DNA of 64,000 bases from Candidatus Doudnabacteria bacterium (GTDB taxonomy: Bacteria; Patescibacteriota; Doudnabacteria; UBA920; 2-01-FULL-46-14), in contig JAHFJD010000001.1 of NCBI GenBank assembly GCA_023246055.1, positions 2,781 to 66,780 of the forward strand. The letters are read 5' to 3'. How positions within the stretch are numbered: position 1 is the stretch's first letter; every line of letters starts with the position of its first letter. Positions 1 to 64,000 of the stretch are shown piece after piece. Made by a program: the position numbers and the translations under genes. The notes under the pieces were generated by a model. The model saw only the letters and a program-made list of their open reading frames with translations. It was not told where the DNA came from and did no database searches.

Positions 1-182
1 TTTGAAATATGAATAGTTAGAGTTTTATTTTTGAGGCTCACAATATTGATGTCTTCGTCTGGGAAAATTTTTTTTATTTCTTGGCGGCATAAATCCAACA
101 CCTTGGCAATCTCGATTTGGCGGGAGAGGTCGTCTTTCTTGCTAAATTTGGCAGACAGGATATGGGAAAGTTTATTGAACAT
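1..182 (-). CDS. DUF721/DciA-like protein (partial, runs off left edge)
   Basis: Minus-strand ATG at 180-182; translation MFNKLSHILSAKFSKKDDLSRQIEIAKVLDLCRQEIKKIFPDEDINIVSLKN... resembles DUF721 proteins that usually follow recF; no stop within window. Confidence 0.45.
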   Translation of the reverse strand, partial: MFNKLSHILSAKFSKKDDLSRQIEIAKVLDLCRQEIKKIFPDEDINIVSLKNKTLTIHIS

Positions 183-1278
183 CTCCCACCCCCTCTCCAT
201 CTCCCCCTCGGGCAGGGGGAGAAATTGCACCCGCGTCTATATTGAATATTTGAGAATTGTGCGGCAAAAAATCCTTGATCTCTTCCAAGTGTGCAGTGGT
301 GAAAAACACTTGCTCAAAGGATTTGAGAAACTCGAGGAGTTGCTGCTGGTGAATGCTATCAAATTCGGAAAACACGTCATCGAGGAGCATAATAGGGGTG
401 TGACCGGATTTCACTAAATACTCCTTTTCCAAAATTTTTAAACCTAAAGTAATCGCTCGCAGCTGCCCACGTGAAAAATATCCGACGATTGGCTGATCGC
501 CTGCCATCAAAACCTCAAAATCGTCGCGATGCGGACCAATTGAGGTTGTTAATCTCTCCATGTCATGAGGTCGGGTAATCTCAAGTCTCCGCACAAATTC
601 GGACTTTTCAGTATTCCCACCTGCGTGATAAACGATTTGGACATTAAGTATCTGGGGAGATAGTGTTGTTAAAATTTCTCTCAAGTGTATATTCCCAAAA
701 TCTACAAATTCTTGTCGATACTTGGTAATGACGCTCCCGAAATCGGCCAGTTGTTCATCCCAAATCTCCACTGCCGTGTTTTGTGCCAAGGCCAAGTTGC
801 GCTGTTTCAAGGCTTGGTTATATTGCTGCATTGCATGCCGATATTCTGCTGAAACAGCAGATAAAGTTTCATCGAGGAAGCGGCGCCGGCCTGCTGGTGA
901 ATGGGTCAGCAGATTTAAATCCTCTGGCAAAAAACTGATCATCGCTTGTTGTCTTGCAAACTGATCTCGGGACACAGCTTGGCCATTTATTTTCAACTGC
1001 TGTTTTGATCTGCCTTCGGTCCTTTCCAAAAAAACCTCCACAACCCTACCATCACTCATTGTCAGCCTTAGACGAAAAAAAATCTGCTTGTTATTAATCA
1101 GTTGGTCAAGTGCGCTCGTCGGAAATCGGCGCAAGGCTAAACCGAAATATAAGGCTTCTAAAAAATTAGTTTTCCCCGACCCGTTTGGTCCGCTCAAAAT
1201 CACAAAACCAGGATTGAACGTCAACTCCAGATTTGATAGGTTGCGGAAGTTTTGAAAAGCCACTTGCTTTATATACAT
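172..1278 (-). CDS. recF: DNA replication/recombination protein RecF
   Basis: 368 aa, Walker A GPNGSGKTNFLEA, RecF signature, position between dnaN and DUF721; C-terminus extended by GC-rich hairpin repeat (ISPPARGGDGEGVGD). Confidence 0.85.
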   Translation of the reverse strand: MYIKQVAFQNFRNLSNLELTFNPGFVILSGPNGSGKTNFLEALYFGLALRRFPTSALDQLINNKQIFFRLRLTMSDGRVVEVFLERTEGRSKQQLKINGQAVSRDQFARQQAMISFLPEDLNLLTHSPAGRRRFLDETLSAVSAEYRHAMQQYNQALKQRNLALAQNTAVEIWDEQLADFGSVITKYRQEFVDFGNIHLREILTTLSPQILNVQIVYHAGGNTEKSEFVRRLEITRPHDMERLTTSIGPHRDDFEVLMAGDQPIVGYFSRGQLRAITLGLKILEKEYLVKSGHTPIMLLDDVFSEFDSIHQQQLLEFLKSFEQVFFTTAHLEEIKDFLPHNSQIFNIDAGAISPPARGGDGEGVGDVQ

Positions 1279-1370
1279 AAACTATGACCCCCTCTCAATC
1301 TCCCCCTCACGAGGGGGAGAAGAAAGAGGAGGCCTTACTAATCCATATACAAAATTCAATATTCGATATT

Positions 1371-2465
1371 CTAAATCTTGATTGGCATCACGATATAGAG
1401 ATAATTATCCCGCCCTACCGGCATAATCGCCGCGGGCGAAGACGATCCGATGATTTTCAACACCACACTCTCATCACCAAGATTAGACAGACATTCCAGA
1501 ATATACCGGTAATTAAAAATAATGGAATTTTTCTCGCCACTAATCTTTGCGTCCAGTCTTATTTCACTGTTCCCCACCTGCGCAGATTGCGCTTTGATGA
1601 TGATTTGTTTTTGCTGTGGATTAATCTCGAGTTCAATGTTGTTATTTTCAGTAGAAAACAGGCTGACAGCCTTTAGGGACTGTGTAAATTGGTTTTTTTT
1701 TACTTCTGCTTCGGTTGTGAAATTTTTGGGGATAATTTGTTTATAATCTGGGTATTGTCCTTCAATGAGCCTGGAAATAAGCTCTGTCTCAGCGGAACGA
1801 AAACAAATTTGCCCATCGCCAAGAAATATCTCTATAGGCCCCAAACTAATGATTCTCGCCACCTCGTTAACCGCTCGTGTTGGTATAATGATTTGTTTAG
1901 GGGTGGTTATTGGGGTGAGAAGAGGAACTTTTCCTTCAGTTAATCGATAGCGATCAGTGGCGGCTAATGTTAGGTTACTTCCTTCAAATGTAAACAAAAT
2001 TCCAGAAATTTCTGGCTGCGTCTCAGAAAACGATGCCGCAAAAGTCACCTCTCCAATACAATCAATCAAATCCTTTCCCTCTATTTTTGTAAAAACCCCT
2101 TCTTTTATTTTTGGGATAATAGGAAATTCCTCGGACGGCAAACCGTTGATATTGGTTTGGGTTTTCTCGGCTTCTAAGGATAAAATTTGGTTTTTGCTAT
2201 TTATTGTTATTTTCTCTGCTGTAATATTGTTCACATAATCATTCATTAATCTTGCTGGGACTGTTATCTCTCCTTCCTCTTCGATTTTTCCCCCAACCCA
2301 AGTATTCACCGCCATTTCTAGATTAGTTCCAGAAAGTCTTAATCCACCTTCTTCTGTTTTTAATAAAATATTATTCAGAATTGGGAGGGTGTTCCCAGAA
2401 CCAATAATCCGTGAAGTAATAGCGAGACCAGAGTTTAGATTTTTTTTTGTGCACACCATTCTCAT
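1371..2465 (-). CDS. dnaN: DNA polymerase III beta sliding clamp
   Basis: 364 aa, typical three-domain DnaN sequence, downstream of dnaA. Confidence 0.9.
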   Translation of the reverse strand: MRMVCTKKNLNSGLAITSRIIGSGNTLPILNNILLKTEEGGLRLSGTNLEMAVNTWVGGKIEEEGEITVPARLMNDYVNNITAEKITINSKNQILSLEAEKTQTNINGLPSEEFPIIPKIKEGVFTKIEGKDLIDCIGEVTFAASFSETQPEISGILFTFEGSNLTLAATDRYRLTEGKVPLLTPITTPKQIIIPTRAVNEVARIISLGPIEIFLGDGQICFRSAETELISRLIEGQYPDYKQIIPKNFTTEAEVKKNQFTQSLKAVSLFSTENNNIELEINPQQKQIIIKAQSAQVGNSEIRLDAKISGEKNSIIFNYRYILECLSNLGDESVVLKIIGSSSPAAIMPVGRDNYLYIVMPIKI

Positions 2466-2674
2466 AATATTAAATTAATCTTTTAATAATAGTAGTATTC
2501 ATAATATATCCTGTGTAAATGTTTATATTGAAATTTAACACCATATTTATTTGGGCAAACATATAATTGATATCAAAGGAGAGTGTTGTTTACATGGGGA
2601 GAGGGTGTTGGAAACTTCTCTCTTAAAAAAATCCCAGAAAACTTATCCCTAATTTTTCCCCACCTCATTCCCAA
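2466..2674. promoter_or_regulatory. AT-rich dnaA-dnaN intergenic region, candidate oriC/DUE
   Basis: 209 bp strongly AT-rich between dnaA and dnaN; only weak DnaA-box-like 9-mers (TTATCCCTA at 2645-2653). Confidence 0.3.
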
Positions 2675-4102
2675 CTAATCCATATATATTTTATTGGTGA
2701 TGAGGCTTAACTCTTGTCGCAAACTATCTTTTTGTTTTAACAAATTTTGTACCTTATCTATAGCGTGAATTACAGTCGTGTGGTCACGGCCGCCAAAAAA
2801 CTCACCAATCATCGGCAGGCTGGTCTCCAATTCTTTCCTGATAATGTACATAGAAATTTGCCGTGGCGTTACATATTCCTTCTTCCTCGATTCTTTGATG
2901 AGGTCATCCACAGATACGTTGTAAAAATCAGCAACCACTGACATGATGGTTTTTGGGGAAACCAAACGTTTTTTTGGAGGGAAAATAATGCTAGCGAGAA
3001 GATTTTTAACTTTTTCTAGTGTCGGGTTTGTGTTGTTGAGCTGGCAGTAAACTATCAACCGGTTTAAAGAACCTTCTAACTCACGAATATTCGTTTCTAT
3101 GGTTTGGGCGATGTATTCTAGGACCTCGGCATCGACTTTATAACCCCGTTCCCCCACTTTCGCCTTGAGAATGGCGAGTCTGGTTTCAAAATCGGGCGGT
3201 TGGACATCAGCAATCATCCCCCATTCAAACCGCGATACCAAACGCTCTTCAATGGCGGGAATCTCTTTGGGTAGGCGGTCTGAAGACAGAACAATTTGTT
3301 TATTATTTTGATGAAGAGCATTGAAGGTATGGAAAAATTCCTCTTGGGTTTGTTCTTTGCCCGCCAAGAATTGCACGTCATCAATCAGCAATACATCGAT
3401 TGAACGGTAGAGATTTTTGAATTTTTCAGTTCTATTCTCCCGAACAGCCTGAATAAATTCATTGGTGAATTTTTCCGAGGTCACATATAAGACGCGTCTA
3501 GTATCCATGTTTCGTAAATACGCATTGCCAATCGCTTGTATGAGGTGGGTTTTACCAAGGCCAACCCCGCCATATATAAATAATGGGTTGTAAGCTTTGC
3601 CAGGAGTTTTTGTTACCGCTTGGGCCGCCGCCGCCGCCAGTTCATTGTTCCCCCCAACAATGAAGGACTCAAATGAATATTTAGGATTGAGTCCGGAATT
3701 CAAAACAGAAGGGCGAAAGCTATTTGTTTCAAGATTTGGGGGGGCAACATTTTTTTTGACTTCTATTTTCTCCGCGATTGGAGCTGGATTGTTGTGGCCA
3801 CTCGCGATCCGATATTCTACAATCTTTACAGACGGATCAATAAGTTTAAAAGCCTTCAAAATATCTTGGTGGTATTTATTGACCAGCCATTCTTTGGTAA
3901 AAGTATTGGGAACACCAATAGTAATTTTTTCGTCATGCTGTTCCAAGATCGAAGTGTTCTTGAACCAAGTGGTGAAGCTGGCTTTTGATAATGTCAATTC
4001 CAGGTTTCCTAGCACCGCCTGCCAAATTTGCTGTAAAGAGTTCACAAGTAATAAATCCTTTGATAAGTTATATGAGCAGTTTACCAGAATGATTATCAAC
4101 AT
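2675..4102 (-). CDS. dnaA: Chromosomal replication initiator DnaA
   Basis: 475 aa, AAA+ Walker A GGVGLGKTHL, C-terminal DnaA DNA-binding domain; N-terminal start uncertain. Confidence 0.9.
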   Translation of the reverse strand: MLIIILVNCSYNLSKDLLLVNSLQQIWQAVLGNLELTLSKASFTTWFKNTSILEQHDEKITIGVPNTFTKEWLVNKYHQDILKAFKLIDPSVKIVEYRIASGHNNPAPIAEKIEVKKNVAPPNLETNSFRPSVLNSGLNPKYSFESFIVGGNNELAAAAAQAVTKTPGKAYNPLFIYGGVGLGKTHLIQAIGNAYLRNMDTRRVLYVTSEKFTNEFIQAVRENRTEKFKNLYRSIDVLLIDDVQFLAGKEQTQEEFFHTFNALHQNNKQIVLSSDRLPKEIPAIEERLVSRFEWGMIADVQPPDFETRLAILKAKVGERGYKVDAEVLEYIAQTIETNIRELEGSLNRLIVYCQLNNTNPTLEKVKNLLASIIFPPKKRLVSPKTIMSVVADFYNVSVDDLIKESRKKEYVTPRQISMYIIRKELETSLPMIGEFFGGRDHTTVIHAIDKVQNLLKQKDSLRQELSLITNKIYMD

Positions 4103-4279
4103 GTAAAATCAACAAAAATAGCTTTTAATAAGGCAATTTTTGAAAAATTTGAGGATAACTTGTGCATAACCAGTGCATGATCCCTCACCTTTTACAGAAC
4201 GCGGAAAATCTGTATAATTAATTCCATAAAGTTATTTTTTTACTATTTTGACTACCTGTCAAAAATTAAAAGGTGAGGG
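4103..4279. promoter_or_regulatory. Divergent rpmH/dnaA promoter region with DnaA-box-like TGTGCATAA and 13-bp inverted repeat
   Basis: TGTGCATAA at 4161-4169 (1 mismatch to TGTGGATAA); perfect inverted repeat GATCCCTCACCTTT (4178-4191) / AAAGGTGAGGGATG (4271-4284) overlapping rpmH RBS. Confidence 0.3.
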
Positions 4280-4414
4280 ATGAAGCGAACATATCAACCA
4301 AAAAAGAAACATAGGAAGCGCAGTCATGGTTTTCGGCGGCGTATGAAGTCACGCGGGGGGCGGCGGGTTTTGGCATCGAGAAGGTTGAAAAAACGAAAAA
4401 GTTTGACAATTTAA
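4280..4414 (+). CDS. rpmH: 50S ribosomal protein L34
   Basis: 44 aa [44 protein letters not shown], below ORF-table size cutoff; RBS GGTGAGGG upstream; stop immediately followed by rnpA ATG. Confidence 0.85.
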
Positions 4415-4747
4415 ATGTTGCCCAAACAAGCTCGATTAACTCAAGAGAAAGATTTTTCGCTTGTATATAAGAAGGGCCGCCGCGTTTCATCGCACAATCT
4501 GCGACTTTTTTTTCTAAAGACACCCCGAAACTTCAATCGTTTCGGTTTTGTGATATCCAAAAAAGCCATTGCTCATAGCACGGGCCGCAATCGGGTGAAA
4601 AGAAAATTGCGAGCAGCCATCTGGCAGGAGCGCCACCAGCTTAAAACCGCCTATGATATTATCATTCAAGGACTGTCGGGCAGCGCAAGCGTCAGTCCAC
4701 ATGCATTGTGCGAAGAACTCCTAAAACTTTTCGAGAAAGTACCATAA
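4415..4747 (+). CDS. rnpA: Ribonuclease P protein component
   Basis: 110 aa basic protein, RnpA-like, canonical rpmH-rnpA order. Confidence 0.85.
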   Translation: MLPKQARLTQEKDFSLVYKKGRRVSSHNLRLFFLKTPRNFNRFGFVISKKAIAHSTGRNRVKRKLRAAIWQERHQLKTAYDIIIQGLSGSASVSPHALCEELLKLFEKVP

Positions 4748-4752
4748 CCGTC

Positions 4753-5001
4753 GTGAAATATATAGTAGTTAACTTAATAAATTTATATCAGCGTATACTC
4801 TCTCCTGACCACAGCGCGTGGGGGAAGCATCGTTACCCATTTGGTTATTGCCGTTTTTATCCGACCTGCTCTGAATATTCCAAACAAGCGATTCTGACTA
4901 ATGGTTTTATTTTGGGCGGGGTCAAGGCTGTGGCACGAGTTTTGCGCTGCAACCCTTTTTCAGCGCCGGCCATTGACCCTGTGAGTAAAGTCTCTGACTG
5001 A
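4753..5001 (+). CDS. yidD: Membrane protein insertion efficiency factor YidD
   Basis: CRFYPTCSEY motif; proposed GTG start at 4753 avoids overlap with rnpA (ORF table starts 4708). Confidence 0.75.
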   Translation: MKYIVVNLINLYQRILSPDHSAWGKHRYPFGYCRFYPTCSEYSKQAILTNGFILGGVKAVARVLRCNPFSAPAIDPVSKVSD

Positions 5002-5006
5002 TCAAA

Positions 5007-5702
5007 ATGGAAATATTTCACCTGATCCTTATAAAACCCTTACTCAACCTCCTTATACTTGTTTATAATTTCCTGCCGGGCAGTGATATGGGGCTCGCGA
5101 TCATTGCTGTTACGATCTTCGTGCGAATTATTTTATTCCCATCATTTCAGAAATCTCTGAGAGCGCAAAAGGAACTCACGGAACTCCAGCCAAAACTCGA
5201 GGAGATCAAGGAAAAATATAAAGATGACAAGGAAGCGCAAACCAAAGCCACCCTGGAGTTCTATAAAACTAACAAAATAAACCCCTTTTCTTCTTGCCTA
5301 CCACTCTTGATTCAGTTGCCATTGTTGCTTGCTCTTTACACAGTTTTTCGGTCCGGGCTAGCAGGGCAAATTGCGGGTGAGCTCTACTCTTTCGTTGCAA
5401 ATCCAGGTGTTATTAACACGAAATTTTTAGGTTTTCTTGAGCTTTCTGCGCCGAGCCTGGTCCTTGCATTGCTCGCTGGTGTGTCGCAATTTTCGCAGTC
5501 AAAACTCATGGTCCCCAAGACCAAAACAGCGAAGGACAAAACCGCGAACATGATGAATTTGCAGTTGACTTATTTTATGCCTATCATCACAGTGATCATT
5601 GCCCGGAGGTTGCCGGCCGGTCTCTCGCTTTATTGGATTACAACCACGCTCTTTGCCATCGGCCAGCAGTGGTATATAATGAGGAGGCATGGACCCCGTT
5701 AG
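5007..5702 (+). CDS. yidC: Membrane protein insertase YidC (short form)
   Basis: 231 aa, multiple TM segments, YidC/Oxa1 family, position after yidD. Confidence 0.85.
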   Translation: MEIFHLILIKPLLNLLILVYNFLPGSDMGLAIIAVTIFVRIILFPSFQKSLRAQKELTELQPKLEEIKEKYKDDKEAQTKATLEFYKTNKINPFSSCLPLLIQLPLLLALYTVFRSGLAGQIAGELYSFVANPGVINTKFLGFLELSAPSLVLALLAGVSQFSQSKLMVPKTKTAKDKTANMMNLQLTYFMPIITVIIARRLPAGLSLYWITTTLFAIGQQWYIMRRHGPR

Positions 5703-5755
5703 AAATACTTGATGATTTCAGCGGGGCGATTGATTAACTTTTTATTTCCAATAGG

Positions 5756-6208
5756 GTGGAAGAAAAATACGGGACGATAAAACAGATCATCGCAGAGATT
5801 CTGCAACATATGGGGATCGAGGCAGAAATTGAAAACCGGTTTCTAGAAGAAACCGTGATTTTTAATCTCCGAACCCCGGATTCAGGCATGCTCATCGGCC
5901 AATATGGGGCAAACCTCGCCGCATTCCAGTATCTCGCCAGGCTCTTGGCGTTTCGGCGTTTGGGCGAGTCTGTGCGCTTTGTGGTAGATGTCGAAGATTA
6001 TAAAAAAACTCGCGAAGAATTTTTGCGAGAGTTGGCGAGGCAGGCCGCTGATCGCGTGCGAGAGACCAGACAAAGCTTACTCTTGAAGCCGATGTCAGCC
6101 TATGAACGCCGAATGGTGCACGCGGAGATCGGCAACATGCCAGATGTGATGAGCGAGTCAGCTGGCATTGATCCGGAACGAAGAGTGTTAATCAAATTGA
6201 AAATCTAG
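5756..6208 (+). CDS. jag: Jag/KhpB R3H-domain RNA-binding protein
   Basis: 150 aa, KH/R3H-like C-terminus (YERRMVHAEIG), canonical position after yidC. Confidence 0.75.
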   Translation: MEEKYGTIKQIIAEILQHMGIEAEIENRFLEETVIFNLRTPDSGMLIGQYGANLAAFQYLARLLAFRRLGESVRFVVDVEDYKKTREEFLRELARQAADRVRETRQSLLLKPMSAYERRMVHAEIGNMPDVMSESAGIDPERRVLIKLKI

Positions 6209-7654
6209 AAACGGCAAGACGTAGACGAGCCAGAAGAGGATAGAGAGATCGTTTTTGAAATAGGAGACGTCGACCAGACTGTGGAGCACGATCATTGCCA
6301 TGCCGGCTCCGGCAGCGAGGGCTAACCCCCTCTTGATCTCCCCCTCACGAGGGGGAGAAATTTGTTTTTGCCCCTCCTCGTGAGGGGGGGAAGGGGAGGT
6401 AACAGTTTTGTATATTTTTTTGTAAAATAGAATCAATAGCCCAATGATACTTAGCAATCCTAAAAGCCCGGTCTCCACCCAAAAGGTCAGAAAAAAATTG
6501 TGCGGATAGTTTTGAATGACCCGATCCGGGCCGAGGGGGTAGTTTTTGTAGGCTTCACGAAAACCCGTTAGCCCTACCCCAGTTATGGGATGATGCTTCA
6601 ATATATCCACTGCCGCAGTCCACAGCACATAACGATTTTCTTTGGATGGGTCAGCATGAGTGAGATTTAGAAGTTTGGCGCGGGAGACGGGGATGGCAAA
6701 GACAAGAGTGATAATAACCAATAGCGATAACAATAACTTTGGGGTGCGCGACCTCTCCTGGCCTTCGGCCACCCTCCCCTCGCCAGGGGAGGGGATAAGG
6801 AATGCGACCCCAACAAGGGTCGCCGCCAAGGCCAGCCAGCCCGCGCGGGAAAATGTTAAATAAAATGCAACCAGTCCAAATCCGAGCGCAGTCCACCTCA
6901 ATTTGTTTTTGGGCAGCATGATTAGCATGGTGAGAACGGGCCCTAAGAGCAAGGCCAATCCATTGGGGTGGTTTAGTAATGACACGATTCTGCGCTCCGC
7001 AAAACTGACGTCCCACCAGGAGGGCGGGAGATTTTGCAAGGTCAGATATTGATAAACTCCAAACGCAGATAAATACAAAACCAGGACGGTCATGCTTTGG
7101 AATAATTTTTTCAATTTTTCTTGCGAATCAATAGTAAGGCGCAGCAAGAAATAAAAGAGTATCGGTTCAAAAAAATAAGCTTTGAAAATACCAGCGGCTT
7201 TGAGCGTGTCTGGGGCGATGAATACAGAAATGACGGCCGCAAGGAGGAAGAGAATAATAAAAATATATTGGGCCACCCCCCACCTCACCTCCTCGCCTCG
7301 CCTTCGCTCGGACGAAGCGCCCCCCACAAGGGGGGAGGAATCCCTGGTTTTTATTCCTTCCCCTTGTGGGAGAGGGTTAGGCCTGCCCGCCATTGGCCTT
7401 GAGCCTTCAGGCGATTGGCAGGCGGGGAGGGGCGAAAGGATTGAAAGTATCCGCGGGTTTCGAATTAAAGCAATAACTTCCACTGCCGCCAATAGCAAAA
7501 TCATCCCTTCGAGAAATGTCGCGGGGACTCCGAATACTTGAAAACGAATTTGATAACTCGGCAGTCCCAGGACAATGAGATAAATCCCCCACTCTCGCCG
7601 GTAAAGACTTGCCACCAAAAAACCAATTAGACTGATTATTATCCAAGGGTTCAT
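6188..7654 (-). CDS. O-antigen ligase/Wzy_C family polytopic membrane protein carrying three in-frame GC-rich repeat insertions
   Basis: 488 aa; HPHNFFLTFWVETGLLGLL Wzy_C-like motif; insertions encode SPSPPHEEGQKQISPPREGE, IPSPGEGRVAEGQERS and a ~55-aa G/P/R-rich segment. Confidence 0.6.
   Translation of the reverse strand: MNPWIIISLIGFLVASLYRREWGIYLIVLGLPSYQIRFQVFGVPATFLEGMILLLAAVEVIALIRNPRILSILSPLPACQSPEGSRPMAGRPNPLPQGEGIKTRDSSPLVGGASSERRRGEEVRWGVAQYIFIILFLLAAVISVFIAPDTLKAAGIFKAYFFEPILFYFLLRLTIDSQEKLKKLFQSMTVLVLYLSAFGVYQYLTLQNLPPSWWDVSFAERRIVSLLNHPNGLALLLGPVLTMLIMLPKNKLRWTALGFGLVAFYLTFSRAGWLALAATLVGVAFLIPSPGEGRVAEGQERSRTPKLLLSLLVIITLVFAIPVSRAKLLNLTHADPSKENRYVLWTAAVDILKHHPITGVGLTGFREAYKNYPLGPDRVIQNYPHNFFLTFWVETGLLGLLSIIGLLILFYKKIYKTVTSPSPPHEEGQKQISPPREGEIKRGLALAAGAGMAMIVLHSLVDVSYFKNDLSILFWLVYVLPFLDFQFD
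6337..6390. repeat. GC-rich hairpin repeats (family 1) TCTCCCCCTCACGAGGGGGAGA plus second hairpin CCCCTCCTCGTGAGGGGGGG, inside CDS
   Basis: Perfect inverted repeats directly visible; same motif recurs at >=14 sites. Confidence 0.8.
7255..7440. repeat. Composite GC-rich insertion (family-1-related hairpins plus CCTGCCCGCC/GGCAGGCGGG motif) inside Wzy-like CDS
   Basis: ~185 bp of >65 % GC inside an AT-rich gene; contains CCCCCCACAAGGGGGGAGG hairpin and GCCTGCCCGCC...GGCAGGCGGGG. Confidence 0.6.
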
Positions 7655-7694
7655 ATTCGTATCATTCGAATGTTATTCGTATATTGGAATCGCT

Positions 7695-10514
7695 TTATGG
7701 AATTTTGACTGTTACTTGATTGCTTTTTTCATTGCCGATTCGCGCAAAAAGGCTATAGCTGCCTGGATTTGGGCGTGCTGTTTCGGGCCAGTTCAGGGTG
7801 TAGACAAAGATATCTCCGAAGCGCCGTTTGGAGATATTGCCGTCAATCTCCGTCTCGTTTCCAGCCGCAGAGCGCCGTAGAAATTCCACGGCATCAGTGC
7901 TCGCATCGAGAGAGGCTTCGATAGAAAAATTAAGAGGGAAATTTAAAGCAAAATTGTCTTGCGGCTCCAGAACGAGCAGTTTTTGACCGAGCGCAAAATG
8001 GAGATTCCGTATTTTTTGGGCCACACGGCCGGAAGCGGTTAGCACTTGCACCGTCAATTGATGCGCCCCGTCCACGTGGCTCGTTTGCCCCGTGTACTCG
8101 TACGGTACAGCCGCATCAGCGCCGATCACCCGGCCATCTAAAAAGAACCTTGCTTCTCTGATTTCGTCCGTTGATTTAACCTTGGCGCTGACCTTCCAGG
8201 AGTTTTCAGTGACCTTGTCTGGGGCGCTAATTTCGATTTGAATCGTGCTGTCAGTTTTGGGTTCCACTGGTCCATCTCCGCTGGCCGGATAAACATATCC
8301 ATTTGCCAGGGCCCAGAATCGGACAGGATCTTCCCAGCGCGGATCATCCGGTTTTTCCGAATGCAGCACAGTATAAACTTGAGTGGCGTTGTTTGCTGTC
8401 ACAGGGGCATGCACATCATCGTATTCTTCAGGCACATTGAAGCTTGCAAATATTTCAGTCTTGGTCTCCGGGCTGTATGTTGTTGGTAATTTGCCGGAGA
8501 GGCTGTCCACTGCGATTTCAGTAATCCCCGGCGGCCTCACGAACTCTTCTGCGGGTTTCCCCCCAAGGGCCTTTAGCATGAATCCTTGCCAGATGCTGGC
8601 CGCGACGAGTGATCCAGACGCTCCGCCAGTCATTGGCTCGTTGTTGTTATTGCCCATCCATACACCGGTTACCAGGCTCGGCGTATATCCCACGGTCCAG
8701 GCATCGCGGTATTCCTGGGTGGTGCCGGTTTTCGCCGCGACCGGGCGGCCGGGAAGCTGCAGGCGATTATTTTGCCCAAAAATATAAACTCGGGACGGGT
8801 TGTCTGACAACACATTGGTAATTTGGTAGGCAATTTGCGGGTCAAGTACTTCTTGCCCCCTTGATTCCTTATTTTCTTCCAACACGTTGCCTGATTTATC
8901 TTCAATTTTTAGGATGGCAGTAGTATTGTGCCTTACCCCTCCTGTGGCGAAGACTCCATAGGCAGCAGTATGTTCGAGGAGCTTGACCTCGGCTCCGCCG
9001 AGTACTAGGGCTGGGCCAAACCGCGACCGATCTTTGAGGGTAGTGATCCCCAGCGATTCCGCAGTTTCAATCGCATCGTCAATACCCGTGAGAATCAGGG
9101 TTTTGACAGCCGGGATGTTTAAAGATCCTTGCAAGGCTTTGCGGATAGACACCGGACCATGTTCTTTGCCATCATAGTTCGCCGGGATATACTCTTTACC
9201 GCCAAATTCACCAAAATCGGTGGTTACATCCATGATCAAGGTCGCCGGGCTCATGCCTTTTTTGAAGGCCGTGGCATAGACATAAGGCTTGAATGATGAA
9301 CCAGGCTGCCGCGGACGAAGCGCGACATTCACAGCGCCATCATGGGCTTTATCAAAATAGTCTCGGGAACCGACCATGGCCAGGATTTGGCCGGTGCGCG
9401 GGTCCATGGCCACGAGAGACGCATTGGTGGCATTGTATTTTTTTTCTGATGAAGCCACTTGGTCCGTGACTACCTGTTCGGCGATTTTTTGTAAATCTAA
9501 ATCCAATGACGTAGTGACGCGCAAGCCGTCGCGCCGCAAGCTGATATCACCGTATTTTTTCGCCAGTAAATCCTGGACATATAGCACAAAATGCGGGGCC
9601 AGAATTCCCCGACCAATGTTTCGGAATTCTACCTTTATACCCTGGGCTTCGTCGCGCTGTTTTTTTGTGATATATCCTTGATCAGCCATCACTGCGAGCA
9701 CAGTATCAGCGCGGGCATCGAGGGCTTCACGATTTGGGCCAAAGGGCGAATAATATGACGGAGCTTGGGGCATAGCAGCGAGATAAGCTGCTTCAATCAA
9801 GGTCAGATCACGGGCCGATTTTCCAAAAAAAGTCTGGGCCGCGGCCTCGACGCCATACGCGTTACCCCCATAGGGGATTTCATTCAGGTATAGCTGGAGG
9901 ATTTCATCTTTGGAATAGCGGCGTTCAATCTCCAGAGACAGGGCGATCTCCTTGATCTTGCGGCCCCAGGTTTTTTCGCGCGTCAACACAGCGTTTCTCA
10001 CAAACTGCTGGGTGATGGTTGACCCCCCCTGACTTTTACTGCCCTTGAGAATGTTTATGATTATTGCTCGGAGAATGCCGGTGATACTGATCCCCCCATG
10101 CGTATAGAAATTTTTATCTTCGATAGCAATGGTCGCATCTTTGACATACTTTGGTACTTGGTCCAGCGTGACAAGCGTGCGTTTTTCTTCATCATAGAGC
10201 TCGTAAAGAAGTTTCCCGTTGCGATCGAGGATTTTTGTTGATTCGACCGGCTCCCTTTTCGCCAGTTGCCCGGGATCAGGAATAGTAAAAGCATAGTAGG
10301 CAAAGGTTAGACCAAACAAGATGAAAAAAACAATGCCAGCAAAGACTCCAGCGACGAGTAATTTTTTAAACACTCCCTTGATCCGCCAAAACCGTCGCAA
10401 GAGGCGTCCCACATACACAAAAAACTTGCGAGCCAGAGAGGCTGAAGAGCGCTCTCGTGTCCGCAAGAATGGCTTGTCTCCAAATTTTTTCCAGCCGCGG
10501 CTGTAGTTAGACAT
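7695..10514 (-). CDS. Class A penicillin-binding protein (glycosyltransferase + transpeptidase) with long C-terminal extension
   Basis: 939 aa; GT51 motifs (EDKNFYTHGG, RQPGSSFKP SxxK), transpeptidase domain, N-terminal TM. Confidence 0.9.
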   Translation of the reverse strand: MSNYSRGWKKFGDKPFLRTRERSSASLARKFFVYVGRLLRRFWRIKGVFKKLLVAGVFAGIVFFILFGLTFAYYAFTIPDPGQLAKREPVESTKILDRNGKLLYELYDEEKRTLVTLDQVPKYVKDATIAIEDKNFYTHGGISITGILRAIIINILKGSKSQGGSTITQQFVRNAVLTREKTWGRKIKEIALSLEIERRYSKDEILQLYLNEIPYGGNAYGVEAAAQTFFGKSARDLTLIEAAYLAAMPQAPSYYSPFGPNREALDARADTVLAVMADQGYITKKQRDEAQGIKVEFRNIGRGILAPHFVLYVQDLLAKKYGDISLRRDGLRVTTSLDLDLQKIAEQVVTDQVASSEKKYNATNASLVAMDPRTGQILAMVGSRDYFDKAHDGAVNVALRPRQPGSSFKPYVYATAFKKGMSPATLIMDVTTDFGEFGGKEYIPANYDGKEHGPVSIRKALQGSLNIPAVKTLILTGIDDAIETAESLGITTLKDRSRFGPALVLGGAEVKLLEHTAAYGVFATGGVRHNTTAILKIEDKSGNVLEENKESRGQEVLDPQIAYQITNVLSDNPSRVYIFGQNNRLQLPGRPVAAKTGTTQEYRDAWTVGYTPSLVTGVWMGNNNNEPMTGGASGSLVAASIWQGFMLKALGGKPAEEFVRPPGITEIAVDSLSGKLPTTYSPETKTEIFASFNVPEEYDDVHAPVTANNATQVYTVLHSEKPDDPRWEDPVRFWALANGYVYPASGDGPVEPKTDSTIQIEISAPDKVTENSWKVSAKVKSTDEIREARFFLDGRVIGADAAVPYEYTGQTSHVDGAHQLTVQVLTASGRVAQKIRNLHFALGQKLLVLEPQDNFALNFPLNFSIEASLDASTDAVEFLRRSAAGNETEIDGNISKRRFGDIFVYTLNWPETARPNPGSYSLFARIGNEKSNQVTVKIP

Positions 10515-10537
10515 TTCTCTAATTATACAATAAAATT

Positions 10538-11719
10538 ATGATTATGGACATTCAAACTATTCTCACTCGGGGGGTCGCCGAGGTTATCGAAAAAAAACAT
10601 CTGGAGCAGGCTCTAAAGTCCGGTAAAAAATTGCGCGTGAAACTGGGCATTGATCCGACGAGCCCAAACATCCATATCGGCCGTGCAGTACTGCTTCTAA
10701 AGTTGCGTGCATTCCAGGAAGCTGGGCATACAGCGATATTTATCATAGGCGATTCGACAGGTATTGTTGGCGATACTTCGGACAAGGAATCGGAAAGACC
10801 AATGCTCACGGAAAAGCAAATCAAAGCAAACATGAAAACTTATCTAGCCCAGGCATACACAATTTTAGACAAGAAAAAAACAGAAGTTTATTACAATTCC
10901 AAATGGCTTAACAAATTGGGTTTCTTGGAGTTAGCCAGAATGGCAAACCTGTTCGGACTCCATGAGATGGAATCGCGGGAGATTATAGCCAGAAGGTTGA
11001 GCGCTGGACAAAGAGTATCCATTCACGAAATTCTCTACCCTCTAATGCAGGGGTATGATTCCGTAGCCGTGAAAGCGGATTTAGAATTAGGAGGCACAGA
11101 TCAGCGGTTTAATCTTTTGGCTGGCCGCAGAATCCAGCCCATGTATGATCAAACTCCGCAAGACATTCTCATGATGGAGCTTTTGGAAGGTACAGATGGT
11201 AGGAAAATGTCTTCCTCTTGGGGGAATGTGATCAATGTCACTGATGAGCCCGCCGAAATATTCGGCAGAGTGATGTCCATATCCGATGAGCTCATCATTC
11301 GTTATTTTATTCTATGCACCGAGGTGCCAGAGAGCGAGATCGCGAGCATGGCCATGGCACTGAAAAACAAATCTGTTAATCCGCGCAATCTCAAATCCAA
11401 ACTCGCCTTTGAAATTGTGAAGCTCTATCACGGAGAAAAGCCGGCCAAAACCGCGCACGAGGGATTTGAGAGCAAATTCGGTACAAGGCAAGGGGAGGTG
11501 AGCGCGGATTTTGAAATCAAGAAAACCGCCGGTAGCTATTCGATTGTCGATATTCTCGTGGAAGGCAAGCTGGCTTCCTCCAAATCTGAAGCTAGAAGAA
11601 AATTGCGCGAAGGAGCAGTAGAAATCGATGGCTCTAAAATAACAGACGAGACAGCTTCAGTGAAACTTACCAAAGGCACACTCATCCGCCTCGGGAAGAG
11701 GTTTTTGAGGATAAAATAA
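10538..11719 (+). CDS. tyrS: Tyrosyl-tRNA synthetase
   Basis: 393 aa, class I HIGH-like (PNIHIGR) and KMSSS motifs, C-terminal S4 domain. Confidence 0.85.
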   Translation: MIMDIQTILTRGVAEVIEKKHLEQALKSGKKLRVKLGIDPTSPNIHIGRAVLLLKLRAFQEAGHTAIFIIGDSTGIVGDTSDKESERPMLTEKQIKANMKTYLAQAYTILDKKKTEVYYNSKWLNKLGFLELARMANLFGLHEMESREIIARRLSAGQRVSIHEILYPLMQGYDSVAVKADLELGGTDQRFNLLAGRRIQPMYDQTPQDILMMELLEGTDGRKMSSSWGNVINVTDEPAEIFGRVMSISDELIIRYFILCTEVPESEIASMAMALKNKSVNPRNLKSKLAFEIVKLYHGEKPAKTAHEGFESKFGTRQGEVSADFEIKKTAGSYSIVDILVEGKLASSKSEARRKLREGAVEIDGSKITDETASVKLTKGTLIRLGKRFLRIK

Positions 11720-11991
11720 CAAATAGACCTGGATAACGAAGGAATCTCTACGCGCTGGTTCCAAAACCAAAGCTTTTAAGATTATTTTTATCTGGGGTGG
11801 GGCAATTGCGATAGTTATTTTAGTCGCCGCCGCGTTTTTTGGATACATTGAGGAGAATCAATCCGCTGAGCTTCTTTGGGCTGCGCTACTTTGGTTAATC
11901 TCGGGGATCTTGATTCGCCTCACTTATGGTAAACAATAGATTAGACTTATTTAAGCACTTCTAATTCCCCGCCGGTTACTGATCGGGGTTT

Positions 11992-12312
11992 TTATTTTTT
12001 CAGGGCGGATTTTAGTTTGGGCAGATTTTTTTTTACAACATTCCAGACACGCTTATAGTTTATCTTGAAGTACTCGTGAATTATCCGATTTCTTAAACCG
12101 ACTATATCGTGCCACGGAATGTCAGGATATCGATTGCGGAATTTCGCGGACAAGTGATTTGCCGCCTCGCCAATTATCTCTAATTCCCGGACCACACCGG
12201 CACGACGAAGTTTGTCTCGTCTAAAATTTTCGCAACTCATCCTCAACACAAACGTTTCAGCTTCCGCGATAGCCTCTAAGATATGTTTTTTATATAAAGT
12301 ATCTTTATCCAT
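11992..12312 (-). CDS. HepT-like toxin (DUF86, RX4HXY motif)
   Basis: 106 aa; RNRIIHEY motif; overlaps cognate nucleotidyltransferase gene. Confidence 0.7.
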   Translation of the reverse strand: MDKDTLYKKHILEAIAEAETFVLRMSCENFRRDKLRRAGVVRELEIIGEAANHLSAKFRNRYPDIPWHDIVGLRNRIIHEYFKINYKRVWNVVKKNLPKLKSALKK

Positions 12313-12781
12313 AAAGTATCTTTAAATCTTTGACCGCCTGCGGTTCGACAAGCTCATCCAGGTCCCCTTCCTCAGCCAAATCAACCTTCAAGTTTAGTGC
12401 GTCTTGGAGTATATTCTGTAGTCGGATAACATCTAAAAGGCTTTTATCGTTTTGTTTATGAAACCGAACTAGCACATCCAAATCACTATCGGGCCGCGCT
12501 TCGCCTCTGGCATAGGAGCCAAAAATACCGGCGAACTCAACGTCATTTTTTTTGAGAATCGGTACAGCTATTTTTTTGATTTGCTCCAAAGTCAAAACTG
12601 GCTTCGGATGGCTTGCAAACGGCGCCTCTGAAGCTTGATCAATGAGTTCTGGATTGGTTTTGGCAGCAAACCGCAAAAGTGCGCGAACGAATTCGCTGCG
12701 ATTGGCAAAACCATAGTTTTTTGTCGTTTGATCAACAAACTTGGCTTGTTCAGCAGTTAAGCTGATATTTACAGTCTTCAT
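12305..12781 (-). CDS. MntA-like nucleotidyltransferase antitoxin with N-terminal ribbon-helix-helix domain
   Basis: GSYARGEARPDSDLDVLV NTase motif; N-terminal NRSEFVRALL RHH-like segment; start placed at second Met (MKTVNISL) because upstream Met lies in GC hairpin repeat. Confidence 0.65.
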   Translation of the reverse strand: MKTVNISLTAEQAKFVDQTTKNYGFANRSEFVRALLRFAAKTNPELIDQASEAPFASHPKPVLTLEQIKKIAVPILKKNDVEFAGIFGSYARGEARPDSDLDVLVRFHKQNDKSLLDVIRLQNILQDALNLKVDLAEEGDLDELVEPQAVKDLKILYG

Positions 12782-12825
12782 AGATCCATTATAGCAAACT
12801 TTGGCAAGGTTTGTCAACCCCCTCT

Positions 12826-13323
12826 TCATCTCCCCCTTGATAAGGGGGAGAAAGAGTGAGGGTGATTGGCTCCGCAGATGGCCAGGGCTAGGGCGTCGGC
12901 CGCGTCATCGGGCTTGGGGATGGATTTCAGGTTCAGAAGAGTTTTAACCATGTACTGAACCTGTTTTTTGTCGGCCTTGCCGTAATTGGTTAAAGAGTTT
13001 TTAACTTGCAGGGGGGTGAATTCTGTGATGGGGATTTTATTTTGTCTCGCGCACAGCAACACCACACCGCGTGCCTGTGCGACCGCGATTGCAGTTTTTA
13101 CATTGTTATAAAAAAATACAGATTCCACCGCGACCTTGCCTGGCTTGTGTTTGCGGATTAACGAATTTAAATCCTTGTAAATTTCTTCGAGTCGTTCTGG
13201 TAGTGAATTATTTTTCGAAGTTTTCAGGCAGCCATATTCAATCGCGCGCAATTTGCCTTTTGCGGATTCAATGACTGCGTAACCAGTTGTGGCAGTGCCG
13301 GGATCAATACCGAGTATTATCAT
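12826..13323 (-). CDS. ruvC: Holliday junction resolvase RuvC
   Basis: 165 aa, MIILGIDPGTATTGYAV N-terminus, RuvC fold residues. Confidence 0.9.
   Translation of the reverse strand: MIILGIDPGTATTGYAVIESAKGKLRAIEYGCLKTSKNNSLPERLEEIYKDLNSLIRKHKPGKVAVESVFFYNNVKTAIAVAQARGVVLLCARQNKIPITEFTPLQVKNSLTNYGKADKKQVQYMVKTLLNLKSIPKPDDAADALALAICGANHPHSFSPLSRGR
12829..12851. repeat. GC-rich hairpin repeat (family 1) TCTCCCCCTTGATAAGGGGGAGA at ruvC 3' end
   Basis: Perfect 9-bp stem seen directly. Confidence 0.8.
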
Positions 13324-14039
13324 AGATTCGCGCTAGTGTGCACAGCGATTACGTCTTCATCATTTTCCAGCTCTGCGAACAAGGTATCTACTGCTGGTTT
13401 TTGTTCATCAGATAGATCCACTCCTTGGCTGCTTTCTTTTATGATTTGCGCTTCCGCAATCTTGACTCCGAGACTCTGGAGTTTTTGTTTGATAGGGTTG
13501 AGATCCAAAGGACGGGTGTAGACCTCGAGTCCTTCTTTTGATTCACGGACATCTTCGGCACCAGCATCGATCGCGGCCAGTTCCAGATCTGATAGATCAA
13601 CCCCAGATCTTTCCACGAGTATTTGTCCCCTTGTAGCAAACTGCCAGGCAACGCTCCCCTGTTCCGCGAGATTGCCCCCATGCTTTGCGAAGATATGTTT
13701 GATGTTGTTTACTGTACGATTCTTGTTGTCTGTCGCGGTCTCTATGAGAAACGCGGTGCCGAAAGGCCCGTAACCTTCATAGACTACCTCTTCAAGGGTG
13801 TTTCCGTCTTGTGCCCCTGCGGCCCGCGAGATAGCTCGTTCAATATTGTCACCGGGCATGCTCAGCGTTCGGGCATTCTCAATGACCATGCGCAGTTTGA
13901 AATTGGTAGCCGGGTCCACGCCTCCGTTTTTTGCGGCAATGGTTATTGCGCGGGCGAGTTTGGAGAAGGCCTGCCCTTTCTTTTTGTCAGCCGCGCCTTT
14001 TTGTCTCTTGATTTGTGCCCATTTGCTATGCCCGCTCAT
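13320..14039 (-). CDS. YebC/PmpR family DNA-binding transcriptional regulator
   Basis: 239 aa, MSGHSKWAQIKRQKG N-terminus diagnostic of YebC family. Confidence 0.9.
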   Translation of the reverse strand: MSGHSKWAQIKRQKGAADKKKGQAFSKLARAITIAAKNGGVDPATNFKLRMVIENARTLSMPGDNIERAISRAAGAQDGNTLEEVVYEGYGPFGTAFLIETATDNKNRTVNNIKHIFAKHGGNLAEQGSVAWQFATRGQILVERSGVDLSDLELAAIDAGAEDVRESKEGLEVYTRPLDLNPIKQKLQSLGVKIAEAQIIKESSQGVDLSDEQKPAVDTLFAELENDEDVIAVHTSANL

Positions 14040-15385
14040 ATTGTGATCGTTTCTCCATATTTCGGAATCGTGGCTTCAAGCTTGTGCTCTTTTAATTTTG
14101 CCCCAAATTCCAGCATGCTTTCCGCATCGCCGTGTACGAGACAAATTTGCCCGATTTCTTTGGCCGTGCTGATCCACGAAAGCAATTTTTTCTGATCCGC
14201 ATGAGCAGAAAACCCCCCGATGGCTATGACCCGGGCTTTCACTGGCACACTTTTGTTGAGCAGCTCCACCCATTTTTGTCCGTCCAAAATTTTTCGTCCA
14301 GGGGTGTGTGCTGCTTGGTAGCCAATGATTAGCAGGGTGTTTCTGGGGTCAGGCAGGTAGCGCTCGAGATGGTACATGATGCGGCCCCCGTTCATCATGC
14401 CGCTGCCGGCGATGATAATTTTGGGGCTGGGAATTTTATTGATCACTCTGGATTTTTGGCGGGTGGGGGTGAGGCGCAGCCCGGGGAAATCAAACAAATC
14501 ATGATCCTTTTTCTGTTGCAGCCAATCGTCGTTATTGAAAAACTCCGGGTATTTTCTGAAAATTTCTGTGACCTTGATAGCAAGCGGTGAATCCAAAAAG
14601 ATCGGCATCGCCGGAATCATCCCGGCTTTAATCATATTGTGCAGTTCGTACAAGATTTCCTGGGTTCGCTCAACGGCAAACGCGGGGATGAGCAGTGTCC
14701 CGCGTTGTTTGATGGTTTGCACTACGGTGTCTTCGAACAGCTGGCTGCGCTGCTGTGGGGTCTCATGCAGGCGGTTGCCATAAGTGGTTTCGCAGACCAG
14801 GAGATCAATAGCTTCGCGGAGCGGTTCAGTTTCGCGGATAATCGGCGGATGTTCATTGCCAATATCCCCCGAAAATATGAGCTTTTTCCCGTCGATGACA
14901 AGTTCTATGAACGCAGCCCCCAGGATGTGGCCGGAATTGTGAAAGATAGCGTAGTCTGTTTCTGAAAGCGGGATTTTTTGTCCATATTCTACACCTTGGA
15001 AAAATTTTTCTACTCGTTTTGTGGCCGCGGCACTATACAAAGGTAGGCGGCCGGTCTCCTGATACTCGATCTCCATAATTTCTATGGCATCTTCCCATAG
15101 GGCATTCATGAGCTCCAGGGTCGGGCTCGTGGCAAAGATTTTTCCGGTAAACCCTTCGGCGCATATTTTTGGCAGGCGGCCGGTATGATCCAGATGCGCG
15201 TGAGTTATCAAGACATTGTCAATCGCGCCACAGCCAAAAGGCAGCGCTTCATAATTTCTCGCCCGAGCGAACCGCTCACCTTGAAACAGACCGCAGTCTA
15301 CGAGTACGGTTGTGCGTTCGCCGCGTACTAGGTAGCAAGATCCGGTCACCTCAGTGGTAGCTCCATAAAAAGTGATTGAAGGCAT
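14036..15385 (-). CDS. MBL-fold beta-CASP family RNA-metabolising hydrolase
   Basis: 449 aa; HAHLDHTG metallo-beta-lactamase motif, beta-CASP-like C-terminal region. Confidence 0.7.
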   Translation of the reverse strand: MPSITFYGATTEVTGSCYLVRGERTTVLVDCGLFQGERFARARNYEALPFGCGAIDNVLITHAHLDHTGRLPKICAEGFTGKIFATSPTLELMNALWEDAIEIMEIEYQETGRLPLYSAAATKRVEKFFQGVEYGQKIPLSETDYAIFHNSGHILGAAFIELVIDGKKLIFSGDIGNEHPPIIRETEPLREAIDLLVCETTYGNRLHETPQQRSQLFEDTVVQTIKQRGTLLIPAFAVERTQEILYELHNMIKAGMIPAMPIFLDSPLAIKVTEIFRKYPEFFNNDDWLQQKKDHDLFDFPGLRLTPTRQKSRVINKIPSPKIIIAGSGMMNGGRIMYHLERYLPDPRNTLLIIGYQAAHTPGRKILDGQKWVELLNKSVPVKARVIAIGGFSAHADQKKLLSWISTAKEIGQICLVHGDAESMLEFGAKLKEHKLEATIPKYGETITI

Positions 15386-15417
15386 TGTAATTGAAGCATA
15401 GCATAATTTTAGAAACC

Positions 15418-15447
15418 AAAAACCGCTGGTTAAGCGGTTTTTGGTTC
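15418..15447. terminator. Rho-independent terminator hairpin (AAAACCGCTGGTTAAGCGGTTTTTGGTT)
   Basis: GC stem + T-run downstream of minus-strand gene ending 15575. Confidence 0.5.
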
Positions 15448-15574
15448 GGAATCATCGGAAGCAGGGCTCTGACTTCCTTCTGGATGTTTACTAATATCAT
15501 GACCGTCCATATTCTCAACATCATCGACGTCAGCGCTGCACATTGGGCAAGTTGGCATTGTGTTGCACCCCCTT

Positions 15575-16546
15575 TCAAGGTTTTACTGTAAACGTGGTTG
15601 TTTGATAAAGAATTGAACCATTTTTTGCAAAACCAAAAACTCGCACTTCGTATTGCCCGGTAGCCACCGGAGCACTGAACGTGAATCGGAAAGGCGAGCG
15701 TTCATCCGTAAGCCGTAGAGGTTCAGAAATCAAAATGGCTTGGGCGAGTTCAGTCGGTGCGCTCAGCTCTACGGTGATTTCGCTTCCGGGAACCACAGCT
15801 GTTTGTGAGAGGTCGGTGATGTTTAACTCCGGTGAAGGGGAATTGACAATCAGTCCCTTCACCAGTTGGTTGGCTGTTTTTATCTCCGCGGCCTTGATGA
15901 GATTCTGGGGATTCACATTTTGGAGGCCACGTTTGAGAATACCAAAATCGGTCTCGAGGGAAAAGGTCAGAGAGTAATCAAGCGCTGGATCGCCTAGCGC
16001 CATATAGAGATAATTGTCTTTGGTTTGCGGATCAATGGGGATGCTCAAGAGATTTTTTCCATTCAAGAGTTCATCAAGTGTTTGGGGATACACATGATTG
16101 GCCGTGAAAAATGCGGAAAGCGCAGCTTGTATGGTTTCGATATCCTCAAGCCTCCGCTGGTCGTGGATAGTAGCGTCCTGTTCGAGTTCGGCAGAGGAGA
16201 TAGTTGCGGAGTTGACCGTCCCGTTTTCTCCAGATCCAGAGAACCATGAATAGCTCCAGTATGCTGTGATACCGACTATCGGTATAGCCATTATTACGAT
16301 GAGAGATGGAATCACCATTTGGCGCATGCGGCCGAGAAACCCTGGTTTACTTTGTGCTTGCGGGGCGAGTTCTTTTTCGAGAATATCCATGCTCTGCGGT
16401 TTTGGTCGAATCGTCGCAACACTAAAAGCTTCTTCAACATCCATAGCTCCCCAACCCGCGCCGAGCAAAATCTGCCGGATCTCTAGTTCCGAAAATCCGT
16501 CTTTGAGATTTTGTTTGATATAGGAGAGAAGACTTGGTTCTATCAT
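15575..16546 (-). CDS. Hypothetical membrane-anchored protein
   Basis: 323 aa ORF with one TM segment, no recognisable domain. Confidence 0.45.
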   Translation of the reverse strand: MIEPSLLSYIKQNLKDGFSELEIRQILLGAGWGAMDVEEAFSVATIRPKPQSMDILEKELAPQAQSKPGFLGRMRQMVIPSLIVIMAIPIVGITAYWSYSWFSGSGENGTVNSATISSAELEQDATIHDQRRLEDIETIQAALSAFFTANHVYPQTLDELLNGKNLLSIPIDPQTKDNYLYMALGDPALDYSLTFSLETDFGILKRGLQNVNPQNLIKAAEIKTANQLVKGLIVNSPSPELNITDLSQTAVVPGSEITVELSAPTELAQAILISEPLRLTDERSPFRFTFSAPVATGQYEVRVFGFAKNGSILYQTTTFTVKP

Positions 16547-16556
16547 GGTTGTTATA

Positions 16557-16630
16557 TGGGCGTGCCTGGATTCGAACCAGGGACCCTCTGTGTATAAGAC
16601 AGATGCTCTAACCAGCTGAGCTACACGCCC
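16557..16630 (-). tRNA. tRNA-Ile (anticodon UAU)
   Basis: 74-nt cloverleaf by hand: acceptor GGGCGTG/CACGCCC, D-arm GCTCAGCTGGTTAGAGC, anticodon loop CTTATAC, T-loop TTCGAAT. Confidence 0.7.
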
Positions 16631-16655
16631 ATACCAGTATTATATCTGTTTCATC

Positions 16656-16928
16656 TTATGAAATCGAGATGCGTAGTTCAGCATCGAGAGCTTCAGCTAT
16701 CCGATGAAGAAACTTAATTGAAGGGTTGTAGCCCCCTCTTTCCAGCCGGGAGATAACAGGTTGTTTTGTGCCAAGCTTAGCCGCTAGCTGTTTTTGGGTC
16801 AGACCCTCCTTGAGGCGTTTTTTTATGATCATTCTGATCAAATCAAATTCCGGCCCCAGTTCATCGTAGGCTTTTTTGAATTCTTTATTTTTTAGTAACT
16901 GCACTCTAAAAGCTTTGTAAGTTCTCAT
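16656..16928 (-). CDS. XRE-family HTH antitoxin (HigA-like)
   Basis: 90 aa; HTH LTQKQLAAKLGTKQPVISRLERG; paired with upstream gp49/HigB-like toxin. Confidence 0.7.
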   Translation of the reverse strand: MRTYKAFRVQLLKNKEFKKAYDELGPEFDLIRMIIKKRLKEGLTQKQLAAKLGTKQPVISRLERGGYNPSIKFLHRIAEALDAELRISIS

Positions 16929-16954
16929 AAAGATAATATAACTTATAAGTTATA

Positions 16955-17260
16955 TTATGTCAAGTGTTTCATCCTGGAAAATGCGATATCAAGCTCCTTT
17001 CGAGGAGTTTGTTGAGATTGCTTTATAAATCCGTGTAATAAATAAACTGCATTGTTGTGAAAGCAATAGAAAATTCTAATCTCTTGTTTCCCCCTGACGC
17101 GCAGTTCAAAGACGCCTTTATTTATGTGTCTACTATGAGGCATGCTGAGCTGATAGCCAAATTCTTCGATCAAGCTAATAGTTCTATCTACTTTGGCGGC
17201 AGCTGGCATTCCGAGAGAACGGATAAATTTTTCTACACTTGCATCGATAAACAGCTGCAT
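16955..17260 (-). CDS. HigB-like toxin (phage Gp49/DUF891 family)
   Basis: 101 aa; ...GKQEIRIFYCFHNNAVYLLHGFIKQSQQTP typical of RelE/HigB-superfamily Gp49-like proteins. Confidence 0.7.
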   Translation of the reverse strand: MQLFIDASVEKFIRSLGMPAAAKVDRTISLIEEFGYQLSMPHSRHINKGVFELRVRGKQEIRIFYCFHNNAVYLLHGFIKQSQQTPRKELDIAFSRMKHLT

Positions 17261-17261
17261 A

Positions 17262-18014
17262 TTATTTTCCAGAAGGCAGCAAATCCCAGATAAGCTTAAA
17301 CCAGGTCCGGTAGGTTTCTGCGAGCTGCGGATGAATCATTACAAAGATTTTTCCGTCTTCGCCAAAATTGCCAATGTCTGTGCTGACAAAGGTTACGACA
17401 TAATCTCCAAACACATCCGTGTGTCCTTTGGCGGAATATTTTTTTGGTAGGATTTTATATTCCCCGCGAACCTTTTTAAAAGCCTGTGGCAGTTTTTCTT
17501 TTACGCGCCAATCATATAGTGTGTAGTATTTTTTCTTTTTGTGATGCATGGCGGATTGAAAGTCCTCTAGGTATTGTTTTTCAATCCCCGGAGAGAACCA
17601 CAACCCTTTGGCCCCCAAAAAATAGGTATCCTCTGCCACCCGGGCCATGTCGCGCATATAGTTTTTGAATCCCTCCAAGCCTTTGTAAATATAAGCGGCT
17701 TCTTCGAGTGGTTTGGCGTCATAGAGTTTTCTCATTTCAGGAAGCACGTTTGCGAGAGCATGTTCTTTTTCTGCCAAGACTTCGGCCAGCTTGTCAGGAG
17801 TGACGGCCCGGAACTGGTTCTCGCCTTTTTGAAAAATCCGAAACACCAGGCCTTTTTCTGTTAAGCGGTTCAGTGCGTCATAAACATTCCGCCGATGCAC
17901 GGCTGCTTTGAGGGAGATTTCCGACACACCAATCTCCCCTGCCGCAAGCAAGGTTTCGTAGATTTTGGCTTCATTCGGAGAAAGCCCTATATTTTCTAAT
18001 ATTTCCGCGTACAT
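17262..18014 (-). CDS. TrmB-family transcriptional regulator
   Basis: N-terminal HTH MYAEILENIGLSPNEAKIYETLLAAGEIGVSEIS; start placed at MYAEIL because the upstream 28 codons lie in a MITE-like repeat. Confidence 0.7.
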   Translation of the reverse strand: MYAEILENIGLSPNEAKIYETLLAAGEIGVSEISLKAAVHRRNVYDALNRLTEKGLVFRIFQKGENQFRAVTPDKLAEVLAEKEHALANVLPEMRKLYDAKPLEEAAYIYKGLEGFKNYMRDMARVAEDTYFLGAKGLWFSPGIEKQYLEDFQSAMHHKKKKYYTLYDWRVKEKLPQAFKKVRGEYKILPKKYSAKGHTDVFGDYVVTFVSTDIGNFGEDGKIFVMIHPQLAETYRTWFKLIWDLLPSGK

Positions 18015-18025
18015 ATGGTCATTTC

Positions 18026-18093
18026 TGTCATTCCCGCGGAGGCGGGAATCTATATAAACTAATCCTGGATTCCGGGTCAAGCCCGGAATGACA
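18026..18093. repeat. MITE-like element (family 2) with 9-bp terminal inverted repeats TGTCATTCC/GGAATGACA and internal hairpins
   Basis: TGTCATTCCCGCGGAGGCGGGAATC...CTGGATTCCGGGTCAAGCCCGGAATGACA; homologous copy at 48561-48620 and partial copy at 32304-32355. Confidence 0.55.
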
Positions 18094-18229
18094 ACCATTG
18101 TTAATGGTGCTCTTTATCACCCTATGGTGCTCTTGGCCACTCAATATCTTTATTGTATGCTCTCCTGTCACCATTGTCAACCCCGAACTGATTCGGTCCC
18201 AAAGCAGTGGTGCATTAAGGAGGAACAGG

Positions 18230-18769
18230 ATGGAGATAGAAGAAGGTAAAACAGCTTTGATTCAAACGGTCAAGTCGTTAGACAGAGACGACTCACTCAT
18301 CAGAAAAATTCAAGAAGAGGAGATTCCAGCAACTCCTTTGCCTAAAAATTTGCGGGCTTTGGTCGAGGTGATTGTGATGCATCTTACAAGGCTGGGGACT
18401 TTGTGCGGCTCTGTCCCCTCTTGCAATGGCTGGTCACTGGCTGTCCGTGAGGCTCCGGAGACAAGGGATCACTATTCTCAACAATGCTTTTTTGCAGTAA
18501 AAGGCCAATCGCGAGTTAGGCTTAGTAGAAGTTATTTGACGGATTTAGTTAAACCTTCGGAAGTGCTTGGGGTAGTACAGGCTTTGTCCACGTTGCCAGC
18601 AATTCTGACGGCTTGGCAGAGAGACGTAGAAAAGAAAAAGAAAGACGCGGCGGAGAAATTAAAAAAGACCGAAGGTGAGCTTGTGGAGGCAGAAAAGCAA
18701 TTAACCGATCTTTGTCGGGAATTGGTTAAAGTATCTACAGAAATTCTGAATCAAAAAAAGGAGAACTGA
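18230..18769 (+). CDS. Hypothetical protein with C-terminal coiled coil (first gene of 3-gene cassette)
   Basis: Start at ATG 18230 preceded by AGGAGG; 179 aa; KKKDAAEKLKKTEGELVEAEKQL coiled coil; no known domain. Confidence 0.5.
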   Translation: MEIEEGKTALIQTVKSLDRDDSLIRKIQEEEIPATPLPKNLRALVEVIVMHLTRLGTLCGSVPSCNGWSLAVREAPETRDHYSQQCFFAVKGQSRVRLSRSYLTDLVKPSEVLGVVQALSTLPAILTAWQRDVEKKKKDAAEKLKKTEGELVEAEKQLTDLCRELVKVSTEILNQKKEN

Positions 18770-18770
18770 A

Positions 18771-19424
18771 ATGCGGAAAAAGCTAATGGCGATGTGGAAA
18801 ACGCTATGGAGAACGTTTCTGTCTTATTTGATCGGTTGTGTGTTTGGGACTTTACTGTCCGCCCAAGACATCTCCCGGGCATCGTTTCTTTTGACGGCGG
18901 TCACTGTGACGGCCTTTGTCGTGTCGTTCAAACATCCCTTTGCCTCCCTTGCGAAAAGCGAGTGGTGGCAAAGATATGTTTTGCAATACGCGCCCTCGGC
19001 TCTGTTTGGACTCATCGCACCAGCAGTCTGGCAGGAAGCGGGTATTGCCGGGATTGTAATTCTGCTTGTCTCTGGTTCGATCCATGTCTCAAGCTGGAAT
19101 AACAATTCTGACTCCCGCTGGTACCGTTTGCAGCAGTTTCGGGAAGGGCTGGCGCAGGAGATGCCAGCCACCAACAGAGTGATTTCATTCCTCAATGGTC
19201 GCGGGTTGTCTGACGAGGCTGATCTGATCCTCTTGGCGATTTTTCGGGAGAAATCCAAAGACGAATGCGTGTCCCCAATGTTTGACATGAAGGAGATCCA
19301 GATGCAGTTTGACCTCGGTCAGCAGTGGCTTTTCCTAGACATTGCCAAGGAATTGACGAAGTACGTTGGGGTGAGAATGGGCCGCGGCATCGAAGTTCCA
19401 GAGAATATGGAGGAGAATCAATGA
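18771..19424 (+). CDS. Hypothetical membrane protein (N-terminal TM helices + cytoplasmic domain)
   Basis: 217 aa; 2-nt spacing to upstream gene; stop overlaps next start (ATGA). Confidence 0.5.
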   Translation: MRKKLMAMWKTLWRTFLSYLIGCVFGTLLSAQDISRASFLLTAVTVTAFVVSFKHPFASLAKSEWWQRYVLQYAPSALFGLIAPAVWQEAGIAGIVILLVSGSIHVSSWNNNSDSRWYRLQQFREGLAQEMPATNRVISFLNGRGLSDEADLILLAIFREKSKDECVSPMFDMKEIQMQFDLGQQWLFLDIAKELTKYVGVRMGRGIEVPENMEENQ

Positions 19425-19858
19425 AAAACAGGCATACCAGGAGCAACAGATATCCGATCACGGACGAGGTTCGAGTTTGGATAGTAAACTGCATCCGCAA
19501 GATCAATCTAACGCAAGACCTTTTGGCAAGCGAAAGCGGCGTGAAGAGATCGTGGCTTTCTCAAGTCTTGTCAGGGAGAAGGCACCAAGCAGTTGATCCG
19601 AACCTGATGCAGAGACTGCAGAGCGGTCTTGCAAAAGCCTTGAAAGAGTCCAAAGCTGAGGGGGTACAACAGCTGATCAGCGAGCTTCGCGTGCACTTTG
19701 CCGCGTTCGTGGACAATCTCCAGAGTTTGGACGATACCTCGTCTGCCTCTATGCGGATTGCTGCGGAGCTGCTTGAGAAACTGATTCAGGCTTGTCCCAG
19801 CAAGAAACAGCGCCTGCAAGTCATCAAGTTTTTGCAAATCATCGTCGAATCAGATTGA
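19421..19858 (+). CDS. HTH-domain protein (XRE-like)
   Basis: 145 aa from ATG 19421 (overlapping stop); LTQDLLASESGVKRSWLSQVLSGRR HTH-like. Confidence 0.5.
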   Translation: MKNRHTRSNRYPITDEVRVWIVNCIRKINLTQDLLASESGVKRSWLSQVLSGRRHQAVDPNLMQRLQSGLAKALKESKAEGVQQLISELRVHFAAFVDNLQSLDDTSSASMRIAAELLEKLIQACPSKKQRLQVIKFLQIIVESD

Positions 19859-19869
19859 GCTTTGATTTC

Positions 19870-19915
19870 ACGACCAAAAAAGGCGGCGGATAGCGAGCGA
19901 GCTACCCTACCGCCT
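19870..19915. terminator. Bidirectional rho-independent terminator
   Basis: AAAGGCGGCGGATAGCGAGCGAGCTACCCTACCGCCTTTATTTT hairpin with flanking A/T runs between convergent genes. Confidence 0.45.
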
Positions 19916-19920
19916 TTATT

Positions 19921-20178
19921 TTATTTATACAGATTGCTGTGGGTATCGAGGTCAGTGAAAAGAGCGGTATTTTTATCTAACAATTCATAAACAGCCCGAT
20001 AATCTCCGGTGATATTAATACTTCGGTATCCTTGGTATTTGCCAGTCAGGGCGTGATTACCAAGCATCGGGTGGGAAGGATTGGCCATGAATAAAATAAT
20101 TCGCTCATGAACTCGACTCTGCAATGTCCGGTATTTTTTATACTGTCTTATAAAGTCCTTGTGGTAGCGAACATTCAT
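19921..20178 (-). CDS. RelE/ParE-family toxin
   Basis: 85 aa; GDYRAVYEL motif; overlaps upstream antitoxin gene by 4 nt. Confidence 0.75.
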   Translation of the reverse strand: MNVRYHKDFIRQYKKYRTLQSRVHERIILFMANPSHPMLGNHALTGKYQGYRSINITGDYRAVYELLDKNTALFTDLDTHSNLYK

Positions 20179-20450
20179 TGAGAACGCAGGTAGCGGATGG
20201 CTTCTTGTGGATCAGAAAAAGCCGGCGAAATATTTTTTCCAGTTTTTAAATCTTTTTCAACTTTCGCCAAATGCCGCTCCAGCTTGACACTCATTTGGTA
20301 CGGAGCAGAAAAACGAATTTCTTTTTTTTCAATACTCTCCTTGAGAGAGCCAGCCACAACTGTACTCAAAGGCAAGCCGACCTCTTCGGCGAAGGTTTGC
20401 GCCTGTTTTTTGAGTGCTCTATCAATTTTGACGGTTAACACAGTTTTCAT
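20175..20450 (-). CDS. RelB/DinJ-family antitoxin
   Basis: MKTVLTVKIDRALKKQAQTFAEEVGLPLSTVV RHH-like N-terminus; start at internal Met (ORF table extends upstream). Confidence 0.7.
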   Translation of the reverse strand: MKTVLTVKIDRALKKQAQTFAEEVGLPLSTVVAGSLKESIEKKEIRFSAPYQMSVKLERHLAKVEKDLKTGKNISPAFSDPQEAIRYLRSQ

Positions 20451-20511
20451 AACAATATAACCATTGTATACACAACGGTAATATTTGTCAAGATTTATTT
20501 TTTCGGGTTTT

Positions 20512-23049
20512 TTACACGATCGTTGCGGAAGCGACAGTGTCTTTGTCATCAAGTCTGATGACGCGCACACCCTGGGTGGAACGGCCCAAGGTAGAGATAG
20601 TGCCGAGTGCAGTGCGCAGAGTCTGGCCGGCTTTGGAGATCACCACCAGATCAGCTTCGATAGCGCGATCCACAATATGCATGACACAGATGTTGCCGGT
20701 TTTTTTGGTGATATTCAGGGTTTTGATGCCCGACCCGCCGCGGCCCTGGATTTTGTATTCGGAAAGATTGGTTTTTTTGCCTAGGCCAAACTCGGACACC
20801 ACCAAAACTTGTAAATTTTTGGGATCTAAAGCTTTTTCAATGATCTCCACACTCATCACCTCATCGCCTTTGCGGAGCCTCATCCCCCGCACACCGGAAG
20901 CGTTTCTCCCCATTGGCCGGACCTGCCCCTCTTTATATCGAATAGCTTGTCCGTGGGCTGTGGTCATCATCACCTCGTCACTTCCAGAGGTCAAATGTAC
21001 CCATTTTAGTTCATCATCAGGGCGCATTTTCATGGCAATGAGTCCGGATTTTCTAACTTTGGTTAATTCAGAAATTTCCACTTTTTTGACAGTTCCGCGT
21101 TTTGTGCCCATGAACATAAATTTGTATTTTCCAGCCTCGGTTTTTCCGTACGTCAGCACTGCGGTGGCACTTTCCCCTGGCCCGAGATTCAAGAAATTCA
21201 CCAGCGCTTGCCCTTTGGCTGTCCTGGAAGTCTCGGGTAATTCATAGACTTTGGTTTGGAAAGCCCGACCTTTGTTTGTAAAAAATAAAATGTCATCATG
21301 TGTCTCGGCAGACAGCATTTTTTCCACTACATCTTCCTCTTTGGTGGTGATGCCGATCACGCCTTTGCCGCCGCGGCCTTGTTTGCGGTAAGTGTCAGGG
21401 GGTAAGCGCTTTACGTATCCTCCCTTAGTGACTACGATTATCACCTCTTCGTTGGCGATGAGATCCTCGACCTTGAACTCTCCGATCGGGGATTTTACGA
21501 GCTTGGTGCGCCGCGCATCCCCAAACTTGGTTTTGAGATCGAGAATCTCCTGTTTGATGACACCGTCAATTTTTTTCGGACTTTTGAGCAAATCTTCAAG
21601 CGTGGAAATCAGGCGGAGTTTCTCTTTGAGTTCATCATCAATTTTTTTGCGCTCGAGGCCCGCGAGAGCAGACAGGCGCATCTCCAGGATGGCTGCGGAC
21701 TGTTTGTCGGAGAGCTGGAATTTTTTCATGAGCGCAGCGTGCGCTTCCTCACGGGTAAATGATTGCTTTATGGTCTTGATTACCTCGTCAATATGATCGA
21801 GGGCTTTTTTGAGCCCCTCCAAAATGTGTGCGCGGTCGCGGGCCCGTTCCAGTTCAAAACGAGTGCGCCTCGTCACCACTTCGCGGCGGTGGGTCACGTA
21901 GTATTCCAAAATCATTTTCAGATTTAAGACCCGCGGGTCTATGCCATCCACCAGCGCCAGAGTATTGAGGTGAAAAGTCTCTTGCAATTGGGAGTAGTTA
22001 AACAGCTGGTTCAAAACTTTGTTGGGGATAGCATCCCTTTTTAGTTCGATGACAATGCGCACCCCGTCCTTGTCTGATTCGTCCCGCAGATCGCGAATCC
22101 CCTCGATTTTTTTATCCCCTACGAGTTTCGCGAATTGCTCCAAGAGTGTAGCTTTGTTTACGCGGTATGGTATTTCAGTGACAATAATATGATAACTGCC
22201 GTCTTTCACCTCAATTATCTCGGTTTTGGCGCGCATGACAATGCTTCCCTTGCCAGTGGCATATGCGGCTTTGATGGCACTCCAATCATAAATAATCCCG
22301 CCAGTGGGGAAATCCGGACCTTGCACAAATTCCGTCAAATCTTCGCTCGTGAGTTTCGGGTTGTCAATGATTGCCACGGCAGCATCCACCACTTCGCCAA
22401 GGTTGTGGGGCGGAATGTCGGTGGCCATGCCCACGGCAATGCCCAGAGTGCCATTGAGGAGCAGATTTGGGAGTTTGGCTGGCAGCACTTTTGGTTCTTT
22501 TTTTGTGGCATCATAGTTGTCCATGAAATTTACTGTGTCTTTGTCCAAATCAGTAAGCAGCTCAAGGGACATGGGCGCGAGTCTGCATTCCGAATACCGC
22601 ATGGCAGCCGGCGCGTCGCCATCGAGGGAGCCAAAATTTCCTTGTCCATCCACCAGCGGATAGCGCATGGAAAAATCTTGGGCCAGACGAACCAGTGAAT
22701 CATAGACCGCGACATCCCCGTGCGGGTGGTACTTACCAAGTACCTCTCCAACCACAGTAGCCGATTTGCGGTACCTGGCTTGCGGCGTGAGCCCCAGCTC
22801 GCTCATAGCGTAGAGCACGCGGCGATGAACCGGTTTGAGGCCGTCACGAACATCCGGTAAAGCTCGGGACACGATCACGCTCATGGCGTAATCAAGATAG
22901 CTCTCCTGCATTTCGTCCTCAATATGCCGCGGTTTTATGTAGCCGATTTCTCCGCCAGTCGGCGGATGCGGCTTCTCGAGCTTATCTTGGTGCTTCGGTT
23001 TTTTGGAGTTGTGATCGCCCGATTTTTTTGCCATCTTAGAAATTTTCAA
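20512..23049 (-). CDS. gyrA: DNA gyrase subunit A
   Basis: 845 aa, GyrA N-terminal and beta-pinwheel C-terminal domains. Confidence 0.95.
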
Positions 23050-23143
23050 TTATCAATTTTGCAATTTTCAATCAAATCCCAATTACCAATTGAGAATTGA
23101 AGCCTTGAAAATTTATTGATAATTGGTCATTGAAAATTGATAA
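23050..23143. promoter_or_regulatory. AT-rich gyrA upstream region with reiterated CAATT/TTGATAATT motifs
   Basis: aattttcaattatcaattttgcaattttcaatcaaatcccaattaccaattgagaattgaag...ttgataattggtcattgaaaattgataatt. Confidence 0.3.
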
Positions 23144-23344
23144 TTATTTAAATTTCGATTTAAGCTCTCTAACGTTATTCCATATCTCTTGCAGTTTCGA
23201 AGTATCGCCTTTTTCTGTAGCTCGGAATTTCAAGGTCAGACCCCAAATTGCCAGAATCAGAACCGCGGTCACAACTGAAGCAATCTTGAGAATGCGTAGC
23301 CGTTGTGCAAAGGGCTTGGCCTGCAGTTTTTTTAAGTAATTCAT
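23144..23344 (-). CDS. Hypothetical small membrane protein
   Basis: 66 aa ORF with one TM helix, fits intergenic gap. Confidence 0.35.
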   Translation of the reverse strand: MNYLKKLQAKPFAQRLRILKIASVVTAVLILAIWGLTLKFRATEKGDTSKLQEIWNNVRELKSKFK

Positions 23345-23354
23345 GTTGCGGCAT

Positions 23355-23978
23355 TTAGCGCTGCGGCTCCAGCACGATCACTTCAGTCTTGTCTGAAACT
23401 GCCAGATCGCTCTTCTTGAGGGTGAATTTTTCTTGCGGAGCGGCTTTGGTGCCCCCGAGCTCTTTGAGGAATTGTTCGACCTTATCAAGCGACGTCTTGA
23501 GTCCGGATTGCGCGTAATGCATGGGGATGACAAATCGCGGTTCGAGCTGATTAACGATTTTTACAGCCTCCTCGGCATCGCAGACACTATGCCCCCCGAC
23601 TGGCACAAACAGAATGTCTATTTCTCCCAGCTCCTCGACTTGCTCATCGGACAGTTCTGTTTCTTTGAGACTACCCAAAAAACCCAATCGAATATCTTCC
23701 ATGCGGATGGAGTAAATTGTCGCGCCGCGTCCGGCCACCCCCCTGATAAATAGACCTTTGACGTCATATTCACCTGGTGAATCGACCACAAAGGTGTTTT
23801 CATCTCCGACTGTGTCGCGGTTGCTATAGAGTTCTGATTCCGCATTCGACAGAATCACAAGATCTGTCTGTCCGCGAGGAGGCATAAGGCCAGTGGTTTT
23901 GGAAAAAGGGTCTGTGATTAGGGACAGGGACCCAAAAGAAATTTTGAAACTCGAGAGTCCAAACCAGGAAATTACCAT
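23355..23978 (-). CDS. MBL-fold metal-dependent hydrolase
   Basis: 207 aa; beta-lactamase-fold like (…VPVGGHSVCD…) small hydrolase. Confidence 0.6.
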   Translation of the reverse strand: MVISWFGLSSFKISFGSLSLITDPFSKTTGLMPPRGQTDLVILSNAESELYSNRDTVGDENTFVVDSPGEYDVKGLFIRGVAGRGATIYSIRMEDIRLGFLGSLKETELSDEQVEELGEIDILFVPVGGHSVCDAEEAVKIVNQLEPRFVIPMHYAQSGLKTSLDKVEQFLKELGGTKAAPQEKFTLKKSDLAVSDKTEVIVLEPQR

Positions 23979-24054
23979 GGGTTAATTATAGCCGATTATC
24001 CTTGACTTGTCATGCCTTTTCAGCTATATTTTGGAGTCCTTAAGGAGGATTATA

Positions 24055-24345
24055 ATGCGGTCATTTTGGAATTTTTTGCGGGACTGTTGGTACTGGTTTT
24101 ACGCGGGTCTCATGTCGAATGCGTCAAATTACCATTTGGATAAGCAGGAGGAGGAACGAAGGCTGATAATCAACCACGCGGCTGACGCGTCTCGAACTGA
24201 TGAGGAAGTTCATAGAGAATTTCTCGAGTACGTTCGGGATTATGATCGGCCCATGCGCTTGAGGCGGACATGGCAGTTAGTAGAAGAGCTGTTCGAACTC
24301 CGTCCGGTTATGATGGCCAAGTATTCGCGAAAGGAGCAAAAATAG
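24055..24345 (+). CDS. Hypothetical protein
   Basis: 96 aa from ATG 24055 preceded by AAGGAGG; followed by terminator. Confidence 0.45.
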   Translation: MRSFWNFLRDCWYWFYAGLMSNASNYHLDKQEEERRLIINHAADASRTDEEVHREFLEYVRDYDRPMRLRRTWQLVEELFELRPVMMAKYSRKEQK

Positions 24346-24348
24346 GCG

Positions 24349-24380
24349 GGCGACCTCCCATAAATGGTCGCTTTTTTTTT
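24349..24380 (+). terminator. Rho-independent terminator
   Basis: GGCGACCTCCCATAAATGGTCGC + T9. Confidence 0.6.
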
Positions 24381-24520
24381 CTGAAACAGGGAAGCTTATT
24401 TAATGATTGCATAAAACAAAAGCCGCCTTTCGGCGACCTTTGGATCTCACTTCAGTGAGAGAATCAGGCTTATCATCCTATAAATGTATTATAGGCAAAA
24501 AAAAATATTTGTCAAGCGCC

Positions 24521-24590
24521 GTTGGAGGTGAGGGGAGTTGAACCCCCGAGATCTGGGATGATAAGCCCTATCTCCCACCCGGCACCCCCA
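24521..24590 (-). ncRNA. tRNA-like element with Ala-type acceptor stem (G3:U70) and canonical T-arm but atypical 67-nt core
   Basis: Minus strand: GGGGGTG...GGGGGTTCAACTCCCCT CACCTCC A; acceptor and T-arm pair perfectly, D/anticodon region does not fold as standard cloverleaf. Confidence 0.3.
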
Positions 24591-24799
24591 CGGCCAAATA
24601 ATTATACCACGCAGTGGCCGGGCTTGATTTATTTTATTACCTTTGTTAGTATATGAAAACAATTGAATAAGTCTCAAGCAAGACTATTTAACTCTTAATT
24701 AACTACTAACTCTTAACCCTTGCCCGCCCTTCCGAAGCTTTAGCGCAGGAGGGCGCAATCAAAGTGGATACGGGTTAAGTATCCTTTTTTCTTACCAAA

Positions 24800-26068
24800 A
24801 TGCCCGAACAGACCATGGAGGAGCTCCTCCTCCAGTCAAAAATCAAAATCCTCGCTGCCGGCGATGTGGTCAAAGGCCGCATTTTGAGCGTGGGCAAAAA
24901 CGAAGTCTACGTGGACGTGGACGGCATCGGCATTGGCGTGGTGCGCGGCCGCGAGCTTTATGATGACGAGACGATTCTTTCTTCCCTAAAAGCCAATGAC
25001 GAGGTATTTGCCTCGGTGATCGAGGTAGAAAACAAAGAGGGCAACATTGAGCTATCTTTCCGCAAAGCCGGTCTCGAACGAGTTTGGCAAACTTTGCGGG
25101 AGAAGATGGAGAGCCGCGAGGTGATCCGAACCAAGATTCTGGAAGCGAACAAGGGCGGTCTCATGGTGCGCATCAACAACGTGGTTGGTTTTTTGCCTGT
25201 ATCGCAGCTCGCCCCCATGCATTATCCGCGGGTGGAGGATGGCGATAAAAACAAGATTTTGTCAGTCTTGCGGGGTTACGTGGGACAGGATTTTGATGTT
25301 CGAGTGATTACCGCCGAGCAGGACGGGGAGAAATTGATTGTTTCGGAACGAGCAGTAATCGAAAGCGAGTTGTTGCAAAAAATCGGCAAACTCTCAATCG
25401 GTGACATAGTAGAAGGTGAAATCACAGGAGTCGTGGATTTTGGGGCATTCGTGAAATTTGGGGATGGCCTCGAGGGGCTCGTGCATATCTCCGAGCTCGC
25501 TTGGCAACGGATTGAAAATCCCAAGGACATAGTGAAGGTCGGGCAAAAGGCCAAGGCCCAGATTATTGCCATTGATAATGATCGCATTAGTTTGTCCCTG
25601 AAGCGGCTCCTTAAGGATCCGTGGGAAGACGCAGTGAAAAAATATAAAATTGGGCAGATGGTCAAAGGCCGAGTTTTGAAACTCGCGACCTTTGGAGCGT
25701 TCGTTGAGCTGGATCCGGAAATCCATGGCCTCGCGCATCTTGGGGAGTTGTCTGTGGAAAAAATTGCCGATGTCAGTGCAGTCATCAAAGAAGGCGAAGA
25801 GCGAGAGTTTCGCATCATTTCTATTGAGCCAGCAGATCACCGATTAGGGTTATCTTTGAAACCGCCCGCCCGGCAATCGCCTGAAGGCTCAAGCCAGATG
25901 GCGGACGGGCCAAAAACAGAGGCACGGACTGAGGCCAAAACGGAAGAAACAAAAACTCCAACATCCCCTGAAAGCGGGGTCGGAGCGTCGACCGAGAGTG
26001 GAATCGCAGTTCCGACCGAAAGCGTCGGCGAACAACAAGCTCCCGAAGCAGCGAAAACCCCGGCCTAA
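24800..26068 (+). CDS. rpsA: 30S ribosomal protein S1 (four S1 domains) with low-complexity C-terminal tail
   Basis: 422 aa; repeated S1 domains; tail PKTEARTEAKTEETKTPTSPESG. Confidence 0.85.
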   Translation: MPEQTMEELLLQSKIKILAAGDVVKGRILSVGKNEVYVDVDGIGIGVVRGRELYDDETILSSLKANDEVFASVIEVENKEGNIELSFRKAGLERVWQTLREKMESREVIRTKILEANKGGLMVRINNVVGFLPVSQLAPMHYPRVEDGDKNKILSVLRGYVGQDFDVRVITAEQDGEKLIVSERAVIESELLQKIGKLSIGDIVEGEITGVVDFGAFVKFGDGLEGLVHISELAWQRIENPKDIVKVGQKAKAQIIAIDNDRISLSLKRLLKDPWEDAVKKYKIGQMVKGRVLKLATFGAFVELDPEIHGLAHLGELSVEKIADVSAVIKEGEEREFRIISIEPADHRLGLSLKPPARQSPEGSSQMADGPKTEARTEAKTEETKTPTSPESGVGASTESGIAVPTESVGEQQAPEAAKTPA

Positions 26069-26117
26069 TCCGGGGTTTTAAATCCACGAAAATAAAGATA
26101 TAATTACCGAGTCAAAT

Positions 26118-26170
26118 CGGTCTGGTGCCCGAGCAGTTAGGGAGCGGTCTGCCTGCCCGCCACGGCCTGA
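26118..26170 (+). other. Partial duplicate of tRNA-Cys 5' half (38 nt identical to positions 1-38 of the intact gene)
   Basis: GGTCTGGTGCCCGAGCAGTTAGGGAGCGGTCTGC repeated verbatim at 26171. Confidence 0.6.
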
Positions 26171-26241
26171 GGTCTGGTGCCCGAGCAGTTAGGGAGCGGT
26201 CTGCAAAACCGCGTAGACGGGTGCAACTCCCGTCCAGACCT
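26171..26241 (+). tRNA. tRNA-Cys (anticodon GCA)
   Basis: 71 nt; acceptor GGTCTGG/CCAGACC, anticodon stem GCGGT/ACCGC, loop CTGCAAA; unusual T-loop TGCAACT. Confidence 0.7.
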
Positions 26242-26300
26242 TGGGCGATGGCAGGCGGGCAAAACCGCCATTCACGGGTGCAACTCCCGTCGTGGCCTCC
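26242..26300 (+). other. Degenerate tRNA-Cys-like 3' fragment with encoded CCA
   Basis: Shares ACGGGTGCAACTCCCGTC T-arm with the intact gene; ends CGTGGCCTCCA; lacks D-arm. Confidence 0.45.
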
Positions 26301-26345
26301 AAGGTATTATTCCCCTCTTAGGCTAAGAGGGGTTAGGGGAGTTAA

Positions 26346-26732
26346 GAATTTGTAGTATATTATAACAATCCCCAAACGAAAACGAACCGCCACGAGCTTC
26401 GGCGAAATCAAACTGAAGTCGAGAAGAGGTTATGGCAAGTTCTGCGAAATAAACAGCTTGAAGGATTATTTTTTTTCCGGCAATATAATGTTGGTCAGTA
26501 CATATTGAATTTTTATTGCCCAAAGCTGAAGCTTGCGATTGAGCTAGACGGCGGACAGCACGCTGAAGAAATAAATAAAACATACGATGATCAGCGATCC
26601 GATTTTCTGCGCGAAAGGACAATAAAAGCCTTGAGATTTTGGAATAATGAAGTAATGGAAACAATGGATGGAGTTATTGATAAGATACGAATGAAAATTA
26701 AAATAACCCCTCCTAACCTCCCCTTAGTTTAA
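26346..26732 (+). CDS. DUF559 (Vsr/PD-(D/E)xK endonuclease-like) domain protein lacking a canonical start codon
   Basis: In-frame translation ...RLWQVLRNKQLEGLFFFRQYNVGQYILNFYCPKLKLAIELDGGQH...LRFWNNEV matches DUF559; only TTG at 26505 available as start; flanked by GC hairpin repeats at 26316-26340 and 26709-26740. Confidence 0.55.
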   Translation, partial: EFVVYYNNPQTKTNRHELRRNQTEVEKRLWQVLRNKQLEGLFFFRQYNVGQYILNFYCPKLKLAIELDGGQHAEEINKTYDDQRSDFLRERTIKALRFWNNEVMETMDGVIDKIRMKIKITPPNLPLV

Positions 26733-26751
26733 GGGGAGGAACAAAGCCCAT

Positions 26752-26835
26752 GCCCTCGTGGCGGAACTGGTTTACGCAGCGGACTTAAAATCCGCGGCTC
26801 GAAAGAGCTTGTGGGTTCGAATCCCACCGAGGGCA
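26752..26835 (+). tRNA. tRNA-Leu (anticodon UAA)
   Basis: 84 nt class II tRNA; acceptor GCCCTCG/CGAGGGC; anticodon loop CTTAAAA; long variable arm; T-loop TTCGAAT. Confidence 0.85.
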
Positions 26836-26911
26836 TTTAGTTGAGGGTTCCATGTCCGCCGTAGCTGTAGCGAAGGTCGGAGAGCCCCTCCCCAGGCATA
26901 GCAAATTAAAT

Positions 26912-27352
26912 ATGATCCTTGCCCATTCTATAATCGGCTTGCTACCGGTTGATAACCATCATTTTTCCTGGTATTGGTTCATCGGCTCTATTATTCCAGA
27001 CATAGACCATCTCTTTGTTCTGTATCAACACAAAATTTTTTCCCGGGACAAAATTGTTGACGTGATGCGGTTTGAAAAGAAATATAATCTTCATTTCAAA
27101 ACAAAATATTTACATTCCGTTTTCGGAGCAATAGTCATGACAGCCCCGGTCTTGCTAATGAGCAGCACAGGAGCCGTATACTTTTTTACAGCTTATATTC
27201 TCGCCTTGCTTCTGGATTGGCCGGATATAGACGAGAAACAATATCTTTTTCCGTTCAAAAAGAAATTCCGAGGGTTTCTGCCGATTTTTTCTGTCCCCGA
27301 AAGAGTCATCACCCTGGTGTTATTGGTTCTACTGGTTTACTTTTATTTGTAA
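26912..27352 (+). CDS. Membrane-bound metal-dependent hydrolase (YdjM/DUF457-like)
   Basis: MILAHSIIGLLP...WFIGSIIPDIDHL motifs; start set at second Met to avoid overlap with tRNA-Leu. Confidence 0.5.
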   Translation: MILAHSIIGLLPVDNHHFSWYWFIGSIIPDIDHLFVLYQHKIFSRDKIVDVMRFEKKYNLHFKTKYLHSVFGAIVMTAPVLLMSSTGAVYFFTAYILALLLDWPDIDEKQYLFPFKKKFRGFLPIFSVPERVITLVLLVLLVYFYL

Positions 27353-27444
27353 GACACTGAAATAAAAAGGAGTCCTAGATACTAAGGCTCCCGACTGTGA
27401 TTCGTGGTTTGTTATTGTCGGTACTCCTTATCTTTCAGGCAATT

Positions 27445-28599
27445 TTACCTGACGAAGTTTATCAGTTTTTTTCCGAGTTTAAAGAGTTTATAATAATTTT
27501 TGTCCAAAATCAAATCCCAGGTCCCGGTGTAATGTTTCTCGAGCCCGGTCTCCCCCGCCCGCAACGCCTGCGGCGTAGCGCTGGCGGGCAGGCCTACTGT
27601 GACATACCGCGATTTGAAACGGGTGATGCCTGACCAGGAGTGGGATTCTGACGCGTCCGGCGGCGCGATGCCCCACATGTCATAATATTTTTTGCCAGCA
27701 GCTTTGGCCGCGCGAATGGCTTCCCAGAGGACCAGACTTGGGACATTAGCATTGCGCATCTCTGCCGAAGACGCAGCGTAAAGATAAGTGCCGCTGTCGC
27801 CGAATAGCATGATAATCGTCGCGGCCAGAGTTTTACCTTCGTATTCGCCAGTGAGGAGTATGGCGCGGGGAGAGAACTCACCCTTACCCTCTCTTTGTAA
27901 AAGAGAGGGAGTCTCCCCCCCTTTAATTAAAGAGGGGGTCGGGGGGAGTTCGGCATACATAAAATGTTCTCTAAACTTTTCAAACCTTTTCCTGGGCCAG
28001 ACAGTGATACCATCCCGTTTCGAGGTTTCCGCTATCAACTCCAGGAATTTTTCGAACCCTGCACTATCTCCTGTTTTATCCTCGACGCGCACGCCTTTTT
28101 TCATGGCCAGTCTGATGTTGTAGCGGGATTTTTCATGCATTTTCGACATTAGCTGGTCTTCGGGTTTTGTCAGATCAACAAGCACTGTGTCTTCCGGCTC
28201 CATTTGTTTCTGCAGAATTTCTGGTTTTTGAAATTTGAAATTTGAAATTTGAAATTTATTTTGATAAGGTGGGCTTATCCTGACCAGCACAGCATTTTCA
28301 ACAGCCGCTATCGTTTTTAATTCCGCAACAAGTGTTTCCCAAACAGCCTTATCAAAATTACCCACCGGCCCCTTTGCCACCTCCAAATAGGTTTTACCGA
28401 GATATAGAGAGCGCACGACGATTTGGGCCGCAGCGAGCCATTTGCCATCATCCCCCATCACCACAACACGGTGGATTTTGTTTCCCAGTGCGGCCTGAAA
28501 CTCACCCCACTGCCAAGATTGCAGAAATGACGAGGGTGAAGAATTTTCTATAACGAATTTATTCCATTGATCTTTGTCTGAGGCGATTATAATTTCCAT
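27445..28599 (-). CDS. FemAB-family peptidoglycan bridge-forming aminoacyltransferase
   Basis: 384 aa; FemAB-like N- and C-terminal acyltransferase halves; contains GC-hairpin insertion (SPPTPSLIKGGETPSLLQREGKG) and a 7-bp tandem repeat. Confidence 0.75.
   Translation of the reverse strand: MEIIIASDKDQWNKFVIENSSPSSFLQSWQWGEFQAALGNKIHRVVVMGDDGKWLAAAQIVVRSLYLGKTYLEVAKGPVGNFDKAVWETLVAELKTIAAVENAVLVRISPPYQNKFQISNFKFQKPEILQKQMEPEDTVLVDLTKPEDQLMSKMHEKSRYNIRLAMKKGVRVEDKTGDSAGFEKFLELIAETSKRDGITVWPRKRFEKFREHFMYAELPPTPSLIKGGETPSLLQREGKGEFSPRAILLTGEYEGKTLAATIIMLFGDSGTYLYAASSAEMRNANVPSLVLWEAIRAAKAAGKKYYDMWGIAPPDASESHSWSGITRFKSRYVTVGLPASATPQALRAGETGLEKHYTGTWDLILDKNYYKLFKLGKKLINFVR
28227..28257. repeat. 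Heptanucleotide tandem repeat (GAAATTT)x4.4 inside FemAB CDS
   Basis: tttgaaatttgaaatttgaaatttgaaattt; encodes KFQISNFKFQK. Confidence 0.8.
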
Positions 28600-28620
28600 T
28601 CCCTTATTATACTGACAAAA

Positions 28621-28665
28621 GCAAAACCCCTCCAGAGAGATAGCGGAGGGGTTGCTTGTTTTGAA
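28621..28665. terminator. Rho-independent terminator
   Basis: AAAACCCCTCCAGAGAGATAGCGGAGGGGTTGCTTGTTTT. Confidence 0.55.
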
Positions 28666-28693
28666 ATTTACCTCGTTAGAGAACTGAGGGGCT

Positions 28694-29341
28694 TTACAGG
28701 CCTCGTGCTTCCAAGGCGTTTGTCACTTGTTCTACAGCCAGAATCCAGTTATGATTTTTCCAGCCCACCCAGCGGTCTCGCATGAGCTGGGGGTTTGTGA
28801 GTCCCGAATCCTGGTATTTATCGATCAATTGATTGGCCCGGATCACGGCTTCGTCGTAGTTTGAGTAAGATTCCGGATAGTCACCGCCTATCCCCCAGCA
28901 GTTGTGGGGCCGAATGTTTCTTTTACAGAAATTGCTTTCAGCAAAAGAGATCCCGATGATCAGGCGGTAGTGATCTTGTTTGAGCAGGGTTTCCACATGA
29001 CCTGCAAGTGGAGAGTTTTTAAGCTCTAAATATTTTTGCAACTCTTCCGCGCGAAGATCAGGAACAGTTAATGAATCCTGATTCCCCAAAAAGGCGTTGG
29101 CAAAATATTCTTGAGGGAAAGTCGGCAACGGCCAATCTTGCAATCCACTAAAGTCATTAGTTTCAAAAACAAACGAATGATCCCCTGTTGCAACTTGAGC
29201 TGCGGCAACATGAGGGGCAAATGTCCAGAGCAGGATTCCAACCAGAGAAGCACCTACAAAAAATCTATCCGAGGCAGACAAATGATTCTTCAGCAAGGAA
29301 GTTTCAATGCTGCCCCACTGGGAGAAACGAAGTGTCTTCAT
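28694..29341 (-). CDS. Hypothetical secreted protein, possible glucosaminidase-like peptidoglycan hydrolase
   Basis: Signal-like N-terminus from MKTLRF; ...IGISFAESNFCKRNIRPHNCWGIGG weakly resembles glucosaminidase/FlgJ-type motif. Confidence 0.4.
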   Translation of the reverse strand: MKTLRFSQWGSIETSLLKNHLSASDRFFVGASLVGILLWTFAPHVAAAQVATGDHSFVFETNDFSGLQDWPLPTFPQEYFANAFLGNQDSLTVPDLRAEELQKYLELKNSPLAGHVETLLKQDHYRLIIGISFAESNFCKRNIRPHNCWGIGGDYPESYSNYDEAVIRANQLIDKYQDSGLTNPQLMRDRWVGWKNHNWILAVEQVTNALEARGL

Positions 29342-29859
29342 ATTTGTGATTAAACGAATTCCTTTCTTGACCCTCTCGTTACAGTTATGGGTCTTGATCA
29401 ATAATTCGTGAAGCTTAGGTGTTGCCTACCCTATCCGGTTAGGGATAGGGCACGCAACCTGCCATCTTAACATAAAATGCTTTTTTGGTCAAGAGTCGCA
29501 GGTTGCAAATATTGGTTTTTTCTTTGTTTACAAACTAAAAACCGCTACAATTTGCGGTTTTTCGAAACATTGAACAATCTTATTATAGCAGATTTATACC
29601 TATTAGTCAATGCGCACTCTTCCGTGGCTACACTGATAGTGCACAACGAGACTCCTGATCTCTAGCCTGGTGATGTGGCCTTAACCCCCTCTCCCATTTG
29701 GGAGAGGGCGGGGGTGAGGTTTGGAAGACCGCTACATAAGCCGAAAGTCCTGTGGTTTTTAATATCTCCGCTACCTCACCCTAACCCTCTCCGTTGTCGG
29801 AGAGGGAATTCAGACAGTTTGCCAGCTATCAGAAAATTGTGCATGATCAGTTTGACTAT

Positions 29860-29927
29860 GACCCACTGAGGGATTCGAACCCCCGACTCCCGCCGTGTAA
29901 AGGAAGAACTCCCCGCCTGCCAAAGCC
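29860..29927 (-). other. tRNA 3'-half-like fragment (T-arm GGGGGTTCGAATCCCTC + acceptor strand) without matching 5' acceptor
   Basis: Minus strand ...GGCGGGAGTCGGGGGTTCGAATCCCTCAGTGGGTCA; no complementary 5' strand found. Confidence 0.35.
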
Positions 29928-29930
29928 TGG

Positions 29931-30004
29931 TGGCCATTGCTGGGTTCGAACCAGCGACCTTTCGGATGTAAACCGAATGCTCTAACCAGCTGAGCTAAAT
30001 GGCC
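29931..30004 (-). tRNA. tRNA-Val (anticodon UAC), CCA encoded
   Basis: GGCCATTTAGCTCAGCTGGTTAGAGCATTCGGTTTACATCCGAAAGGTCGCTGGTTCGAACCCAGCAATGGCCACCA. Confidence 0.85.
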
Positions 30005-30040
30005 AATGGCGGGCAGGTACCACTGAGTTAAGTGCGCGAA

Positions 30041-30124
30041 TGCCCGGGAGAGGATTTGAACCTCCACGGCCTTGCGGCCACTACCACCTCAAGGTAGCGA
30101 GTCTGCCAGTTTCTCCACCCGGGC
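30041..30124 (-). tRNA. tRNA-Leu (anticodon GAG)
   Basis: 84-nt class II tRNA; acceptor GCCCGGG/CCCGGGC; anticodon loop TTGAGGT; long variable arm; T-loop TTCAAAT. Confidence 0.85.
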
Positions 30125-30205
30125 TTTTTTGGCTTATTTAAGAGCTATATTATTATACTGAAAAATCATTGGCTTTTCAAACCCAAATCTTTATAGTTAA
30201 AACAA

Positions 30206-31690
30206 ATGACTTCTAAAAAACTTTTTTTTCTTCTGGTTTTTCTGCTTCCCATCAGCACTGGGAAAGTGTTTTTTTCGGAGCAGAGTTTTTTTTATGGTTA
30301 CCATATTTTTTATCATAGTTTTTGGGTATTCTTGACAGATATTGTATTTTGTGGTTTGATGTTGGCTTGGTTATGGGAAACCTTGACCCCCACTTCATCT
30401 CCCCCTCATGAAGGGGAGAAAATAGAAGGAGTCCCACACCAAATCACCTCAGCTTTCCTAAAAGACAGAGTTTATCAGGGATTGTTGTTTTTTTGGCTTA
30501 TTTTAGCGATTTCAACAATTCTTTCACGTGAAATGTTGCTGTCTTGGTATGGATTGGCTAGGTTTACTGAATATTTTTTCGTCTTCATCTATATCAGGGA
30601 AAATTTTCACATTTCACGTGAAATGAAGTCTTTTTTTTGGCTTATTTTAGCGATTTCTCTACTTGAAACTGGTCTTGGTATAGCCCAATACGTAAATCAA
30701 AGTTCCCTGGGTTTGAAATATCTTGGAGAATCACTTCTAAAACCAGGCATGCCAGGCGTAGCAGAATTTATTTCTCACGGAATTGGGAGCTGGCAAAACA
30801 TTTCACATGAAATGTTGGTTATGAGAGCTTACGGAACATTGCCTCACCCAAATATTTTGGGAGTTTTTCTGTTTACTGGACTGCTTGCCAATATTTGGCT
30901 TATTTATGGCACTTTGAAAGGGTTTCGATCATGGGAAATCTCTTTATTTCCAGCCCTGATCCTGGTTTCCACAGGAATGGTGTTAACTTTTTCACGCGCA
31001 GTTTGGATAGTTATTGCCCTGGTTTTGCTGAGTTTACTTGTTATGCTCCGCATCCGCAAATATCGGGTTTTTGAGACAATGCGCAGCGGGCGAAGAATGG
31101 CAGAACAGCAGGGTATTTATCTGCCCAAACATATCGCAGCCCTTATTCTGGCTTTGCTTGTGGCTTTGGGTTTGAATTTTTTTCTGTTTGGCGAGCAAAT
31201 TAAGGATCGAATAGTGGGGCGAGGTGTGGCAGCTATCGCAGAACAGGAAAGTTTTGTGGATCGCCAGCATTTCAACTCCATTTCACGTGAAATGATCAAA
31301 ACCCATCCACTGCTCGGCGTTGGGCTGCGAAATTTCGTAGCAAGAATGGATGAGTTTAACAGGCCTGCCCGCCATGCTTCGCAAGGCGATGCGGGCGGGG
31401 GAGAGCGCTTATTCCCTCAACAGCACCAGCCAGTGCACAATATTTATTTCCTGGTAGCTGCGGAAACTGGACTTGCTGGTCTCGCGGCATTGTTGTTTCT
31501 ACTCTATAATATTGTGCGACACGCAATCCAAAAGATCAGAGCCGGGGATAGGGGAGAGCGGACCATCTTGCTTGTATTGTTTTTCGGATTTCTATGTTTA
31601 GGGCTCGTTGACCACTATTTTGTTTCGATTCAGCCATCAGCCATGCTGTTTTGGATAGTGGCGGGACTCGTCTCTGCCAAAAGCGTATAA
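30206..31690 (+). CDS. O-antigen ligase/Wzy_C family polytopic membrane protein (paralogue of 6188-7654) with repeat insertions
   Basis: 494 aa; HNIYFLVAAETGLAGLAALLF Wzy_C motif; SSPPHEGEKIEG from GC hairpin; four copies of TTTCACGTGAAATG. Confidence 0.6.
   Translation: MTSKKLFFLLVFLLPISTGKVFFSEQSFFYGYHIFYHSFWVFLTDIVFCGLMLAWLWETLTPTSSPPHEGEKIEGVPHQITSAFLKDRVYQGLLFFWLILAISTILSREMLLSWYGLARFTEYFFVFIYIRENFHISREMKSFFWLILAISLLETGLGIAQYVNQSSLGLKYLGESLLKPGMPGVAEFISHGIGSWQNISHEMLVMRAYGTLPHPNILGVFLFTGLLANIWLIYGTLKGFRSWEISLFPALILVSTGMVLTFSRAVWIVIALVLLSLLVMLRIRKYRVFETMRSGRRMAEQQGIYLPKHIAALILALLVALGLNFFLFGEQIKDRIVGRGVAAIAEQESFVDRQHFNSISREMIKTHPLLGVGLRNFVARMDEFNRPARHASQGDAGGGERLFPQQHQPVHNIYFLVAAETGLAGLAALLFLLYNIVRHAIQKIRAGDRGERTILLVLFFGFLCLGLVDHYFVSIQPSAMLFWIVAGLVSAKSV
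30398..30419. repeat. GC-rich hairpin repeat (family 1) TCTCCCCCTCATGAAGGGGAGA inside CDS
   Basis: Seen directly. Confidence 0.8.
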
Positions 31691-31726
31691 TTAGCTTAGC
31701 TTACTTTCGAGCCATAAGGGGGGATT

Positions 31727-32317
31727 ATGAAAAAGGTTGGTTTCGTAACGCTTGTTTGCGGAATTACTTTATGTTTGTTAATGGGGACCGCCGCGTATGC
31801 GCAAGGTTCTGACGTGGATCGCAATCGTCATGATGCAGCATTCGCGCTCTTTGATGAAATTCTATGGTACATGGACCGGGAGTCGCGTTTCGGCTGCGAG
31901 TCAAAGAATAGCCCAAGGTATTTCCCTCAATTTCCTACACTCACAATCAGTGTCTGGCAAAATGGGGTTAAAAGTCCCGCGGAGAACATTTGGAGCGATT
32001 TGCCATTATTTATTAGACAAATTGCACCAACAGTGAGGTTAGTGTCGAACGATGGCTTACTTCCTGATACGTATCGCCTCGAGATCATGGATATCACGGG
32101 ACTGGAAGGAGAACTGGCGTTGATTACGTATCAGCATTCGACATTCAATTTCAAAATGTTTGAAACTGCTAGTGCTGGGTTTGCCCGTGGTGATGCGCTC
32201 CGATCTGCCTGCGGCAGACCGGAGCGTTATTTATATAAAAAAGGTTTAGTTTTTGTATCTTTACAGTGCGGCTCGAAATCATTTCATGAGGTCGGCCGAA
32301 AACTGTCATTCCCGTGA
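31727..32317 (+). CDS. Hypothetical secreted protein (signal peptide)
   Basis: 196 aa; N-terminal hydrophobic leader ...GTAAYAQG; 3' end runs into partial MITE-like repeat. Confidence 0.45.
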   Translation: MKKVGFVTLVCGITLCLLMGTAAYAQGSDVDRNRHDAAFALFDEILWYMDRESRFGCESKNSPRYFPQFPTLTISVWQNGVKSPAENIWSDLPLFIRQIAPTVRLVSNDGLLPDTYRLEIMDITGLEGELALITYQHSTFNFKMFETASAGFARGDALRSACGRPERYLYKKGLVFVSLQCGSKSFHEVGRKLSFP

Positions 32318-32396
32318 AGCTTGCCCTCGACCACGATCGGGGGACGGGAATCCAGTTTATTGTAAAAGCCTTGATAATTTGCTCGTCTTTTTTAAC

Positions 32397-33572
32397 TTAA
32401 TCGTCTTTTTTAAAAATGTTTGGTTGATCAGGGCCCTCAACTATAATCTCGCCGAGCGCTCCTTTGTCGATTGCCCGCGAGAGGCTGTGATCAACAATCA
32501 GATATTTCCCAGGCACTTCCAATTTAAATTCTGTCATCATGGCACCGCCTGGGGGCACAATGGTTGTTTGAACATTGCGGTGCGGTGGGGAAACAATATC
32601 GCCCTCTGGGTAGAGTTTATCCAGAATTCCGCCAATCACATGAAAATTTGCGGCAATGTGCGGACCGACACCAAAAAAGATTCTGATTGTTTCGCCAACT
32701 TTCGCCTTTAGGGCGTGTTCGCCGGTCAATGCCCCAACACGTCCGTTAAATACAAAGTATTCCGGTTTCTCCTGTTGTAACTTTTCGAGACTAAATTCCT
32801 GGTGTCCTTTTTCTCCGAATTTGCCCTTTGTATATAGTTCGCCCTGCATCACATAAAATTCGTGATCAACTTTTGACAAGCCGTCTTTTGGTTCAACAAG
32901 AATAAGGCCGTACATGCCATTTGCAACATGAGTGGGAATGTGAGGACTTGCGCAATGATACACGTAAATGCCTGGACGAGTTGCTTTGAATTGAAACGAC
33001 TTCGTTTCGCCGGACGCGGCTTGCGTCAATACTGCGCCGCCGCCAGGGCCAAGAACCGCGTGGAGATCAACAGAATGCTTTCCATGTCCCGCTTTTTCGT
33101 GTTCCGCGGAATCCATATCCATGTGCCCATCTTCCTCATCTCCGTGAGCAGATACCGAATGGATGGCGAGAGTGTCTACGGCAAAAGAATGAAGGGGGTT
33201 GATTGAGGCCCCTCGTTCGTTATTCCCGTGCATTGAATGCGTCAAGTGAATCTCTACCGTATCTCCTTCTCTGACGCGAATGAAAGGGCCGGGCACAGTT
33301 CCGTTATATGTCCAGTATTCATAGGTGACACCAGATGCAAGCTCGGCAACGACCTCCTTGGTCTCAAGTTCCACAAGAACCTTTTGACTTTCTTTTCTAG
33401 CAATTTGAGGAGGCACGTCACTCGCGTGGCGGCTTATATCTTGAACGGAAACCTCTTTCACTGGCAGAGTGGATTCCTGGGTAGTTTTATAGAAAACTCC
33501 CGCCGCAATAATCAAAATAATAATTCCCGCAAAAATCCATATATTTTTCATATTCATGATTTGTTTTTCCAA
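32397..33572 (-). CDS. nirK: Copper-containing nitrite reductase (NirK-type multicopper oxidase)
   Basis: 391 aa; two cupredoxin domains; type-1/type-2 Cu ligands (HTHVANGMYG, YVYHCASPHIPTH), N-terminal TM/signal. Confidence 0.75.
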   Translation of the reverse strand: MEKQIMNMKNIWIFAGIIILIIAAGVFYKTTQESTLPVKEVSVQDISRHASDVPPQIARKESQKVLVELETKEVVAELASGVTYEYWTYNGTVPGPFIRVREGDTVEIHLTHSMHGNNERGASINPLHSFAVDTLAIHSVSAHGDEEDGHMDMDSAEHEKAGHGKHSVDLHAVLGPGGGAVLTQAASGETKSFQFKATRPGIYVYHCASPHIPTHVANGMYGLILVEPKDGLSKVDHEFYVMQGELYTKGKFGEKGHQEFSLEKLQQEKPEYFVFNGRVGALTGEHALKAKVGETIRIFFGVGPHIAANFHVIGGILDKLYPEGDIVSPPHRNVQTTIVPPGGAMMTEFKLEVPGKYLIVDHSLSRAIDKGALGEIIVEGPDQPNIFKKDD

Positions 33573-33853
33573 AGATCATGAAGGATTCGACACGGCTCCA
33601 CGATTTTTGGATTGGATATTTTATAATAGGCATTAAGCCCATTGCGCCTCGCAGTGACCAGCCGCGCGTGGCGAAGAAGGGTAAGGTGTTGAGATAGGTT
33701 CGCTTTGGGAATTCCAAGCATTTTTATAAGTCTTTCAACTGACTGCTCTCGCACTTTGAGGATATTTAAAATTTCGAGCCGTTTTGGATTGGCGAGAATC
33801 TTATATATTTCGGCATTTTTTGCGTATACGCTTTTTGGAAATGGTGATTTCAT
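33554..33853 (-). CDS. ArsR/SmtB-family metalloregulator
   Basis: ILANPKRLEILNILKVREQSVERLIKMLGIPKANLSQHLTLLRHARLV winged-HTH; start at MKSPF. Confidence 0.7.
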   Translation of the reverse strand: MKSPFPKSVYAKNAEIYKILANPKRLEILNILKVREQSVERLIKMLGIPKANLSQHLTLLRHARLVTARRNGLNAYYKISNPKIVEPCRILHDLWKNKS

Positions 33854-34009
33854 TGTTTCGAAACTATATGTTATGGTTAAAGTATACCACATTCAAGAAA
33901 TCATGCAATAAGAAGGGCCTGTAGCCGAGTTGCTTAATCTGTCATTGCGAGCCTCGCCGTTTCGGCCGGGAACCCCTACCGCAGCAATGCGCCCCATTAG
34001 TCCATTTGG

Positions 34010-34080
34010 TGGACCTAGCGAGAATCGAACTCGCGTCCCGGCAATGCGAATGCCGTGTCTTACCACTGGACCATAGGCCC
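34010..34080 (-). tRNA. tRNA-Ala (anticodon CGC), G3:U70 present, CCA encoded
   Basis: GGGCCTATGGTCCAGTGGTAAGACACGGCATTCGCATTGCCGGGACGCGAGTTCGATTCTCGCTAGGTCCA(CCA). Confidence 0.8.
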
Positions 34081-34112
34081 AAATGGAATCGACTAAGGGG
34101 TAAAATGCCCCG

Positions 34113-34287
34113 CTAAAATAATTTTTCCAGATAGTTCAAGATGGCGTATTTTTGGTTGGCAAAATACAGACCAACGAGCAGGGCGAGGAACACAACATTT
34201 CCGATAACCACGAGTTTCAGATCTGATTTGATATGCAGGTATTCGGATGCGAATTCAGGATCGATTTTTTGGTCGTTTTCAGTCATA
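34113..34287 (-). CDS. Hypothetical small membrane protein (58 aa)
   Basis: MTENDQKIDPEFASEYLHIKSDLKLVVIGNVVFLALLVGLYFANQKYAILNYLEKLF; below ORF-table cutoff. Confidence 0.3.
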
Positions 34288-34405
34288 TGTCGTATAATTA
34301 TTTTAGATGTACGTATTATAGAGGAGATTGCCCAAGAAATCCACCCCCCTTTTCCCTGACCCGGGATCGTGATATATTTACTGACTAAGCATAATAATTA
34401 TTAAC

Positions 34406-34798
34406 ATGGCATTTATGGCAAAACGAGATGAATATGAAAACGGCTCTACTCCGGAAACCGTCGTTGGCTCCTCGGTCAAAATCGAAGGAGATTTGGTAAG
34501 TGACGGCGATATCCGCGTGGAAGGTGCTGTGTCGGGAAAAATAAAAACCACAAAAAATCTTTACATTGGCGTAGAGTCGCAAATCGAGGCTAACGTGGAA
34601 GCTGGCAATGCAGTGATCGCGGGCCAGGTCAAAGGAGAAATCAATATCAAAGATAGTCTTCTCATCCAAGAAACTGGCAAGGTTTCCGGAAATATTTCCT
34701 GTGCCCGGTTGTCTATAACCGAAGGCGCGCGGTTTTCCGGATCATGCACCATGGCCATGCCCGAGGGGGAAACCGTTCAAACGGAGTCTAAAGAATAA
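34406..34798 (+). CDS. Bactofilin (DUF583 polymer-forming cytoskeletal protein)
   Basis: 130 aa; beta-helical repeats (IEGDLVSDGDIRVEGAVSGKI...). Confidence 0.8.
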   Translation: MAFMAKRDEYENGSTPETVVGSSVKIEGDLVSDGDIRVEGAVSGKIKTTKNLYIGVESQIEANVEAGNAVIAGQVKGEINIKDSLLIQETGKVSGNISCARLSITEGARFSGSCTMAMPEGETVQTESKE

Positions 34799-34800
34799 TC

Positions 34801-34880
34801 TACTACGAAATACGAAACGGTACGAACATACGAAAACGTACCTTTCGTACTTTCGTAAAAATTCGTAATTTCGTAGTATT
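34801..34880. repeat. TACGAA/TTCGTA-rich palindromic element (family 3), copy A, ends at ATG 34881
   Basis: tactacgaaatacgaaacggtacgaacatacgaaaacgtacctttcgtactttcgtaaaaattcgtaatttcgtagtatt; exact reverse complement of copy at 46097-46173. Confidence 0.8.
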
Positions 34881-35744
34881 ATGTATTTCTATATTTTTGA
34901 CGCGGGTAAAGACCGGGAGGTGAAAAATTTTGAGCGGATCCAAGGCCGACTCCTAAATTTACTCGCCGAACACCATATTGAAGGTGAAACCTACCGGGTG
35001 ACCTCGATCCGGACAGTGGAGCTGCTCGTAGATCAGGCGATTGGCCTTGAGGCCAAAACCGTGATTGTGGTGGGCTCGGATAGCACACTTAATCGCACTA
35101 TCAATAGCCTTGTTCGGAAAAACGTGGATATAACAGTAGGTTTTATTTCGCTTGATTCGAGTTCGCGCTTGGGCCAGATTTTCGGCATTACCGCCGACAT
35201 TGACCAATCAGTGCGCTCTCTGGCCGGCCGGCTTGTGGCCGAGCTCGATATCGGGGAAATCAATGAGCATTATTTTTTATCCAAAGTGGAACTAGGGGAG
35301 AATCAATTTTCGCAAATTGAACGAGGTTTTTTGGGGCTTACCGCAATGCGAAAATTTTTAAACCTCAAGCCCTTTGTGCTAAATCTGCGCCTTGAGGATT
35401 CCTATAATGTTTCGACGGAGGTGTTGGCGGCGCAGATTATCAATTGCCGCAACAATGAGGGCTGCAAGATGAAGCTTGGCAACCCCACTGACCGGCTGCT
35501 CGATATTTTGCTTTTAAATAAATTATCAGCAACTCAGATCATTCGATACCGGCGCGATTTGGAGGGTAGGTGTTTTGATAACCTGCCTGGTGCGACTATC
35601 ATGCATGCTAAAAAGATAGAAGTCCTTGGCCCGCGCAAACTGCCCCTGGCCATTGAAGGACAGGTTTATACGAAAGCGCCGGCTATGGTCAAAATCGCGA
35701 AACAAAAAATCAAGATGATTGTCGGCAAACCCCGGCAGTTTTAG
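34881..35744 (+). CDS. DAGK_cat/YegS-like lipid kinase family protein
   Basis: 287 aa; ...KTVIVVGSDSTLNRTINSL... resembles diacylglycerol-kinase catalytic domain (GGDGT-like motif degenerate). Confidence 0.5.
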   Translation: MYFYIFDAGKDREVKNFERIQGRLLNLLAEHHIEGETYRVTSIRTVELLVDQAIGLEAKTVIVVGSDSTLNRTINSLVRKNVDITVGFISLDSSSRLGQIFGITADIDQSVRSLAGRLVAELDIGEINEHYFLSKVELGENQFSQIERGFLGLTAMRKFLNLKPFVLNLRLEDSYNVSTEVLAAQIINCRNNEGCKMKLGNPTDRLLDILLLNKLSATQIIRYRRDLEGRCFDNLPGATIMHAKKIEVLGPRKLPLAIEGQVYTKAPAMVKIAKQKIKMIVGKPRQF

Positions 35745-35821
35745 AACTTTTTTCCCTCAGGCCTCGCCAAGCGCAGCGGGACGGGCAGGCGTGGGGAGGG
35801 TTAGGGAGAGGTCGAATAACT

Positions 35822-35861
35822 TATAACTCACAGGCTTCACGGCCGTGAAGCCTGTGAGTTA
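35822..35861. repeat. 40-bp perfect palindrome ATAACTCACAGGCTTCACGGCCGTGAAGCCTGTGAGTTAT
   Basis: Seen directly in convergent intergenic region. Confidence 0.85.
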
Positions 35862-35872
35862 TGTTAAATTTA

Positions 35873-35917
35873 GCAACAAAAAAAACCGGGCGATGAGAAT
35901 GCTCTCGCCTCGGTTTT
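35873..35917. terminator. Bidirectional rho-independent terminator
   Basis: AAAAAAAACCGGGCGATGAGAATGCTCTCGCCTCGGTTTTT. Confidence 0.6.
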
Positions 35918-35919
35918 TA

Positions 35920-36555
35920 TCAGGGAGTGTATGAAACACCCAAACTCGCTGCCTGCAATTTCTTGCCGTAGTTGTATTCGACGAAAATTGCGGTTTTTTT
36001 GATGGGCAACATCATGCCAAGCGGCACGGTTTTGGTGATCCTCGGGGGCGTGAACAGCTTTGTTGTTTTGTCCGGTCCGAAAGGAGCTAGAAATGAATAT
36101 CCAGAGTAAAACGTGAATGGCTTCTCTGCGATTTTCAGATTCTTGCTCACGATCGTGGAATTGAACCATAGCAGGTTCGAGGAATCTTCGCGTTTGGTCA
36201 GGCCGGTCGTGAAAAGGTTGAAGTTCGAAACCGCAACTCCACGATTCCACAGATTCACATTCGCGCCGACCGTGGCATTGATTTGCGACCGGCCAAACGC
36301 TGTGATAATACCAGCGCCCGCGTAAAGATCCACTCGACTGCCAACGCCGTACAAAATCTGCGTGTAGCCATAGTGCAGGGTAGTAAAGTCGTTCGCGATC
36401 AAGCCATTCGTGGCAACGAAAAAGGCAATTTTATCTTTGCCAATGGTTTCCGCTGTGGTGAGTGTTTGACCGAAGGCAGTGCATTTGCTCGACAGAATCA
36501 TCGTGAAGCCCATGGCGCTGACAAGCAAAAAGAAGTTTTTCCAAGTCCTTTGCAT
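35920..36555 (-). CDS. Hypothetical secreted protein (possible beta-barrel)
   Basis: 211 aa; signal-like N-terminus; alternating hydrophobic pattern; C-terminal aromatic. Confidence 0.45.
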   Translation of the reverse strand: MQRTWKNFFLLVSAMGFTMILSSKCTAFGQTLTTAETIGKDKIAFFVATNGLIANDFTTLHYGYTQILYGVGSRVDLYAGAGIITAFGRSQINATVGANVNLWNRGVAVSNFNLFTTGLTKREDSSNLLWFNSTIVSKNLKIAEKPFTFYSGYSFLAPFGPDKTTKLFTPPRITKTVPLGMMLPIKKTAIFVEYNYGKKLQAASLGVSYTP

Positions 36556-36589
36556 ATTTCCTCCATATTAGTTTTTGTTCAGTTCCTTT

Positions 36590-36619
36590 CAGACAACATT
36601 CACTGTTGAATATTGTCTG
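36590..36619. promoter_or_regulatory. 30-bp near-perfect palindrome (operator-like) upstream of 35920-36555 gene
   Basis: CAGACAACATTCACTGTTGAATATTGTCTG, 35-65 bp upstream of start codon. Confidence 0.4.
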
Positions 36620-36662
36620 GAAAAAATTCCCGTCTATTGTGTCCCGACGGGGAGGGAGATTG

Positions 36663-36914
36663 TCAGTCCTCCTCATATAGCACTAATTTTGGATGGTCAT
36701 GAATAAGCCGATTAAGCCTCTCAATTACCGCAGCTTTTTGATCGTCTTCTACATCGTCCACACAAAATACGGCTTCAACTACATCCTCGCCGCCCGCATA
36801 TCCAAGCTCGCCCAGTAGTAAGAAGAATTCCTTTTCAATTGCGTTCACCTCCGGCGCTTCGCCCATGGTAAAAAAGTCGTTATTCGCTGGTCTAAAACGC
36901 AAACAAATTTTCAT
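36663..36914 (-). CDS. Hypothetical small acidic protein
   Basis: 83 aa from MKICLRF with GGAGGA RBS; ORF table version extends upstream. Confidence 0.4.
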   Translation of the reverse strand: MKICLRFRPANNDFFTMGEAPEVNAIEKEFFLLLGELGYAGGEDVVEAVFCVDDVEDDQKAAVIERLNRLIHDHPKLVLYEED

Positions 36915-37085
36915 AATCCTCCAATTTGGTTCGATATTAGCCGGAGACATTTCCAGCGTAACGAGGAAGAATAGCATTATTTTTGTAGAATGTCCATGAT
37001 TATGACTTTTAAAATTGATAATTTGTGCCTTATTTAAGAGAAAATAGATTGATAGAATAATATTTGTCAGAAAAATTGACAAAAT

Positions 37086-37886
37086 ATGGAATTCAGATAT
37101 TCTGCAAATATGGATATATTAGAAGCTTTAGAAAAGATTGGATTAAAAGATAAACAGGCGGGAGTATATCTTGCTCTTTTAGAGCTGGGGACAGCAAGTG
37201 TGGAGTCTATAGCCAAAAAGGCAGGGACCAAACGGCCAACAACATATTTGATTCTCGATGAGTTGCAGAGTCGCGGACTCGTGAGCATTGTGCCGCGTGC
37301 GAAAAAGACCCTATATTCTGCCGAATCTCCTCAATTGATTTTGAGTGAGATCGGCCACAGGGAGGAGTTGCTAAAACGTTTTATGCCGAATCTGCTCGCT
37401 GTTTACAATACTCGAAAAGAAAAACCCCAAGTATTATTGTTTGAAGGCAAAGAGGGGGTGGGACAAGTGTATGACAAGATTTTTTCTTCTCCAGAGGTGC
37501 AGTTTTTTTCCACGATTCGGGACGTGTTTGTGATGTTTCCGGAGATGTCGAAACTTTTGAGCAGTTTGGTAAACGCGAAACAAATAAAAATTAGAGAAAT
37601 TTTAACTCAAACCCCGGCAGATTTGGAATACATCGGTAGGACGAAGCAAGGAGAACATTATCAAAGTCGACTAGCGCCAAAAAAATTTCCAGAATTTTTA
37701 TCTGACAGCGCCATTTTTGGTAATAGTGTGGCATTTTTTTCTTTCAAGCCCCAGGTTTTTGCCGTGCAAATAGACAGCAGGGAAATCAGCCAATCACTGA
37801 GAGTATTGTTTGATTTGGCGTGGTTGGCTGCAGAGCCTTATGAAAAAGTAATCCACTTGGCAAAGGGCCGAGAATCTGTAAAATAG
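37086..37886 (+). CDS. TrmB-family transcriptional regulator (second paralogue)
   Basis: MDILEALEKIGLKDKQAGVYLALLELGTASVESIAKKAG HTH + TrmB C-terminal domain. Confidence 0.7.
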   Translation: MEFRYSANMDILEALEKIGLKDKQAGVYLALLELGTASVESIAKKAGTKRPTTYLILDELQSRGLVSIVPRAKKTLYSAESPQLILSEIGHREELLKRFMPNLLAVYNTRKEKPQVLLFEGKEGVGQVYDKIFSSPEVQFFSTIRDVFVMFPEMSKLLSSLVNAKQIKIREILTQTPADLEYIGRTKQGEHYQSRLAPKKFPEFLSDSAIFGNSVAFFSFKPQVFAVQIDSREISQSLRVLFDLAWLAAEPYEKVIHLAKGRESVK

Positions 37887-37911
37887 GGAATTAGAAAGCT
37901 TCGCGGAGGAA

Positions 37912-38364
37912 TTGATGAACAGGAATCTAGTTGCCATGCGGCAATGGCCGCAGCGGATTCGCAAAGAGGCGAGTCAGGATTGGCTATGGAAAGCAACAGA
38001 AGCCCGATTCAAATTTGTGATCGGGTTGTCGTTGAGTTTGATGGCGTCATTCATTTTGTCAACTCTGCCTCAAAGGTGGGTGACATATACGATAGTTTTT
38101 GGCGGCGGCATACTCGTGGGCATTGTCCTAAGGGAAAAGCGGACCTGGTTTGTGCTAGGTGCCATTGTCGGCAGTGTCGATTTGCTTTTGGCAAGCCGAT
38201 TTGTTCTATCGTTATTGTACGTCGTAGGTTTGGTTTTTGCGACCAATGTTGTGGGTTTTGGCACGAGGTATCTCCGAATATTAATGTGCACTCACGATTT
38301 TCATGTCAATAAACGTCTGCCATACCGCAATGCCCTATCCCTAGCACGCACTTTGACGCACTGA
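37912..38364 (+). CDS. Hypothetical membrane protein
   Basis: 150 aa; 3-4 TM helices. Confidence 0.4.
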   Translation: MMNRNLVAMRQWPQRIRKEASQDWLWKATEARFKFVIGLSLSLMASFILSTLPQRWVTYTIVFGGGILVGIVLREKRTWFVLGAIVGSVDLLLASRFVLSLLYVVGLVFATNVVGFGTRYLRILMCTHDFHVNKRLPYRNALSLARTLTH

Positions 38365-38479
38365 AATGACCATAAGGATTCCTAAATGTGATGAAGACGG
38401 CAGGTCTTGGGATCAGCCGTCTTTTTATGGGCTGCCAGTTGCAAAAATTGAAAGAAAATGACATAATAGGTTCTAACTT

Positions 38480-40477
38480 ATGGATTTAAGTACTTTATCC
38501 CAGCAGCTGAATATGTCAGTGCAGGAACTGCGCGCGAAGATGCGAGTGGCCGGATTTCGTGTGTCGCTGAAAGCACGCAAGGTGGAGAACAGTCTCGCAA
38601 GAGATATTTACAAGAAGCTTTCCGGGGTTGTGCCAGAGGCAGAGCCGAAAGCAGTCAAAATCACAAAGATTAGTGTGCCGCCGTTTATTACGGTCAAAGA
38701 ATTGGCAGAAAAATTGCATGAGCCTGTCACTGCGGTGATCAAAAAACTCATTCAGAATGGAGTGATGGCGACAATCAACGAGGAGATAGATACAGAAACC
38801 GCTGCCATCATCGCGGCAGAGTATGGAGTTGAGGTCGAAGCAGAACAAGCCAGTGGAGAGAGCGTGAAACTGGGCCTTGGTTATGTATCTGAACAAATGG
38901 GCCGGGAAAACGCGACAGATCTCGAGACTCGCCCGCCGATTGTGGCTGTGATGGGACATGTTGATCATGGCAAGACCACTTTGCTTGATACTATCCGCAA
39001 AACCAAAGTGGCAGCCTCGGAAGCCGGTGCTATTACTCAGCACATTGGTGCGTATCAAATTGAGGTTCCGCAGGAACCGAAATCCCGAGGAGGCGGAGCC
39101 GAGCTCGGGATCCCCGCCTCCGCTGGGGATGATTTTACTGGACGTAAAATCACCTTTCTTGACACTCCGGGCCACGAAGCTTTTGCAGCAATGCGAGCTC
39201 GCGGCGCTAATGTCACAGACATCATTGTTCTAGTCGTGGCGGCAGACGATAGCGTGAAGCCGCAAACTTTGGAGGTTATCAATCGAGCCAAGCTGACCAA
39301 AACGCCAATGATAGTGGCGATCAACAAAGTTGACAAACCAGAAGCCAATCCGGAGCGAGTGAAAGCGGATTTGGTAAATCTCGGAGTAACCATCGAGGAG
39401 TGGGGTGGCGGAACGCCGGCTGTGAATATTTCTGCAAAAACCGGACTCGGCATTGAAAAACTTTTGGAAACTATTCTGCTGGTCGCAGAGGTTGAAGAAC
39501 TCAAAGCCAATCCCAAAGGCCAGACCCTGGGGACAGTAATCGAATCGCATCTGTCCAAAGGACAGGGGGCGGTGGCCACAGTCATCGTGCAAAACGGAAT
39601 TTTGCGAAATGGCGACAACGTGATGGTGGGGAGCACTCACGGCCGGGTAAGGAGCATGGAAGATGCAGCCGGTAAAAGGGTGAAAGAGGCCGGGCCAGCT
39701 CTGCCTGTGGTTATTTCTGGACTCTCAGACCTACCCGAAGTCGGCGATATTTTGCGCGTGGCCCTGACACTCGAAGAGGCCAGAGCTGAAGCCATTGCGC
39801 TCGCGAAACTCGAGCGCGCCAAGCGGCTCTTGAGCCGCAGCGAGCTCAAACCTGATCCATCGACGCGCGAGCTCAAGCTCATCTTGCGTGCTGACATGGC
39901 AGGCAGTCTCGGGGCGATTACTGATGCTCTGGGGAAGCTTGGCACAGAAGAGGTGAAGGTGAATATTGTTGACCAGAAAGTGTCCGAGATTACAGAATCA
40001 GACATTCTCCTCGCGGAAAATACTGGGTCGCCGATCATCGGATTTCACACGAGGTTTACTCCGGGAGCCGCGAAACTAGCCAAGCAGAAAAATATCACAG
40101 TGGATATCTATGAAGTGATCTATGAACTCATTGAGGACGTGACATCAGCCCTTCTCCGGATGATGCCCATGGTGATTGTGGAAACAGTTTTGGGCAAGGC
40201 CAAAATCAAGGCCGTGTTCCGGACCGAAAAAGACGGTGGCATAGTCGGTGGCGAGGTGGCTGATGGCAAGATTGTAGACAAGAAAAAATTCCGCATCATG
40301 CGCGAGCAGCAATTGGTTGGCGAGGGGAAAATCGAAGAGCTGCAGCAGAACAAGGTCGAAGTCGGAGAGGTGGCTGTCGGTCGGGAATTTGGCCTGAAGA
40401 TTCGGTCAACAGTCCCCGTTAAGAGCGGTGATGTGCTGGAAATTTACGATGAGAGTGTGAAAAAGAAAGGCACGTAG
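38480..40477 (+). CDS. infB: Translation initiation factor IF-2
   Basis: 665 aa; GTPase G1-G4 motifs (GHVDHGKTT, DTPGH, NKVD), IF-2 C-terminal domains. Confidence 0.95.
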   Translation: MDLSTLSQQLNMSVQELRAKMRVAGFRVSLKARKVENSLARDIYKKLSGVVPEAEPKAVKITKISVPPFITVKELAEKLHEPVTAVIKKLIQNGVMATINEEIDTETAAIIAAEYGVEVEAEQASGESVKLGLGYVSEQMGRENATDLETRPPIVAVMGHVDHGKTTLLDTIRKTKVAASEAGAITQHIGAYQIEVPQEPKSRGGGAELGIPASAGDDFTGRKITFLDTPGHEAFAAMRARGANVTDIIVLVVAADDSVKPQTLEVINRAKLTKTPMIVAINKVDKPEANPERVKADLVNLGVTIEEWGGGTPAVNISAKTGLGIEKLLETILLVAEVEELKANPKGQTLGTVIESHLSKGQGAVATVIVQNGILRNGDNVMVGSTHGRVRSMEDAAGKRVKEAGPALPVVISGLSDLPEVGDILRVALTLEEARAEAIALAKLERAKRLLSRSELKPDPSTRELKLILRADMAGSLGAITDALGKLGTEEVKVNIVDQKVSEITESDILLAENTGSPIIGFHTRFTPGAAKLAKQKNITVDIYEVIYELIEDVTSALLRMMPMVIVETVLGKAKIKAVFRTEKDGGIVGGEVADGKIVDKKKFRIMREQQLVGEGKIEELQQNKVEVGEVAVGREFGLKIRSTVPVKSGDVLEIYDESVKKKGT

Positions 40478-40561
40478 CGATCCCAATCTACGAATGACAT
40501 ACTAATGATACGAATGCATTCGAAACATTGGAATGAAGATTAGAGTCATTAGAATCGCCAC

Positions 40562-40912
40562 ATGAGCACACGACAAGAGAAGGTCAATTCATTGATCCAG
40601 CGGCTGGTCAGTGAGTATCTGGTAGCCGAGCGTTTTGAAGGCATCACCGGACTTTTAACTATCACTGCCGTGGGTGTGTCCGCGGATTTGGAACATGCCA
40701 AAATATTTTTTTCCAGCCTCGGGCAAGATCAAACAGAGGTTTTGAAAATTTTGCGTGAGCATATCTACGAGATTCAAGGCATGCTTTATAATCATCTGCA
40801 GATGAAAAAAATTCCGCGCATTGTTTTTGTGCCTGACTCCTCTGGAGCACATGCTGGGAGGATTAATCAGATTTTAAATGAATTGGCCGATGACCATACC
40901 GGTGCGCAGTGA
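40562..40912 (+). CDS. rbfA: Ribosome-binding factor A
   Basis: 116 aa; RbfA KH-like fold; canonical position after infB. Confidence 0.85.
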   Translation: MSTRQEKVNSLIQRLVSEYLVAERFEGITGLLTITAVGVSADLEHAKIFFSSLGQDQTEVLKILREHIYEIQGMLYNHLQMKKIPRIVFVPDSSGAHAGRINQILNELADDHTGAQ

Positions 40913-41864
40913 TTTGCAAAAACAGTTTGCAGCCGCCAGGGAGCTTGTGAGGGGTTACCTGCGGTTTATTGTGATTTCTCATGAATATACGGATGGGGAT
41001 GATTTGGGATCCCTACTCGCTCTGGCTCGGGTTCTAGAAGCTGAGGGCAAAGTGGTGGCCAGAGTGGCTTTTGGCGGGATGCCGGAAAATCTGCTGTTTA
41101 TGCCGGGGCACAGTGAGTTGCAAAGCGCGTTGCCTCATGATTTTCAAGAGTATGATTGTTTGATTACATTGGGCTGCGGGAAACTCGATCGCGCGGGTTT
41201 TCCGGCCTTGCAGAACTGGTCCAAGCCAATTTTGAATATTGATCACCACCATGACACTCAAATGTTTGGCACGGTGAATGTCTGGGATGAAAAACGGGCG
41301 GCCAATTGTGAGCTTGTGTACGTGATGCTCAAAGATTGGGGAGTGGCGATAGATAAAGTTGTTGCCCTGAATTTGCTCACCGGAATCTTCACAGACACGG
41401 GCGGTTTCAGACATGCCAATGTCACGAGCGATACTCTGGAAATCGCTGCGGAATTGTTGCGTCGCGGGGCGCGGCTGGATCTCATTTCGCGTTTTACAAT
41501 GTCTCGCAAGGATTTGCCAAAACTGCGGGTTTGGGCCATGGCCCTCGAACACGCGCGTTTCGACGAGAAGCGCAAGGTTGTATATACTGTAGTTACGGCA
41601 GAAGATTTGGAAAAAGCCGGAGCCAGAGAAGAGGACCTTGAGGGTGTGGCCGAGCTTCTGAACACCATCCCGGAAGCGAAATTTTCTATGCTCTTAAAGC
41701 AGCGGGGGGGTGAGGTAAAAGGGAGCTTGAGATCAGAGCCGCATAAAGGTGTGGATGTCTCCGAGATCGCGAGATCTTTTGGCGGCGGCGGTCACAAACT
41801 CGCCGCGGGATTCAAATTTGACGGGACGATCGAAAAGACTGAATCAGGTTGGCGAATCTCCTAG
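40878..41864 (+). CDS. DHH/DHHA1 phosphoesterase (NrnA-like nanoRNase/pAp phosphatase)
   Basis: ISHEYTDGDDLGS, NIDHHHD, GGGGHKLAAG (DHHA1) motifs. Confidence 0.8.
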   Translation: MNWPMTIPVRSDLQKQFAAARELVRGYLRFIVISHEYTDGDDLGSLLALARVLEAEGKVVARVAFGGMPENLLFMPGHSELQSALPHDFQEYDCLITLGCGKLDRAGFPALQNWSKPILNIDHHHDTQMFGTVNVWDEKRAANCELVYVMLKDWGVAIDKVVALNLLTGIFTDTGGFRHANVTSDTLEIAAELLRRGARLDLISRFTMSRKDLPKLRVWAMALEHARFDEKRKVVYTVVTAEDLEKAGAREEDLEGVAELLNTIPEAKFSMLLKQRGGEVKGSLRSEPHKGVDVSEIARSFGGGGHKLAAGFKFDGTIEKTESGWRIS

Positions 41865-41947
41865 TACTACGAACTACGAATTTTTACGAAAGTACGAAAG
41901 GAGACAAGGTTTTTTTGTAATTTCGTATTTATTAGTAATTTCGTAGT
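41865..41947. repeat. TACGAA-rich element (family 3), copy B, ends at ATG 41948
   Basis: tactacgaactacgaatttttacgaaagtacgaaagg...taatttcgtagt; first 37 nt match copy C. Confidence 0.7.
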
Positions 41948-42451
41948 ATGACGACTGTCAAAGACATCATGACTAAAAATGTAATCTTCTGCACACCGTA
42001 TGATTCCATCCGAGATGCAGCGCGGTTGATGTTTTTAAATGCGCTGACCGGCCTGCCAGTAGTTGATGAAGAGAGCAAGGTCATGGGTATCATCACCGAG
42101 GTTGACATTGTGAAGCTTGAGGAGCCAGTGCATATCCCGAAAATGCTAGCTATCCTCGGTAGTTTCGTGTATTTGGACAATCCGATAAACGGTGATGAGA
42201 TTGAAAAACAGCTAGAGGTTTTAACAGCCACCAAGGTGAACGAAGTGATGACCACTGACGTGGTTAGTGTTGGGCCGGATGATTCGGTTGAAACTCTAGC
42301 GGAAATTTTTTTGCACAAAAAAGTCAATCCCGTTCCGGTGGTGGAGGCTGGCAAACTCGTTGGCATCGTGAGCCGCGCTGACATTGTGAAACTCATTGCC
42401 GGTGACAAGGAATTGGCAAGACAAGAATGGAAAGCGCTCGTGAAGAAATAA
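41948..42451 (+). CDS. CBS-domain pair protein
   Basis: 167 aa; two CBS motifs (VVDEESKVMGIITEVDIV; PVVEAGKLVGIVSRADIV). Confidence 0.8.
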   Translation: MTTVKDIMTKNVIFCTPYDSIRDAARLMFLNALTGLPVVDEESKVMGIITEVDIVKLEEPVHIPKMLAILGSFVYLDNPINGDEIEKQLEVLTATKVNEVMTTDVVSVGPDDSVETLAEIFLHKKVNPVPVVEAGKLVGIVSRADIVKLIAGDKELARQEWKALVKK

Positions 42452-42471
42452 TCGCAACCGCTCTCGCAAAC

Positions 42472-42505
42472 AAAAAATCCCGATCAGTTTGGGATTTTTT
42501 GTTTG
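42472..42505. terminator. Bidirectional rho-independent terminator
   Basis: AAAAAATCCCGATCAGTTTGGGATTTTTTG. Confidence 0.6.
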
Positions 42506-42509
42506 GGCT

Positions 42510-43235
42510 TTATTTACTTATATCTTCTGCAATCTTCCACCTCTGTTCAAATAACTCATCCATAAACGTTGCAAACGGCGCGTAATCAAATCTCATACCA
42601 ATGGCTTCTTCCTTATGTTTCGGATCGTAGGAGGTAAAATAAACTATACGGTGATCATACACAAAAATTCGCGCTTCCATATTGGGATAGTATTTCACCT
42701 CAATGCCCGCCTTTTCCCAACTGCGCAATTTTTCCACACTCACTTCTGTTCGATTTTGAACCAACCACCTCACTTTGACACCTCGTTCTACGGCTCGTTG
42801 GTTTACCAAAAGAGTTTCAGCAGGTAGCTCCAGTCCAGAGACAATCAAGTTTATGCTTTCTTTGGCAGTCTTGGCATCTTGTTCCGTCATTTTTATAATC
42901 TGCTTTCTTTTCTGTACAAAAACCAGTTTTAGTAAATCGCGATGATTTGTAACCTTTCTTTCACTTCCAAAAGTGTCTTGAAAGTTTTGTCGGATGAGGG
43001 AAGAAAAAAAATCTACTCCTTCAGAGGCAGACCTGGCTTTAAACTTTATAGGGTAACTACGCACCTCTTCGACTAGTCCAGCTTGCATCAATTGTTTTAC
43101 TGCTCTGTATGCTGCATTAGGAAAAACCCGCAGGTCTTTACCAATTTCTTTTGCAGACATTGATCGGCCCTTCTCCAGCAGACGATATATGCTGGCCGCT
43201 TGCGGTGAGATTAATTTCAACAATAGATTAGTCAT
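42510..43235 (-). CDS. TrmB-like HTH regulator (third paralogue)
   Basis: N-terminal wHTH AASIYRLLEKGRSMSAKEIGKDL...LMQAGLVEE; C-terminal TrmB-like domain. Confidence 0.55.
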   Translation of the reverse strand: MTNLLLKLISPQAASIYRLLEKGRSMSAKEIGKDLRVFPNAAYRAVKQLMQAGLVEEVRSYPIKFKARSASEGVDFFSSLIRQNFQDTFGSERKVTNHRDLLKLVFVQKRKQIIKMTEQDAKTAKESINLIVSGLELPAETLLVNQRAVERGVKVRWLVQNRTEVSVEKLRSWEKAGIEVKYYPNMEARIFVYDHRIVYFTSYDPKHKEEAIGMRFDYAPFATFMDELFEQRWKIAEDISK

Positions 43236-43310
43236 AAATTGATTTTAACGTACTTTGGTTAAAATAGCAAGTCTGATATTTTTAACCGTTCCAATTGAAA
43301 AGGAGGACAA

Positions 43311-43973
43311 ATGTTAAAACAGCTAGGGGTCAGCATATTCCTGCTCTTTTTTGTTTCCACACCATCTCACGCCCAAGGCGTAAAAATGGGTAAAATCACC
43401 TTGACCGGAGAAGTCGAGTTTACGCAAGATCAAAAAGGTCGCCAGACTTATGATCTTTATATGTTCGGCCACACTCGCAATATCGAGTTTCTGGGACGTG
43501 CAACAGACGTAGAAAATAGCATCCGTCGCATGGAGCTTTCGCTTGGCAAGAGCTTCGCGCTGTTTCCCAACCAAGACAAGAAGCCGCGGATTGTGATAAT
43601 CGGATACGCTGGCCTGACCACTGATGGAGCAATCTACACGCCCGTCGTTGTGGTATTTAACTTCCGCTGTCTGAATGGAGCTTATATTGCTGACCCTAAG
43701 TTTTACTACTACCACGGGCAGCCGGAGTATCTCCACAGCAATACGCTTTATCAAAAAAGCTATATAGACTTAACAAAGGGTGGCGGATGGCAATTTCGGT
43801 GGGAGCGATTGCAAGCTGTAGGAAACCTGACAATCTTTAACCGCTTCGGAATTGAGCGCCGCATCTGGGTTAGAAATGAGACCCTAGGAAAAAATAGCCA
43901 CTTTCATATCTCCCCATTCGTGGATACGGCAAACAAGCAGGTTGGGTTCTATACCGGCTTCCGATGGCAATAG
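43311..43973 (+). CDS. Hypothetical secreted protein
   Basis: 220 aa; signal peptide ending HAQG; aromatic C-terminus (FRWQ). Confidence 0.45.
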   Translation: MLKQLGVSIFLLFFVSTPSHAQGVKMGKITLTGEVEFTQDQKGRQTYDLYMFGHTRNIEFLGRATDVENSIRRMELSLGKSFALFPNQDKKPRIVIIGYAGLTTDGAIYTPVVVVFNFRCLNGAYIADPKFYYYHGQPEYLHSNTLYQKSYIDLTKGGGWQFRWERLQAVGNLTIFNRFGIERRIWVRNETLGKNSHFHISPFVDTANKQVGFYTGFRWQ

Positions 43974-44154
43974 AACAAAGCGCACGCCCCACCTAACCAG
44001 TGGGACACGGCGCTTTCTTTTTTTATCCGAAATTTTGCTCAGGCTTCGGCGCGTAGCCGGCGCGTAGCCTTCGCATTTAATTATTTTTATTTTAATCCAA
44101 TCTTCGGCAAACCTGCTTCTGGCGTAAGCCAGCCGTAGCCTTGGCGAAGGCTGG

Positions 44155-44225
44155 AGCGGGTAACGGGAATTGAACCCGTTTCTCTACCTTGGCAAGGTAG
44201 CATAATACCGTTATACGATACCCGC
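44155..44225 (-). tRNA. tRNA-Gly (anticodon GCC), U73 discriminator, CCA encoded
   Basis: GCGGGTATCGTATAACGGTATTATGCTACCTTGCCAAGGTAGAGAAACGGGTTCAATTCCCGTTACCCGCT(CCA). Confidence 0.85.
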
Positions 44226-44250
44226 ATGATGGAATTTAAGAGAAAAACTC

Positions 44251-44501
44251 TCAATCATGGAGGCCGAGTCGTTGCGTGTCTTTTTCGGTCCACCTGGCTT
44301 GCGTTTCTATCATGCTCTTTAGGGTTTTGGGCGGAAATGTGTCAGCCAAGTGGTGAAAAGAAACAGTGACCTGCCTACCATCGGAATGTTTGTATAAGGG
44401 TGACTGCCTTTTTGTCTTTTAAGAAGAAACCCGTCCTGTTGTAGGGCGCGGACAAGCTTGCGAGTATTGAGATTACGGAGTCTGACATAATCAATGCCCA
44501 T
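44251..44501 (-). pseudogene. hicA: HicA toxin gene disrupted by a -1 frameshift in a C/G run near 44398-44405
   Basis: Frame 1: MGIDYVRLRNLNTRKLVRALQQDGFLLKRQKGSH then nonsense; frame shifted by one continues ...LYKHSDGRQVTVSFHHLADTFPPKTLKSMIETQARW, matching HicA C-terminus. Confidence 0.6.
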
Positions 44502-44502
44502 T

Positions 44503-44754
44503 CTACACAGTCACAGCAACTGCTGGCTCGTTTGAAACCATTACACTCTCTGGAATTTTCTGGCCTTCTTCTAACAACTCCTCGATTACCATTTGGGCAA
44601 CCTCTTGAATATTGCGAATTGCTTCTTCTTTGCTATGACCCCAGGTGGCCGCGCCTTTGTTTTCCAACTCCGGAAGGTAAGCCCGCCAGCCGTCGCCATC
44701 AGGCTCAACCACCACCCGAAAGACATAAGATTTAGTTTTTGCTAAATATTTCAT
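44503..44754 (-). CDS. hicB: HicB-family antitoxin
   Basis: 83 aa; YVFRVVVEPDGDGWRAYLPELENKGAATWGHSKEEAIRNIQE HicB/UPF0150 fold. Confidence 0.75.
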   Translation of the reverse strand: MKYLAKTKSYVFRVVVEPDGDGWRAYLPELENKGAATWGHSKEEAIRNIQEVAQMVIEELLEEGQKIPESVMVSNEPAVAVTV

Positions 44755-44825
44755 AGGCTAAATTATACATCAAAGTGGGAGCGCTGGGAATCCCTGCCCG
44801 CAGTGCTACGCATCAGAGACTAATG

Positions 44826-44898
44826 TGGGTCCGGCGCGAGTCGAACGCGCGACCGTTGGCTTAAAAGGCCACTGCTCTACCAGCTGAGCTACGGACCC
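44826..44898 (-). tRNA. tRNA-Lys (anticodon UUU)
   Basis: GGGTCCGTAGCTCAGCTGGTAGAGCAGTGGCCTTTTAAGCCAACGGTCGCGCGTTCGACTCGCGCCGGACCCA; loop CTTTTAA. Confidence 0.85.
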
Positions 44899-44947
44899 AT
44901 AAATTTACTTGATAATTATACAAAATTTAACAAATCTTTTCCAGGCC

Positions 44948-46096
44948 TCAAAAGCTGTCTTTTATTTTTCCCCAGAAACTTTTGTTCACGTTCACTGTTT
45001 CACCAGACTCCTCGGCCAAAGTTTTGAGGAGTTCTTTTTCTTTTTTCGTGAGTTTCTGCGGGGTGACTATGCGCACAGTGACCAAATGATCGCCTCGCCG
45101 TGTTTTGTGGTCTAGGTGTGGCACCCCTTTCCCAGCGAGGCGCAAAATTTTTCCTGATTGAATTCCCGCTGGAATTTTTAACATGACCGGCCCGTCTACA
45201 GTAGCGACCTCGGTTTCCCCTCCGAGAGTGGCCCCATAAAAACTGATCGGGATCTCGCTGCGGATATCAAAGCCGTCCCGGATAAATTCCGGATGCGCTT
45301 TGACCCGAATCTGAATATACAGATCGCCGGGTTTGGTGCCGCGGTATCCCATTTCTCCTTCTCCGGTGAGGCGAATCCGCTGCCCCGAATCTATGCCGGC
45401 TGGAATGTTTATGGTAATGGTTTTTGTTTGACGTTTGATCCCCGCGCCTACGCATTCACGGCAAGGTTTTTCCGGGATTTTCCCTGTCCCATCACAACGG
45501 TCACAAGTTTGAGCTGATTGCATATTGCCGAGGATGGTGCGGCGGTGAGTGATAATCTGCCCTTGGCCATGGCATTTGGGGCAGGTGATGACCTCGGTTC
45601 CGGGTTCTGCACCTTGGCCTTTGCAATGCTGGCAAGCATCCTTTTTTTCAAGATTAATTTTCTTTTCTAACCCAGTCACGCTTTCCAGAAATTCGATATC
45701 AAGGTTCATCTCCAGGTCTATGCCCTGGGGTTTGCGGGTTTTGCGTCCCCCGCCGAAAATATCAGAGAAGATATCAGAAAAATCCGCGCTAAAAGTTGAT
45801 CCGTTTCCCGCGGAAAACCCGCCAAAGTCGAAGCCCTGAGAAAAATCCCCGGTAAATCCGCCAAAGCCGCTGCCTTGTCCGGCTTGATCAAAGGTCTGCC
45901 CGAACCGGTCATACTGCGCGCGCTTCGCGTCATCAGAGAGAGCCTCATAGGCCTCATTGACTTCCTTAAATTTTTGCGCCTCGCCGCCACCCTTGTCAGG
46001 GTGATACTCGTGCGCGAGCCGCCGATAGGCGCGTTTAATCTCGTCTTTGGACGCGGTTTTGGGAACCCCTAGAATTTGATAAAAGTCCTTAGCCAT
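44948..46096 (-). CDS. dnaJ: Chaperone DnaJ
   Basis: 382 aa; J-domain HPD, G/F region, 4x CxxCxGxG zinc finger. Confidence 0.95.
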   Translation of the reverse strand: MAKDFYQILGVPKTASKDEIKRAYRRLAHEYHPDKGGGEAQKFKEVNEAYEALSDDAKRAQYDRFGQTFDQAGQGSGFGGFTGDFSQGFDFGGFSAGNGSTFSADFSDIFSDIFGGGRKTRKPQGIDLEMNLDIEFLESVTGLEKKINLEKKDACQHCKGQGAEPGTEVITCPKCHGQGQIITHRRTILGNMQSAQTCDRCDGTGKIPEKPCRECVGAGIKRQTKTITINIPAGIDSGQRIRLTGEGEMGYRGTKPGDLYIQIRVKAHPEFIRDGFDIRSEIPISFYGATLGGETEVATVDGPVMLKIPAGIQSGKILRLAGKGVPHLDHKTRRGDHLVTVRIVTPQKLTKKEKELLKTLAEESGETVNVNKSFWGKIKDSF

Positions 46097-46173
46097 ACTA
46101 CGAAATTACGAATTTTTACGAAAGTACGAAAGGTACGTTTTCGTATGTTCGTACCGTTTCGTATTTCGTAGTA
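46097..46173. repeat. TACGAA-rich element (family 3), copy C, between dnaK stop and dnaJ ATG; identical to reverse complement of copy A
   Basis: actacgaaattacgaatttttacgaaagtacgaaaggtacgttttcgtatgttcgtaccgtttcgtatttcgtagtag. Confidence 0.8.
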
Positions 46174-46174
46174 G

Positions 46175-48025
46175 TTATTTTTTTTCTTTAAACTCCGCAT
46201 CTTCGGGTTTGTCTTTCTTCTCTTCTGTTTTCCCGTCTGCTGACTTCTGATTTCCGTCTCCCGTCTGTCCGCCAGGGGCGGACTGATACATTTGCGCGCC
46301 AACCTTTTGGATTTCCGCGCTGATTTCGTCCATTTGTTTTTTGATGGGCTCAATGTCACTGCCGTCTTTGACTTTTTTGAGCTCCGCGACCTTGGCTTCG
46401 AGGTTCGTTCTGGTTGCTACATCTATTTTATCGCCTCCATCCTTGAGAGTTTTTTCCACGACTGTGATGAGTCCGTCAGCTTGGTTGCGGATGTCCACTA
46501 CTTCGCGGCGTTTGCGGTCTTCCTCGGCATGCGCTTCCGCTTCTTTTTTCATGCGCTCTATCTCGTCTTTGGAAAGGTTGGAAGACCCGGAAATCGTGAT
46601 GTGCTGCTCTTTGCTGGTGGCCTTATCGCGAGCCGTGACCTTGAGGATGCCGTTGGCATCAATATCAAAAGTCACTTCAACCTGGGGCACACCGCGCGGT
46701 GCTGGCGGCAAGCCGTCGAGAATAAATCTCCCTAGAGATTTGTTGTCTGCGGCCATGGGCCGCTCTCCTTGCAGAACATGGATTTCGACAGAGGTCTGAT
46801 TGTCTCCGGCTGTGGAAAATGTCTGGGATTTGGCGGTGGGGATAGTGGTATTGCGTTCGATGAGAGGAGTAGCCACGCTGCCCAGAGTTTCTATTCCCAG
46901 AGTCAGGGGAGTAACATCTAAAAGCAAGACGTCTTTGACTTCACCGCCCAGGACCCCGGCCTGGATGGCTGCTCCCTTGGCGACCGCCTCCATCGGATCA
47001 ATACCGCGTTCCACTTGTTTGCCAATGTAGTCCTCTACATTTTTTTGCACTATTGGCATGCGAGTCGGACCGCCGACCATGATGATTTTATCAATATCTT
47101 TCGGCGACAATTTGGCATCAGTTAGCGCCTGTTCCAGAGAAGTTCGGGTGCGTTCCACGATCGGTCGGACGAGCTCCTCGAGCTTCGCGCGGGTGATTTT
47201 TAGGCTAAGATGTTTGGGGCCTGCGCTATCCGCGGTGATGAATGGCAGGTTGATTTCCGTTTCCAGAGTGGTGGAGAGCTCGATCTTGGCTTTTTCCGCA
47301 GCTTCCTTGAGGCGATTAAATGCCATTTTATCCTGCTTGATGTCGATTCCGGATTCTTTTTTAAATTCGTCAGCGATATATTCCATGATCCGGTTATCCA
47401 TGTCTGTGCCGCCCAAATGCGTATCGCCCGAGGTGGATACTACTTCAAACACACCTTGACCGAAATCCATGATGGTGACGTCAAGCGTGCCGCCGCCGAA
47501 ATCGAACACCAGGATTTTTTGTTCCGCACCTCCTTTATCCAGACCGTAAGCCAGAGCCGCGGCGGTTGGCTCGTTGATGATCCGGATGATTTCTAGGCCA
47601 GCGATTTCTCCGGCATTTTTTGTGGCTTGCCGCTGGGCATCGTCAAAATACGCCGGCACAGTGACCACGGCTTTGGAGATCGGTTCGCCCAGGTAGGCCT
47701 CCGCATCCTTTTTGATTTTCTGCAAGATAAAGGCGGAAATTTGTTCCGGAGTATATTCTTTGTCTTTCATTTTCACTTTATCCTTGGTTCCCATTTTACG
47801 TTTCACGGAATAGACTGTGCCTTCCGGATTGGTGACAGCTTGGCGCCTGGCTGGCTCACCCACCAGAAGCTCGCCGTCTTTTGTCATGGCCACGTAGGAT
47901 GGAAAGGCTTTGCCGCCACCGACCGTGGTGCCTTCTGCAGAGGGAATGATGACCGGCTTGCCGCCTTCGAGCACCGCCGCCGCGCTGTTAGATGTCCCGA
48001 GATCGATTCCTATAATTTTTGGCAT
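46175..48025 (-). CDS. dnaK: Chaperone DnaK (Hsp70)
   Basis: 616 aa; [23 protein letters not shown] Hsp70 signatures. Confidence 0.95.
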
Positions 48026-48091
48026 ATAGATTTTCCTTACTTTAATTATTCTTATAGATCCCCGCCTCCGCAGGGATGAAAGTCGCTAGTT

Positions 48092-48550
48092 TTACTTCAC
48101 GACTTTCACCTTAGCAGGTCTGATGACTTTATTGTTAAGTTTATAGCCTGGTTGCACCTCTTCGATTATCGTTCCCGATTCTCCGTCTCCAGCTGTCATC
48201 TCTACGGCTTCATGAAGCTGAAAATCGAATCTCTCTCCCACGGTCTTGATTTTTTCTATTCCCATTTCGAGAAGCGTTTTCTCCAGTTGCTGCACGATTT
48301 TTATGACTCCTTGCGACCAAGTTTCAAATTGTTGGTCCTGGGGAGAATTTTTCAGCGCCCGCTCCAGACTCTCCAGTGTCGGCAGCATTTTTACTACCGT
48401 AACCTCTTGCGCAAACTGGATGAGTTCCTGATTTTCTTTGTCGCGCCGCTTTTTGTAATTCTCAAAATCCGCGGCAGTCCGTTTCCAATTGTTGAGGTAT
48501 TCTTCGGCTTTTTGCTTGAATTCTTCTAATTCACTATTTGTTTCTTCCAT
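48092..48550 (-). CDS. grpE: Nucleotide exchange factor GrpE
   Basis: 152 aa; GrpE coiled-coil + beta domain. Confidence 0.9.
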   Translation of the reverse strand: MEETNSELEEFKQKAEEYLNNWKRTAADFENYKKRRDKENQELIQFAQEVTVVKMLPTLESLERALKNSPQDQQFETWSQGVIKIVQQLEKTLLEMGIEKIKTVGERFDFQLHEAVEMTAGDGESGTIIEEVQPGYKLNNKVIRPAKVKVVK

Positions 48551-48560
48551 ATCATTCTTC

Positions 48561-48620
48561 TGTCATTCCCGCGGAAGCGGGAATCCAGTTTCTGGATCCC
48601 AAATCAAGTTTGGGATGACA
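48561..48620. repeat. MITE-like element (family 2) with TGTCATTCC/GGGATGACA terminal inverted repeats, 11 nt upstream of grpE ATG
   Basis: tgtcattcccgcggaagcgggaatccagtttctggatcccaaatcaagtttgggatgaca. Confidence 0.6.
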
Positions 48621-49356
48621 ATACACTGAAATTAATTATTATTGCGGCTCCCAACCCAGATGCTAACATTTTCTTCACATACTCCAGCAGGGAAATATTC
48701 CTCGCGTATTTCATACGTTTCGGTCCAATGATGCCGATCACGCCTTTTTCGCCACGTGGCAAATTGACCCGGGTGACGACAAGGCTAAAATCTTTGGCCA
48801 GTGGCACTGGCGCTTCGCGGCCGATAAATGCTTTGACCTCTTGCAAATCTTTTTTTGCGAGCATGCTTCCATATTCAGAGACGTCATCAAGGAATCTCGC
48901 GATTTCTTTGACTTCGGCTGTTGACACATTCTCATCAATCACATTCGAGAGGCCAGTGGTGCTGGCATTTCCTGGCAACAGAGCAAATGCTGCGCCGTCA
49001 GCTTCACGCGCAAGCAATTTTGTGAGGCTCTTGCCAAGCTCTATATACTGGCGCTGCAGGTCCCGCAAATCCGCATTGAGCTTTTGCTGCTCGAGTCGGG
49101 ACAATTCCAGATGTTTCATGAGTTTATTTATAAAGAACCGGAAACCCTCATCTGTCGGGATGCGCCCGGCGCTAGTATGCGGCTGATAAATATAGCCAGA
49201 CTTCTCCAAAGCCTGCATTTCGTTTCGGATCGTGGCCGCGCTCACTGAAAAACCATATTTTTCAGAGAGTTCTACAGACCCGACTGGCTGGCCGGTAGCG
49301 GAATAGTCCTTGACAATCGCAGCCAGGATTTTCGCTTGTCGTTGGGTGATTTCCAT
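48604..49356 (-). CDS. hrcA: Heat-inducible transcription repressor HrcA
   Basis: 250 aa; N-terminal wHTH; HrcA family; CIRCE upstream. Confidence 0.9.
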   Translation of the reverse strand: MEITQRQAKILAAIVKDYSATGQPVGSVELSEKYGFSVSAATIRNEMQALEKSGYIYQPHTSAGRIPTDEGFRFFINKLMKHLELSRLEQQKLNADLRDLQRQYIELGKSLTKLLAREADGAAFALLPGNASTTGLSNVIDENVSTAEVKEIARFLDDVSEYGSMLAKKDLQEVKAFIGREAPVPLAKDFSLVVTRVNLPRGEKGVIGIIGPKRMKYARNISLLEYVKKMLASGLGAAIIINFSVLSSQT

Positions 49357-49438
49357 ATACTACGAAATACGAATCTCTACGAAAATACGAATAAAATTCA
49401 TGTTTCGTAATTTCGCATCCCTTTCGTATTTCGTAGTA
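49357..49438. repeat. TACGAA-rich element (family 3), copy D, abutting hrcA ATG
   Basis: atactacgaaatacgaatctctacgaaaatacgaataaaattcatgtttcgtaatttcgcatccctttcgtatttcgtagta. Confidence 0.7.
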
Positions 49439-49447
49439 ATTATAAAT

Positions 49448-49474
49448 TTAGCACTCAACCCTGTCAAGTGCTAA
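49448..49474. promoter_or_regulatory. CIRCE operator (HrcA binding site) TTAGCACTC-N9-AAGTGCTAA
   Basis: ttagcactcaaccctgtcaagtgctaa; 1 mismatch to consensus TTAGCACTC-N9-GAGTGCTAA. Confidence 0.8.
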
Positions 49475-49588
49475 TCCTCCTCGGTGAATTCATTGGTCGA
49501 TCGTACAGATCACGATAGTCCAGGGGCAAAAAACCAGTTCGTTGTTACCATACTAGTATGCTAATACAGCGGGAAAAGACAAGATCAT

Positions 49589-49999
49589 CTAAAGAGCTCG
49601 CAAAAATTCTGTTGGTGTGAGGGTGGTGATATGTTTATAGACCTTGAGGTTGAGCAATTCACGGTCACCGGTCACAATAAAATCACAGCCGCCATCCACG
49701 GCGGCTTCTAATACTCGGTTATCATCAGGGTCTGTTTTTAAGATCTCCACAGTAGAAATCGGATGGATTAACACAAAATTCTTTCGAACCTCCTCTTCGA
49801 TCAACGTAATGTCATCGCTGGCCATATCAAATTTTCTACCCAGCACATCTGTCAGTTCTGCCAAAAGGACTGGCGAGATAATCACTTCCAGTCCCTTCGT
49901 CAAGACCAGAGACAAAATCTTCCGCGGTTTGCCGCCGCGGGTAATCGCTGATACTAAAACGTTAGTGTCAAGAACGGCCTTTTTTAGATTTTCGACCAT
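49589..49999 (-). CDS. PIN-domain toxin (VapC-like)
   Basis: 136 aa; VLDTNVLVSAI N-terminal PIN motif, conserved acidic residues. Confidence 0.8.
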   Translation of the reverse strand: MVENLKKAVLDTNVLVSAITRGGKPRKILSLVLTKGLEVIISPVLLAELTDVLGRKFDMASDDITLIEEEVRKNFVLIHPISTVEILKTDPDDNRVLEAAVDGGCDFIVTGDRELLNLKVYKHITTLTPTEFLRAL

Positions 50000-50231
50000 G
50001 CCGGTACTCGTTGACTATTCGGTCCACGTCTGCCTCGCTTTTAATTCCCAGCCTTTTGGCAGCCTCTCTGCCCGCCCGAAAAATTCTGTCCCAGCTTTGC
50101 AGCTGCCTCAAACGAAGCTGAACCGCCTCGCGAATAAATTCGCTGCGATTCTTGTATTCCGCTTTGGCAGTCTGGTCAATCTCCTTAACTAGCCCCGCTG
50201 GGAGAGCAATGTTGAAGGTTTTAGTACTCAT
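49968..50231 (-). CDS. Ribbon-helix-helix antitoxin (CopG/VapB-like)
   Basis: 87 aa; NRSEFIREAVQLRL RHH signature; overlaps PIN gene. Confidence 0.75.
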   Translation of the reverse strand: MSTKTFNIALPAGLVKEIDQTAKAEYKNRSEFIREAVQLRLRQLQSWDRIFRAGREAAKRLGIKSEADVDRIVNEYRHGRKSKKGRS

Positions 50232-50255
50232 ACAAATATTGTATATAATAAATAC

Positions 50256-50275
50256 AACCCCGTCAAGTGCTAATC
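50256..50275. repeat. 20-bp direct repeat (AACCCCGTCAAGTGCTAATC) duplicating the right half of CIRCE (49457-49476)
   Basis: 19/20 identity with aaccctgtcaagtgctaatc; the two copies bracket the vapBC cassette. Confidence 0.7.
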
Positions 50276-50297
50276 AATCAACTTCTAAAGCTAAAAT

Positions 50298-50876
50298 TTA
50301 GTTTGCAAGCTCGGCTACCACAACGAACCGTTTTAGAGATGTGCCGACCGGGTAAGAGGTTTGCAGGGTCAAGAGCCGGCGGCCGTTCGTCTCCTGGGAG
50401 AGCACGGACAGATCGTCTTTGGCTACCACGCGCGTTTCTGTGACTTGGTAGACAAATTTTTCACCCTGACTGTTTGAGATATAGATATTTTGTCCTATCT
50501 GCATTTTAGGCAGCAGCGCAAACACGGTTTTGAAATGACCTTTGGACCAGGCATTGTCAGATGAATGGCCGAAAATGTAGACATTGCCAACCTCTCCAGC
50601 ATCGGCTGTACCAGGATAATGCACGACTCCGTCAATGAGGAGAGCTTGAAATTCAGATTCATTGACTGCAGTGGCATATAGTACCGGTACCGTAATATTC
50701 AGCGCCGGAATCATGAGCACATTCGGATCTATTTTTTCCCTAACGGAAATTTGTCTTGTTGGTTTCTCGCGGCGCAACACAAACTCGACGTTCTGGCGAA
50801 AGTAATCGAAATTCAAAAGCACCCACGCGGTTGCCACCGCGAGAATCAAAATCAAGATTCTTTTGATGTGGTTCAT
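50298..50876 (-). CDS. Sortase-family transpeptidase homologue with Ser in place of the TLxTC cysteine
   Basis: 192 aa; N-terminal TM; IFGHS (His), LLTLQTSYP where TLxTC expected, KRFVVVAEL (Arg). Confidence 0.55.
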
Positions 50877-53761
50877 TTCAGAGATCTCGCTAAATATTGT
50901 CCCGTGTAGGACCGTTTCACGCGGGCGACTTCTTCTGGCGTGCCTTCCGCCACAATCTCACCGCCCTTATCCCCGCCCTCGGGTCCCAGATCAATGACCC
51001 AGTCAGCGTATTTGATGACATGCAGATTGTGTTCGATCACGATCACAGTGTTGCCCTTGTCCACGAGCTTTGAAAGCACAGTGAGCAAGCGCTTCACGTC
51101 CTCGAAATGCAGTCCGGTGGTCGGTTCATCGAGGATGTACAGGGTTTTGCCGGTTTGGGTGCGGGCCAGTTCCGTGGCGAGTTTGATGCGCTGGGCTTCC
51201 CCGCCCGACAGGGTCGTGGCGCTTTGGCCGAGGTGCATGTAGCCAAGGCCGACCAGGGATAATACGTCGAGTTTGCGGTAAATAATGGGAATATTGCGGA
51301 AAAAGATTCGCGCCTCATCCACAGTCATTTCCAGGACATCAGAGATATTTTTGCCTTTGTAATGAATGTCTAGGGCTTCTTTGTTGTAACGTTTGCCCTT
51401 GCATTCTTCACAAGCCACATAGACGTCCGGCAGGAAATGCATTTCGATCTGGATCACGCCATCTCCAGCGCAAGCCTCGCAACGGCCACCTTTGACATTG
51501 AATGAAAATCGCCCGGGCTCATAGCCGCGCATTTTGGCTTCCGGTGTTTCGGCAAATAAATCACGGATATAGGTAAACACCCCGGTATAGGTTGCGGGGT
51601 TGGATCGCGGGGTGCGCCCGATTGGGGATTGATCGATGTTGATGACCTTGTCAATGTTATCAAGACCCAAGATTTTTTTGTGCTCACCGGGCTGGTCTTT
51701 GGCGTTATAGAAATAAGCGGATAAAGCCTTGGCCAAAATGTCATTGAGCAGAGTGGATTTTCCCGAACCGGACACGCCAGTGATACTGATAAATTTTCCC
51801 AAAGGGATGCTGACGTCCAAATTTCTCAAGTTGTGTTCGCGAGCGCCATAGATGGTGATTTTTTTGCCGTTACCGGTTCTGCGCCGGGCCGGGATCGGGA
51901 TGCTTTCCTGCCCCGCAAGGTAACGACCGGTGAGTGATGTAGGATTTTCTTTGATGTCAACTGGAGTGCCCGCAGCTACGACCTCACCTCCGTGTTTGCC
52001 AGCTCCGGGCCCAATGTCCACAACCCAGTCAGCGCTCGCTATGGTATCCTCGTCATGCTCCACAACGATCACGGTATTGCCGAGATCACGGAGTGTTCGC
52101 AGGGTATCGAGTAAACGATCATTGTCCCGTTGATGCAATCCGATCGACGGTTCGTCGAGAATATACAGGACTCCGGTCAGGCCGGACCCGATTTGGGTGG
52201 CGAGCCTGATGCGCTGGGCTTCCCCGCCCGAGAGCGTGTCAGCGCCGCGGTTCAGAGTTAAATATTCCAGACCGACATTGTCGAGGAAATTCAGCCGGGA
52301 CCGAATTTCCTTGATGATTTGCTTACCGATTTTCAAATCCTTCTCGGACAGCTGACCTGCGAGGAGTTCAAAGAATTTCCGCAGTGCATCTACAGTGAGG
52401 CTTGATACATCCATAATGGATTTGCCCGTCTCGCCTCGGCTCGCCGAGGTCGGATCCATAACCGTGACCGCTAATATTTCGGGACGGAGTCTTTTACCCT
52501 GACATGTGGGGCAGGTTTTGAGGCGCATGTATTGCTCAATTTCTGACCGCATGTAGTCCGAATCGGTTTCGCGATATCGGCGCATAAGATTTGGCACCAC
52601 GCCCTCAAAATCGAGATTGTTGTCTTTGGAGCCATAAAGAATAATGTCGAGAAATTTTTTGTTGAGTGTTTTTACCGGGACATTGGCCGAAAAGCCATGA
52701 GCTGTCGCGACGTCATCGATGATCCGATCATACCAGGATAACCTTGCCGTAGTTTTGCTCCACGGACGAATCGCGCCTTCAGCGAGGGACAATCGCGGAT
52801 TGGGAATCACGAGTTCTGGATCAACCTCAAGTTTGGTCCCGAGTCCCGTACAATCAGGACAAGCGCCATGCGGCGAGTTGAAGGAAAAATTTCGCGGATG
52901 AAGTTCTGCCAAACTGACATGTCCTTCGGGGCAAGCGAATTTCTGTGAAAGAGTTAGCGTCTGGTTTGTATCTGGAAAATAGACGACCGCGGTTTCATTT
53001 CCCAGATCGAGAGCAGTCTCCAAAGAGTCGCTGATGCGAGCCCGATCATTGCGCTCGATAGTCAAGCGATCCACCACCACATCCACTGAATGTTTTTTCT
53101 TTTTGTCGAGATCGGTTGCGAGTGCTTCTGCGATATCTATGAATGTGCCGTCGATTCGCACTCTGGCATAGCCGGCTTTTTTTATTTCCTCGAAGACGTG
53201 TTTGTGTTCTCCCTTGCGGTCGGATATGAAAGAGGCTAGGAGCATGAGTTTGGTGCCGCGGGGGTAGTCCAGGATTTGGTCGACCATGGCGGTCACGGTT
53301 TGGCCGGCAATTTTTTTCCCGCAAACTGGGCAATGCGGCACGCCGATCCGCGCAAACAGTAACCGCAAATAGTCATAGATCTCCGTAACCGTCCCCACTG
53401 TCGAGCGCGGATTATGGGAGGCAGATTTTTGGTCAATGGAAATCGCCGGACTAAGACCCTCGATTTGCTCGACGTCTGGTTTGTCCATGAGCCCTAAAAA
53501 TTGCCTGGCATAAGCCGAGAGACTCTCCACATATCGCCTCTGGCCCTCGGCATAAATCGTGTCAAAAGCCAAAGAGGATTTTCCAGAGCCGGAGATGCCG
53601 GTGAATACGATGAGTTTGTTACGCGGCAAATCCAGGTCAATGTTTTTGAGATTGTGAACCTTGGCCCCGCGGATTTTGATCAAACCAGCGCTCCCCCCTT
53701 CTGGCCTTAAAATAAGGGAGGAATGAGGCGGGTTATTAGATTTAGAATTACGTTTGGTCAT
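50873..53761 (-). CDS. uvrA: Excinuclease ABC subunit A
   Basis: 962 aa; two ABC ATPase modules, zinc fingers, UvrA signatures. Confidence 0.95.
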
Positions 53762-53909
53762 AGTATCTAGAGAAGTCTTGAGAGTGAAATTTATTCAAAA
53801 CAAGCTGTCCGCCGAGGAGGCGGATAACTGCCTGCCATTCTATCACTATTGTCAAGACGAGTCAATCGCCTTATGATATTTGGGTAAAACCTAGCATCTA
53901 GGAGGAACC

Positions 53910-54482
53910 ATGACTGAACAAGGTCAAACCACGCTCGTGATCATTGGGACAAAGAAACAAGATTTGCCGCCGGCTATCCAACAGAGTCGCGAAAATCTAT
54001 TTTGGAGTCCGGATAAACTCCATACGATGAGGGGAATCCCTTCCGGAATTGAAAGAGCAGTGACCACGGAGCAGATGCCTGTGGCTGTAAGAAACGCGCT
54101 CCAGAATGTACCGAAAGACGCGGCGACCATCGTCCAGGTGGTCAAAGATGTGAGGGCGTTGGCTGAGTATTTAGGATCGCGTACGGACCTCGTCTCCACT
54201 GCGTCACCGATTATCCTCATCATTCCGGATCGGTCAGTGCTGTCACCAGAGTTAGAAAAGGTGCTGGCAAATTTCGCGGACAGGATTGCTATGCGCACGA
54301 AAGCAGAGGCCATGCAGTTTGTCGGCAATCCCACCACCACCACTGCAGTCATCCTGTTCCGCGTGGACGATCGAGAGCTCAAAGCCCGTCTGGCAGTGTG
54401 GATGATTGGCGATGAAAGTATGAAGCTTTATTCTGCCAGAAATTTAGGCGCGCTCCTGGATTTGCTCGAGGACCTGGGATGA
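53910..54482 (+). CDS. Hypothetical protein
   Basis: 190 aa ORF between uvrA and uvrC, no recognised domain. Confidence 0.45.
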   Translation: MTEQGQTTLVIIGTKKQDLPPAIQQSRENLFWSPDKLHTMRGIPSGIERAVTTEQMPVAVRNALQNVPKDAATIVQVVKDVRALAEYLGSRTDLVSTASPIILIIPDRSVLSPELEKVLANFADRIAMRTKAEAMQFVGNPTTTTAVILFRVDDRELKARLAVWMIGDESMKLYSARNLGALLDLLEDLG

Positions 54483-54588
54483 CCAGCAAAATTTAGAGAC
54501 GGATCGCATTTAGACTCTTCAAAAAAAGAATCTGAATTGATCCGTTTTTTTAAAGTAATTATTTGGAAAACATCTATAATAGAAGAGT

Positions 54589-56598
54589 ATGGCAAACTTG
54601 GCCATAAAACTCAAAAATCTTCCTCAAGCCCCCGGGGTGTATCTGTTCAAAAACAACCGCGGCGAGGTTTTGTACGTTGGTAAAGCTAAAAATCTGAAAA
54701 ATCGCGTCAGGTCATACTTTCAGAATGGCAGAGATTTCGAAGCGCGACTCACGGTCATGAAGCAAAACATTGCGGATCTTGATTACACAGTGGTGTCCTC
54801 GGAAATCGAGAGCCTGATGCTCGAAAATAATCTCATCAAGCAATATCAGCCACGATTCAATGTGCTCATGCGAGATGATAAAAATTATCAGTTTATCAAG
54901 CTCGATTATTCTTTTGAAATCCCACAGATTTACACAGTGCGTCAGGTTCCCCTCCTCGTGAGGAGGGGTCAGGGGAGGTTAACCCCCTCCCCGCCCGCCT
55001 CGCAAGCGAGAGCGTTGCGGGCAGGTTCCTCTCCCCCTCACCTGCCCGACTTCGTTTGGGCGAAGTCCAGGCGGGCGGGCGAGGGGGAGAAACTTTCAAG
55101 GTATTTCGGGCCTTATACCTCCAGCCTGGCAGTCAAACAAACTTTGCACCTGTTGAAAAGCATTTTCCATCTCTGCCGCAACAAAAAGATCATTACCAAA
55201 CCCTGTTTCGCCTATCAACTCGGCCGTTGCAGTGGGGTGTGTGTTGGCAAGGTCTCATTACCTGAGTATCTTGAGACTTTTAAGCAAGTCGAAGGTTTTC
55301 TCAAGCATCGGCAAACCGAGATGATGAAAATTCTGCGCGGGGAAATGACCACTGCCGCCACGCGCCACAAATTTGAGAGGGCAGCCATGATCCGGGATAC
55401 GATTCGGTCACTAGAATATATGTGGCAAAAGCAAAAAATCGTGACAGCGAGAAATGAAAACCACGATTATCTCGGGTTGTTCAAACTGGCAACACAAGCG
55501 GTGGTGTGTTTGTTTGTGGTGCGGGGAGGGAGACTCATCCATACTGAACATTTTGAACTGGTGCATGACAATTCTTCATCACCGGAGATTATGGAGCGAT
55601 TTATCACCCAGTATTATGAACAAACCAGCGATATTCCTCAGGAGCTTATCCTCTCTGAAGAATTACCCCGCGTCCCACTCCTGGAAAAATTTCTCACTCG
55701 GCTCACAGGTCAGCGGATTACATTGATTGTTCCGCACCGCGGCAAAAAATCTGGATTGTTAAAACTTGCTGCGGAAAATGCCAGACTCTATCACGAGCGG
55801 CAAATGCCGGATTTTCAAAAAGAAAAACCCAAGCAAACACTCCATGCTTTATCGAGGTTTCTTGAACTTCCAAAAATCCCGATGCGCATTGAAGGTTATG
55901 ACATTTCCAACATCCAAGGAATCAATCCAGTCGGATCGATGGTAGTGTTTACTGCTGGCGTGCCGGACAAAAGCCAATATAGAAAATTTAAAATCAGACT
56001 CCCAGAAACCCCCAATGATTTTGCTATGATGCGCGAGATGCTGGAGCGGAGATTTCGTCACCTCCCCCTCATGAGGGGGAGGATGGGTGGGGGTCGCGGA
56101 GCAAATACACCCACAACCTTCCCTCCCCCTCCTCACGAGGAGGGGGACAATACCTCTTGGCTTCTCCCCGACCTCATCATTATCGACGGCGGCAAAGGGC
56201 AGCTAAATGCTGCTGTTTCCATACTGAAACACAATGATCTGAAAATTCCTGTGATAGCGCTTGCGAAACGACTCGAAGAAATTTTTTTGCCGGGGCGAAA
56301 GAATCCCCTGGTGCTTCCCCCAGGCAACCGGGCGTTATTTCTCCTTCAGCGTATTCGGGATGAGGCTCATCGTTTTGCTGTGACATTTTTCCGGAGCCGT
56401 CACCGGCGCGCTCAAATTTATTCTCGCCTCGAGGATATTTTTGGGGTTGGACCAGTAACTCGAAAAAAATTGATCAAAAAATTCGGCAGCGCTATAGCGG
56501 TCAGACGCGCTTCTCTTGACGCTCTTACGGCAGAGATCGGTCCGCGACTTGCAAAAAATATCAAGGAGCAACTGCCCCCATATCAAGCGAAGCCCTGA
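54589..56598 (+). CDS. uvrC: Excinuclease ABC subunit C carrying two in-frame GC-rich repeat insertions
   Basis: 669 aa; GIY-YIG N-terminus (GVYLFKNNRGEVLYVGKAKNLKNR), UvrC Endo-V/RNaseH-like and HhH C-terminus; insertions at 54940-55095 and 56060-56160 encode P/G/E-rich segments. Confidence 0.9.
   Translation: MANLAIKLKNLPQAPGVYLFKNNRGEVLYVGKAKNLKNRVRSYFQNGRDFEARLTVMKQNIADLDYTVVSSEIESLMLENNLIKQYQPRFNVLMRDDKNYQFIKLDYSFEIPQIYTVRQVPLLVRRGQGRLTPSPPASQARALRAGSSPPHLPDFVWAKSRRAGEGEKLSRYFGPYTSSLAVKQTLHLLKSIFHLCRNKKIITKPCFAYQLGRCSGVCVGKVSLPEYLETFKQVEGFLKHRQTEMMKILRGEMTTAATRHKFERAAMIRDTIRSLEYMWQKQKIVTARNENHDYLGLFKLATQAVVCLFVVRGGRLIHTEHFELVHDNSSSPEIMERFITQYYEQTSDIPQELILSEELPRVPLLEKFLTRLTGQRITLIVPHRGKKSGLLKLAAENARLYHERQMPDFQKEKPKQTLHALSRFLELPKIPMRIEGYDISNIQGINPVGSMVVFTAGVPDKSQYRKFKIRLPETPNDFAMMREMLERRFRHLPLMRGRMGGGRGANTPTTFPPPPHEEGDNTSWLLPDLIIIDGGKGQLNAAVSILKHNDLKIPVIALAKRLEEIFLPGRKNPLVLPPGNRALFLLQRIRDEAHRFAVTFFRSRHRRAQIYSRLEDIFGVGPVTRKKLIKKFGSAIAVRRASLDALTAEIGPRLAKNIKEQLPPYQAKP
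54940..55095. repeat. Long GC-rich composite hairpin insertion (family 1 + CCCGCCCGCC/GGCGGGCGGG arms) inside uvrC
   Basis: ttcccctcctcgtgaggaggggtcaggggagg...ccccgcccgcctcgcaagcgagagcgttgcgggcagg...caggcgggcgggcgagggggagaaac. Confidence 0.7.
56061..56148. repeat. Two adjacent GC-rich hairpin repeats (family 1) inside uvrC: CCTCCCCCTCATGAGGGGGAGG and TCCCCCTCCTCACGAGGAGGGGGA
   Basis: Seen directly; encode HLPLMRGRMGGGRGANTPTTFPPPPHEEGD. Confidence 0.8.
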
Positions 56599-56669
56599 TT
56601 GACTAAAATCGATGTTTGCAGTAAAGTGATTAGGTATGAACTATCTTTTGATACTTAATTTCTAACGGG

Positions 56670-56888
56670 GTGAACCAAGCATTACTCATCGCGCAAATGG
56701 CGATTTCAATACTAATCGTTGTAGCTGTACTGCTGCAAAACCGCGGTTCAGGGTTATCATCCGTGTTTGGCGGGGGCGGAGCGATTTACCGCACTAAGCG
56801 CGGCCTGGAAAAGGGACTATTTATCTTGACGATCATTTTAGTAATTTTGTTCATAGCCATCGGTGTTGCGAATCTGGCCTTGCAGTAG
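56670..56888 (+). CDS. secG: Preprotein translocase subunit SecG
   Basis: 72 aa; two TM helices, LLQNRGSGLSSVFGGGG motif typical of SecG. Confidence 0.7.
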   Translation: MNQALLIAQMAISILIVVAVLLQNRGSGLSSVFGGGGAIYRTKRGLEKGLFILTIILVILFIAIGVANLALQ

Positions 56889-56943
56889 CAGTTTGACAAG
56901 CTCACTGCGTGTTAATTTATCTAAACGATTCGTTACACGTAAA

Positions 56944-58704
56944 ATGCTCGATCTCCAATCACCGACAAATCACGAAGACCGCGACAAAACCACATTCTCG
57001 CGGTTTGTCGCGCGCGCTAAAATTTATTCGAACAGATTTTCCAGCGCAGAAAAAAAACTCTTAGCTGGATTGTTGATCCTACTGATTGGCAGTGCGGTAT
57101 TTTATGAGATCAGATTCCGCTCGAACTCGATCCTCGTGCCAAAAACCGGCGGCTCTTATACTGAAGGCCTCGTCGGTCAGCCGCAGCACATCAATCCGCT
57201 TCTGGCCCCAGCCAACAAAGTCGACCTCGACCTCTCCCGGATTGTCTATGCCGGGCTTTTGAAATTCGACCAAAACCTCAATCTAGTCCCGGATTTGGCA
57301 GAGGCCATGCCACAGATTTCCGCAGATGGCAAAGAGTATACAGTAAAGTTGCGCCCGAACCTGATCTGGCCGGGGAAGGAAGGCCGCCGCCTCACAGGAA
57401 GTGACGTGAGGTTTACCATACAAGCCATCCAAAATCCGGATTATCAGAGTCCCCTGCGGCTGTCGTGGAACAAGGTGGAAGTGCAAGAAATCGATGAGCT
57501 CACGTTAAAATTTATCATCCGAGAAGCCTCCGCCACATTCATTGCCAATCTTACGGTAGGGATCATGCCGAAACATATTTGGGAAAATATTTCCGGTTCA
57601 TCATTTGCGCTGTCGAATCTCAATCTCGAACCCACTGGCGCCGGTCCCTTTCAAGTGGATAAAATTACTCGCGGACGAAATGGCGAAGTTCGTAGCATCA
57701 GCCTTGTGCCGAATAAACAATATCATCTTGGTCGGTCGTATTTGGACAAACTTACTTTTCGTTTTTTTGAGTCAACCGATGATCTCATCGAGGCTTATCA
57801 CAGCCACGATATCGAGGGGCTTGGTTTTGAACCATTTGACCGGAGTTTGTTCATTGAACCCAAAAAAAGCCTCCAGCAAATCAAGTTGACACTCCCCCAA
57901 TATCAAGCGGTATTTATTAACGAACTAAAAAATCCGGCACCCCTCGGAGATCCCCGGGTGCGTCTCGCTCTTGCGAAATCCGTTAACAAACAGCAAATCA
58001 TCTCTGATATTTATGGGGATCAAGTGGGGGAGGCTTATGGTCCGATTTTGCCCGGGCACCTTGGCTATCATGAGCAAATCCCAGGGGCTCCAATGAATAT
58101 TTACGATCTAGAAGGAGCCAAGAAACTCCTCGAAGAGGCGGGTTGGACTGTGGATCCGGCGACCGGTTTTCGCAAAGACAAACTTGATCGTACTGTCACG
58201 TTGAGCCTCGTGACCAATGATTTTTCTCCAAACGTGCGCGTGGCTGATGCTCTCAAGCAAATGTGGGAATCAATTGGCATCAAAATCGTTTTGAGCATAG
58301 AAACGCCGCGCGACCTTGAAGAGAAATACATCCGGCCGCGGAATTTTGAACTCCTGTTGTTTTCGGAGAATGTGGGCGCTGATCCGGACCCGTATCCGTT
58401 CTGGCACTCGGCCCAGCGCCGCGATCCGGGTCTCAATTTCACGACTTTTGCGAACGCGCAGGCAGATCGTCTTTTGGTTGAGGCTCGAGGTAATGTCTCG
58501 GCAGTGGTTCGTGCCCAAAAATATCGACAATTTCAGGAAATTTTTGTCGGCGTGGTTCCAGCTATCTTTCTGACTCGTAGCCTGTATGTCTACAATCTAC
58601 CCGCCAAAATCCAAGGCGTGAAATTGGGCACTGTGGTTACCGCGGCTGATCGATTTGCCGATATCCGGGAGTGGTATATTGAAACCAGGAGAGTAAAGAA
58701 GTAG
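56944..58704 (+). CDS. ABC transporter oligopeptide-binding protein (SBP family 5) with N-terminal TM anchor
   Basis: 586 aa from ATG 56944; SBP_bac_5-like sequence throughout. Confidence 0.75.
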   Translation: MLDLQSPTNHEDRDKTTFSRFVARAKIYSNRFSSAEKKLLAGLLILLIGSAVFYEIRFRSNSILVPKTGGSYTEGLVGQPQHINPLLAPANKVDLDLSRIVYAGLLKFDQNLNLVPDLAEAMPQISADGKEYTVKLRPNLIWPGKEGRRLTGSDVRFTIQAIQNPDYQSPLRLSWNKVEVQEIDELTLKFIIREASATFIANLTVGIMPKHIWENISGSSFALSNLNLEPTGAGPFQVDKITRGRNGEVRSISLVPNKQYHLGRSYLDKLTFRFFESTDDLIEAYHSHDIEGLGFEPFDRSLFIEPKKSLQQIKLTLPQYQAVFINELKNPAPLGDPRVRLALAKSVNKQQIISDIYGDQVGEAYGPILPGHLGYHEQIPGAPMNIYDLEGAKKLLEEAGWTVDPATGFRKDKLDRTVTLSLVTNDFSPNVRVADALKQMWESIGIKIVLSIETPRDLEEKYIRPRNFELLLFSENVGADPDPYPFWHSAQRRDPGLNFTTFANAQADRLLVEARGNVSAVVRAQKYRQFQEIFVGVVPAIFLTRSLYVYNLPAKIQGVKLGTVVTAADRFADIREWYIETRRVKK

Positions 58705-58715
58705 AATACTTTGAT

Positions 58716-58833
58716 AAGGGCGCGTGGCGGAACTGGCCCGCCCAAATTTGCAAAGCAAATTTCAGTCGGGCAGGCAGATTTGCCCCGCATAGCTGGTGCC
58801 TGTATGGCGGAACTGGTATACGCGTACGTTCAC
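58716..58833 (+). other. Two tandem degenerate copies of the tRNA-Leu(CAG) 5' portion (pseudo-tRNA remnants)
   Basis: 58716-58800: GGGCGCGTGGCGGAACTGGCCCGCC... with Leu-like D-arm and variable arm but no T-arm; 58800-58833: 28 nt identical to tRNA positions 5-32 (GTATGGCGGAACTGGTATACGCGTACG). Confidence 0.55.
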
Positions 58834-60389
58834 CCCGCACTAACTCTTTGCAAGTTTAACAAATTACTTATTCTTGATGGGCGTATGGCGGAACTGGTAT
58901 ACGCGTACGCTTCAGGAGCGTATGGCCGCAAGGCCGTGAGAGTTCGAGTCTCTCTACGCCCACCACCCAAGTAATTTCTCCGATCGGCGATCAAGTCGTA
59001 AGGTTCTTTTAGCTTAAGGATCACATTTTCCGCGCTCACCAACCGGTTCGAGGTCAACGTTTCCACCAAACAATGCTTTTCTTCTTCATTTGCCATTTCG
59101 TAGCTTGAATATGCGGTTTTTGCGAGTTCGAGAACATTGAGGACGTGATCGGGAACGGCAGCCATTTTCTCTGGGGCTCCCAGCTGCTGCTCTAGATCTT
59201 TCTTCTCCAACAGCAGAAGCCGATTCCGATTGTCAAACGCTTCTTTATCGAGGACTTGATCCAGGTAGGCGTCGGTCAGGCGAGCCAACCGCTGTTCAAT
59301 GTTCGAAATCCGCAATCGCAAACCCTTCTGTGCCGATTCCGTATTCTGCTTCCAGTCCGCTTTCAGTTTTTCAATGGCTTGCCGAGCCCGGACTTCTTCC
59401 AGCGGCTCCAGTTCCAGCTTGAACAATTCCGCCCTAACAGCGTAGTCCACGGCCTCCTCTCGTACGCAACGGGTCGGACATGCCGAAGTATGGCAACGGT
59501 AATAAACATGGCCTTTCTGCCGCTCGCCGATCATGGTTGCCTGACAGAGGCTGCACGCCAGTAGCCGCCGGAAAGCAAACCAATGCCGGAAATTCCTCGG
59601 GTGATAACGTCCATCGAGTATGGCTTGCACACGATCGAAGGTAGGCTTCGGTACCAGCGGTACGTGAGCGCCGGGAAAGGATTCTCCAGTGCTGTGAATG
59701 AGAATCACACCGACATAGAAGGGATCCCGTAACATCAAGGCCCACCGGGCCCGCTGCACGGAGCGGTTCCTGGTGTTTCTCAAGCCTCGCTTCGTCATTT
59801 CCTCCGTCAGTTGATCAAGGTTGTATCTTCCGGATGCGTACAGATCGAAACCCAGACGAACGAGTGGCCCTTTGACCGGGTCGATGGCCTTGGGTTGACC
59901 GGCTCCTTGATCAAGGTAACCCAACGGGGCAGGGCGCGGATAGATACCTTGCTTGAGCCGGCCATAGAATCCTTTGCGCGTCTCTTCGCGTAGGTTTCGG
60001 ATATAGTCGGCGGCCACGACAGCTTGAATGTCAGCGGTCAGCCGCCCGCCGCGCGTGTTCAGATCCAGGCTTTCATTGGCAAACCAAACATCAGTCCCCT
60101 GATCGATGAGTTCTCCGAGATCCGCCCAGTCCCGAAGGTTCCTGGCGCTGCGGTCGATCTTGTGAATGACCACACCGGTCGCCTTGCCGGCTTTCAATGC
60201 TTTCAGCATTTGATTGAAAATCGGTCGTCCGCGTTTGGCAGCGGTTTCTCTTTCTTCAAACCATTCTCCAACATCGAACCCGCGGGTTCGGCAGAATCGC
60301 TCGATGGCGCCTCGCTGTTCTTGCAAAGAGACGCCTTTTTCGCCTTGTTTGGGCGTAGAAACACGGATGTAACCAAACACTTGTTTCAT
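58830..60389 (-). CDS. Large serine recombinase (resolvase/invertase N-terminal domain + recombinase + zinc-ribbon domains)
   Basis: 519 aa; YIRVSTPKQGEKGVSLQEQ catalytic Ser motif; C-terminal ~47 codons read antisense through tRNA-Leu so true stop may be earlier; high local GC. Confidence 0.85.
   Translation of the reverse strand: MKQVFGYIRVSTPKQGEKGVSLQEQRGAIERFCRTRGFDVGEWFEERETAAKRGRPIFNQMLKALKAGKATGVVIHKIDRSARNLRDWADLGELIDQGTDVWFANESLDLNTRGGRLTADIQAVVAADYIRNLREETRKGFYGRLKQGIYPRPAPLGYLDQGAGQPKAIDPVKGPLVRLGFDLYASGRYNLDQLTEEMTKRGLRNTRNRSVQRARWALMLRDPFYVGVILIHSTGESFPGAHVPLVPKPTFDRVQAILDGRYHPRNFRHWFAFRRLLACSLCQATMIGERQKGHVYYRCHTSACPTRCVREEAVDYAVRAELFKLELEPLEEVRARQAIEKLKADWKQNTESAQKGLRLRISNIEQRLARLTDAYLDQVLDKEAFDNRNRLLLLEKKDLEQQLGAPEKMAAVPDHVLNVLELAKTAYSSYEMANEEEKHCLVETLTSNRLVSAENVILKLKEPYDLIADRRNYLGGGRRETRTLTALRPYAPEAYAYTSSAIRPSRISNLLNLQRVSAG
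58879..58962 (+). tRNA. tRNA-Leu (anticodon CAG), CCA encoded
   Basis: GGGCGTATGGCGGAACTGGTATACGCGTACGCTTCAGGAGCGTATGGCCGCAAGGCCGTGAGAGTTCGAGTCTCTCTACGCCCA(CCA). Confidence 0.85.
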
Positions 60390-60470
60390 GGTTGTTGGTG
60401 GACTTGAGACTTACTTAGTTAAAAGATTACTGGCTAGAGTGGTGATAAAACGTGGAGAAACTCTCGCCCT

Positions 60471-62720
60471 TTATCGTCGGATGTATCCCCCAATCGCTCG
60501 GTCGTCCAACCCAGCAAGGTGGGCATCCTTCTTCCGATTTAGAAAAGCGAAGACATGCCAATAAAGCAGTCCACGCGCCGCTTCGCTGGCGCCGGCGTGC
60601 TCCTGAAGCAACTCGTTTAGCATTCCCCAAACTTGTCCATATTGCTCGTTTCGCAATAGTACTTCTGCCAAGCGAATGGTGATCTCGACACGAAGATCCT
60701 TGTCACTGCATGTATCGGCCCATTTTCGCCATTCAGCAAAGTCCGGCTTGGTGTCCATGCGTTCTCGCCACCTGGCACGGACTACATCGTACGCGCAACA
60801 CTGTTGGAGATTGGAAGGATCCGGCCGTTCAAGTGGAAACTCGTTAGCGCTTTCGCCCAACGTTTTAAGCTGCAGCAAGATTTCCAATGACTTTACGAGG
60901 TAGTCCTGGCCTGGCTTAAATCGTAGGTATGGGTTCGCCAGAATCCACTCCAGAACGCTTTCAACGTGAGTGTTCGTGTGCCTGAATGACGACCGGAAAA
61001 AAGGCCAAATATCACCGCTGATCAGCGCAAAAGTGACTTCCGACAGGTCGTTTCCAATTCGGGAACCAGACACCAAACCATCCTGGATCGCACTTAGCAA
61101 GTCTGATTTAGTCTTATCTTTTATATCTCGCCGTACGCGGTCAACCAATCCTTGATTGATGCGCTGGACGAATGTAATCGGCTGGACGAGACTAGCGAAA
61201 AGATTCTCCGCAGTAGGATCGATTTGTGAGGCATCAACATGAATTACGCTCGCAAAACCGAACGTATCAAGATCGTCGATCAGCCGAGTGATGTCACTCT
61301 CCAGATGTTCGTTCAGGTTTTGAAATGCACTCTCAGCGGCCCTCACAAAGAGCGTCTTCGTAAATCCTAAAGGCGCATTCGAATCCAGAAGGACCAAAAG
61401 GTCGAGGAGCGCTCTTGCGCGTTTCGATAGCGACTCCAGAAAGTAGTCGCAATGGTTGTCAGATAGCCTCAGAAATTTTGATTGAGTCATCCTGACGGCG
61501 GTCCCAGGATTGCCACTTGACATCGCGGCGATGGTAGCTACGTCCACGTCACGCGGAAGGTCCATCCGATTCAAGATGGCTGCGATGTCTGAGCGCCTGA
61601 GAGGTTGAAGCTTGAGGCTCGGCAGTTCTGCCACATCCAAGGGGTAAATGGATTCGAAAATCCATACAGTACGATCCCGAGCCGGAGCGGTCTTCCCTTG
61701 TGAGGTGACCTCGCGCACAAATTCCCTGATACTGTTGGCTGCAGCAATTGGATAGGATTCGACCCATATAACAATATCCTTCGAATCCAGTTCCTCAATT
61801 AGCTTTGTACGGCCTAGACCGCTGGGATCAGCATCTGTCACCGCCCGAAAGGTGTGTTGTAGGAACTTATCCACGGAGCGAGCATCTCCCGGACTAACTG
61901 GAAAGCAGTCGCGTTCTCGATTGCGTATATAGTGCTTGATTAGCTCGCTTTTCCCCAGTCCAGGCACAGAGACAACGTCGACGAAACGAACAGTTTTAAG
62001 CGATTCTTTCAACCGTTCGTAATCACTTGATCGTAATTTGTCTAAGTACCAGGGTTTTGAAATCAGATTGTGAACACCATCTAGGTTCTGTCTTAGGAAG
62101 GTTGAAAGACTTTCTAGGTCTGGAAAGGAGGCTAGGCGTTGTTTGATGATAGACTTTAATTGGTCTGCAGCGGAGAGGTGACCGTCAATTTGCGCGCTAC
62201 GAAGCTGCTTCTTCAAAACATCGAGCAAGTTGTATTCATGGGTATAATTCGCTTTCGGTTCGCCTGCGATTCCGACATTGTCATGCGAGAGGTCATGGAG
62301 ATCCGACTTGATCTTCTGAATGTCTGAAAGATCAAGGCCAGGGCAATAGAACAGAATTTCTGGGTCGCGACGGCTTAGAAACCTTATACCCTGATTAACG
62401 AGTGCTCCCTTAAGGAATCCCTGTAAACGCTCCAACTTTTCCAAGAAGGAGTGGAGCTGGCGAGAAACTTCATCGCCAGGTAGATTCTTGACTTCACAGA
62501 CCGCTAGTCGATCTCGAAACGCCAGAACCAAGTCAGCTTGTCTCGCTTTTTGCCAGGGGAATGCCACTTCGAAGAACGCTGACAATTCACCTCGGCTATC
62601 GGTATCCAAAGTGTCCGCCCACCTCTCAATGTCTCGAATTGTGTTTAACGTAGTGGGCTTACTCACCCATTGTTTAAGAGCTCTTATCCACTTTGGATCG
62701 TCTGGAACAAAGCATCGCAT
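60471..62720 (-). CDS. NERD/PD-(D/E)xK nuclease-like domain fused to P-loop NTPase and C-terminal alpha-helical domain (candidate defence/abortive-infection protein)
   Basis: 749 aa; N-terminal ...ADLVLAFRDRLAVCEVKNLPG (D...EVK NERD-like); Walker A VSVPGLGKSELIKHY near aa 300; long helical C-terminus; ~55 % GC vs ~42 % flanks. Confidence 0.55.
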   Translation of the reverse strand: MRCFVPDDPKWIRALKQWVSKPTTLNTIRDIERWADTLDTDSRGELSAFFEVAFPWQKARQADLVLAFRDRLAVCEVKNLPGDEVSRQLHSFLEKLERLQGFLKGALVNQGIRFLSRRDPEILFYCPGLDLSDIQKIKSDLHDLSHDNVGIAGEPKANYTHEYNLLDVLKKQLRSAQIDGHLSAADQLKSIIKQRLASFPDLESLSTFLRQNLDGVHNLISKPWYLDKLRSSDYERLKESLKTVRFVDVVSVPGLGKSELIKHYIRNRERDCFPVSPGDARSVDKFLQHTFRAVTDADPSGLGRTKLIEELDSKDIVIWVESYPIAAANSIREFVREVTSQGKTAPARDRTVWIFESIYPLDVAELPSLKLQPLRRSDIAAILNRMDLPRDVDVATIAAMSSGNPGTAVRMTQSKFLRLSDNHCDYFLESLSKRARALLDLLVLLDSNAPLGFTKTLFVRAAESAFQNLNEHLESDITRLIDDLDTFGFASVIHVDASQIDPTAENLFASLVQPITFVQRINQGLVDRVRRDIKDKTKSDLLSAIQDGLVSGSRIGNDLSEVTFALISGDIWPFFRSSFRHTNTHVESVLEWILANPYLRFKPGQDYLVKSLEILLQLKTLGESANEFPLERPDPSNLQQCCAYDVVRARWRERMDTKPDFAEWRKWADTCSDKDLRVEITIRLAEVLLRNEQYGQVWGMLNELLQEHAGASEAARGLLYWHVFAFLNRKKDAHLAGLDDRAIGGYIRR

Positions 62721-62845
62721 ACGCGTTTACTTGGATTGGATTGGGCAGAGCATACGAAAAGCAGGCTGCAAAAGCAACCTGCCGAAATCTCCCCGAGCTA
62801 GTAGCTGAAGGAAATCCACACCATCCTCCTGTAAATATAACTTGG

Positions 62846-62880
62846 GCTGCTATGTCCGATAGGACTCGGACATAGCAGCT
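62846..62880. repeat. Strong perfect hairpin GCTGCTATGTCCGA-TAGGA-CTCGGACATAGCAGC downstream of island-internal gene start
   Basis: 14-bp perfect stem seen directly. Confidence 0.8.
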
Positions 62881-63600
62881 TGCAGCCACGCACGTCTTAC
62901 AAGTCGTGCTTGGGTCTGTGGCCGACGCCAATGTTGTGCACAATGACTTGCGCGCTCCCATTTCCTAGACAACCGTGATAAACCATGCTCCACATCTACT
63001 AGCGCTACCGCGTGCCGCTAGGACACACTAGTAAACGTGTGCTAGCGTGAGCATCCCTATCATCGGCGGAAACAAGCATTGACGACCCTGAGGCCCCCTT
63101 ACTCCATGGCTAGTGTAGTGGCCATTTTGAGCGCCAATAACCCAACGAAGACGCGGTCAGCCACGCGTTGGGTCAAAGAATAAAGCGTTCGCAACACCAC
63201 CAATTACCACTTTCGTGGGGTGCTCAATGATTCATTGAAGTAGGAAGGAACTATCGAAATCCTTGGCTGGACACCGCAGATTACAAGGCAGTATATACCA
63301 TTCAAGTTATTGTTTCAATAGGACTTACAGTTCAGAAACTCCTTTTAATACCGTCTGCTTATGGAAGTATAAAATTTCTGTAAAAAGGAAAGTGGGCGTT
63401 ACGATGAGGGTTTCGTCTTGACGCGTTGCGAGGGAACCCGTATAGATACTTTCATGATCTTGGTTATGCGGATATTTCTTAAAACCTAACCTGTCGTAAT
63501 CACGCCCGCCTCAGGCGGCGTTCACGCATTGAATGCGGACACGGTGGCCACGCAACAAGAACCAGAAGAGCCAACCGACAATCGAAAGGAGAAACAATCG

Positions 63601-64000
63601 GTGGCTCGACAAAGTAAACGCTCTTATGGGAGCGGATGTGTGATTCAACGGGGGAAGGGTTTTGCAATCCGCTGGCGCGAGATTCAAATCCTACCGGATG
63701 GAACGAAGCGGTTCGTCAATCGCTGTGAAGCTGTGGGCCGCGTATCCAAGAGGAAAGCGGTTGATATTCTCAACGAGCGGCTGGCTACGGCAGCGACGAC
63801 GGTCCAACGTCCGGTTATCACGTTTTCGGAACTCGCCACGGTTTGGAAAGCAACTGTACTCCCCATGTACAAATACTCCTCGCGGCTTGTTCGCGGGGAT
63901 ACCGTAACCAAGAAGCTCATTCCACGTTTCGGAGACTGGGAGTTGACTGACGTGACGAAGCAAGAAATCCAAAGCTACATCGCGGAACTTCACCGTGCCG
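63601..64000 (+). CDS. Tyrosine-type site-specific integrase, N-terminal part (runs off right edge)
   Basis: GTG start after AAGGAG; VARQSKRSYGSGCVIQRGKGFAIRWREIQILPDGTKRFVNRCEAVGRVSKRKAVDILNERL...SELATVWKATVLPMYKYSSRLVRGDTVTKKLIPRFGDWELTDVTKQEIQSYIAELHRA resembles phage-integrase N-terminal arm-binding/SAM-like regions; no stop before window end. Confidence 0.55.
   Translation, partial: MARQSKRSYGSGCVIQRGKGFAIRWREIQILPDGTKRFVNRCEAVGRVSKRKAVDILNERLATAATTVQRPVITFSELATVWKATVLPMYKYSSRLVRGDTVTKKLIPRFGDWELTDVTKQEIQSYIAELHRA

What the first reader, a model, noticed from the sequence alone, without database searches (positions are those of the whole stretch)
54940..56160. uvrC interrupted by two separate GC-rich hairpin insertions yet still one 669-aa ORF
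A ~155-bp composite hairpin (54940-55095) sits just after the GIY-YIG domain. A second double hairpin (56061-56148) sits in the C-terminal region. Both keep the reading frame, adding about 37 and 30 residues of P/G/E/R-rich sequence. Two independent insertions in one DNA repair gene argue for tolerance or selection on frame preservation.
Basis: partly seen in the sequence, partly recalled or inferred. Interest (0 to 1): 0.6.

Follow-up and report, generated by a model that had tools for sequence, protein, structure and literature searches.

The report
Palindromic repeat insertions inside uvrC
The DNA-repair gene uvrC of this tiny-genome (CPR, Doudnabacteria-like) bacterium carries in-frame copies of short GC-rich palindromic "junk" repeats that pepper the whole genome. 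They sit in two floppy loops of the protein where relatives also collect such repeats. This resembles the palindromic elements of Rickettsia rather than a new kind of biology.

Summary
uvrC (54589-56598, 669 aa) is intact and holds two GC-rich hairpin tracts that some orthologues lack: 54949-55090 (46 aa, not 37) and 56061-56147 (29-31 aa). They are copies of dispersed modular palindromic repeats, not uvrC-specific oddities. The window holds 17-18 homopyrimidine/homopurine-arm hairpins, 12-13 of them in frame inside RecF, RuvC, FemAB, two Wzy_C genes and UvrC. IF-2 and UvrA carry other hairpin inserts. Insert 1 was built in at least four events: elements A1 and A2, plus two "B" palindromes, one nested in the loop of A2. 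Insert 2 is one ~90-nt composite that also occurs between genes in other Doudnabacteria. AlphaFold gives pLDDT below 50 only at the two inserts, and the catalytic residues are kept. Both sites are insertion hot spots across CPR UvrC. In a related species, three near-identical strains show empty, filled and nested-filled states of a palindrome family that also sits at uvrC site 2. The best reading is selfish or neutral REP/MITE-like repeats tolerated in permissive loops, analogous to Rickettsia palindromic elements. One puzzle remains. The repeat DNA is about 97% identical between orthologues whose synonymous sites are saturated, and is read in different frames.

The parts
54589..56598 (+). uvrC ORF, 669 aa, intact. 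The GIY-YIG, UVR, RNase H-like endonuclease and HhH domains are all present.
   Evidence: The catalytic-type residues Y18, Y29, R39, N91, D438, D533 and H594 are invariant columns in the 28-sequence alignment.
54949..55090 (+). Insert 1 as a whole. It encodes aa 121-166 (46 extra residues) in the linker between the GIY-YIG domain and the conserved YFGPY strand.
   Evidence: The AlphaFold model gives pLDDT below 50 for residues 123-166.
54949..54981 (+). Element A1: hairpin CCCCTCCTC-GT-GAGGAGGGG plus the G-rich tail TCAGGGGAGGTTA.
   Evidence: The same unit is at the same junction in orthologue L001. The hairpin with this tail or its mirror head is seen in 27 of 33 low-GC (mostly CPR) copies found in public genomes.
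54982..54989 (+). Head of element A2 (ACCCCCTC), separated from its hairpin by B1.
   Evidence: The intact form ACCCCCTCT-YRA-TCTCCCCCTC is seen at window positions 1299, 6337, 12829 and 30398, and in L001, L230 and L232.
54990..55029 (+). Element B1: a CCCGCCCGCC...GCGGGCAGG palindrome. L001 has only TCAA at this position.
55030..55040 (+). 5' arm of the A2 hairpin (TCTCCCCCTCA).
   Evidence: The arms are identical to the uninterrupted hairpins TCTCCCCCTCACGAGGGGGAGA at 1299-1320 and 6337-6358.
55041..55079 (+). Element B2: a 39-nt CCTGCCCGAC...GGCGGGCGGG palindrome nested in the 2-nt loop (A|C) of the A2 hairpin.
   Evidence: Analogous nested insertion is seen as a strain polymorphism in L002, L003 and L004.
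55080..55090 (+). 3' arm of the A2 hairpin (CGAGGGGGAGA). Its last bases supply codons E167 and K168.
56061..56147 (+). Insert 2: one composite repeat of 87 nt (29 codons, about aa 491-520). It consists of hairpin CCTCCCCCTC-AT-GAGGGGGAGG, spacer GGGGGTCGCGGAGCAA..ACCTTCCCT, and hairpin TCCCCCTCCTC-AC-GAGGAGGGGGA. It lies in the loop before the beta-strand carrying D533.
   Evidence: The same architecture occurs in Doudnabacteria loci L053 and L058, apparently between genes (not checked against a gene map), and in metagenome contigs L179 and L224. The AlphaFold model gives pLDDT below 50 for residues 498-521.

Best explanation
The two GC-rich tracts are in-frame insertions of short, modular palindromic repeat elements. 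These elements are dispersed through this Doudnabacteria-like CPR genome and its relatives.

The elements come in at least two families:
- Type A has a homopyrimidine arm, a 2-7 nt loop and a homopurine arm, often with an ACCTCCCC head or GGGGAGGT tail.
- Type B has CCTGCCCGCC...GGCGGGCAGG arms.

They are copied around the genome by an unidentified, non-autonomous mechanism (inferred). They land both between and within genes, and also inside the loops of earlier copies.

Inside genes only the harmless copies survive: those whose net length is a multiple of three (or is corrected by a neighbouring 1-nt indel), that carry no stop codon in the frame used, and that fall in loops the protein can spare.

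In UvrC the spared places are two. One is the linker after the GIY-YIG nuclease domain. The other is the loop preceding the catalytic beta-strand of the RNase H-like endonuclease domain. The inserts are translated into disordered P/G/E/R/S-rich loops and the enzyme probably remains functional (inferred). For the host they are most likely neutral or slightly costly passengers.
For: Shown by tool results:
- The inserts are absent from some syntenic orthologues.
- The same units recur at unrelated loci in the window. The top 10-mer is TCTCCCCCTC/GAGGGGGAGA, with 8 copies. There are 17-18 A-type hairpins, 12-13 of them inside 7 genes and always ORF-preserving. IF-2 has a 24-aa hairpin insert relative to 2lkc and UvrA has a 10-aa one.
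- Insert 2 is a roughly 90-nt composite that also occurs in other Doudnabacteria genomes, apparently between genes.
- The intact A2 hairpin (loop AC) exists at 1299 and 6337. In uvrC that loop holds a 39-nt B element.
- Three strains with at least 99.87% identity (L004, L002, L003) show empty, 49-nt and 76-nt nested states of one intergenic site. The family involved has a 108-nt copy in frame at that species' uvrC site 2 and a 100% identical copy 7 kb away.
- AlphaFold gives pLDDT below 50 only at residues 123-166 and 498-521. The catalytic columns are invariant.
- Across orthologues that are mostly CPR where a source names them, the median linker is 9.5 aa at site 1 (114 sequences) and 20 aa at site 2 (94 sequences). 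Dozens carry unrelated repeat-derived peptides at these sites.
- The same hairpin is read as PLLVRRG in the window and PPPREEG in L001, through two compensating 1-nt indels. The peptide is therefore not what is conserved.
Against: - No transposase or RAYT was found among about 55 ORFs of the window, so the copying mechanism is unknown.
- No clear target-site duplication flanks the A and B elements in uvrC.
- The repeat DNA at site 1 is about 97% identical between the window and L001 (my count from the sequences printed: about 60 of 62 aligned nt). Four-fold degenerate sites of the same genes are only 34.5% identical.
- Element A2 sits at the same codon, in the same orientation and frame, in five orthologues.
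- Simple neutral decay of an old junk insertion does not explain the last two points. They require repeated re-insertion, gene conversion, or selection on the DNA.
- Translation of the loops and activity of the enzyme are inferred, not shown.
Confidence: 0.82

Rival explanations
1. The palindromes are functional nucleic-acid motifs, for example binding sites for a conserved CPR protein, or DNA/RNA structures affecting replication, transcription or translation. They would be kept by selection on the nucleotide sequence even inside coding regions.
For: - Nucleotide identity at site 1 is about 97% against 34.5% at four-fold degenerate sites.
- Arms are perfectly paired, and orthologous A2 hairpins differ by compensatory changes: TC/GA, TT/AA, TA/TA.
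- The same element sits at the same site of HisRS in two genomes whose proteins are 66% identical.
- B-type arms bracket two tRNA genes.
Against: - The elements are present or absent among close orthologues and among strains.
- Many unrelated repeat families occupy the same two UvrC sites.
- Copies occur in every context: within genes, between genes and nested in each other.
- No Rfam family matches.
- No terminator-like context is called at the inserts.
Confidence: 0.1
2. The inserts are adaptive protein features: selected flexible, charged linkers that tune UvrC domain movement or partner binding.
For: - They lie at a domain boundary and next to the active-site strand.
- Long linkers at both sites are common in CPR UvrC.
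Against: - The same DNA is translated in different frames in orthologues.
- Insert sequences at these sites are unrelated between lineages.
- Identical DNA occurs elsewhere, apparently between genes.
- The predicted loops are unstructured.
Confidence: 0.04
3. The inserts are an assembly or sequencing artefact, with chimeric joining of repeat-containing reads.
For: - The exact protein is known from a single contig.
- Hairpin repeats are difficult for short-read assembly.
Against: - Both inserts keep the frame and are free of stop codons in the frame used.
- An independent ENA assembly (L001) has the same element at the same junction.
- Other species carry analogous inserts that are reproduced in 3-4 independent assemblies.
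- Seven other genes in the window show the same phenomenon.
Confidence: 0.02
4. The inserts are spliced or bypassed elements (intein, intron, or translational hop) that are not part of the mature protein.
For: - The structures are very stable: -97.5 kcal/mol inside an ORF.
- CPR rRNA genes are known, from my own knowledge, to carry intervening sequences.
Against: - All intragenic copies are in frame and free of stops, which removal would not require.
- At 46 and 29 aa they are far too short for inteins, and no intein domain is found.
- No intron or ribozyme family is found.
Confidence: 0.02

Closest known systems
Rickettsia palindromic elements (RPEs; Ogata et al. 2000, as summarised in PMC10969869)
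   Same: - Dispersed palindromic repeats inserted in frame into many unrelated, often essential, protein-coding genes of a small, gene-dense genome.
- ORFs and folds are preserved and the inserts sit in tolerant positions.
- They are regarded as selfish DNA.
   Different: - RPEs are units of about 100-150 bp, each with its own conserved encoded peptide, and are confined to Rickettsia.
- Here the units are 20-45 nt GC-rich hairpins that combine and nest into composites of 60-140 nt.
- The encoded peptide is not conserved, because the frame differs between orthologues.
- The host is a CPR bacterium.
- No sequence comparison with RPE consensus sequences was made.
REP / BIME elements (repetitive extragenic palindromes; survey in PMC3733652)
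   Same: - Imperfect or perfect palindromes of 20-40 nt in many copies.
- They cluster into mosaics.
- Hairpin potential is maintained across variants.
   Different: - REPs are by definition extragenic. Most carry a GTAG or CGTC tag and are linked to RAYT transposases.
- Here about 70% of copies are intragenic.
- No tag was found.
- No RAYT was found in the window.
Bacterial MITEs that occur intragenically (ERIC, QMITE1 of Coxiella, Correia; review PMC10969869)
   Same: - Small non-autonomous repeats that can create in-frame fusions.
- Presence/absence polymorphism between strains.
- A short A/T-rich repeat flanks the polymorphic copy in L002 and L003.
   Different: - Typical MITEs are 100-400 bp with terminal inverted repeats matching a parent IS.
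- No parent IS was seen, and no target duplication was seen for the A and B units in uvrC.
GC clusters of yeast mitochondrial DNA (from my own knowledge; not tested here)
   Same: Short GC-rich palindromic mobile clusters in a lower-GC genome, occasionally in frame within a protein gene (var1).
   Different: - They occur in a eukaryotic organelle and are unrelated in sequence.
- This is a resemblance recalled from memory only.

Membership tests
Rickettsia palindromic elements (RPE) | Palindromic repeat found in frame in many unrelated protein-coding genes with the ORF preserved | tested here: met
   RecF, RuvC, FemAB, two Wzy_C genes and UvrC. IF-2. UvrA.
Rickettsia palindromic elements (RPE) | Unit of about 100-150 bp encoding a family-specific conserved peptide | tested here: not met
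   Units are 20-45 nt and modular. The same hairpin is read as PLLVRRG in the window and PPPREEG in L001.
Rickettsia palindromic elements (RPE) | Sequence homology to RPE-1..10 and occurrence in Rickettsia | not tested
   The host is CPR/Doudnabacteria-like. No RPE consensus sequences were available for comparison.
REP / BIME | High-copy palindromes of 20-40 nt forming mosaics | tested here: met
REP / BIME | Extragenic location | tested here: not met
   12-13 of 17-18 A-type copies lie inside ORFs.
REP / BIME | GTAG or CGTC tetranucleotide tag at one end (PMC3733652) | tested here: not met
   No consistent tag was found at the 18 copies.
REP / BIME | Associated RAYT (Y1 transposase) in the genome | tested here: inconclusive
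   None was found among about 55 ORFs of the 64-kb window. The rest of the genome was not available.
MITE | Target-site duplication and presence/absence polymorphism | tested here: inconclusive
   No duplication is evident for the A and B units in uvrC. A related-species palindrome family shows empty, filled and nested alleles with flanking AATAAA / ATAAA.
MITE | Terminal inverted repeats matching an autonomous IS | not testable with these tools
   There is no IS in the window, and the complete genome is not held.
Intein / intron / other RNA family | Splicing domains or a recognised ribozyme or intron structure | tested here: not met
   Pfam shows only UvrC domains. Rfam gathering-level hits in the window are tRNAs only. 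The inserts are 46 and 29 aa.

The most novel reading that the evidence does not exclude
CPR bacteria may harbour a class of mini-palindromes that home repeatedly to the same codon positions of conserved housekeeping genes (UvrC sites 1 and 2, the HisRS loop). The copies would be kept near-identical at the DNA level across deep divergence, by targeted re-insertion or by gene conversion driven by an unknown sequence-specific enzyme. The encoded peptide would be free to change frame. Under this reading they are a site-specific, coding-compatible mobile or maintained DNA system, and they may also be linked to tRNA gene flanks, rather than passively tolerated junk.
Probability: 0.2. Interest if true: 0.7.

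Novelty: new variant of a known kind. Interest (0 to 1): 0.45.

Why it matters
- It extends the 'selfish DNA inside protein-coding genes' phenomenon, classically known from Rickettsia, to the Candidate Phyla Radiation. The literature searches run here found no description of it in CPR.
- It explains a common source of odd P/G/E/R-rich low-complexity loops and length variation in CPR proteins. This matters for annotation, alignment, phylogenetics and structure prediction of these uncultured organisms.
- It maps permissive loops in UvrC.
- The same-site recurrence and the DNA-level conservation give a concrete handle for finding the unknown copying or conversion mechanism.

Tried and rejected
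- **Stop-free design.** I tested whether homopyrimidine/homopurine arms make the hairpins stop-free in all frames. The arms cannot encode stops, but the loops do (for example CGTGAGG and CATGAGG contain TGA). 77.5% of frames are open across the hairpins, against 78.1% for random windows of the same length. Inserts 1 and 2 each have only 3 of 6 frames open. Rejected.
- **Single long MITE.** Self-BLAST of the inserts finds only matches of about 20 nt elsewhere in the window, so the units are short modules, not one 150-bp element.
- **Known RNA family.** Rfam at gathering level gives only tRNAs.
- **Intragenic terminators.** None of the terminator-like calls coincide with the inserts.
- **Phage vector.** The core hairpin has 0 matches in viral contigs.
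- **Cross-phylum identity of the core hairpin.** The many Acidobacteriota hits lack the CPR head or tail (1 of 81, against 27 of 33 in low-GC genomes). They appear to be a separate family sharing the 20-mer.
- **Metagenome scan with GGGGGTCGCRGAGCAA.** It returned mostly chance hits. Only 3 of 121 had the composite context.
- **Closer relatives or the source record.** The nearest orthologue is 59-63% identical. The encoding contig of P0001 is not retrievable, so no strain-level empty site for this genome could be found.
- **Transposase search.** Pfam on about 55 ORFs found only a large serine recombinase at 58830-60389.
- **Further strain polymorphisms.** None were found among the fetched low-GC loci beyond L002, L003 and L004.

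Full report
**Observation.**
- The window carries a single 669-aa ORF at 54589..56598 (+). It has the full UvrC domain set: GIY-YIG, UVR, two RNase H-like UvrC domains and HhH.
- Two GC-rich tracts stand out, with GC up to 0.71 and 0.63 against a window mean of 0.47.
- Tract 1 folds into four tandem hairpins (dG -97.5 kcal/mol, z = -6.25, 0 of 200 shuffles as stable).
- Tract 2 has two perfect hairpins, at 56061-56082 and 56124-56147.
- The core pattern is over-represented, with 3 matches against 0.16 expected. GC-rich hairpins as a class number 17 against 0-6 in simulations.

**Are they insertions?** Yes.
- The host is a CPR bacterium near Candidatus Doudnabacteria. The nearest UvrC orthologues are 59-63% identical.
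- Syntenic loci (dnaK-grpE-hrcA ... uvrA-uvrC-SBP) were fetched for several orthologues.
- At site 1, orthologue L003 reads VRSI-EKNFRNKNK-YFGPY. The window reads VRQV-[46 aa]-EKLSR-YFGPY.
- At site 2, L232 reads RRFKTNWPLPDL. The window has 29-30 extra residues there. T. maritima UvrC (2nrt) aligns across the site with a 31-residue gap in the query.
The 30 aa given for insert 2 is right.

**Anatomy of insert 1 (54949-55090).** It is compound.
- A1 is the hairpin CCCCTCCTC-GT-GAGGAGGGG plus the tail TCAGGGGAGGTTA.
- A2 is the head ACCCCCTC plus the hairpin TCTCCCCCTC-AC-GAGGGGGAGA.
- There are two B-type palindromes (CCYGCCCGCC...GGCGGGCAGG).
- B1 (40 nt) separates the A2 head from the A2 hairpin. 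Orthologue L001 has only TCAA at that position.
- B2 (39 nt) sits exactly in the two-base loop of the A2 hairpin. The uninterrupted form of that hairpin occurs at 1299-1320 and 6337-6358.
- L001 carries A1+A2 (63 nt) at the identical junction. The window lineage therefore added 75 nt in two further events, each a multiple of three.

**Anatomy of insert 2 (56061-56147).**
- It is one composite: hairpin, then GGGGGTCGCGGAGCAA..ACCTYCCCT, then hairpin.
- The same architecture occurs in another Doudnabacteria genome (L053, L058), apparently between genes, and in metagenome contigs L179 and L224.

**Genome-wide context.**
- TCTCCCCCTC/GAGGGGGAGA is the most frequent 10-mer in the window, with 8 copies.
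- Of 17-18 A-type hairpins, 12-13 lie inside genes, always leaving the ORF open. The genes are RecF and RuvC (C-terminal tails), FemAB (2 copies), two Wzy_C membrane proteins (4 and 1 copies) and UvrC.
- IF-2 carries a 24-aa GC-hairpin insert in its G domain relative to 2lkc.
- UvrA carries a 10-aa hairpin insert that L001 and L003 lack.
- Highly conserved DnaK and GrpE have none.
- About 86% of the window is coding, so the intragenic share (about 70%) is a little below random expectation. That fits insertion followed by purifying selection.

**Mobility.**
- In the P0004 species, three independent assemblies with at least 99.87% identity differ at one intergenic site.
- L004 is empty there. 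L002 has a 49-nt palindrome (TCCAGCACCTTCC...GGAAGGTGCTGGA) flanked by AATAAA / ATAAA. L003 has the same palindrome with a further 27-nt palindrome nested in its loop.
- A 108-nt member of that family sits in frame at that species' uvrC site 2. A 100% identical copy lies 7 kb away.
- These CPR palindromes are therefore gained or lost on strain timescales, they nest in hairpin loops, and they occupy the very UvrC site in question.
- Caveat: this is a different sequence family from the window's A and B units, and the direction (gain or loss) is not known.

**Effect on the protein.**
- An AlphaFold2 model built with 28 orthologues (mean pLDDT 78.6) has pLDDT below 50 only at residues 123-166 and 498-521, which are the two inserts. 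The flanking strands and helices are confident.
- Y18, Y29, R39, N91, D438, D533 and H594 are invariant alignment columns. By index arithmetic on the 2nrt alignment, D438, D533 and H594 correspond to the D367/D429/H488 triad of T. maritima UvrC. That residue numbering is from my memory.
- The gene therefore looks functional. This is an inference.

**Hot spots.**
- Across the 120 best orthologues, the site-1 linker has a median of 9.5 aa (maximum 67) and the site-2 linker a median of 20 aa (maximum 52).
- Dozens carry peptides that are recognisable translations of several unrelated palindromic repeat families, for example TPSSSPPYKGGE, VILSEAKDL...QNDK and SLRGAKQRSNL...ARND.
- A2 lies at the same codon, in the same orientation and frame, in L001, L230, L231, L232 and the window. 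The arms differ by compensatory changes.

**Unresolved point.**
- Between the window and L001, four-fold degenerate sites are 34.5% identical, which is saturated.
- The shared A1+A2 DNA is about 60 of 62 nt identical plus two 1-nt indels. Those indels shift the reading frame across the hairpin, giving PLLVRRG in the window and PPPREEG in L001.
- The window's A2 arms are identical to other A2 copies in the same genome.
- HisRS shows the same pattern in two genomes whose proteins are 66% identical.
- This rules out selection on the peptide. It argues for repeated re-insertion at hot spots, gene conversion among copies, or selection on the DNA itself. The data here cannot separate these three.

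**Mechanism and rivals.**
- The best-supported reading is non-autonomous REP/MITE-like selfish repeats filtered by selection to permissive loops (confidence about 0.8).
- The rivals and their confidences are a functional nucleic-acid motif (about 0.1), adaptive linkers (about 0.04), an assembly artefact (about 0.02) and spliced or bypassed elements (about 0.02).
- No transposase was found in the window. There is no Rfam family, no terminator context and no phage copies.
- The idea that the arms make the elements intrinsically stop-free failed: 77.5% of frames are open, against 78.1% for random windows.

**Comparison and novelty.**
- The closest known system is the Rickettsia palindromic elements, which are in-frame palindromic repeats in many genes (PMC10969869 citing Ogata et al. 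2000).
- This case differs in unit size and modularity, GC-richness, lack of a conserved peptide, and host.
- It fails REP criteria on extragenic location and on GTAG/CGTC tags (PMC3733652).
- Literature searches found no description of the phenomenon in CPR.
- I rate it a new variant of a known kind, of moderate interest.

Noticed in passing
window 26119-26300: tRNA-Cys (ARAGORN 26170-26242, not reported by Rfam at gathering level) is bracketed by B-type arms CCTGCCCGCCA (26152) and TGGCAGGCGGG (26249). An exact duplicate of its 5' half precedes it (26119-26152). A second, divergent 3' half follows it (26259-26300). It looks like a palindromic element carrying or splitting a tRNA gene.
   Followed up: partly
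window 29860-30017: The same architecture occurs in the opposite orientation. tRNA-Val (29928-30004, minus strand) is flanked by CCCGCCTGCCA (29911) and TGGCGGGCAGG (30007). An overlapping partial tRNA-Val-like copy at 29860-29935 is called by ARAGORN but not by Rfam.
   Followed up: partly
window 34799-34880, 41865-41947, 46097-46174, 49357-49440: A separate AT-rich palindromic repeat of about 80 nt, built of TACGAA/TTCGTA units and bounded by TACTACGAAAT...ATTTCGTAGTA. At the first three sites it fills the whole intergenic gap. It ends directly at the ATG of dnaJ, hrcA, a CBS-domain gene and a DAGK-like gene, with no obvious Shine-Dalgarno sequence. It could be an operator or promoter cassette, or another repeat family.
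   Followed up: partly
window 39068-39139 (IF-2, aa 197-220): A 24-aa in-frame insert (PQEPKSRGGGAELGIPASAGDDFT) in the IF-2 G domain relative to solved IF-2 structures. It is encoded by a different GC-rich hairpin (GGAGGCGGAG...CCGCCTCC).
   Followed up: yes
window 52424-52453 and 53687-53713 (uvrA, minus strand): UvrA has two short extra segments relative to the L001 and L003 orthologues: [10 protein letters not shown], encoded by the hairpin CCTCGGCGAGCCGAGG, and ILRPEGGSA.
   Followed up: partly
window 58830-60389 and 58879-58965: The 3' end of a large serine recombinase gene (Resolvase + Recombinase + Zn ribbon domains) overlaps tRNA-Leu(CAG). A 749-aa ORF with no Pfam match lies next to it at 60471-62720. 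This may be an integrated mobile element at the right end of the window.
   Followed up: no
window 30522, 30612, 31281 (inside the Wzy_C gene 30206-31690): The 12-nt palindrome TTTCACGTGAAA occurs three times within one membrane-protein gene.
   Followed up: no
L003 11344-11451 and 18161-18268; L002, L003 and L004 around 3680-3760: In Ca. Doudnabacteria (P0004 species), the palindrome in uvrC site 2 has a 100% identical 108-nt copy 7 kb away. Three near-identical strains show empty, 49-nt and 76-nt (nested) alleles at one intergenic site, flanked by AATAAA / ATAAA.
   Followed up: yes
L014 about 5332 and L024 about 7067: Histidyl-tRNA synthetase of two CPR genomes (proteins 66% identical) carries the same A1-type element at the same codon: GGRYDNL.GMF[.TSPNPSSRGGE..]PAVG.
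   Followed up: partly
window 172-4102: The window contains the dnaA-dnaN-recF cluster plus rnpA and yidC, so it probably spans the chromosomal replication origin region. A HepT/MNT toxin-antitoxin pair lies at 11992-12829.
   Followed up: no

What the first reader, a model, noticed from the sequence alone, without database searches (positions are those of the whole stretch)
58716..64000. Higher-GC integrated island at tRNA-Leu(CAG): serine recombinase + NERD-P-loop NTPase + tyrosine integrase, with degenerate tandem tRNA 5' copies
An intact tRNA-Leu(CAG) (58879-58962) is preceded by two decaying copies of its own 5' portion (58716-58833). It is immediately followed, on the opposite strand and overlapping the tRNA, by a 519-aa large serine recombinase. 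GC content rises to about 55 % from there to the window end. The island also encodes a 749-aa nuclease-like/NTPase fusion, an ~880-bp GC-rich non-coding spacer with strong hairpins (62846-62880; CTAGCG-rich 62990-63060), and the 5' part of a tyrosine integrase. Two different recombinase classes plus repeated tRNA fragments suggest serial integration of mobile elements at this tRNA.
Basis: partly seen in the sequence, partly recalled or inferred. Interest (0 to 1): 0.7.

Follow-up and report, generated by a model that had tools for sequence, protein, structure and literature searches.

The report
Serine-recombinase island fused to tRNA-Leu
A block of foreign genes has inserted at the end of a leucine tRNA gene in a tiny Doudnabacteria-type (candidate phyla radiation) bacterium, by means of a serine recombinase whose own gene reads backwards across the tRNA; the same fusion recurs in relatives, which suggests that this recombinase family targets tRNA genes, a habit regarded as rare and unproven for its class.

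Summary
tRNA-Leu(CAG) is at 58879-58965. Two partial 5' copies lie upstream. A 519-aa large serine recombinase (LSR) ORF runs antisense through the tRNA. A 749-aa NERD/STAND protein, an 880-bp spacer with a perfect hairpin, and the start of a tyrosine integrase follow. The GC claim is overstated: 0.51 against 0.47. Tetranucleotide usage, however, is a strong outlier.

The host resembles Candidatus Doudnabacteria. Its relatives have SBP, tRNA-Leu(CAG) and RNase J in that order, so the island interrupts conserved synteny.

The main result is about the LSR. In 5 of 83 homologous loci, one of them in another Doudnabacteria genome, a tRNA overlaps the LSR 3' end in the same way. Two fused genes have 90-92 % identical full-length relatives, and homology between them ends at the tRNA CCA end. 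Full-length genes carry a DNA-level conserved motif, CCT CGA ACT, that resembles the tRNA T loop. I conclude that attP lies inside the LSR gene and that the target is the tRNA 3' end.

The 5' tRNA copies are not scars of this integration. They resemble nested tRNA fragments at tRNA-Cys and tRNA-Val elsewhere in the window. The STAND gene and the tyrosine integrase appear truncated.

The parts
58679..58707 (+). Promoter-like site (TTGAAA-17-TAGAAT) inside the 3' end of the SBP gene; probably the native tRNA-Leu promoter
   Evidence: Found by the consensus scan. The same TTGAAA-17-TA(G/A)AAT precedes the tRNA in relatives L007 and L008. Function is inferred.
58718..58737 (+). Unit 1: remnant of the original host tRNA-Leu 5' end (acceptor strand and start of the D arm), at the native position
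   Evidence: It starts 13 nt after the SBP stop codon, exactly as the tRNA does in L007. Its acceptor strand GGGCGCG and D loop AACTGGC are of the type seen in the relatives (GGGCACG, AACTGGC).
58735..58778 (+). Copy, with 2 mismatches, of the genome's GC-rich palindrome (GGCCCGCC, 26 nt, GGCAGGCAGA) that breaks unit 1 in its D loop; the centre is an AT-rich hairpin
   Evidence: Read from the sequence. Compared with TGCCCGCC..GGCRGGCRGG at 7384-7426, 26154-26259 and 29912-30015. The match is only approximate, so this assignment is tentative.
58802..58832 (+). Unit 2: copy of tRNA-Leu nt 5-36, with a sharp end of identity in the anticodon loop
   Evidence: 27 of 27 identical, then TTCA after loss of C32.
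58833..58878 (+). AT-rich spacer between unit 2 and the intact tRNA
   Evidence: Read from the sequence. It shares TTATTCTT with the leader of the tRNA in L008. No function has been shown.
58879..58965 (+). Intact tRNA-Leu(CAG), the resident host gene and the attB target
   Evidence: ARAGORN; Rfam 54.9 bits; orthologous tRNA-Leu(CAG) sits at the same place in L008, L009, L011 and L012.
58955..58970 (.). Inferred attL crossover zone: the tRNA acceptor/CCA end, read on the other strand as the LSR codons G-G-G
   Evidence: By analogy with the pairs L079/L088 and L021/L015, where homology between the fused and the full-length gene ends at the tRNA 3' end. This is an inference for the window itself.
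58942..58948 (+). T-loop box GTTCGAG of the tRNA; it takes the place of the third conserved box of the LSR gene, 6 nt closer to the crossover
59046..59052 (+). Second conserved GTTCGAG box, inside the LSR codons T-S-N-R
   Evidence: It sits at a fixed offset in the family, and third-codon-position information is 1.9 bits at the S and N codons.
59126..59132 (+). First conserved GTTCGAG box, inside the LSR codons L-E-L
58830..60389 (-). Large serine recombinase ORF in its integrated form (519 aa). The part conserved in the family ends at R482-T483. The last 36 residues are read from antisense tRNA and spacer.
   Evidence: Pfam domains; alignments A1 and of 83 sequences; homologues at 52-58 % identity.
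60471..62720 (-). NERD-type nuclease plus STAND P-loop NTPase (Avs-like); it lacks about 300 C-terminal residues present in the family
   Evidence: 70 remote homologues, mostly 1050-1100 aa, match only over their first ~750 residues. D63, E76 and K78 are invariant. Homologues hit NERD, nSTAND3 and AAA_22. The AF2 model has pLDDT 83.6, and its best fold matches are Avs3, SAMD9, CED-4 and Avs4.
62721..63600 (.). Non-coding spacer with a perfect 14-bp hairpin (62846-62879), a second structured stretch at about 62975-63060, and a terminator-like site on the - strand (62783-62760)
   Evidence: No Rfam match. No similarity to any fetched locus.
63601..64000 (+). N-terminal part of a tyrosine integrase; probably a truncated gene (249 aa in a second assembly)

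Best explanation
From about 58,960 to beyond the window end lies a foreign genomic island, at least 14 kb long. It sits in a Doudnabacteria-type genome, inserted at the 3' (CCA) end of the resident tRNA-Leu(CAG) gene.

Insertion was carried out by the large serine recombinase encoded at the island's left edge. In this LSR clade the element's attachment site (attP) lies inside the last ~10 % of the recombinase gene. The codons N-G-G-P are the complement of a tRNA acceptor/CCA end. About 24 nt further on, the codons P-R-T (CCT CGA ACT) are the complement of a T-loop-like box, GTTCGAGG.

Recombination with a tRNA gene at its CCA end joins the body of the recombinase gene to the antisense strand of the tRNA. 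The tRNA stays intact. Its own T loop replaces the element's box, 6 nt closer to the crossover. The recombinase loses its native C-terminal helix and gains a tail read from the tRNA. The split-off gene tail should lie at the far end of the island (attR).

Shown here: the island interrupts synteny and is compositionally foreign; the fusion recurs; the breakpoints fall at the tRNA 3' end; the motif is constrained at the DNA level.

Inferred: the T-loop box is the recognition motif of the recombinase's zinc-ribbon domain; the crossover is at the CCA end in this window; the change of tail affects activity.

The island now looks decayed, with a truncated STAND defence gene and a truncated tyrosine integrase. 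The two upstream 5' tRNA fragments are older host-side scars. They belong to a separate, unexplained pattern of nested tRNA fragments in this genome.
For: 1. Synteny. SBP orthologues at 61-81 % identity are named Candidatus Doudnabacteria. In L008, L009, L011 and L012 the SBP gene is followed by tRNA-Leu(CAG) and then RNase J.
2. Composition. The island's tetranucleotide correlation with the host is 0.47, against 0.86-0.95 for host windows.
3. Recurrence. Among 83 homologous LSR loci, L017 (tRNA-Ala), L020 and L021 (tRNA-Glu), L046 (tRNA-Leu GAG) and L079 (tRNA-Ala) have a tRNA antisense over the LSR 3' end. L013 and L032 carry tRNA-3'-like fragments there. The host of L020 is another Candidatus Doudnabacteria, and its LSR is the best DNA match to the window's (73 %).
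4. Phylogeny. The fused genes are scattered over the tree and have near-identical full-length relatives: L079 against L088 at 92 %, L021 against L015 at 90 %. DNA homology within these pairs stops right after GAT GGT GGA CC, the complement of GGTCCACCA, which is the tRNA-Ala 3' end.
5. DNA-level constraint in 74 full-length genes. Arg is CGA in 65 of 69 (background 0.14). Thr is ACT in 47 of 59 (background 0.14). The preceding Pro is CCT in 39 of 39 (background 0.14). The 'G' column is NGT in 62 of 73, although the amino acid varies (G, S or C). Third-position information is about 1.0 bit over 11 codons, against 0.41 +/- 0.38 in the rest of the gene.
6. The 7-mer CTCGAAC occurs at three fixed offsets in three different reading frames.
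7. Spacing. The box lies 24 nt from the GGT codon in full-length genes but 18 nt in all fused genes. This fits the published shift of the zinc-ribbon motif about 5 bp towards the centre in attB relative to attP (PMC3783163).
8. All residues invariant in the family are present in the window's LSR up to T483. After that it lacks the family helix LDxLLxxLxxxFxxNP.
Against: - The right end of the island (attR, the displaced gene tail, RNase J) could not be read. One assembly is indexed without DNA and the 71.5-kb record is not indexed.
- Full-length genes in the 'attP form' also lie on long chromosomal contigs (L004 2.9 Mb, L068 404 kb). An intact gene therefore does not prove a free element, and many members may integrate in another way.
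- No candidate recombination directionality factor is present. The small ORF that precedes the LSR in L002-L005 is missing here.
- Third-position constraint is clear only on the distal arm, not on the arm next to the gene body. A symmetric attP is therefore not demonstrated.
- The role of the two inner boxes is unknown.
- No experiment or read-level evidence for excision is available.
Confidence: 0.7

Rival explanations
1. One reading: several mobile elements integrated one after another at this tRNA, each leaving a partial tRNA copy. The two 5' fragments would be their att scars, and the LSR and the tyrosine integrase would belong to different elements.
For: - Two recombinase classes are present.
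- Identity between unit 2 and the tRNA ends sharply in the anticodon loop, a classic crossover place for tyrosine integrases (background knowledge, Williams 2002).
- The island contains decayed genes, which suggests age and layering.
Against: - Elements that lie downstream of a tRNA and restore it displace 3' fragments to their distal end, not 5' fragments upstream.
- Only 46 and 61 nt separate the copies, so no element lies between them.
- The other five tRNA-fused LSR loci have no such copies.
- Similar fragments flank tRNA-Cys and tRNA-Val with no recombinase nearby.
- The tyrosine integrase points away from the tRNA and seems truncated.
Confidence: 0.12
2. The island carries its own complete tRNA-Leu(CAG), which overlaps its recombinase gene. 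It integrated into the anticodon loop of the host tRNA-Leu. Unit 2 is then the orphaned host 5' half, and the host 3' half lies at the far end.
For: - Identity of unit 2 ends in the anticodon loop, and the LSR stop codon lies exactly there.
- The intact tRNA has a different acceptor stem (GGGCGTA) from unit 1 (GGGCGCG).
- Around tRNA-Cys an intact tRNA sits between a 5' half and a 3' half.
Against: - In L020 and the other fused loci the tRNA is plainly the host's own gene, with a host promoter region and no 5' half nearby.
- The L079/L088 and L021/L015 pairs place the junction at the tRNA 3' end, not in the anticodon loop.
- Unit 2 is 100 % identical to the intact tRNA over 27 nt. This fits a recent local duplication better than two lineages.
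Confidence: 0.1
3. Assembly chimera: a Doudnabacteria contig and a contig from another organism (for example Acidobacteriota) were joined through a shared tRNA sequence.
For: - Named LSR homologues are mostly Acidobacteriota.
- The tyrosine integrase is 74 % identical to one from a Terriglobia MAG.
- The island encodes CsgG and an ECF sigma factor, which are odd for a CPR cell.
- The composition differs strongly from the host.
Against: - The same junction is present on a second contig of 26.7 kb. It may, however, derive from the same reads.
- An LSR of the same clade is fused to tRNA-Glu on a 137-kb Doudnabacteria contig from an unrelated study.
- The junction lies where the family's conserved DNA motif predicts it, and the reading frame is preserved.
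- The tRNA is of the type seen in the relatives over nt 8-46.
Confidence: 0.05
4. The overlap is incidental. The recombinase is a dead or unrelated passenger (a resolvase or invertase), and the island entered through the tyrosine integrase or by homologous recombination.
For: - The LSR has lost its family C-terminus.
- There is no directionality factor.
- Many clade members sit intact in chromosomes.
Against: - Independent tRNA fusions occur at the same codon position with four different tRNA species (counting this window), and the fused genes are scattered across the tree.
- The DNA motif is conserved in three reading frames.
- The tyrosine integrase is far from the tRNA, points away from it, and is truncated.
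Confidence: 0.05

Closest known systems
Myxococcus phage Mx8 IntP/attP (tyrosine integrase)
   Same: attP lies inside the integrase gene. [quoted passage not shown] 1996).
   Different: Mx8 Int is a tyrosine recombinase with arm sites. Here the enzyme is a large serine recombinase, and the mimicry involves the T-loop box and the CCA end.
SSV-type 'suicidal' integrases of archaea
   Same: The integrase ORF carries the recombination site, the gene is split on integration, and the targets are tRNA genes (PMC7253208 abstract; PMC4383910).
   Different: They belong to the tyrosine recombinase family, occur in archaea, and the gene is split into two large parts. Here only the last ~45-60 residues are exchanged.
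Phage large serine integrases (Listeria A118/LI, phiC31, Bxb1, TP901-1, SPbeta)
   Same: The domain order is the same: Resolvase, Recombinase, zinc ribbon. There is remote sequence similarity to the TP901-1 catalytic domain. The attP half-site is longer than the attB half-site (PMC3783163).
   Different: Their sites are short stand-alone sequences, usually in protein-coding genes or intergenic DNA. They are not known to lie inside the integrase ORF or to use tRNA genes. Identity to any solved structure is low, and there is no equivalog hit in NCBIfam.
Serine-integrase elements at tRNA/tmRNA genes predicted by TIGER (Mageeney et al. 2020)
   Same: A computational survey found 14 of 297 S-Int elements at t(m)RNA genes. 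It stated that such use had not been reported before and needs proof (PMC7192596).
   Different: In what I read of it, that survey gave no mechanism, no site inside the integrase gene, and no T-loop motif. I did not check whether its 14 cases belong to this clade.
Classical tRNA-linked genomic islands (P4-like tyrosine integrases)
   Same: The island lies downstream of an intact tRNA, with the integrase gene at the tRNA-proximal edge, foreign composition, and defence-gene cargo.
   Different: The recombinase class differs, and the integrase ORF overlaps the whole tRNA.
Avs (antiviral STAND) proteins, e.g. Avs3/Avs4
   Same: N-terminal nuclease, STAND NTPase and helical repeats. Avs3 and Avs4 are among the best fold matches. 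Homologues hit nSTAND3 and NERD.
   Different: No PADLOC model matches. The nuclease is of the NERD type. The family is only ~1050-1100 aa long, and the window copy lacks the last ~300 residues.

Membership tests
Large serine recombinase (serine integrase) | N-terminal resolvase catalytic domain with the catalytic serine in the Y-x-R-V-S motif | tested here: met
   PF00239 E 1.8e-28 over residues 4-148. YIRVST with S11 is invariant in the alignment.
Large serine recombinase (serine integrase) | Recombinase domain and zinc-ribbon domain C-terminal to the catalytic domain | tested here: met
   PF07508 E 1.5e-9 and PF13408 E 1.4e-6, both above the curated cut-offs.
Large serine recombinase (serine integrase) | Short attP and attB sites, with the crossover at a central dinucleotide and a longer attP half-site | tested here: inconclusive
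   Breakpoints map to the tRNA CCA end. The box lies 24 nt from the crossover in the attP form and 18 nt in the fused form. The dinucleotide and the proximal half-site are not defined.
Large serine recombinase (serine integrase) | Catalyses integration, and excision with a directionality factor | not testable with these tools
   No experiment or read data are available. No candidate factor gene lies next to the LSR.
Integrases whose ORF spans attP (Mx8/SSV type) | The integrated form has an altered or split integrase gene; the free form has the complete gene | tested here: inconclusive
   Fused and full-length genes occur as 90-92 % identical pairs, with the break at the tRNA end. No attR and no circular form were seen. 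Full-length genes also occur in chromosomes.
tRNA-linked genomic island | Absent from the same site in related genomes | tested here: met
   L008, L009, L011 and L012 have SBP, tRNA-Leu(CAG), RNase J.
tRNA-linked genomic island | Composition differs from the host | tested here: met
   Tetranucleotide correlation is 0.47 against at least 0.86 for host windows. The GC difference is small.
tRNA-linked genomic island | Direct repeat of the tRNA 3' end at the distal boundary | not testable with these tools
   The boundary lies beyond base 64000. The second assembly is listed without DNA.
Avs-like antiviral STAND NTPase | STAND/P-loop NTPase core | tested here: met
   19 of 25 family members hit nSTAND3 and 22 hit AAA_22. 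In the window protein the P-loop reads VPGLGKS, and its own AAA_22 hit is weak (E 0.016). Fold matches are Avs3, CED-4 and Apaf-1.
Avs-like antiviral STAND NTPase | N-terminal effector (nuclease) domain | tested here: met
   D63, E76 and K78 are invariant. 8 of 25 members hit NERD.
Avs-like antiviral STAND NTPase | Complete C-terminal sensor repeats | tested here: not met
   The window protein ends at about position 750-760 of homologues that are ~1050-1100 aa long. It lacks their conserved distal columns.
Avs-like antiviral STAND NTPase | Match to a curated defence-system model | tested here: not met
   No PADLOC hit at E <= 1.
Tyrosine integrase | N-terminal SAM-like domain | tested here: met
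   PF14659 E 1.5e-7.
Tyrosine integrase | Catalytic domain with the R-H-R-Y residues | not testable with these tools
   This part lies beyond the window end. The gene call on the second assembly is 249 aa, against 399 aa in L001, whose catalytic domain spans residues 197-368.

The most novel reading that the evidence does not exclude
This clade of large serine recombinases reads the near-universal tRNA T-loop sequence (GTTCGA) and the CCA end as its attB. It keeps a copy of that signal, plus two further phased copies, inside its own coding sequence as attP. Integration swaps the enzyme's C-terminal helix for a tRNA-encoded tail. That swap would be a built-in switch between the free and the integrated state, possibly replacing or assisting a directionality factor. 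Members have retargeted among tRNA-Ala, -Glu and -Leu. They are one of the few integrative element types seen in CPR bacteria such as Doudnabacteria.
Probability: 0.35. Interest if true: 0.75.

Novelty: new variant of a known kind. Interest (0 to 1): 0.6.

Why it matters
- Serine integrases are widely used genome-engineering tools. Textbook accounts say that tRNA genes are targets of tyrosine integrases. A 2020 survey called serine-integrase use of tRNA genes previously unreported and in need of proof (PMC7192596).
- A clade whose attP is written into its own reading frame as a mimic of the tRNA 3' end would give that proof a concrete, testable form. The test uses defined pairs of free-form and integrated-form genes and a defined motif.
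- It would also show how a serine integrase can be retargeted among tRNAs.
- It documents integrative elements, with defence-type cargo, in Doudnabacteria. This is a lineage with very small genomes whose mobile elements are poorly known.
- For annotation: an ORF that reads through a tRNA on the opposite strand should not be trimmed or discarded automatically.

Tried and rejected
- Word-indexed homologue search with the 749-aa protein found nothing. The exhaustive HMMER search was needed.
- A single-sequence AF2 model was useless, with pLDDT 37. The model built from an alignment was good.
- PADLOC and NCBIfam gave nothing for the 749-aa protein. The afdb50 fold library was not available.
- I tried to read the right end of the island. 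The encoding-contig look-ups returned gene lists but no DNA. The genome-collection scan found only a Terriglobia relative of the tyrosine integrase, not the source genome.
- The viral contig collection holds only distant relatives of the LSR, at most ~40 % identity over the catalytic domain. The phage collection gave no DNA match, and the plasmid collection matched only at the conserved LSR domain. I found no support for a prophage or a plasmid origin.
- The first four homologous loci I inspected (L002-L005) had no tRNA. This made the overlap look accidental until the larger set was scanned.
- Rfam found nothing in 58500-64000 except the tRNA.
- I rejected reading units 1 and 2 as decayed whole tRNA copies. 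The unit spacing (80-81 nt) is shorter than the tRNA (87 nt), and identity in unit 2 ends abruptly rather than decaying.
- I looked for a symmetric proximal half-site. Only a weak GAGGT inverted match appeared, and third-position information there was at background level.
- I compared DNA downstream of the tRNA in relatives with the element's proximal arm. A shared ATCGGCG 7-mer lies at an inconsistent distance, so I treated it as chance.

Full report
**What is there**

ARAGORN finds tRNA-Leu(CAG) at 58879-58965, and Rfam confirms it at 54.9 bits.

Two partial copies of its 5' part lie upstream, with start-to-start spacing of 80 and 81 nt.
- Unit 1 (58718-58736) matches the tRNA start at 17 of 19 positions.
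- Unit 2 (58802-58828) is identical to tRNA nt 5-31. After loss of one C it continues as TTCA, up to anticodon-loop position 36, and then becomes unrelated.

An ORF of 519 aa on the minus strand (58830-60389) has the three domains of a large serine recombinase (LSR). It reads antisense through the whole tRNA and stops inside unit 2.

To its right lie three further features.
- A 749-aa ORF at 60471-62720 (-).
- An 880-bp non-coding stretch with a perfect 14-bp hairpin.
- The first 133 codons of a tyrosine integrase.

The claimed rise of GC to 55 % is overstated. The island averages 0.51 against 0.47 for the rest of the window, and only its first kilobase reaches 0.54. Tetranucleotide usage is nevertheless far outside the host range. 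Its correlation with the host is 0.47 against 0.86-0.95, and its distance is about six standard deviations above the host mean.

**Host and empty site**

The substrate-binding protein (SBP) gene just left of the tRNA has orthologues at 61-81 % identity. Where these carry a source name, it is usually Candidatus Doudnabacteria; other names are mostly other Patescibacteria.

In four contigs from such relatives the order is UvrC, SecG, SBP, tRNA-Leu(CAG), RNase J, TrpRS/TyrRS-type synthetase, PGM. The tRNA is therefore a native gene at this place, and the island sits where RNase J should follow.

A second assembly of the same locus gives gene calls but no DNA. It shows that the island continues for at least 10 kb beyond the window. 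The genes listed are:
- the tyrosine integrase (only 249 aa);
- an M23 peptidase;
- an ECF sigma factor, an anti-sigma factor and CsgG;
- Rad52;
- a PD-(D/E)xK nuclease;
- DUF932;
- ABM.

I could not reach the right boundary.

**The recombinase and the tRNA**

The LSR has thousands of homologues. The best non-self hits are 52-58 % identical, and many of the named ones are from Acidobacteriota.

In an alignment the window protein follows the family up to ...G-G-x(5)-R-T (R482, T483). In the window those residues are encoded by the antisense strand of the tRNA acceptor stem and T arm. After R-T the family shares an amphipathic helix (LDxLLxxLxxxFxxNP), which the window protein lacks.

The first four homologous loci had no tRNA. 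I then fetched 80 more from metagenomes.
- In five of the 83 loci a tRNA lies antisense over the LSR 3' end, exactly as here: L017 and L079 (tRNA-Ala), L020 and L021 (tRNA-Glu), L046 (tRNA-Leu GAG).
- Two more, L013 and L032, carry tRNA-3'-like fragments at that place.
- In every one of these loci the family helix is missing.
- The host flank of L020 encodes an RsmH that NCBI assigns to Candidatus Doudnabacteria. This is a second, independent Doudnabacteria genome with the same architecture, and its LSR is the closest DNA match to the window's.

This makes an assembly chimera unlikely.

**Where the crossover is**

The tRNA-fused genes do not form one clade. Two of them have near-identical full-length relatives: L079 against L088 and L087 (92 and 90 %), and L021 against L015 (90 %).

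At the DNA level L079 and L088 are co-linear up to GAT GGT GGA CC and unrelated after it. That sequence is the complement of GGTCCACCA, the 3' end of tRNA-Ala.

In L021 against L015 the similarity fades within the acceptor and T-stem part of tRNA-Glu. The full-length gene carries TCCCGATACGGGGCACC where the tRNA has TCCCGATAGCGGTAC. Part of this shared DNA is read in a different frame in the two genes.

The recombination site therefore lies inside the LSR reading frame, at the codons N-G-G-P. The partner site is the 3' end of a tRNA gene.

**A DNA signal inside the coding sequence**

I tallied codons in 74 full-length genes.

| Position | Observed | Background among synonymous codons |
|---|---|---|
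| Arg of R-T | CGA in 65 of 69 | 0.14 |
| Thr of R-T | ACT in 47 of 59 | 0.14 |
| Pro before R-T | CCT in 39 of 39 | 0.14 |
| 'G' column | NGT in 62 of 73, with amino acid G, S or C | GGT 0.17 among Gly codons |

Third-position information stays near 1 bit for 11 consecutive codons, against 0.41 +/- 0.38 in the rest of the gene.

The 7-mer CTCGAAC, whose complement GTTCGAG is the T-loop box, occurs at three fixed offsets in the last fifth of the gene. The three copies lie in three different reading frames (L-E-L, T-S-N-R, P-R-T). Only 8 copies occur in the first 1200 nt of all 83 genes together. Identical DNA in three frames cannot be explained by protein constraint.

In the window the three boxes are at 59126, 59046 and 58942. 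The last one is the T loop of tRNA-Leu itself.

In full-length genes the third box lies 24 nt from the GGT codon. In all fused genes the tRNA's T loop lies 18 nt from it. For serine integrases the zinc-ribbon recognition motif is known to lie about 5 bp closer to the centre in attB than in attP (PMC3783163).

I infer the following, without having shown it:
- the box is that recognition motif;
- the distal arm of attP mimics a tRNA T arm;
- any tRNA gene supplies a ready-made attB half-site.

**Consequences for this locus**

The intact tRNA is host DNA almost to its last bases. The island begins at about 58,955-58,970. The LSR now carries a 36-residue tail read from the tRNA and the spacer. The split-off tail of the gene should lie at the far end of the island.

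The analogy is with phage Mx8 and the SSV viruses, whose tyrosine integrases extend across attP and are altered or split by integration into tRNA genes (PMC4383910; PMC7253208).

For serine integrases, a survey of 2168 genomes found 14 of 297 elements at t(m)RNA genes. It stated that this use had not been reported before and needs proof (PMC7192596).

Caveats:
- Full-length genes also occur on long chromosomal contigs.
- The arm next to the gene body shows no synonymous constraint.
- The role of the two inner boxes is unknown.
- No directionality factor is evident.

**The cargo**

The 749-aa protein has no hit in Pfam, PADLOC or the word-indexed search. The exhaustive search finds 70 remote relatives at 21-40 % identity, mostly 1050-1100 aa long. 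These align only over their first ~750 residues.
- The family has an invariant D...E-x-K nuclease motif.
- Members hit NERD, nSTAND3, AAA_22 and NB-ARC.
- A model built from the alignment (pLDDT 83.6) matches Avs3, SAMD9, CED-4, a STAND-TPR protein and Avs4.

It is thus an Avs-like nuclease-STAND protein. The window copy lacks the last ~300 residues, and the LSR start codon lies only 81 nt past its stop codon.

The tyrosine integrase fragment is 74 % identical to the N-terminus of a 399-aa integrase that lies next to tRNA-Val in a Terriglobia MAG. The 249-aa gene call implies that it ends before the catalytic tyrosine. It also points away from tRNA-Leu.

The island therefore looks old and partly decayed, and possibly composite. 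'Serial integration' cannot be shown from what is visible.

**The 5' tRNA fragments**

Unit 1 starts 13 nt after the SBP stop codon, exactly where the tRNA starts in relative L007. It follows the same promoter-like TTGAAA-17-TAGAAT and has the acceptor and D-loop sequence of the relatives. It is the stump of the original gene.

Integration at a tRNA 3' end does not create upstream 5' fragments, and the other fused loci have none.

The same window shows the same kind of structure twice more.
- tRNA-Cys (26170-26242) is preceded by a copy of its nt 2-35 and followed by a 3' half with a different acceptor stem.
- tRNA-Val (29928-30004) sits inside the D loop of a degenerate second tRNA-Val. That explains ARAGORN's overlapping call.

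Both intact tRNAs are bracketed by a GC-rich palindrome, TGCCCGCC...GGCRGGCRGG.
- One empty copy of the palindrome lies at 7384-7426.
- No copy is expected by chance.
- None occurs in the 172 fetched loci.
- Unit 1 is broken in its D loop by a copy with 2 mismatches.

I cannot explain this pattern. Candidates are insertion of a tRNA cassette into the cognate gene, recombination between processing stems, or a local assembly error. It appears to be a property of the host genome, not of the LSR island.

**Verdict**

The finding is a real island, and most of the description is accurate. The interpretation needs correcting. The recombinase-tRNA overlap is the informative feature; the 5' copies are not. 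The island itself is ordinary. The attP-inside-the-ORF, T-loop-mimic mechanism for a serine integrase clade, seen in two Doudnabacteria genomes, is a new variant of a known kind and can be tested directly.

Noticed in passing
window 26119-26303: tRNA-Cys (26170-26242) is nested. A 34-nt exact copy of its nt 2-35 lies 17 nt upstream. A 3' half (CAAAACCGCC...CGTGGCC-T-CCA) lies 17 nt downstream; its T arm is identical but its acceptor stem is different. The two 17-nt linkers form the arms of a GC-rich palindrome (TGCCCGCC / GGCGGGCA).
   Followed up: partly
window 29860-30040 (- strand): The intact tRNA-Val(TAC) at 29928-30004 is bracketed by CCTGCCCGCCATT and GGCTTTGGCAGGCGGGG. It sits in the D loop of a degenerate outer tRNA-Val. 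ARAGORN's second tRNA-Val, which overlaps the first (29860-29935), seems to be an artefact of that outer pseudogene.
   Followed up: partly
window 7384-7426: An 'empty' copy of the same palindrome (TGCCCGCC, 25 nt, GGCAGGCGGG), with ends nearly identical to those around tRNA-Val. The pattern occurs at 3 loci in the window, against 0 expected by chance and 0 in the 172 fetched loci.
   Followed up: partly
window 7330-7381, 26311-26340, 29781-29808, 54950-54975: A second family of short hairpin repeats (TTCCCCTC, loop, GAGGGGTTAGGG) lies next to the tRNA nests and the empty palindrome. They may be terminators or REP-like elements.
   Followed up: no
window 54988-55081: A long compound GC-rich palindrome (CCCCGCCCGCC...GGCGGGCGGGCGAGGGGGAG) in an intergenic region.
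   Followed up: no
window 1-64000: Ten tRNA calls in 64 kb, including tRNA-Ile(TAT) and three Leu isoacceptors. The 1-5 kb segment has low GC (0.41) and the largest tetranucleotide distance among host windows.
   Followed up: no
L017 3076-3507; L020 5425-5499; L021 2901-2976; L046 3228-3310; L079 5428-5501: Independent metagenome contigs in which an LSR of the same clade reads antisense into a tRNA (Ala, Glu, Glu, Leu-GAG, Ala). L017 comes from the same aquifer metagenome as the Doudnabacteria contig L012.
   Followed up: yes
L004, L005, L017, L046, L079 (upstream of the LSR): Several clade members share a module upstream of the LSR: a ~450-aa protein on the opposite strand, in L004 and L005 accompanied by a DnaG-type primase and a small ORF. 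The window's island has none of these.
   Followed up: no
beyond the window end (gene list of the ERZ27297570 contig): The island continues with an ECF sigma factor, an anti-sigma factor, CsgG, Rad52, a Cas4-like PD-(D/E)xK nuclease and DUF932. CsgG is an outer-membrane component and is unexpected in a CPR bacterium.
   Followed up: no
L001 220-1523: In a Terriglobia MAG the closest relative of the tyrosine integrase (399 aa) ends 30 nt from an antisense tRNA-Val(GAC). This is the same tail-to-tail geometry as the LSR and tRNA-Leu here.
   Followed up: partly

Follow-up and report, generated by a model that had tools for sequence, protein, structure and literature searches.

The closest described systems are the Avs proteins. 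Avs1-4 (Avs3, 8dgc; Avs4, 8dgf) combine a restriction-endonuclease-fold effector of the Mrr- or Cap4-like type with a STAND NTPase and a helical C-terminal sensor of variable TPRs in a single polypeptide of 1500-2000 residues, and are encoded by solitary genes in defence islands. Avs1-5 become active on binding a phage protein (terminase, portal or JADA) directly, with oligomerisation. The STAND class itself was reportedly defined by Leipe, Koonin and Aravind in 2004, and is said to be characterized by a P-loop with a Walker A motif of the form GxxGxGK[ST], an arginine-containing motif similar to hhGRExE about 20 residues before the P-loop, a Walker B strand with one or more terminal acidic residues, and a helical domain with a GxP motif that precedes a winged helix and a C-terminal repeat or sensor superstructure. 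NERD proteins, whose founding member is encoded by plasmid pXO1 of B. anthracis (pXO1-01), form the second point of comparison. NERD domains are present in Mokosh type I and Nhi-like defence systems (PMC10952713), and the NERD protein ZwsA cuts RNA (10.64898/2026.04.06.716636). Avs5 comprises SIR2, nSTAND3 and TPR parts, and the nSTAND3 domain has been reported (10.1101/2025.07.08.663546). None of the papers covered by our literature search links NERD to Avs or STAND fusions.

The gene analysed here is located in a 64,000-nt stretch of DNA from Candidatus Doudnabacteria bacterium, hereafter the window. The original prediction placed a 749-aa ORF at 60471-62720, which is an exact match to the ORF found on the minus strand with an ATG start (Table 1). 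Its product has the build of an Avs/NLR-type receptor whose effector is a NERD nuclease. We consider it likely that the gene codes for a member of a rare family of single-protein STAND (NLR/Avs-like) NTPases, one that has diverged and been truncated at the C-terminus; full-length members of the family would join a NERD-type PD-(D/E)xK effector to a STAND switch and a helical, partly repeat-like presumed sensor.

Table 1. Positions of the 749-aa gene, its domains and motifs, and the flanking island features in the window.
Feature	Position	Strand	Basis or remark
Whole CDS, 749 aa plus stop	60471..62720	minus	ORF list; stop codon 60471-60473; ATG start
NERD-like PD-(D/E)xK nuclease domain, about residues 1-156	62253..62720	minus	Pfam NERD matches in the family, AlphaFold model
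Predicted catalytic core: E51 (62568-62570), D63 (62532-62534), E76-V-K78 (62487-62495)	62487..62570	minus	Invariant in alignment
Helical linker, residues 157-225	62046..62252	minus	AlphaFold secondary structure; poorly conserved in alignment
STAND-type nucleotide-binding domain, residues 226-373	61602..62045	minus	
LRSSDYER, residues 229-236			In nucleotide-binding domain
Walker A SVPGLGKS, residues 251-258	61947-61970	minus	
Walker-B-position strand IVIWVES, residues 316-322; VWIFES, residues 352-357			In nucleotide-binding domain
Helical and winged-helix domains, residues 374-535, with GxP motif GNPGTA (403-408) and PLG (450-452)	61116..61601	minus	
Helical C-terminal region, residues 536-749, with GDIWPFFRSSFR (569-580) and FLNRKK (726-731)	60474..61115	minus	
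Spacer from stop codon to recombinase start, 81 nt	60390..60470	minus	Family homology stops here
Large serine recombinase gene, left end of island	58830..60389	minus	Pfam Resolvase 1.8e-28, Recombinase, Zn_ribbon_recom
tRNA-Leu(CAG), likely integration target, left border of island	58879..58965	+	ARAGORN; Rfam tRNA 54.9 bits
Tyrosine-integrase gene, 5' part, running off the window end	63562..64000	+	Phage_int_SAM_3 1.8e-7, above curated cut-off

The motifs on which the original prediction relied are all present in the ORF. The N-terminal D-x-V...E-V-K signature lies in ADLVLAFRDRLAVCEVKN, which starts at residue 62; GLGKSE starts at residue 254, about 176 residues past the nuclease motif where about 170 had been estimated; and the hydrophobic strand with its acidic end, DIVIWVES, starts at residue 315. 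Short motifs of this length can arise by chance in one single sequence. Here the motif columns are invariant or at least 90% conserved across distant homologues, and the motifs are thus not due to chance: E51, D63, E76 and K78 are invariant in 26 of 26 aligned N-terminal domains, in which G44, F68, C75 and Q95 are at least 90% conserved, and the same level of conservation is reached by the Walker A residues G256 and K257 among 41 full-length members.

The N-terminal domains were each scanned alone against Pfam. NERD (PF08378) was matched by 17 of the 26 at E<1 (best 2.3e-5), and no other Pfam family recurs, none being matched by more than one of the domains. By these matches the family N-terminus is NERD-related, although the window copy alone stays under the NERD gathering cut-off (13.4 bits vs 22.1, E 0.11, residues 45-86). 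In the AlphaFold model, the conserved residues are carried by strands 46-53, 59-66 and 71-76, which are followed by a helix (88-108) and a further strand (120-125). The resulting succession of a helix, three strands, a long helix and a fourth strand, modelled with a pLDDT of ~90, is the usual order of elements in the PD-(D/E)xK fold. In an hhalign comparison with the single pXO1 NERD sequence, the best local alignment paired the QxD-x12-ExK motif with identical spacing at a probability of only 1.7%, and is a lead rather than a proof. The profile of the N-terminal domain matched nothing among PDB sequences but spurious Protein A repeats. The upstream glutamate completes an E/D/ExK tetrad, and these residues are equivalent to the tetrad that the NERD endonuclease ZwsA requires for defence (10.64898/2026.04.06.716636). 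The family differs from pXO1-01, ZwsA and the Mokosh type I and Nhi-like proteins in that their NERD modules are not fused to a STAND NTPase.

The central module harbors several of the STAND elements listed above. Its P-loop follows the Walker A pattern (SVPGLGKS), the first glycine of which is a serine in the window copy and a glycine in 93% of relatives. The arginine motif has the family consensus LRxxEL and reads LRSSDYER in the window copy; R230, at least 90% conserved, is located 21 residues before G251. The hhhWI strand at 316-320 is conserved, while the acidic position next to it varies (WIRDYD, WIPEYT, WVRKYD, and WVESYP in the window copy), and the family has no conserved Walker B acidic residue. 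A nearly invariant E356-S357 pair is found on the strand after the Walker-B-position strand. The helical domain contains a GNPxxA sequence as its GxP motif (G403, P405, A408), and the PLG motif then follows in the winged-helix region.

The AlphaFold model of the 749-aa protein reached a pLDDT of 90.2 and a pTM of 0.81 with a 70-sequence alignment, and a pLDDT of 37 from the single sequence. In this confident model, residues from about 375 to 749 are almost all helical, in line with the ~400 helical C-terminal residues noted originally. A Foldseek search of the PDB with the model, as the original prediction had proposed, placed Avs3 (8dgc) first at 7.7e-7, followed by a STAND-TPR protein (6mfv), MalT, CED-4, Avs4, SAMD9 and Apaf-1, with plant NLRs also among the structural matches. 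The longest and best of these cover NLR/Avs/CED-4 modules, winged-helix domain included. The viral fold library BFVD gave generic AAA+ matches only. Together with the STAND motifs and the invariant nuclease tetrad, the Foldseek result upholds the STAND/Avs-type layout first proposed for this protein. The presence of MalT among the top structural matches raises the possibility of a STAND signalling protein outside defence, such as a regulator of the MalT/AfsR type. This is highly improbable, since no DNA-binding output domain was detected, the output domain at the N-terminus is a nuclease whose catalytic tetrad is intact, and the neighbourhoods are rich in defence and mobile-element genes rather than metabolic operons.

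Pfam scans of 41 full-length relatives returned AAA_22 in 27, nSTAND3 in 23 and AAA_16 in 20, with NB-ARC or NPHP3_N now and then. The nSTAND3 class (PF20720) appears from these scans to be the closest to the NTPase of the family, with scores in the 23 relatives at or under the gathering cut-off. The family shares this class and the same three-part layout with Avs5, whose effector is a SIR2 NADase and not a nuclease. It shares with Avs1-4 the union of effector, STAND NTPase and helical C-terminal region in one polypeptide and the solitary gene, and differs from them by its NERD-like effector, by a full length of ~1050 aa, and by a C-terminus that is strongly conserved with invariant motifs. 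The eukaryotic NLR/apoptosome STAND ATPases (plant WRR4A and ZAR1, CED-4 and Apaf-1) show ~10-13% identity and have other effector and sensor domains. The AVAST/Avs1-5 models of PADLOC-DB v2 did not match the window protein. The PADLOC scan suggested by the original prediction yielded zero matches for the 749-aa protein, and those of 41 relatives are limited to the P-loop (mad8, MkoA, TRIP13 and DpdH).

An exhaustive HMMER search of 1.84 billion representatives retrieved 70 proteins at E<=1e-3, 16 of them at E<=1e-30; the best relative scores 8.4e-48 with an identity of only 28%. All of the ~70 relatives come from metagenomes or MAGs, and the ten best matches are singleton metagenome clusters, unnamed or annotated as 'hypothetical protein'. 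The window protein itself has no significant match in Pfam (only AAA_22 at E 0.016), NCBIfam or PHROGs, and phmmer found zero matches among PDB sequences. A word-indexed search of 5.8 billion clusters came up empty for the protein and also for an alignment of 50 sequences. Pattern scans of 185,579 species genomes gave two loci, both in MAGs (Acidobacteriaceae and Candidatus Eiseniibacteriota), and those of metagenome contigs gave four more; these counts are lower bounds, as a single peptide pattern was usable. The large family alignment offered no stretch of sufficient conservation. The same scans did not find the family in IMG/VR, GenBank phages or PLSDB plasmids, and peptide patterns derived from the single window protein had no match in genome, viral or metagenome contigs. 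By these searches, the family is rare, has no name and belongs to no catalogued Avs family.

The effector position is exchangeable within the family. In one relative (P0039) an Mrr_cat nuclease (3.8e-10), and in another (P0043) an adenylate/guanylate cyclase domain (1.3e-8), takes the place of NERD while the STAND and C-terminal parts are kept. At a third locus (L012, 9300-12454), a 221-aa NERD ORF and an 830-aa STAND ORF overlap by 4 nt (hhalign probability 99.9%), which reflects a frameshift or else a gene that is naturally split in two.

The relatives are solitary genes amid defence, conflict or mobile-element genes. One is surrounded by Replic_Relax, SIR2_2 and XRE-type HTH genes; others have near them a DEAD-box helicase, SUKH, LHH and a methyltransferase; PNP_UDP_1-iSTAND, Mrr_cat and NACHT; a reverse transcriptase, two integrases, Replic_Relax and tRNA-Arg; DO-GTPase, GAP1 and HSP70-VWA; a TrwB-like coupling protein; an integrase, DUF4365, a TGT-like protein and UvrD; or an SMC/AAA_21 ATPase with a caspase. 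A further relative lies in a three-gene islet bordered by tRNA-Val and an array of 30 tRNA genes. Comparison of neighbourhoods, another of the checks originally proposed, thus found such genes to be common and no partner gene to be conserved, and the 749-aa ORF likewise has no adjacent partner, as had been stated. The ~470-aa genes downstream of two relatives were considered as partners and rejected, being mutually unrelated. In an Acidobacteriaceae MAG (L004, CAVZDT010000014.1), the 30 tRNA genes at 13840-18400, which cover most amino acids, are directly downstream of the family member at 9965-13132; tRNA-Val is upstream, and the whole region is flanked by housekeeping genes.

These neighbourhoods also bear on a role in the maintenance of mobile elements, in which the protein would combine a TnsA-like nuclease with an ORC/Cdc6-like replication initiator or with a TnsC/MuB-like transposition ATPase. 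Across ten neighbourhoods, neither a transposase nor a replication gene is conserved, and one relative sits between housekeeping genes and tRNA genes. The N-terminal domain can be swapped for Mrr or a cyclase, the relatives have a C-terminal region that resembles helical repeats, and both the STAND motifs with their nSTAND3, AAA_16 and NB-ARC matches and the NLR/Avs/CED-4 structural matches speak against such a role, which we regard as very unlikely. The original prediction had named a non-nuclease fold next to an ordinary helicase or recombination ATPase as the result that would overturn it; what was found is a recurring NERD domain and STAND/Avs structural matches.

The C-terminal region sets the window copy apart from its family. 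In the family alignment, F574, S577, F579, R580, W592 and N728 are at least 90% conserved, and homology is continuous up to the stop codon of the 749-aa ORF, ~20 residues past the conserved FLNRKK motif, where it ends abruptly. Most relatives are 1040-1110 aa long (full length ~1050-1100 aa), and those that reach the C-terminus of the query extend at least 146 aa further, usually 300-430 aa. The window copy is thus ~310 aa short. It lacks 17 columns that are at least 80% conserved, among them the LLTxGSxHRH block kept in 40 of 40 full-length relatives, as well as the part in which ~200 C-terminal profile positions of the relatives match designed helical-repeat proteins (E ~1e-4). No continuation of the family was found in any of three reading frames in the 81 nt past the stop. 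The three-part layout of the original prediction is borne out, with the correction that the sensor-like C-terminus of this copy is cut, which had been missed.

The 749-aa protein could still be a complete and functional short variant, a normal defence sensor-nuclease for which the missing C-terminus is dispensable or supplied otherwise. The ORF has no interruption; the nuclease tetrad, the Walker A lysine, the GxP motif and the GDxxPFFRSSFR motif are all retained; and C-terminal length varies somewhat in the family, one relative (P0031) having only 188 aa beyond the aligned part. The abrupt end of homology at the stop, the consistent extension of the relatives and the loss of LLTxGSxHRH make this unlikely, as does the state of the remaining sequence, which agrees at 43 of 56 conserved positions (family range 39-56, median 51), the 13 substitutions including Q95K, Q99L, G251S and W412T. 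The gene could also be the 5' part of one split by a serine-recombinase element, comparable to the sigK skin element or to Anabaena xisF, with excision restoring the full length, and the large serine recombinase gene on the same strand 81 nt past the premature end would fit. This recombinase gene adjoins tRNA-Leu and then housekeeping genes, and no trace of the missing C-terminus was found anywhere in the 64-kb window with tblastn (C-termini of 40 relatives) or a profile HMM. We therefore rejected recombinase interruption, which is extremely improbable. Because homology ends at the stop, no remnant was found in the window, conserved C-terminal motifs are lost and only 43 of the 56 positions agree, we take the window copy for a truncated family member that has diverged and is possibly defective. 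With its C-terminal third lost, it is probably impaired or deregulated and not a normal sensor, and it may do nothing at all.

The 749-aa gene is part of the cargo of an island that probably integrated at tRNA-Leu. The recombinase resembles phage serine integrases as far as ~aa 468 (about position 58985), and its last ~50 codons run antisense through the tRNA gene, which places the left junction of the island at the tRNA 3' end; tRNA-Leu(CAG) is the likely integration target. The right end of the island is outside the window. The recombinase and the tyrosine-integrase N-terminus at the window end agree with the recombinase-bounded island described originally. The claim that this island is compositionally foreign stands for tetranucleotide usage, which deviates more at 59-64 kb than anywhere else in the window (z 3.3-3.4), and falls for GC and GC3, which are unremarkable and in the 749-aa gene are those of neighbouring housekeeping genes.

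Several further features of the window were observed. Three copies of the 5' part of tRNA-Leu lie ~80 nt apart (58718, 58798 and 58879, within 58718-58909), one repeat being an exact 27-nt copy (58802-58828 = 58883-58909), and the recombinase stop codon falls just where the middle copy ends; these repeats may have been left by earlier rounds of integration and excision at the tRNA. The ~840 nt upstream of the 749-aa gene (62721-63560) contain no ORF >60 aa and no Rfam match. Within them, ~130-160 nt before the start codon, lies an inverted repeat whose two 14-nt arms match perfectly around a 6-nt spacer (GCTGCTATGTCCGA/TCGGACATAGCAGC, 62846-62879) and which could be an operator. Within the uvrC ORF (54589-56598), a G/C-rich imperfect hairpin of CCTCCCCCTCATGAGGGGGAGG-like palindromes at 56054-56151 is in frame and is the source of spurious microRNA-like Rfam matches; the 669-aa UvrC product has Pro/Gly/Arg-rich stretches that look like insertions. 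Finally, positions 1-6000 form a second deviant stretch, with a GC of ~0.40 vs 0.45-0.52 elsewhere and a tetranucleotide z of 1.7-2.5.

By analogy with Avs1-4, the C-terminal region of full-length members would bind an invader-derived ligand, upon which NTP-bound STAND modules would oligomerise and bring the nuclease domains together, so that nucleic acid would be cut and the infection stopped or the cell killed. The same analogy suggests ligand sensing, oligomerisation, a nucleic-acid substrate and a defence function for the family. Many Avs proteins have diversifying sensors; the C-terminal region of this family, in contrast, is well conserved, and may therefore not sense a phage protein. 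A more speculative proposal, which we hold to be improbable, is that the family forms a new, uncatalogued Avs-like receptor class in which a NERD effector is coupled to an unusually conserved C-terminal domain with GDLEPFFRSSFR and LLTxGSxHRH that senses a conserved cue and not a variable phage protein, and that the window copy is a deregulated nuclease or a dominant-negative decoy. If so, the sensor-less island copy would not be junk; as a decoy, it would be used by the mobile element against host receptors of the same family.

The family comprises ~70 sequence clusters among the representatives searched, and is absent from PADLOC, GenBank phages, PLSDB and nearly all reference genomes. Receptors of the STAND (NLR-like) type that carry nuclease effectors hold a central place in bacterial innate immunity, which they connect with the NLRs of plants and animals. 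To these receptors, the family would add a branch with a NERD effector and a conserved sensor that does not look like TPRs.
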